From Caedimonas varicaedens (lineage in GTDB: Bacteria > Pseudomonadota > Alphaproteobacteria > Caedimonadales > Caedimonadaceae), in assembly GCA_001192655.1 (NCBI GenBank), contig BBVC01000012.1, positions 1-18,450 of the forward strand: a DNA stretch of 18,450 bases, in the 5' to 3' direction. The notes below the pieces were generated by a model. That model was given only the letters and a program-made list of their open reading frames with translations. It did not search any database and was not told the DNA's origin. Positions 1-18,450 of the stretch are shown here, one piece after another. The translations under genes were made by a program, and so were the position numbers. Within the stretch, counting starts at the first letter, position 1, and each line of letters starts with the position of its first letter.

Positions 1-137
1 CAATTATTTCAGGATAATAAAATATGACCGTTTTATATGTTGTTAGCTATAAAAAATAGATTCTTTCTTAAATTTAGTTGCATCAGGATATATTACCTAT
101 ATCTTGTAAGGCAGAATAAAATTTCGGAGTTACACAG

Positions 138-614
138 ATGAAACGTCTTTTAGTTGCTTTTTGTGTTTTTGGCTTTTCTGCGTCAATTGCAAGTGAAATG
201 TCCATCCAAGGTCTATGGAAAACTCAGGATCAACGCGCCAAAATAGAGATCCAGTCTTGCTCGCAGGCATCCCAGGAAATTTGTGGTGTTATTGTTGAGC
301 TTCGTGAGCCTATTGATCCTGAAACAGGCAAGGAAAAAACGGATAAATTCAATCCTGATGAGCGTCGAAGAGGGCGAAAATTATTGGGGCTGGTCAATTT
401 ATCGGGCTTCAAGCCTGATGCCGATGAACCCAATCACTGGACAGGGGGAACGATTTATAGCCCACGAGAAGGAAAAACATATTCCTGTGAGATAACTCTG
501 ACAGATCCTAATACGCTTGAAGTTCGTGGCTATGTGGGGATTCCTCTTTTTGGGGAATCACAGATCTGGACACGCACAACCAAGGATGAAAAACTCTTAC
601 CCAATAGTGAGTGA
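138..614 (+). CDS. DUF2147-family secreted/periplasmic protein
   Basis: 158-aa ORF with an N-terminal signal peptide (MKRLLVAFCVFGFSASIA). The motif series GLWKT / CGVIV / NPD..RRGR.LLGL / W.GG.IYSP.EGK.Y.C / L.VRGY.G...FG..Q.W.R matches the DUF2147 pattern as I remember it. GGAG lies 9 nt upstream of the ATG. Confidence 0.8.
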   Translation: MKRLLVAFCVFGFSASIASEMSIQGLWKTQDQRAKIEIQSCSQASQEICGVIVELREPIDPETGKEKTDKFNPDERRRGRKLLGLVNLSGFKPDADEPNHWTGGTIYSPREGKTYSCEITLTDPNTLEVRGYVGIPLFGESQIWTRTTKDEKLLPNSE

Positions 615-633
615 TCATTAATCTCTTTTTTCC

Positions 634-654
634 ATGAGAAATTCTCATTTTTTT
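634..654 (+). terminator. weak intrinsic terminator candidate after the DUF2147 gene
   Basis: Palindrome atgagaa-a-ttctcat (effective stem atgag/ctcat) followed by a 7-T run, 20 nt after the stop codon. The stem is short and AT-rich. Confidence 0.35.
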
Positions 655-858
655 AATGTTTTATAGGGTGTCATTCTTTTGAGTGTGCTTGCAAGGCAAA
701 AATAATGGTTGCATGAAAGAAAAAAGTAGGACTAAATCGACAAATTGTCTTGGGAATTGTGAGCCCAATCAAAATGGCCAACAACTCCTGTTTAAACTTT
801 ATTTCTTAAAGTTTGATGTGAGAGATAGTACTAAATTAACAAATGGACATAACGGTCA

Positions 859-2151
859 ATGAATACACTAAATCGTCCCTATCAGGGATTTTTGATGTGG
901 TTGTGTGCCGCAACCTTTTATGGATTTCAATTTCTGATTCGTGTTTCTCCTAATGTGATGACCCATCAACTTATGGCCGCCTTTGATGTCCAGGCCTGCG
1001 CTCTTGGTGCGATGTTCTCATTTTACTATTGGGGATATTCGTTGATGCAAATTCCAGCCGGTGTATTGCTGGATAATATTGGCCCTCGTCGTCCTCTGAC
1101 GATGGCTTGTCTTTTTTGTTTCATTGGATGCCTTATTTTTGCCTTGGGAAGCAATATCTATATATTATCAATAGGACGAATCCTCATGGGCGTGGGTTCA
1201 TCCTTTGGATTTTTGACAACCATAAGAATTGTTTCAACATGGTTTAGGGTGGAGAAGCTCGGCCTTTTCGTGGGGCTTACGCTAATGGTAGGAACTTTTG
1301 GAGCCACAAGTGGAAGCAGCCCCTTGGGAATGTTACTCACAGTCACTTCTTGGCGTAACTGTATTTTTATTTTGGCCGCCTTTAGCGCAATTTTAAGTAT
1401 CGTTTCCTGGAAAGTGATCCGTGATGATGATCCTCATCTCAAAACGGCTAAAAAACCTTTTTTTTCAATGGCACATATCCTCTTGTCTCTTGTAGATATT
1501 ATAAAGAATCCCCAAACTTGGATCTATGCCGTGTATGGTTTTATGATGTATGTTCCTCTTGCTGGTTTTGCTGATTTATGGGCGACACCCTTCATCGCCC
1601 AACAATTTAATGTTGATCACAGTACGGCTTCGGCAGGTGTTTTTTCTTTCTACGTGGGTTTAGGGATCGGAGCACCTATCTGGCCCTTAATTTCCAACTG
1701 GATCCGAAGCTATAAAAAGACGATGTTTTCCAGTGCTGCCCTCACGGCTTTATTCATCAGCATCACTCTCTATCAACATAATTTTACCTTTGTTCAGAAT
1801 TGCCTTGTTTTGAGTTTGGCAGGAGCTTGTTCCGCGGGACAATTCCTTGCTTTTTCTGGTGTTGCGTACATAAATTCCCGCGACCGTGCGGCCACAGCTT
1901 CAGGGATGCACAATATGCTCTGCATGTTTAGCGGCAATTTCATGCAGCCTTTTCTAGGATATTTGTTGCAGGCAAGCTGGTCTGAACGAAGCGGAGGTTT
2001 TCTGGATGGTGCGCCTCATTATAAGCTTGAAGATTTTCATTTTGCTCTTGTAACAATTCCCATTGCTCTTGTTATTGCGGCTCTTGCTATTTTATTTATC
2101 AAAGAAACTTTTCCCCAAAAAATAGGACACAACAAGGCACAAACAGTGTAA
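859..2151 (+). CDS. MFS transporter (subfamily unresolved)
   Basis: 430-aa ORF, hydrophobic throughout with roughly 12 predicted TM segments. It has an MFS-type loop 2-3 motif (GVLLDNIGPRRPL). No strong SD, so the start could instead be Met13. Confidence 0.85.
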   Translation: MNTLNRPYQGFLMWLCAATFYGFQFLIRVSPNVMTHQLMAAFDVQACALGAMFSFYYWGYSLMQIPAGVLLDNIGPRRPLTMACLFCFIGCLIFALGSNIYILSIGRILMGVGSSFGFLTTIRIVSTWFRVEKLGLFVGLTLMVGTFGATSGSSPLGMLLTVTSWRNCIFILAAFSAILSIVSWKVIRDDDPHLKTAKKPFFSMAHILLSLVDIIKNPQTWIYAVYGFMMYVPLAGFADLWATPFIAQQFNVDHSTASAGVFSFYVGLGIGAPIWPLISNWIRSYKKTMFSSAALTALFISITLYQHNFTFVQNCLVLSLAGACSAGQFLAFSGVAYINSRDRAATASGMHNMLCMFSGNFMQPFLGYLLQASWSERSGGFLDGAPHYKLEDFHFALVTIPIALVIAALAILFIKETFPQKIGHNKAQTV

Positions 2152-2275
2152 CAATTATTTTCCAGTTTTTTAGAGAACACTTTCTAAACTTTTGGAAAGA
2201 CATTCATATTTGCTTGCATACAAAGTTAGCCTAAGGAAAGGTTTCAAACTGTAAAGTAGTGTTTGCTCAGCACAC

Positions 2276-2312
2276 ACTTTTGAGAATCCTCCTTTTCGAA
2301 ATTCTCAAAAGT
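2276..2312. repeat. perfect 12-bp inverted repeat (stem-loop) between convergent genes
   Basis: acttttgagaat (2276-2287) and attctcaaaagt (2301-2312) are exact reverse complements around a 13-nt loop. There is no flanking U-tract on either strand, so this is not a classical terminator. Confidence 0.5.
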
Positions 2313-2338
2313 ATTCACCAATGATAGAGAATAATGAA

Positions 2339-2629
2339 TCAGAGAGAATGAGATTGATTTAATAAAGCAAGCAATTCTTCTTCAGTCATTTCATCCAATG
2401 ATTTTTGGCATTCTTTTTTCTTCTCATTAAATAATCCTAATTCCTTGCCGCGCAACTCAATAGCACGCAAGGCTACAGAGTAATTTTTTGAAATGAGAGC
2501 AGCCTCATACATTGCCTCCAAATCTCTGAGAATTTTTTCTCGTGAGGTTGATGGAGAGAGAGTTTTTTGACGTTTTCTAGGGCTATGTTCAGGATTATTT
2601 TCGGGTGGAGTCTTGTTGGATATTTTCAT
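2339..2629 (-). CDS. small hypothetical protein with a phage terminase small-subunit-like C-terminal motif
   Basis: 96-aa ORF with AGGGGG 7 nt upstream of the ATG. The segment ALRAIELRGKELGLFNEKK resembles the conserved ...ALE.LGKHLG(L/M)F end of Terminase_2-type small subunits. The N-terminal HTH part of such proteins is absent; the N-terminus is basic and low-complexity. Confidence 0.5.
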   Translation of the reverse strand: MKISNKTPPENNPEHSPRKRQKTLSPSTSREKILRDLEAMYEAALISKNYSVALRAIELRGKELGLFNEKKKECQKSLDEMTEEELLALLNQSHSL

Positions 2630-2786
2630 GGAGTACCCCCTTTCTTCATTTAGAATGAAAAAAAGGACATTAATTCACAAGTTCTAAAAACTTATATTTT
2701 TCTAAGGTACGTAAATATCAGATTTTGGAGACTTGAGAGGGAGATGTAAATTCATCTCTGCCAGACTATTAAAGTTTCTTTAATAC

Positions 2787-2816
2787 AAAAAAACGCCGGA
2801 ATAATAACTCCGGCGT
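2787..2816 (-). terminator. rho-independent terminator of the 63-aa gene
   Basis: GC-rich stem cgccgga (2794-2800) / tccggcg (2809-2815) with an 8-nt loop. On the - strand it is followed by 7 U (the + strand A-run at 2787-2793). It lies about 30 nt after the stop at 2847. Confidence 0.8.
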
Positions 2817-2846
2817 TTTAAAAGTAGACAAACTAATTTTAGCTGT

Positions 2847-3038
2847 TTACTTGGTTTCTTCTGTTGCAGTTGTTCCTTCTTTGGAAGTTTCTGCAGAAGT
2901 GTCAGCACCTTGTTCAGTTGCATTGGTCTCTGTTGCTTGACCTTCTTTGGATTGATCCATCTTTGAAGCTTCGCCTTCAACAGCCATAGCAGCACTGAAA
3001 CCAAAAACAACGATAAGAGCAGCAAAAATTGCCTTCAT
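2847..3038 (-). CDS. small secreted acidic Thr/Glu-rich protein
   Basis: 63-aa ORF with signal peptide MKAIFAALIVVFGFSAAMA-VEG, then a low-complexity E/T/S/K/G tail. GGAG lies about 9 nt upstream of the ATG. It is bracketed by a good promoter and a good terminator. Confidence 0.7.
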   Translation of the reverse strand: MKAIFAALIVVFGFSAAMAVEGEASKMDQSKEGQATETNATEQGADTSAETSKEGTTATEETK

Positions 3039-3094
3039 AATTCATTCTCCATAAATTTATTACCACACGGTACTGTTTATCCGTGATAGCGATG

Positions 3095-3122
3095 ATATTA
3101 ACAATTTTTTTTAGAGGTGCAA
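3095..3122 (-). promoter_or_regulatory. sigma70-like promoter for the 63-aa gene
   Basis: On the - strand, TTGCAC (3117-3122) - 16 nt - TAATAT (3095-3100). This predicts a ~50-nt leader containing the hairpin cacgg/ccgtg. Confidence 0.4.
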
Positions 3123-3199
3123 GATTTTTTTTAATAAAAATCATTTTTTACGGTGATTGGGATCATGATCAATCCTTTTTGTTGCTAAAATAACTTGCT

Positions 3200-4117
3200 A
3201 TGAGTATCACAGTAGGTGAAGAGGAGATGTGCAAAATGAACCGCCATCAGCAGACTGAACAAACACGAATAGGTGTTTTTTACATGGCTATTGCCATTTT
3301 TATGTTTTCTACAGTGAATGCTGTCGTCAAGGATGTTATGGGAGTCTATCCCCTGATGCAGATTATCTTTCTAAGGTTTTTTTTCGCCCTGCTTCCTTGT
3401 TCCTTTATGGTTTACCAAAATGGTGGCATCAAAAGTTTGAAAACACCTAATCTTAAAAGTCATTTCTTTTGCGGCAGTCTTGCAGTCTTGAATCTTGCCT
3501 TGCTTTTTTCTTCCTTTAAAGTATTGCCCCTTGCAGATGTAACAGCCTTTGCGTTCTCAACAATCTTATTTATTACATTACTATCATATCCCCTTTTGAA
3601 AGAGATTGTTGGTCTTCATCGTTGGTTTGCGGTTATTTTGGGGTTTGGGGGAGTTTTAATTATGCTTAATCCCTCAGGGGAATTATTTCATATTGGCTCC
3701 TTGATGGCACTTGTTTTTGCTTTTGGAGATGGCCTTATCATGATTTTTGCGCGTCTTTTGTCACGTACAGATAAAAGCAGTACTATTGTTTTTTATTGTT
3801 CGCTTATTGCCGCAATGATTGCTGCATTTTTCGTACCATTTGTTTGGGTGATGCCTAATGTAACAGATTTTTTTAAACTTGTTTTCCTGGGTATTGGTTC
3901 AGGAACCGCTCAAATTCTTCTGACTTATGCCTATCGCTATGCTCAAGCCACCTTGATTGCTCCTGTCATTTATACGGCAATTTTGTGGAGTGCTTTCTAT
4001 GGTTATTACTTTTGGGGTGAAGTTCCAAGCTCAGAAGCCATTTTTGGCGGCTCTCTTGTTATTTTTTCTGGTCTTTACCTTATTTATTGGGAAAAACGTC
4101 AAGCTCACCTTGCTTGA
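3200..4117 (+). CDS. DMT superfamily (EamA/RhaT-like) transporter
   Basis: 305-aa ORF with ~10 TM segments in a two-EamA-domain-like layout, about the usual 300-aa length. The true start may be the Met at 3236 (MNRHQQ...), because the first 12 codons look non-conserved. Confidence 0.85.
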   Translation: MSITVGEEEMCKMNRHQQTEQTRIGVFYMAIAIFMFSTVNAVVKDVMGVYPLMQIIFLRFFFALLPCSFMVYQNGGIKSLKTPNLKSHFFCGSLAVLNLALLFSSFKVLPLADVTAFAFSTILFITLLSYPLLKEIVGLHRWFAVILGFGGVLIMLNPSGELFHIGSLMALVFAFGDGLIMIFARLLSRTDKSSTIVFYCSLIAAMIAAFFVPFVWVMPNVTDFFKLVFLGIGSGTAQILLTYAYRYAQATLIAPVIYTAILWSAFYGYYFWGEVPSSEAIFGGSLVIFSGLYLIYWEKRQAHLA

Positions 4118-4178
4118 GAGGAAAGTAACTTGTAGAAGCTCAACATTTTCACTGTTTTACCAAGATTGAAAATAGCCC

Positions 4179-4206
4179 TTGACAGTTGTGAATGTGTCGA
4201 TATAGC
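4179..4206 (+). promoter_or_regulatory. sigma70-like promoter upstream of the APA antiporter leader
   Basis: TTGACA (4179-4184) - 16 nt - TATAGC (4201-4206). It would give a ~145-nt leader before the ATG at 4357. Confidence 0.45.
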
Positions 4207-4228
4207 GTTTAAATTGAAAGTTTATATT

Positions 4229-4291
4229 ATGAATAGAATATTTTTACACATTTTTACTTATCCTTCTCGAAAACGTCACCCCAGGGCGTAA
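4229..4291 (+). promoter_or_regulatory. candidate 20-codon leader uORF (MNRIFLHIFTYPSRKRHPRA)
   Basis: An ATG about 16 nt downstream of the predicted TSS, with a weak GAAAG 8 nt upstream, then 20 sense codons and TAA at 4289-4291. It lies wholly in the leader of the antiporter gene. It is too short to validate from sequence alone. Confidence 0.25.
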
Positions 4292-4356
4292 TTAATCATT
4301 ATCTTATTTATTTTCTATGTTTTTACTGAATTTTTATCTCTGAGAAGGAGAGTTTA

Positions 4357-5661
4357 ATGTCTAACAAAATTGGTTTTTGGTCTGTTTTTGCGTTGGTAAC
4401 AGGAAGTCAAATCGGAACAGGCGTTTTTATGTTGCCCGCCAATTTAGCACCCTATGGCGTTTTAAGTTTGGGAGGTTGGGTCATTGCGGGGGGGGGTGCA
4501 GTCATTCTTGCCCTCGTTTTTGCCCAACTTTGTGCAAGATTCCCTCGAACGGGTGGACCTCATGCCTATGTCCAGGAGGCTTTTGGCCCTACAGCTTCTT
4601 TTTTTTCTGGCTGGACCTACTGGGTGATTTCCTGGGCCAGCACACCTGCGGTCGTAATCGCAAGCGTGGGTTATCTTACGCCTTTGATCGGATATTATCC
4701 TCCCGCTGTCTCCTTGAGTCTGCAAGTAGGATTGCTCTTGATTATTACCGCTCTTAATTTCAGAGGGGTCAAGATCGCTGGTCTTGCTGAGTTCTTTCTG
4801 ACAAATCTCAAGATTATCCCGCTTCTGATACTACCTATTGCAGCGTTATTCTTTTTTGATAGCCAACATTTCAGCTATGGGGAATCAGCTTCTCAAATGA
4901 GTGTTCATCAAATTCTGAGTCATGTAACATTATTAACCTTGTGGGGGTTTATTGGTCTTGAATCCGCAACAACTCCTGCGGATTCTATAGAAAACCCTTC
5001 TAAAACAATTCCGCGTGCGGTGATTTTTGGAACAATTTTTGTAGCCGTTCTCTATTTTATTAATAGTTTAGGTATTATGGGAGCTATCCCCGGACATGAG
5101 TTGATGAATTCTAAAGCGCCTTACGCCGATGCAGCTCAGGTGATTTTTGGAGGGAATTGGCATCTTGTTATTTCGTTGATCGCTTCAATCATTTGTATTG
5201 GAACTCTCAATGCTTGGATGCTTGCTAGCGGACAGGTCGCTCTGGGGCTTGCTGAAGATAAACTGATGCCTGCATTTTTTGCGAGAAGAAATCGTTACGG
5301 AGCACCATTCTGGAGTCTTTTGACAAGTTGTTCAGGAATTATCTTGATTCTGATCCTGACATCAAACGAAAATCTCTCTCATCAAATTACAGCTATTATT
5401 GATTTTTCTGTAACTGCTTTCCTGTTTGTGTATGTCATGTGCACTCTTTCTTTTTTGAAAATACTTCTGCAACAATCACAAAGGGTTCCTTTCTGGCAAT
5501 GGCTTTGTGGAGGGGGGGCTTTAATTTTTTGTTTGTGGGCTATAAGCTCAACATCATTTCAAAACCTTGTTTATGCCAGTTTATTTACACTGAGCGGAGT
5601 TCCTGTTTATCTGCTGCAGAGAAGAAAGAAAAACTGTCGCGAGAAATCCGTTATCATTTAA
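4357..5661 (+). CDS. APC superfamily, APA-family basic amino acid/polyamine antiporter (AdiC/PotE/CadB-like)
   Basis: 434-aa ORF with a strong AAGGAG SD. GSQIGTGVFMLPANLAPYG, FPRTGGPHAYV and LWGFIGLESATTPADSIENPSKTIPRA align closely with remembered E. coli AdiC segments ([37 protein letters not shown]). Confidence 0.9.
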   Translation: MSNKIGFWSVFALVTGSQIGTGVFMLPANLAPYGVLSLGGWVIAGGGAVILALVFAQLCARFPRTGGPHAYVQEAFGPTASFFSGWTYWVISWASTPAVVIASVGYLTPLIGYYPPAVSLSLQVGLLLIITALNFRGVKIAGLAEFFLTNLKIIPLLILPIAALFFFDSQHFSYGESASQMSVHQILSHVTLLTLWGFIGLESATTPADSIENPSKTIPRAVIFGTIFVAVLYFINSLGIMGAIPGHELMNSKAPYADAAQVIFGGNWHLVISLIASIICIGTLNAWMLASGQVALGLAEDKLMPAFFARRNRYGAPFWSLLTSCSGIILILILTSNENLSHQITAIIDFSVTAFLFVYVMCTLSFLKILLQQSQRVPFWQWLCGGGALIFCLWAISSTSFQNLVYASLFTLSGVPVYLLQRRKKNCREKSVII

Positions 5662-5715
5662 CCTGTTTTTTTAAGCCGTTTCTGTTGATGCAGGAGTGGC
5701 AACGGTTAATTATGC

Positions 5716-5745
5716 TTGACATCTCTAATGTATCCTTAAATAATA
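5716..5745 (+). promoter_or_regulatory. possible promoter upstream of the NhaC-family gene
   Basis: Perfect TTGACA at 5716-5721, followed 15-18 nt later by an A/T block (TAAATAATA) offering several mediocre -10 hexamers. A terminator-like hairpin at 5844-5861 lies between it and the gene, which weakens the call. Confidence 0.3.
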
Positions 5746-5908
5746 AACCATCACTTTTAGGATGTGAGACCTTGAGTATTATTTTTCGTATTATGATGTC
5801 ATCTAAATCTCGAATGTGCCTTCAGCACATATAATTTCTATTAAAAGGCATTACAGCCTTTGATTTCCTTTTGTTTTTTTATTTATATGAGAGATTCCGA
5901 GGCTTTTC

Positions 5909-7192
5909 ATGACATTAATTATCCATTTTTTACCTATGTTATTATTTGTCACACTTTATCTTGGTACGGGTATTTACTTTGCGGCTATGGAAGTTGAGAA
6001 TGCGTTTTATCAATTACCCCCTACAGCGGCTATTATTCCTGCTCTGGTGTTGAGCTGGATATTGCATCAGGGTTCTATACAAGAGCGTATGCACCGATTT
6101 CTGGATGGTGTGAGACATCGCGACATTATAACCATGTGTGTGATTTTTTTGCTGGCGGGGGCTTTTAGCACAATCACCAAAACCATTGGCAGTGCAGATG
6201 CAACTGTCAATCTGGCTTTATCTTTGGTCTCTCCCAGATATTTGCTGATGGGCGTTTTCTTGACAGCAGCTTTCATTTCAACAGCGATTGGAACTGCCCT
6301 GGGAACAATTGCAACGCTTGGTCCCATTGCTCTGGGGTTATCTCAGCAGGGGGCTTTTCCTCTCGAATTGGGGATGGCAACAGTGGTTGCAGGGTCTATA
6401 TTTGGCGATAATCTGTCGATTATCTCAGATACAACAATTGCTGCTGTGATGTCCCAAGGAGCGGATATGAGAAAGAAATTGAGGATCAATGCAGAAGTTG
6501 CAGCGGTTGCATCTCTTGTTACGCTTCTCATTTTGTTTTTTGTCCATGACAATGAGATTGTTATTCAATCGAAAGAATATTCCCTGTTTCTGATTACTCC
6601 CTACCTCTTTTTGATAGGTCTTGCTGTTTCGGGGGTCAACGTTTTCGTTTCTCTTGTGCTGGCATTGGCTTTTTCAGGAGCCGTTGGTTATATTCACGGA
6701 GGATATAGTCTTTTGGACTTGAGTCGTGACATTGACCATGGTTTTGCCAGTATGCGGGAAATTATGATGCTTTCCATGATGGTGGGAGGGTTGTCAGGAT
6801 TGACAGGAAAAGGATCGGAAGCTTTGGCTGTGCGTCTTGTTGGTTTTGCTTCACGTCGGGAAAGCAAGAAGATCGCCCAGCTTCTTATTGCAAAAACAGT
6901 GTCCATCTTCGATCTGCTTTTGGCCAATAATGTCATTGCCACGATCTGTAGCGGCGAAATTGCGCGGGAAATTTCTAAAAAATATCACATTCCACCTCAT
7001 TATAGTGCGGCCTGGCTGGATAGTTTTTCTTGTGTTTTTCAGGGCATTATTCCTTATGGAGCGCAAGTTTTGCTGGCCAGCGCCATTGCAGGTGTTTCTC
7101 CTCTGAGCATTATGGGGCATGTCTATTATTGCTATGTCCTTGGTATTGTTTCTGTTCTTTATATTTTATGCATCAAAAAATTGAGAGATTAA
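5909..7192 (+). CDS. NhaC-family (Na_H_antiporter Pfam-type) membrane transporter
   Basis: 427-aa polytopic ORF with GAGG 8 nt upstream. The motif GSIFGDNLSIISDTTIAAV resembles the FGD..SPISDTT signature of the NhaC family. Substrate is not inferable. Confidence 0.75.
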   Translation: MTLIIHFLPMLLFVTLYLGTGIYFAAMEVENAFYQLPPTAAIIPALVLSWILHQGSIQERMHRFLDGVRHRDIITMCVIFLLAGAFSTITKTIGSADATVNLALSLVSPRYLLMGVFLTAAFISTAIGTALGTIATLGPIALGLSQQGAFPLELGMATVVAGSIFGDNLSIISDTTIAAVMSQGADMRKKLRINAEVAAVASLVTLLILFFVHDNEIVIQSKEYSLFLITPYLFLIGLAVSGVNVFVSLVLALAFSGAVGYIHGGYSLLDLSRDIDHGFASMREIMMLSMMVGGLSGLTGKGSEALAVRLVGFASRRESKKIAQLLIAKTVSIFDLLLANNVIATICSGEIAREISKKYHIPPHYSAAWLDSFSCVFQGIIPYGAQVLLASAIAGVSPLSIMGHVYYCYVLGIVSVLYILCIKKLRD

Positions 7193-7293
7193 ATGTCTGA
7201 AGTCATCAATTTTATGGATTTAAGAAGAAGCTCTTGTTTCTTGTGATCTATTTTAAATCGCGCTAGAATAAGGAAAAATAAGGGTGGAGCGTC

Positions 7294-10200
7294 ATGAAAA
7301 AGATTATTATGGGCTTTTTTGGTTTTTGCTTTGCTTTGGTCGCTATTGCCTTTCTTATCCCTTTTCTGATTGATGTTAATACCTATAAACCTGAAATTTT
7401 GGCAAAAACAAAAGAAGCTTTGGGGCGTGATTTAACCATTGAAGGTAAAATCTCTCTTCGCTTGCTGCCCCTTCCTACCCTTTCTGTTGATAAAATTCAG
7501 TTAGCCAATGTATCTGAAGGATCTCAGCCCTCTATGGCGTCTGTTGACAGAGTAGAACTGCAGATTGCGCTGTTCCCTCTTTTCAGTAAAAAAGTAGAAA
7601 TTGACAAGATCAAGCTTGTGGGAGCGAATATCTTTCTGGAGCGCCTTGGCAATGGGCGCGGAAATTGGGAGTTCTCTCCGTTTCAGAGAAAAGAAACGTC
7701 CGCTCTTTCTCCTTCCTCTTCTCTTCCTGCTTCTTCTGCCTCTGCGCCATCTTCCCAGTTCTTTGATGTGAGCATCAAATCCTGTGAAATTACGGAAGGA
7801 CAACTGAAGTATAAAGATGGAGAAACTCTCTATGATGTGCATAACATTTCTTCCAATATCAGTCTGACATCCTTGCAGGGACCTTTTCATGCAAAAGGTC
7901 AATTAGATTATAAAACTGGTCAAACAGTTTATTTTGAAGTTGATTTGGGAACATTTAAAGATACACAGTCTCTCAGGGCAAATTTGACTCTTGGGAAGAG
8001 TCAAATAAAAACGGAAGGGACGCTGAGTACCATCGATAAATCATATAAGGGTACATTGGAAGGGACGGGTGAGTGGGAGAATCTTGCGCAATTGGCAGGC
8101 TTTAATTTTGTGGTTCCGACTTTTCTAGGAAAGCAGCTTGATGCAAGAATGGATGTCAGTGCATCATTAAAAAAAATTCTGCTGGATAACCTATCTCTAC
8201 GAGGTGGTGATCTGTCTGCTAAAGGACATTTTTCGATCTTTTTGGAAGATAACGTAAAAATACAGGGTGAATTGAATGGTCTGCCCGGTGCGTTGGGAAT
8301 TTCGTTTTCCTCACAGCAAAAGAAGAACGATTTGGGCGGCTTTTTAAAGGTTAATGTGAAAGATCTGAAAAGCTTTTTAAAGCACATTCATTATGATGTA
8401 GCAAGCGTTCCAGAACCCTTGCTTCAGGCATCTTCCTTCAACACTCATTTTAGCGTCACGCCCTTAAATATCAATTTCTCTGACCTGAATTTAGACTTTA
8501 CGTCTGCTAGGGTCGGAGGAGAAATGAAATGGTTGCGGCAAACATCCAAGCCTTCTTTTTCCGTAAACCTGCAAACAGATAATTTAAATCCCTTTCTGGC
8601 ATTGCTGGACATTAAGATGATTGCCAATCAAAAAACCGCCGGCACGATTAAGGGAAAAATTGAGGGAGATCAAAAGAATCTAACATTTGATACGCAAGCG
8701 ACTCTTGACTCAACGGTCATTACCTTGCAAGGGCAAGCGAGAGATCTTGCGCAGCACGCGAGTTTTGAGACAAAGCTTGATATCAAATCCACCTCTTTTA
8801 TTGATCTTTTGAAACGTTTTGAGGTGACATTGCCTTCGCTCTTTAATCACATTGATGTTACCGGGAAGATAGGCGGAGATCTTGCAAAAATACAGATGGA
8901 TACCCGTACGACGCTGAAAGATTTCATTCTGCTTACCCAAGGATTTATCAACAACATAAGCCAAAAGCCAAATTTTGATATCCATATTTCTGCCAGCCAT
9001 CCTGATATAAAGCGATTACTGGGAGCCTTGGGTACATCAGCTCATACAACGTCAGGTCCCTTTACTCTGAAAACACATTTGGGGGGTACTCCTTCTCTTT
9101 TCAAATTAGGTGACATCCAGGGGCTTTTGGGAGCAGCAGGGTCATTTTCAGGATCAATTGATTATTCCCGGCCCGAGACCAAACCTTATATTAATGCAAG
9201 TCTGCGCTTTACCAGCGTTAACCTGGATCATTTGCTTTCTTTCTTGAAAGATTCTGCCACTGTTCCAGCTTTTCCCCACATCATGTTAGCGGCAACAGCA
9301 ACTTCCCCTATGCACTCTCCTTGGTCCCGGGATATTTTGGATCTTAATTTCCTCAGTTATTTTGATGTGGATTTCAAGTTGACGTCCGAGAAAATTTCAA
9401 AAAAAGAAATGGTTTTTGACCACCCTGATTTGATAGCTCAGATCAAAAATGGCATTTTAAAAATAGTGAAGGTAACGGCTTCTGTTTACGGGGGCAGTTT
9501 TACGCTTAAGGGGCAGACGGATAGTCAAAAGAATAATGCAAGTCAATATACGTTCGCTCTCAAGGGTGCTGAATTAAAGAACCTTTCTCCTAAAGAATCA
9601 TCTGTAAAAATAACTCATGGCCAGCTGGATGTTAATGGAAACCTTGTAACATCGGGAAATAGTATTTACAAACTGGTCAGCGCGTTAGAGGGAAAAATCA
9701 CTTTAGATGCCCATGATGGAATTATCAGCGGCTTTGACCTTCAAGCAATTACATCCAATCTTATGAAGCAAAATCGCTTGGAAGGAATCGTCAATTTGCT
9801 TTCTGCTTCTTTTAAAAAAGGGGAAACTCCTTTCTCCAGTCTTGAAGGACTAATTGACATTCAACAGGGCATTGCTCATATCAAAAAGTTGACATTATTG
9901 GCCAAGGGAGGAGAAGGAGCGGCTCATGGAACGATCGATTTTCCTGCCTATACCATGAACGTTGATGCACGGTTTTCTCTGACAGAGCCTAAAAATATCC
10001 CTTCTATTGGCGTGAAATTTATCGGATCTATTGATGCTCCTGTCCGAACAATCGACAGCGATGCCTTACAAAAACATATGACCACCAATGTTCTGAAAGA
10101 TGTTATTGGAAGCATTACGTCAGGCGAGAAAAAACCAGCGGACATCCTCGGAGCCATTCTTGGTGGTGGTGGAAGTGACGAGCAAGCGTCTCCCTCTCCA

Positions 10201-10296
10201 CAAAGCTCGAATCCTGCTCCGCAAAACTCTGATGCCGATAACATCGTAAAAACTCCGGAGAAGGCCCTCAAAAGTTTATTGAAGGGATTATTTTAG
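7294..10296 (+). CDS. AsmA-family envelope protein
   Basis: 1000-aa ORF with a GGTGGAG SD. It has an N-terminal TM anchor, then the typical AsmA opening (FLIPFLIDVNTYKPEILAKTKEALGRDLTIEGKISLRLLPLPTLSVDKIQLAN). The body is long and beta-rich. The C-terminal AsmA_2-like part is G.L.L.DG.I.GFDL, with a low-complexity tail. Confidence 0.9.
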   Translation: MKKIIMGFFGFCFALVAIAFLIPFLIDVNTYKPEILAKTKEALGRDLTIEGKISLRLLPLPTLSVDKIQLANVSEGSQPSMASVDRVELQIALFPLFSKKVEIDKIKLVGANIFLERLGNGRGNWEFSPFQRKETSALSPSSSLPASSASAPSSQFFDVSIKSCEITEGQLKYKDGETLYDVHNISSNISLTSLQGPFHAKGQLDYKTGQTVYFEVDLGTFKDTQSLRANLTLGKSQIKTEGTLSTIDKSYKGTLEGTGEWENLAQLAGFNFVVPTFLGKQLDARMDVSASLKKILLDNLSLRGGDLSAKGHFSIFLEDNVKIQGELNGLPGALGISFSSQQKKNDLGGFLKVNVKDLKSFLKHIHYDVASVPEPLLQASSFNTHFSVTPLNINFSDLNLDFTSARVGGEMKWLRQTSKPSFSVNLQTDNLNPFLALLDIKMIANQKTAGTIKGKIEGDQKNLTFDTQATLDSTVITLQGQARDLAQHASFETKLDIKSTSFIDLLKRFEVTLPSLFNHIDVTGKIGGDLAKIQMDTRTTLKDFILLTQGFINNISQKPNFDIHISASHPDIKRLLGALGTSAHTTSGPFTLKTHLGGTPSLFKLGDIQGLLGAAGSFSGSIDYSRPETKPYINASLRFTSVNLDHLLSFLKDSATVPAFPHIMLAATATSPMHSPWSRDILDLNFLSYFDVDFKLTSEKISKKEMVFDHPDLIAQIKNGILKIVKVTASVYGGSFTLKGQTDSQKNNASQYTFALKGAELKNLSPKESSVKITHGQLDVNGNLVTSGNSIYKLVSALEGKITLDAHDGIISGFDLQAITSNLMKQNRLEGIVNLLSASFKKGETPFSSLEGLIDIQQGIAHIKKLTLLAKGGEGAAHGTIDFPAYTMNVDARFSLTEPKNIPSIGVKFIGSIDAPVRTIDSDALQKHMTTNVLKDVIGSITSGEKKPADILGAILGGGGSDEQASPSPQSSNPAPQNSDADNIVKTPEKALKSLLKGLF

Positions 10297-10336
10297 GAAC
10301 GCTTACACTCTTGGGTGGAAAACATTAATCCTTTTC

Positions 10337-10365
10337 TTGACACTGTCCTGTAATCTTCTTTTAAT
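10337..10365 (+). promoter_or_regulatory. sigma70-like promoter for etfBA
   Basis: TTGACA (10337-10342) - 17 nt - TTTAAT (10360-10365), 31 nt upstream of the etfB ATG. GTGAGG SD at 10385-10390. Confidence 0.5.
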
Positions 10366-10395
10366 AAAGAAAAAATAGAGAACAGTGAGGCACCC

Positions 10396-11145
10396 ATGAA
10401 AGTTTTAATCGCGGTAAAACGGGTTGTGGATTACAACGTAAAAGTCCGGGTTAAACCTGATCATACAGGTGTTGACCTGGTCAATGTTAAAATGTCCATT
10501 AATCCTTTTGATGAAATTGCTGTTGAAGAGAGCGTACGTCTTCTTGAGTCAGGTCAGGCAAAAGAGCTGATCGTTGTTTCTATTGGGCCTCTTCAAGCGC
10601 AAGAAACGCTGCGTTCAGCGCTGGCACTGGGCGTAGACAGAGGAATCCTTGTTCAAACAGATGAAACAGTCGAACCCCTTCATGTTGCAAAAATTCTTAA
10701 AGTCCTTGTCGAACGTGAAAAACCGGACCTTATTCTTCTTGGCAAGCAAGCCATTGATGACGATTGTAATCAGACAGGACAAATGCTGGGAGCGCTTCTA
10801 GGCTGGCCGCAAGGTACTTTTATCTCCAAACTTGTTCTTCAAAATTCAGAGGCAATCGTCACCCGTGAAGTAGATGGGGGGCATGAAACGCTGAAAATAT
10901 CCTTGCCTGCTGTCATCACAACAGACTTGCGCCTCAATGTTCCCCGTTATCCAAAACTTCCCAATATTATGAAAGCAAAGCAAAAACCTCTTGAGATCCT
11001 TTCTCTTGAAACGCTTGGAATTGTGTTAAGCTCCCATCATAAAATTTTAAAAGTTGCCGAACCTCAGACTCGCAAGGCAGGCATCAAGGTAAAAGATGTT
11101 GCTGATCTTGTTCATCATCTGCATGAAGAAGCGAGGATCATATAA
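10396..11145 (+). CDS. etfB: electron transfer flavoprotein beta subunit
   Basis: 249 aa. MKVLIAVKRVVDYNVKVRVKPD..., INPFDEIAVEE, LLGKQAIDDDCNQTGQMLGALLGWPQ and the C-terminal PKLPNIMKAKQKP are all classical EtfB segments. Confidence 0.95.
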   Translation: MKVLIAVKRVVDYNVKVRVKPDHTGVDLVNVKMSINPFDEIAVEESVRLLESGQAKELIVVSIGPLQAQETLRSALALGVDRGILVQTDETVEPLHVAKILKVLVEREKPDLILLGKQAIDDDCNQTGQMLGALLGWPQGTFISKLVLQNSEAIVTREVDGGHETLKISLPAVITTDLRLNVPRYPKLPNIMKAKQKPLEILSLETLGIVLSSHHKILKVAEPQTRKAGIKVKDVADLVHHLHEEARII

Positions 11146-12089
11146 TGACAGTTCTTATTGTTGGAGAACATGACAATACAATTCTGACACCTTCTTCGCT
11201 GCATATGATTTCGGCAGCTCAAAAACTGGGGGGAGACATTGATCTTTTAATCGCGGGAGAAGGATGTTTGCAGGTTGCTCAAAAAGCTTGCAAAATAGAA
11301 GGGCTTCGCAAGGTTCTTTTGTTGGACAAGCCAGAACTGGGACATCATGGGGCGGAAGCCATGGGAGAGGCCGTGGTGCAGATTGGAAAAAGCTACGATT
11401 ATATTATGGCGCCCGCGACAACTTTTGGGAAAAATTTTCTTCCCCGAGTTGCTGCTTTATTGGATGTTGCTCAAATTTCCGATGTTATCGGGATTGAAAG
11501 CAAGGATACATTCGTTCGTCCCATTTATGCGGGAAATGCCATCGTGACTCTACAGTCAAACGATGCTCTCAAAGTCATGACAGTTCGTCCCACTGCTTTC
11601 TCTGCTGTTTCGGTGGGCTCGGGAACGGCAACTCTTGAGAATGTCAGCGCTTCTTTTACGGCAAGGTCTTCAGTTTTTGTAGATCGAAGCGCGGTCAAAT
11701 CCGGACGTCCTGAATTGACGGCGGCACGTGTTGTGGTTTCTGGGGGAAGGGGATTTCAAAACGCCGAGAAATTTAAAATGATTGAAGTCTTGGCGGATCA
11801 ATTGGACGCTGCTATTGGTGCGTCACGGGCTGCGGTTGATGCGGGGTATGTTTCCAATGATTATCAGGTGGGGCAAACAGGAAAAATTGTTGCTCCTGAG
11901 CTTTACATTGCCATCGGCATTTCGGGCGCTATCCAGCATTTGGCAGGCATGAAAGACAGTAAAGTGATTGTGGCCATTAACAAGGATCCTGATGCACCTA
12001 TTTTTCAGATTGCCGACTATAGCCTGGTGGGAGATTTATTCGATATCGTTCCTCAACTCATCCAGTCCCTGCAGGACCTAAAAACCTAA
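11145..12089 (+). CDS. etfA: electron transfer flavoprotein alpha subunit
   Basis: 314 aa. Its start overlaps the etfB stop (TAATG), with GAGGA 8 nt upstream. The FAD-binding C-terminal signature is [60 protein letters not shown]. Confidence 0.95.
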
Positions 12090-12090
12090 T

Positions 12091-12216
12091 ATACCCTTCG
12101 CCTTTCAAAATCCGGAGTCGTTGGACTTCGGAATTCGTCCTGCTCACGTACTTTATGTACGCTGCACGGGACTCACCACTCGTCTTCCTACCCAGATTTT
12201 GAAATCCTTTGGGTAT
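12091..12216. repeat. ~126-bp nested palindromic intergenic element (REP/RPE/MITE-like) between convergent etfA and the LysR gene
   Basis: The outer arms are ataccc......tttcaaaatcCgg (12091-12115) and ccAgattttgaaa......gggtat (12191-12216), pairing 6+10(+2) bp. An inner hairpin ccggagtc-gttg-gacttcgg sits at 12112-12131. A second imperfect hairpin gtcctgctcacgtac-tttat-gtacgctgcacgggac sits at ~12137-12171. Confidence 0.6.
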
Positions 12217-12352
12217 AGGATATAAAAAAGTTCTTCCTTATTTCCTTCCCTCTTGCCATTCGGATGTTTTTGCCATATAGTTAAGTTGTTGTATTTCAAA
12301 TAGTTATGAAGGTGTATAGAGATGAAAATAGTTAGAGTTGAAGGTATATCTG

Positions 12353-13237
12353 TTAGGCCTTGGCTTTATCCGTAAGGTGCTTTTTTTTAAAAACTCCTTG
12401 CAGGTAATTGCCCAAGAGGTGAACTGTTTGAAATTTTTTGAGAGAAGTAGGATATACATAATAGATAGTGCTAGAAGGGCCCTCCACATTTGGAAGTACC
12501 CGTATAAGTTTGAATCGTTCTATGAATGAAGAATCATGAGATAAGGCAATAATACCTAAACCTGCTTCCGCAGCTTGACACATGCAATCCAAAGAATTAA
12601 AGCGCAAGAAAGGTTTCCTGGACTGTCCTGTTGGCATACCTATAGTTAATAACCAATCTTTATTTAGCTTGTTTGTTATGGGCTTAGATTGCGTATCGAA
12701 CAAGATAATTCTATGATTTTCTAATTCTTCTGGTCTTTGAGGTAAGCCTGTTTTATGAAGATAGCTTTGGCTTGCAAATAACTGTAGTCTTCTTTCATGA
12801 AGGAAAATTTGTTCCAATTCCGTAGCACCAGGATCAAAAGTAGTGATAGCAACATCGGCTTCCCTTTTCGTTAAATCAGGGTTCATATCGTCACAGGAAA
12901 GCGTAATGTGAATCTGGGGGTAAAGCTTGATGAAGCCTTTTATATGCTGAAAAAGAACAGCTGAAGCGTAAGCATGCGTTGTTGTGATCACTAATTCTCC
13001 TGAGATCTCCTCAGCCTTGCCGGACATTTGATTTTGTGCCAGCTCAATTTCAGTCATCATATTTTTCACATGATTGAAGAGGATTTCTCCTTGTTGAGTC
13101 AGAATCAATCCCTTGCGATTACGAATAAAAAGCTTTGAGTTAGCCTGATGTTCCAGTTGCTGGATGCTGCGTGTGACTGAGGGTTGAAACGTACCAAGAC
13201 GCTCTGCCGCTCGTGAAATGCTTCTTTCTTTGGCCAC
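12353..13237 (-). CDS. LysR-family transcriptional regulator (start codon problematic, possibly decaying)
   Basis: 294 aa from GTG 13237. It has an HTH (SISRAAERLGTFQPSVTRSIQQLE), then a LysR substrate-binding domain of normal length. Family-typical N-terminal residues (DYLRHFYY) continue upstream of the GTG to an in-frame TGA at 13271-13273, with no start codon between. No SD precedes the GTG. Confidence 0.8.
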   Translation of the reverse strand: MAKERSISRAAERLGTFQPSVTRSIQQLEHQANSKLFIRNRKGLILTQQGEILFNHVKNMMTEIELAQNQMSGKAEEISGELVITTTHAYASAVLFQHIKGFIKLYPQIHITLSCDDMNPDLTKREADVAITTFDPGATELEQIFLHERRLQLFASQSYLHKTGLPQRPEELENHRIILFDTQSKPITNKLNKDWLLTIGMPTGQSRKPFLRFNSLDCMCQAAEAGLGIIALSHDSSFIERFKLIRVLPNVEGPSSTIYYVYPTSLKKFQTVHLLGNYLQGVFKKKHLTDKAKA

Positions 13238-13563
13238 ATAATAAAAATGCCTGAGATAATCCTTAGATTTTCAGTGGTTTTTAGTTTTGTTCTTTAAAAT
13301 TCATGCACCAATCATGCTCATAGAGACTTTCCCAGATGAAAGATATTTTTTAAGGACGAACTGATCTATTTGAGGATGAAATGGATTTTTTCGCTTTAAA
13401 ATTCATTAAAAATAGATAATAATGCATGGGTGGTATCTGATTATTGAAAGTATGGCAATGGGCATCCCAATAATGATTTTTAAAAACTTCTATCTCACGA
13501 TCGTATAAATCAATAATCAAGAGAGTCATAGATTGTAAATAATTTTAACAGACGGAGATTCAC

Positions 13564-13758
13564 ATGGACAGATACAACATAACAACCCATCAAGGCAGAC
13601 TGCAAATTGTCTTCAAATTAAAGTTGGAGCTATTGCGAGATATAATTTTTGGCAAGTATAAAGCAAGTGCTAAAGACCTTATAAATCTTGTGTCAGATTT
13701 GATAGAAATTAGACAAAAGTTGCAATCTATGCAACCAAAGATGGCATATTTGCAATGA
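13564..13758 (+). CDS. 64-aa ORFan, paralog 1 of a tandem pair
   Basis: GGAG lies 8 nt upstream of the ATG. It is ~30% identical to the next ORF, sharing blocks LQIVFKLKLELLRDII/LEILFRLKLEALQNII and LVSDLIEI/LVSDLLEI. It has no signal peptide or TM segment and is predicted helical. Confidence 0.6.
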   Translation: MDRYNITTHQGRLQIVFKLKLELLRDIIFGKYKASAKDLINLVSDLIEIRQKLQSMQPKMAYLQ

Positions 13759-13790
13759 GTCTATTTTCTATTTCTGAGACGAGAGCATAA
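13755..13790 (+). pseudogene. relic 5' end of the MFS transporter gene, left by tandem duplication
   Basis: atgagtctattttc... encodes MSLFS, as at the real transporter start at 14001 (atgagtttattttc...). It overlaps the upstream stop in the same ATGA arrangement. A 1-nt indel then leads to TAA at 13788-13790. It is offset exactly 246 bp from the functional copy. Confidence 0.55.
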
Positions 13791-13809
13791 ACAGAAGGAA
13801 AAGTTTTCC

Positions 13810-14004
13810 ATGGGTTTGAAAAGCAAATTGAGTTATCAACAAAATTTAGAAATTCTCTTTAGACTAAAGCTGGAAGCATTGCAAAATATAATTAATGACA
13901 GTCATTTTCACAAAGAGATAACAGATATTAAAACTCTCGTTTCAGATTTGTTAGAAATTGCCGTCAATTATGAATCAAAAACACTAAGAGAGATAGCGTC
14001 ATGA
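13810..14004 (+). CDS. 64-aa ORFan, paralog 2, translationally coupled to the MFS transporter
   Basis: AAGGAA lies about 10 nt upstream of the ATG. Its stop overlaps the transporter start (ATGA at 14001-14004). It is a paralog of 13564..13758. Confidence 0.65.
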   Translation: MGLKSKLSYQQNLEILFRLKLEALQNIINDSHFHKEITDIKTLVSDLLEIAVNYESKTLREIAS

Positions 14005-15368
14005 GTTTATTTTCATTCCTGAAACGGGAACAAAAGGAAGCCATAGGGCTGTTGCAGATTGGCACTTTCCTTGAATATTTTGACTTGATGCTCTACGTTC
14101 ACATGGCTGTCCTTCTCAATGATCTTTTCTTCCCCAAAGCTGACCCACATACCGCCTCTTTGATTGCTGCTTTTGCCTTCTGTTCCACCTATGTTTTACG
14201 TCCTTTTGGGGCTTTATTATTTGGCTGGATCGGTGACAATATAGGGCGTAAAACCACAGTCATCATTACGACAATGATGATGGCGGTACCATGCTTGATT
14301 ATGGCAAATTTGCCGACTTATTCCCAAATTGGCATTTCAGCAGCATGGATTGTCACTCTTTGTCGTATGATTCAAGGACTTGCTTCTATGGGAGAATTAA
14401 CCGGTGCCGAAATTTATTTAACTGAAACACTAAAATTTCCAAGACACTACCCAATTGTGGCATTATTAGCGATTTCATCTTCTCTTGGCCCCTTTCTTGC
14501 CTTAGCTGTAGCTTCTCTTGTAACTAGTTCTGGTTTTAACTGGCGGCTTGCTTTTTGGATTGGTGCAGGGATAGCTCTTGTTGGTTCTGCTGCTCGAACA
14601 CGTCTGAGAGAAACACCTGAATTTGTGGATATGAAAAAAACGATAAAAAGAGCTATTGAAATCTCTAGCTGTGATGGTTTAGAAAAGGCAGCGCAATTGC
14701 TCAAAAGTACTAATATCCTTTGGAAAGAAAAACTGAATAAGAAAACAATGGTCTCTTATTTTCTTATTCAATTGGGGTGGCCTATATTTTTTTATTTTAC
14801 ATATATGCACTGTGGTAATGTATTAAAAAATCGATTTGGATTTACTCCAGAGCAAGTTATCCATCAAAATTTTAAAGTCTCTTTTTTTCAGCTTTTCAGT
14901 TTCATTATTGTTGTTTTTGTATGCAAGAAGATTAATCCGTTATTAATATTAAAAATAAGGGCATATGTTCTATTTTCTTTTGTTTGTTTCGTACCCTTTG
15001 TTATGAATCAATTAACGTCGCCAATAGAACTGTTCTTTTTGCAGTCAGCTTTTATTTTTTTTCCATTATGTGTGGTTCCCGCTGTTCCAATTTTTGTTAA
15101 ACATTTTCCTGTTTATCGCCGTTTTACTTGTAACAGCTTTATTTTTGCTTCATCACGTGTTTTAGGATACCTCATCACTTCATTTGGAATTGTATATTTA
15201 ACGGAAACCTTTGGAAGTTACGGTTTGTGGATCATGATGATTCCATCGTGTCTGAGTTTTCTATGGGGAGTCCATCACTTTGAAAAGCTAGAAAAACAAT
15301 TTGAAACACCGACAAATACAAAAGATTTAGCAGAGGAACTGATGGCGTCTCGATCTTTTAGAGCTTAA
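14001..15368 (+). CDS. MFS transporter, metabolite:H+ symporter (MHS/ProP-like) family
   Basis: 455 aa. The N-terminus FLEYFDLMLYVHMA matches the MHS E(W/Y)(Y/F)D..(L/I)Y motif. FGWIGDNIGRKTTVIITTMMM matches the MFS loop 2-3 motif. It has 12 TM-like segments with a central hydrophilic loop. The gene is very AT-rich. Confidence 0.85.
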   Translation: MSLFSFLKREQKEAIGLLQIGTFLEYFDLMLYVHMAVLLNDLFFPKADPHTASLIAAFAFCSTYVLRPFGALLFGWIGDNIGRKTTVIITTMMMAVPCLIMANLPTYSQIGISAAWIVTLCRMIQGLASMGELTGAEIYLTETLKFPRHYPIVALLAISSSLGPFLALAVASLVTSSGFNWRLAFWIGAGIALVGSAARTRLRETPEFVDMKKTIKRAIEISSCDGLEKAAQLLKSTNILWKEKLNKKTMVSYFLIQLGWPIFFYFTYMHCGNVLKNRFGFTPEQVIHQNFKVSFFQLFSFIIVVFVCKKINPLLILKIRAYVLFSFVCFVPFVMNQLTSPIELFFLQSAFIFFPLCVVPAVPIFVKHFPVYRRFTCNSFIFASSRVLGYLITSFGIVYLTETFGSYGLWIMMIPSCLSFLWGVHHFEKLEKQFETPTNTKDLAEELMASRSFRA

Positions 15369-15633
15369 TAACCTTGCCTGTTAAACTTGACCGTTGCTAA
15401 CATGATCTCATGTGTATTGCTTAACTCTTCCATACGATATTCTGTATGTCAAGCTCTTAATTTCTTCAAGAAGCGTAAAAAATTTAGAGATGGATTTTTA
15501 AACTTTTAGCAGAATAGCTGCATTAAAAATAGAACTACGAAAAAATTTTTAAGCACGAATGCAGTTGAGGTACGTTAAGATTGAAACTCCTTAAACACCC
15601 TATCGCTTCCCTGATGCACATCCTTTTTCACCT

Positions 15634-17847
15634 TCACTCCTGCTTCCCCGTTTTCTCCTGCTTCCCCATTCCAAACCTTACCCCTGTTCTGAGTCCTCTT
15701 TGCATGTATTGCCAGAGCTTACCTTCTTCCCGCACAGGGGTCATGAGAATTTGCGCCGTTTCCGTGTCTTTAAGGGCTTTGTCCAGCAATTCCTGACGAA
15801 TGGCCTCTTTTTCCTTGCCCAAAGCTTTATGAATCAGCTCCACCACCTTTCCTCCGGCGGGAATCTTACGAAACAGTTTTTTAAAGAGATGCAATGGCAA
15901 CGATTGATAGGCCTCCAATACCGAAAGATTGCGGGACTTGCCCAACAGCGTATCCGTAAAATGCTGGGCATTGGCCAGGCTTTTAAGGCGTGTTTCCAAC
16001 CGGGGATACAGGACAAAAGCCCCAGGATGATTCTTCTGCCAGGTATGAATCTTTGTTGTGGAGACTTTGCCCTGTTCGTCCGTGATAAAATCCAGCACCG
16101 ATTTGTTGATGGTGCCTTCCAAAGATTGACGCGCTTTTTCTCCCTGCTTTCCATGAAGATGCTTCATGAGGTCTTTGGCATCATCCACCGATTTAAGGGA
16201 GGTGCCAACGACTTTTGAGGGAATCTCGGAATCAGACAGGGTATATTGACGGCTATAGGTGTCTTTCTTCTCGCCGACCATTCTGCCCAACGTGCGATGC
16301 TCTTCAATGTTGTTGATGGGTTTGGACAACTCTTCGTAAGTACGGCGATATTCAAGTCCCTGGGGCAAGGATTCCAGATCTTTCTCAATGGCTTGCTTCA
16401 CTTCAGTGAGTTCCCGTGCCAAACTGTCCTTGCCCTGTTTACGGGCGCTGCTGATTTCATCGCCCAACCATTGCAGGGTCTTATCAATTTCTGCCGGTCT
16501 CGGTTGTCTTGTCCGGGGAGCATTCCCTTCCAGCCCTTGAATCTGCTTCCTTAACTGGATCACGGTAGGGCTGGGATTTTTCGGGTCATAAAATTTGTTG
16601 TTTTCCGCTTGAGCCAATAAACTTTTATAAAGGGAGAGTTCTTCTCGTTGTTGAGGACTCAGAGGACTATGTTCCATCGGCGTAGGATCATTGGCTTCTA
16701 GTTCTCTCCTCGTTTTCTCAAGGTGAGAGCGGGTGCTCCCTTTGGCGGTTTTGAGCTTTTGATCAATCACTGCATGACCTTGTGTGGGTTCTAACCCTTC
16801 TTCAACCGCATAGAGGTCTTGATAAAGAGGTTCTGTAACCTCTTTGCGTTTGCTCTTCAAATTCTGCACTTTATGCAACAAGGTTTTTCGTACGCTATCA
16901 CCAGCCTGATCAGGCAAGACCTGATGAGACTGAATTGGATTAACATGTTCCGAAACGTTGATGTCGTGACTAAAATCAACACTCTGAGGATCGTATTCTA
17001 AGGAAGTGTGAGGAGCATCAGGATTCTCTTTCCATCGTCGGGCTTGACGGGAGAGCCAACTGTCTCGAGGAGCATTCTCTCCTTTCATGGTTTCCCTTAA
17101 AATACCGCCGATTTCTTTTTCCGCACCGGGACGAGCCGCTTCTCGCCGATACTCTGGAGAAAATACCCATTTTCCCCCTTGAGCTCCTTTTTTACCGACA
17201 GCCGTCACGACAGGCGCCATGATATCGGCCACCAGAGGATTAACACCGCCCTCTTGTAAAAGTCCTGATGTCGCTCCCATCGTGGCATCCTTGCCTAAAG
17301 AAAGACCCAGACGTTTGGCGACTTCCCAGACTAATGCGGGCATCGTTGAGACTGCTTTCGCCCCTTTCAGAACATTTCCACCGGGCGTGACAATGCCTGA
17401 GCCCATCCAGTCGCCGCCATGATAGGCCATGCAGCTCACAGGACTGTGAAGGTTTTTAAGGGTTTCCTCATCCCTATGGGCAAGTTCCTGATTGCCTGCT
17501 TTCAGAATCTGGTCATGTTGATCCACATAAGGGGAGAGATCGTCTTGAGTGGACATCCACATCTTCATTTCCTGAGCCATAGGATCTGATGTTGCCAATC
17601 CCATCCCGGTTTTCAGCGCTCCTGAAAGAGCGCTTTTGCCGATCGCTTGAGGAAGTTCTGAGATCAAGGAAGGGGTTTTATTGTCATCCGATCCTTGCTG
17701 TTTAAAAGCTCCCCGGCGTGCGAGTTCCTCTCGAATGGCTTTCTTACGACCTTCAGGGGGGGAGAGAGGAGTTACTGTTCCTAGCGGATTCAGGGCACCC
17801 CGCCGTTCCAGTTCTGCCTGTATGGCTAACACCCGTGGATGATTCAT
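15634..17847 (-). CDS. 737-aa hypothetical protein (ORFan; possibly phage/mobile-element-derived)
   Basis: A long uninterrupted ORF in a ~52% GC block, with GAGGG about 10 nt upstream of an ATG that lies 3 nt after the upstream stop. It has an N-terminal duplicated 12-aa motif, a Gly-rich middle, and a K/E/Q/L-rich helical C-terminal half. No signal peptide or TM segment, and no Walker A or HExxH motif that I can see. Confidence 0.8.
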   Translation of the reverse strand: MNHPRVLAIQAELERRGALNPLGTVTPLSPPEGRKKAIREELARRGAFKQQGSDDNKTPSLISELPQAIGKSALSGALKTGMGLATSDPMAQEMKMWMSTQDDLSPYVDQHDQILKAGNQELAHRDEETLKNLHSPVSCMAYHGGDWMGSGIVTPGGNVLKGAKAVSTMPALVWEVAKRLGLSLGKDATMGATSGLLQEGGVNPLVADIMAPVVTAVGKKGAQGGKWVFSPEYRREAARPGAEKEIGGILRETMKGENAPRDSWLSRQARRWKENPDAPHTSLEYDPQSVDFSHDINVSEHVNPIQSHQVLPDQAGDSVRKTLLHKVQNLKSKRKEVTEPLYQDLYAVEEGLEPTQGHAVIDQKLKTAKGSTRSHLEKTRRELEANDPTPMEHSPLSPQQREELSLYKSLLAQAENNKFYDPKNPSPTVIQLRKQIQGLEGNAPRTRQPRPAEIDKTLQWLGDEISSARKQGKDSLARELTEVKQAIEKDLESLPQGLEYRRTYEELSKPINNIEEHRTLGRMVGEKKDTYSRQYTLSDSEIPSKVVGTSLKSVDDAKDLMKHLHGKQGEKARQSLEGTINKSVLDFITDEQGKVSTTKIHTWQKNHPGAFVLYPRLETRLKSLANAQHFTDTLLGKSRNLSVLEAYQSLPLHLFKKLFRKIPAGGKVVELIHKALGKEKEAIRQELLDKALKDTETAQILMTPVREEGKLWQYMQRGLRTGVRFGMGKQEKTGKQE

Positions 17848-17850
17848 GGC

Positions 17851-18369
17851 TTATTGTCCCTCTAAGGATTGAAACTCCTTCATCAGGTCTTCGGTGGAGA
17901 GAGCACTTAAATCTTCTCCTGCTGTCTGTCCTGTGGGAAGAGGAACATCGTCCTCCTCATCGGACACCACCATTTTTCGCCTGAGACCCTGCTGATATTT
18001 CTGTGCCATACGGATATTCTTCTGAGCCCGTGTTTCCCAATCCCCCGCAATATTCTCAAACCCTTCTTGTGTTAAAGTTCCCCCAGGAGAGGATTCAGCA
18101 ATGGTCTTTTTCAAAAGGTCAGTTCCGACTTTACCCGGTGTTCCTAAAATCGTGGCCAGATTCAGATCCGAGGCATGTTTTTTAAGTTGCTGAAGGGCCG
18201 CCAGTTTTTTCTTGTCCGCCATCTTCCGTCCCAAGACCTGCCAGAAACCCGCTTCTTTTTTAGGATCGTTGCTGCCGGACAGCCATTGCACCCAGTCCGA
18301 GCCAATATCAGGGTGATCCTTAAACAGTTTGCGCATTTTGGTAATCGTCTGCAAGGCGCGCTTATTCAC
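17851..18369 (-). CDS. 172-aa hypothetical protein, coupled to the 737-aa ORF
   Basis: Same strand and composition as the 737-aa ORF. An in-frame TAA at 18445-18447 closes the frame upstream, and GTG 18369 is the only canonical start before Met12. It is basic and helical at the N-terminus and has an acidic tract, SDEEDDVPLP...EDLSALSTEDL, near the C-terminus. Confidence 0.65.
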   Translation of the reverse strand: MNKRALQTITKMRKLFKDHPDIGSDWVQWLSGSNDPKKEAGFWQVLGRKMADKKKLAALQQLKKHASDLNLATILGTPGKVGTDLLKKTIAESSPGGTLTQEGFENIAGDWETRAQKNIRMAQKYQQGLRRKMVVSDEEDDVPLPTGQTAGEDLSALSTEDLMKEFQSLEGQ

Positions 18370-18450
18370 AGGAATCTCTCGAATGGTTTTAAGCGCGTTT
18401 TTTTGATAATCCGCACGAGCGGAAGGTTCTATAGCTAAAAACCTTTAAAA

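Follow-up and report, generated by a model that had tools for sequence, protein, structure and literature searches.

What kind of element occupies the GC-rich right-hand end of this contig, and where does that element begin? The window, that is the whole stretch of DNA analysed, is one entire contig (18,450 bp) from the draft genome of Caedimonas varicaedens, and its proteins match GAO976xx entries of that species exactly. Its GC content was 49.1% at 15634-18450, compared with 40.9% at 1-13240, 34.9% at 13241-15633 and 42.1% genome-wide. GC3 was 48% in the block and 26-42% in the window's other genes, and the GC content of the block lay about 4.5 SD above that of same-length windows of the host part, the maximum of which was 44.3%. 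A two-segment maximum-likelihood fit placed the change point at 15596 (GC 34.7% to 49.1%), which falls inside the interval of 15,575-15,600 given in the original prediction. The tetranucleotide profile also revealed the discontinuity that had been expected, the block being the strongest outlier and ranking highest in distance within the window. The predicted GC content of about 52% held in so far as the block is GC-rich; its mean is 49%, and 52-53% is reached locally only. The block 15634-18450 is foreign in composition, and its assignment to a mobile element is supported.

Both open reading frames of the block are encoded on the minus strand, so that the window displays the 3' end of an operon. 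The gene nearest to the GC step, referred to as pair B (15634-17847, minus strand), is an intact ORF of 737 codons that was annotated as the last gene of a phage late (virion) operon, its product being a predicted all-alpha internal virion or ejection protein. The details described earlier for this gene were present: the 737-aa ORF, the 3-nt gap to its upstream neighbour with a GAGG inside the last codons of the latter, the duplicated N-terminal motif (AIQAELERRGA / AIREELARRGA) and the Gly-rich core. The upstream neighbour, pair A (17851-18429, minus strand), is the 3' part (193 codons) of a gene for about 428 aa, as judged from its homology to a gene of the related locus L035: it shares 96.9% aa identity over 193 aa with residues 236-428 encoded by L035:8031-9317, and 54% identity with a 403-aa protein of locus L004. 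The 172-aa ORF with a GTG start (17851-18369) that had been proposed for this gene is an ORF-finder artefact, since the homology runs upstream of the GTG to 18429. Pair A is charged and helical with a Q/M-rich N-terminus, and no Pfam, NCBIfam or PADLOC match was obtained for it (PADLOC with the full-length L035 pair A). The dN/dS ratio was 0.05 for pair A compared with L035, and about 0.12 for the 737-aa gene compared with locus L001, where dS was saturated. These ratios point to purifying selection on both genes.

The two proteins had been regarded as ORFans. This is refuted by 14 close relatives of the 737-aa protein (32-72% identity) and by 242 cluster representatives; homologs of the pair were also present on IMG/VR viral contigs, and a paralog of the 737-aa gene, Cva_00764, occurs in the same genome. 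Members of the pair-B family are 700-940 aa in length, with C-terminal repeats of about 85 aa that vary in number. Some copies are decaying: that of locus L003 is frameshifted with a deletion of about 600 aa, and the one in L035 is broken into 255 + 507 aa. No relative turned up in GTDB genome scans, whether the query was the 737-aa protein by itself or the alignment, and tblastn with three family members against 50,697 phage records gave zero matches. No match to the protein was found in Pfam, NCBIfam, PADLOC or the PDB, sequence-profile searches of the PDB matched designed helical repeats alone, and no enzymatic, nuclease, NTPase, toxin, SLT or peptidase domain was detected across the 42 family members scanned. 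The sole library family matched by the 737-aa protein was phrog_5880 (E = 6.7e-5), in a weak and partial match over residues 328-508. This family, which was matched by 5 of the 42 members (best 5.8e-8), carries no annotated function, and the match confirms phage association only.

The AF2 model of the 737-aa protein (pLDDT 79.7) is helical in every secondary-structure element, with low confidence at residues 155-214. The Gly-rich segment (residues ~155-228) is conserved and moderately hydrophobic; no classical transmembrane helix was found in the protein, its best 19-residue Kyte-Doolittle window reaching 1.29. A Foldseek search of BFVD with an earlier model (pLDDT 57) matched large proteins of uncultured tailed phages at TM 0.2-0.3, some of them annotated with LT_GEWL or M15 domains or as 'injection protein'. 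Low-TM matches from a low-confidence model could mirror generic helical content. An assignment as a polyvalent protein was rejected, as no Pfam domain was present and the sole link consisted of a few low-TM BFVD hits to the 'large polyvalent protein associated domain'.

The surroundings of the pair in related loci were informative. Pair A lies directly upstream of pair B in all loci with sufficient flanking sequence (20/20), and an adaptor or nozzle was detected in 17 of the 25 loci compared. Three loci showed the gene order PTL_trimer, SU10_adaptor, 523-aa nozzle, 76-82 aa, 470-492 aa, 322 aa, 410-428 aa and a 742/743-aa (or split) pair-B homolog; L001 has the nozzle-to-pair portion of this order. 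The pair thus directly follows adaptor, nozzle and two recognised ejection genes in four related loci (in L001, from the nozzle onward). The nozzle gene was identified via PDB 8zkk 'nozzle gp16' and phrog_3287, and the gene of about 323 aa matches phrog_4287 'DNA ejection protein'. In the related prophages the late operon ends with the pair; beyond it come AT-rich lysogeny genes and an integrase, which was seen in three of the four loci and lies 0.1-6 kb past the pair-B gene in the relatives. On environmental viral contigs the pair was found upstream of the adaptor and not after ejection genes, which indicates that its position is not fixed. At three further loci (L004-L006) its neighbours are genes for an integrase and an HTH protein, and no structural gene occurs within 10 kb. 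Closely related genomes do not have the element at this site, where other genes follow, and the strain represented by locus L010, 99% identical to the window, has a 72%-identical copy elsewhere that adjoins its own integrase.

The comparison of synteny with relatives, which had been proposed as a check, therefore finds the pair embedded in podovirus tail/ejection clusters, and it fits the earlier impression of the 737-aa product as closer to the internal or ejection proteins of phages than to an enzyme. The late operon of a temperate podovirus-like prophage of C. varicaedens is likely to have its downstream end in block 15634-18429, the products of which would be ejection proteins. The undescribed mobile or conflict system of the original prediction is replaced by the end of such a prophage, for which PADLOC gave zero hits. 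The pair is a phage gene pair, uncharacterised so far; the element itself is of a known kind. It is visible in the window only as its final ~2.8 kb, as the contig ends at 18450.

The GC step had been taken for the edge of the element. It lies in the convergent intergenic region between the stop codons of an MFS gene and the 737-aa gene (15369-15633), which holds the change point at 15596; neither an Rfam family nor an enrichment of promoters or terminators was found at the junctions. In L001 the structural genes have a GC content of 50.1%, and the lysogeny genes and integrase 37%; in L035 the values are 50.3% (structural), 34.1% (lysogeny) and 41.9% (host). In both, the drop is located at the end of the pair-B homolog, after the last of the structural genes and ahead of the integrase region. 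As related prophages carry an equal step internally, from 50% to 34-37%, the step at 15596 is better read as a module boundary within the phage than as the phage-host junction. High GC characterises the late genes in this phage family, which shows a built-in GC split (late genes ~50%, lysogeny and cargo genes ~35%). This implies that the GC step alone misplaces the phage boundary, here by about 2.3 kb.

On the AT-rich side of the step lies a gene for an MHS/ProP-like MFS transporter (14001-15368, plus strand; 37% GC), assigned by Pfam and NCBIfam matches. Two paralogous 64-aa ORFs (13564-13758 and 13810-14004, plus strand) form one module with it, the second overlapping the MFS start codon (ATGA). 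Both are kept in the same order upstream of an MFS homolog in L033 and L034, with 68% and 59% aa identity. MFS homologs adjoin pair-B genes on two other contigs; the P0006 contig has the MFS gene between a pair-B gene and a phage integrase, and in L033, from a further contig with a prophage of this family, an MFS homolog ends a RecE/RecT early operon. The MFS protein is 96% identical to P0052 of the P0002 contig, where the adjacent phage proteins are only 68% identical. The same pair of values also fits a host MFS gene that serves as an integration landmark.

The left limit of the variable segment is a gene for a host LysR-family regulator (12353-13262, minus strand) with a damaged 5' end. Its ancestral ATG is now CTG, with an in-frame TGA upstream, and the product has 294 aa from the first available start (GTG at 13237) compared with 307 aa in relatives. 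Strains with 97% nt identity (L012-L015) are collinear with the window only to 13262, and L010 (99%) only to 12253. Because these strains stop matching at 13262 or earlier, the small ORFs and the MFS gene (13541-15368) are probably cargo of the same phage family and not ancestral host DNA. What had been described as an AT-rich host locus is thus probably not host DNA, since it travels with the phage family and near-identical strains are without it at this site. In the junction region (13263-13563) about 280 nt could be matched neither to the DNA upstream of the sister-strain LysR gene nor to the phage module, similarity to L033 starting at 13541. No other matches were found for this region, and there were no integrase remnants or att-like direct repeats in 13238-13600.

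At the other end the contig stops inside pair A. The alignment with L035 breaks at 18429/18430, beyond which an in-frame TAA is found at 18445-18447. The last 21 nt (18430-18450) are non-homologous to the phage gene and are a candidate terminus of a repeated element. In inverted orientation this 21-mer matches window positions 31-51 at 18/21 positions, and TTAGCTATA was found at these two places only (0.09 expected). With its terminus in these 21 nt, such a repeat may interrupt pair A and may have ended the assembly. The IS interrupting strain L010 was rejected as their source, as its termini differ. Positions 13269-13284 and 18435-18450 share an inverted match of 16 nt that falls at both breakpoints, but as a 9-mer in AT-rich DNA underlies it, the match was given no weight. 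The window holds no integrase, no tRNA and no convincing att-like flanking direct repeat. Since pair A is cut at 18429, no integrase is present on the MFS side and the LysR start is lost, this copy appears to be damaged or defective; either it is truncated or its integrase lies at the end that is out of view.

C. varicaedens is a killer symbiont of Paramecium (kappa), in which phage-like particles have, since the 1970s, been connected with R bodies and an unidentified killer toxin. The phage-like particles of kappa (Caedibacter/Caedimonas), which are associated with R bodies, thus come from the same organism as the prophage of the window. The window contains no reb gene, and a physical link between this prophage family and the particles, which were seen by electron microscopy, is hypothetical. 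The link of such particles to R bodies and an unidentified toxin is described in the literature (PMC11909080), and a genomic survey of 2013 found no prophage beside reb loci in the 25 complete genomes examined (PMC3583457). In a strain 99% identical to the host DNA of the window, four RebB genes were found together with a prophage of this family on one 52.9-kb contig. The same contig carries a RecE/RecT early operon that ends in the small-ORF and MFS module, and its reb genes have a GC content of 50%, typical of the late genes of this phage. It is conceivable, if somewhat doubtful, that the prophage family is the 'kappa phage', the induction of which yields the phage-like particles and R bodies of Caedimonas killers. 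If so, pair A and pair B would be packaged components of the killer particles and would represent a new class of internal proteins of podoviruses, so far without an assigned structure.

Other readings of the locus have to be weighed against a prophage with phage-borne cargo. It is unlikely that the MFS and small-ORF locus is ancestral host DNA and that the phage-host junction lies at ~15369-15633. The GC change point at 15596 would agree with such a junction, as would the higher identity of the MFS protein than of the phage proteins to those of the P0002 contig, and the MFS family is hugely expanded in intracellular alphaproteobacteria (2978 hits, several copies per contig). However, the drop in GC is equally large inside L001 and L035, sister strains (97-99%) have no MFS locus at this site, and the cluster of MFS genes with at least 90% identity has only 3 members, compared with 16-27 for the four core-gene clusters also sized; the arrangement with an integrase on the P0006 contig and with the RecE/RecT operon in L033 likewise speaks for the phage. 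Far less probable still, and hardly tenable, is the idea that the two genes form a mobile or conflict module of their own (defence or toxin) outside a virion operon. Neither protein could be assigned to a family, and the L004-L006 arrangement beside integrase and HTH genes is what such a module would predict. Against it stand the adaptor or nozzle accompanying the pair in 17/25 loci, the homologs on viral contigs, the outcome of PADLOC (0 hits with the 737-aa protein, the L035 pair A, the small ORFs, the MFS protein and three neighbouring proteins of related loci), and the domain searches, which yielded no enzymatic, nuclease, NTPase or toxin domain in the 42 members and no effector domain in Pfam or NCBIfam.

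The fragment could also be a domesticated phage remnant that serves the symbiont, for example as a component or toxin of the killer-trait phage-like particles. This is improbable, even though the 737-aa ORF is intact next to a truncated partner with no integrase nearby, purifying selection is evident, L004 retains an intact pair away from structural genes, the genome encodes the paralog Cva_00764 and the literature ties phage-like particles to R bodies and a toxin (PMC11909080). The dN/dS ratios mostly mirror the history before truncation, other copies (L003, L035) are visibly decaying, and there is no direct link to killing. A virion- or assembly-associated role other than ejection deserves more weight, although it too is unlikely: the pair might act as scaffold or chaperone, as a tail-fibre or adaptor accessory, or inside the capsid with another task (e.g. 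an anti-host function after injection). In 14/18 environmental contigs the pair is followed closely by the adaptor and nozzle (immediately so where pair B is full-length), with separate ejection-like genes (526 and 676 aa) past the nozzle; the charged, helical, Q/M-rich character of pair A is scaffold-like, and one member of the pair family matches a 'head morphogenesis' PHROG. However, in the Caedimonas-type prophages, as in the gene order of phage GB2A, this position is the one of the large terminal ejection protein, and for a scaffold 700-940 aa is long and the variable C-terminal repeats of ~85 aa are out of character.

The end of a podovirus late operon, with an ejection role of its last two products, is therefore the preferred reading. 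Taken alone the finding is routine: the GC anomaly is accounted for by a fragment of a prophage in an endosymbiont genome rich in repeats. It also defines an unannotated and strictly adjacent two-gene module (~400 aa + 700-940 aa; 242 representatives) with no Pfam model and no solved fold. Embedded in podovirus tail/ejection clusters, this module is a candidate for a new ejection-protein family and offers a sequence handle on Caedimonas prophages.

It is the position of the genes that suggests a virion location and an ejection function for the pair. Both products would be packaged in the capsid and expelled at infection, and they may then help to build a trans-envelope channel for the DNA. By position, the 737-aa protein would correspond to the largest ejection protein (T7 gp16-like), though without a peptidoglycan-cleaving domain, and its Gly-rich segment (~155-228) is the candidate membrane-interacting part. 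The position after the nozzle at the end of the tail cluster was found in the Caedimonas-type prophages and in the synteny with GB2A; it was not found in the environmental contigs. Pair B showed zero sequence or fold similarity to solved ejection proteins.

The largest ejection protein contains a peptidoglycan-degrading domain in T7 but not in P22 and Sf6. Ejection proteins are alpha-helical, and they are usually recognised from their size and synteny; phages of the P22/Sf6 type can do without the muralytic domain (PMC8954989). In Pa223 the gene order is hub, needle and three ejection genes (bioRxiv 10.1101/2025.06.11.659172). As in the podoviruses with established ejection proteins (T7 gp14/gp15/gp16, P22 gp7/gp20/gp16 and Bruynoghevirus Pa223 gp56/gp54/gp53), the genes of the pair end the tail cluster after the adaptor and nozzle or hub, and the pair diverges fast and is mosaic. 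The 737-aa protein shares with them a large size, a nearly complete alpha-helical content and a flexible region of low confidence, and its length is within the range of 609-1337 aa given for gp16-like proteins. The pair differs from these proteins in being without a transglycosylase or peptidase domain and without predicted transmembrane helices. In addition, four large genes and not three follow the nozzle in the related prophages, and the environmental relatives have the pair upstream of the adaptor.

The closest parallel in gene order is the cultured Caulobacter phage GB2A (OR260089; RW/RLK/KcrB group), for which no integrase was found in the 25 kb examined. Its last two genes, gp063c and gp062c, have no detectable homology to the pair. 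A relationship between the 737-aa family and gp062c was rejected (hhalign probability 0.3%), and the C-terminal SLT domain of gp062c is absent from the 737-aa protein. However, the nozzle, 580-aa and 333-aa genes of GB2A are homologous to those of the prophages (25-39% identity), and its order of adaptor, fibre, nozzle, 78, 580, 333, 435 and 722 aa matches the prophage order. As in the related prophages, the last gene, gp062c ('lytic tail protein'), follows gp063c and ends the operon.

Caedimonas (formerly Caedibacter) varicaedens, a killer endosymbiont of the kappa type in Paramecium biaurelia, has a draft genome obtained by 454 sequencing (142 contigs, 42.1% GC, ~100 transposase hits; PMC4645214). 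The window is the whole of a single contig of this assembly. Seven of its proteins matched GenBank entries of this species exactly, among them EtfB (GAO97624), an AsmA-like protein (GAO97623) and the MFS transporter (GAO97629). GC content was 40.9% at 1-13240, 34.9% at 13241-15633 and 49.1% at 15634-18450. This last segment, referred to as the block, was richer in GC than every window of equal length in the host part (maximum 44.3%, mean 40.9%, SD 1.8%). Its two genes had a GC3 of 48% versus 26-42% in the remaining genes of the window, and the peak of the tetranucleotide distance in the window also fell in the block. A two-segment likelihood fit placed the GC change point at 15596, within the interval of 15,575-15,600 that was originally predicted. 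Together these measures bear out the foreign composition of the block, although its mean is 49% GC and not the 52% first given.

An ORF search of the block returned a 737-aa ORF (pair B, 15634-17847, minus strand) and a 172-aa ORF starting from a GTG (17851-18369, minus strand), the tail of a partner gene designated pair A. The tight coupling described for the two ORFs was found, with a 3-nt gap and a GAGG inside the last codons of the upstream gene, as were the duplicated N-terminal motif and Gly-rich core of the 737-aa protein. However, the 172-aa ORF had been taken for a separate gene, which it is not. Homologs align beyond its GTG on the upstream side, and the product of 17851-18429 is 96.9% identical to residues 236-428 of a 428-aa protein from L035, a related prophage locus on the JGI contig Ga0558718_05468. 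Compared with its homologs, the 737-aa ORF is of full length. The dN/dS was 0.05 for the pair A fragment against L035 and about 0.12, with dS saturated, for pair B against a second related prophage, L001.

Both proteins had been regarded as ORFans, which does not hold. Pair B has 14 relatives at 32-72% identity in addition to one 100%-identical fragment, and by profile search the family comprises 242 cluster representatives at E <= 1e-3, of which 77 reach E <= 1e-30; their lengths run from about 600 to 1100 aa. No matching model was found in Pfam, NCBIfam or PADLOC; the sole library match was phrog_5880 (function unknown), found for 5 of 42 family members. One relative, Cva_00764 (P0011), is a 929-aa paralog from the same genome as the window. 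Together with P0010 it belongs to a subgroup of 929-940 aa in which the ~85-aa C-terminal domain (residues 547-632 of the window protein) occurs in three tandem copies. As C. varicaedens encodes a pair B of this type, its genome holds two or more copies of the module that differ markedly from each other.

The genomic context of the relatives was studied in 25 family loci. Five were truncated before pair A could show and were left out; in all of the remaining 20, pair A (~400 aa) was located immediately upstream of pair B (700-940 aa). An adaptor or nozzle was detected in 17 of the 25 loci, and adaptor and nozzle lay just downstream of the pair in 14 of 18 environmental viral contigs. Three Caedimonas-like contigs had a common order, in which a PTL_trimer tail protein, proteins of ~210, ~351, ~153 and ~100 aa and an SU10-type adaptor (215 aa) were followed by proteins of 523, 76-82, 470-492, 322 and 410-428 aa and finally by a 742/743-aa (or split) pair B homolog. 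L001 begins within the 523-aa gene, has the identical order from there and ends with a 751-aa pair B homolog. The 523-aa protein was identified as a nozzle (PDB 8zkk 'nozzle gp16', phrog_3287), a 323-aa protein matches phrog_4287 'DNA ejection protein', and a 460-aa protein has tape-measure-like Gly-zipper matches. A tyrosine integrase was present just past the pair B gene in three of the four Caedimonas-type loci. This virion-gene context makes the block the final portion of a virion operon of podovirus type. The original prediction of part of an undescribed mobile or conflict system had recognized a real compositional island but partly misread it; the island is where the late operon of a podovirus-like prophage has its 3' end.

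The composition switch had also been taken as the border between host and element. However, the same step occurs inside related prophages: in L001 the structural genes have 50.1% GC and the downstream small genes plus integrase 37%, and in L035 the structural genes have 50.3%, the 272-aa gene plus integrase 34.1% and the host DNA 41.9%. What lies at 15596 is therefore a boundary between modules of the phage itself. Loci from sister strains were compared with the window. Four of them (L012-L015) were 97% identical over 2703-13262 and diverged completely beyond; a fifth (L010, on JGI Ga0558718_01787) was 99% identical over 2086-12253, with an IS at that limit. These limits of collinearity are true breakpoints. 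Position 13262 falls where the host LysR gene has its 5' end; there (13237-13290) the ancestral ATG has become CTG, with small indels and an in-frame TGA upstream. Because this start is lost exactly where collinearity stops, LysR may have become a pseudogene, or its translation may instead begin at GTG 13237.

Some further differences between the strains were seen. L010 carries two IS copies (a 329-aa HTH_23 gene plus a 118-aa gene) at the equivalents of ~5716 and ~12253, and its etfA, AsmA-like and amino-acid permease genes appear in pieces in the gene calls, a sign of either ongoing pseudogenisation or errors of assembly. L012 and L013 have a 120-aa Cupin_2 gene (L012:7288-7650) between NhaC and the AsmA-like gene that the window lacks at ~7214-7218, an indel of about 330 nt. 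An imperfect inverted repeat directly after etfA (12090-12217; 26-nt arms, 76-nt spacer) may be a small dispersed repeat or terminator element; a 77%-similar copy was present at an unrelated intergenic site (L010:19463-19568).

Between the breakpoint at 13262 and the block, 13541-15368 is considered with moderate confidence to be AT-rich phage cargo. It comprises two paralogous 64-aa ORFs (13564-13758 and 13810-14004) 5' of the MFS gene (14001-15368, plus strand), the second overlapping its start (ATGA). On the contig of the pair B relative P0006, the pair B gene and the integrase are separated by an MFS homolog and small ORFs, and on that of P0002 a 96%-identical MFS gene also abuts the pair B gene with different outer flanks. 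L033, on the same 52.9-kb contig as the L035 prophage, contains a series of genes in one direction, for a RecE-like exonuclease, a RecT-like annealase and proteins of 1010, 183 and 71 aa, that is ended by the small ORFs and MFS (68% identity to the window for the latter). The two small ORFs, with dN/dS of about 0.66 and 0.28, are conserved at 68% and 59% identity in L033 and in the related locus L034. Besides, the MFS cluster at >=90% identity had 3 members versus 16-27 for the four core-gene clusters also sized. The real counter-argument, that the MFS locus is not phage cargo, comes from the massive expansion of the MFS transporter family in such bacteria and from the far better conservation of this gene than of the adjacent phage gene; it is kept as a rival to the cargo assignment.

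At the right end, homology to L035 stops at 18429. In inverted orientation, 18 of the last 21 nt (18430-18450) agree with 31-51, and the 9-mer TTAGCTATA occurs twice in the window, exactly at these contig-end sites (0.09 expected). Judged from these sequences, each end of the contig probably runs into a copy of the same repeat (IS or MITE). This would explain the assembly break and imply an interruption of pair A near codon 235, although these are 454 reads at a contig end and could be artefactual. This prophage copy is probably damaged. Other copies of the gene pair are decaying: at L003:1299-2645 pair A is frameshifted (207 + 113 aa) and of pair B no more than the final ~127 aa are left, and in L035 pair B is broken into 255 + 507 aa. 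Unlike the other prophages of the family, L004 (6467-12823) has an intact pair (403 + 940 aa; P0010 at 10001-12823) directly after an integrase, a 71-aa ORF and a LysR-type HTH gene, all co-oriented; the 10 kb upstream of this pair contained no structural genes, and a transposase was found further out.

Four tandem RebB (R-body) genes were found at L033:15486-16888, about 4 kb past the small-ORF and MFS module homologous to that of the window. They share contig Ga0558718_05468, whose sample also yielded the 99%-identical strain L010, with the L035-type prophage; the two loci, known here from two separate stretches, are 14.6 kb apart. With 49.9% GC the RebB genes resemble phage late genes and not the host (42%). 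Among the 25 complete genomes examined in a 2013 survey, none was reported to have a prophage close to a reb locus (PMC3583457). This contig may represent genomic evidence for phage-borne Caedimonas R-body genes.

An AlphaFold model of pair B from 77 sequences was wholly helical (pLDDT 79.7, pTM 0.60), with values above 90 for residues 300-640 and low confidence for the conserved Gly-rich segment 155-214. Foldseek of this model gave no match in the PDB, and sequence-profile searches of the PDB gave no relevant one. An earlier 12-sequence model (pLDDT 57) matched long proteins of uncultured tailed phages in BFVD with TM-scores of only 0.2-0.3; a few of these carry the annotation 'injection protein', LT_GEWL or Peptidase M15B. 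The ejection proteins of podoviruses have been described as alpha-helical 'conformational gymnasts' for which size and synteny are the usual basis of assignment, and the gp16-like ones range from 609 to 1337 aa, those of P22 and Sf6 being without a muralytic domain (PMC8954989). Given the virion-operon synteny, the helical model and this practice of assignment, the pair would work like proteins of the internal virion or ejection class, in which pair B corresponds by position to the largest member; tested for membership, the pair fell into no defined ejection-protein family. The pair is conserved but uncharacterised, most likely encodes internal virion proteins and is adjoined by AT-rich cargo. 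The kind of element is already known, and the protein family is unnamed. In Pa223, adaptor, fibre, hub and needle are followed by three ejection proteins (bioRxiv 10.1101/2025.06.11.659172). The cultured Caulobacter phage GB2A has the order of the prophages (adaptor, fibre, nozzle, 78, 580, 333, 435 and 722 aa); homology to genes of the prophages is demonstrable for its nozzle, 580-aa and 333-aa genes, and the 722-aa product of the last gene has a C-terminal SLT domain.
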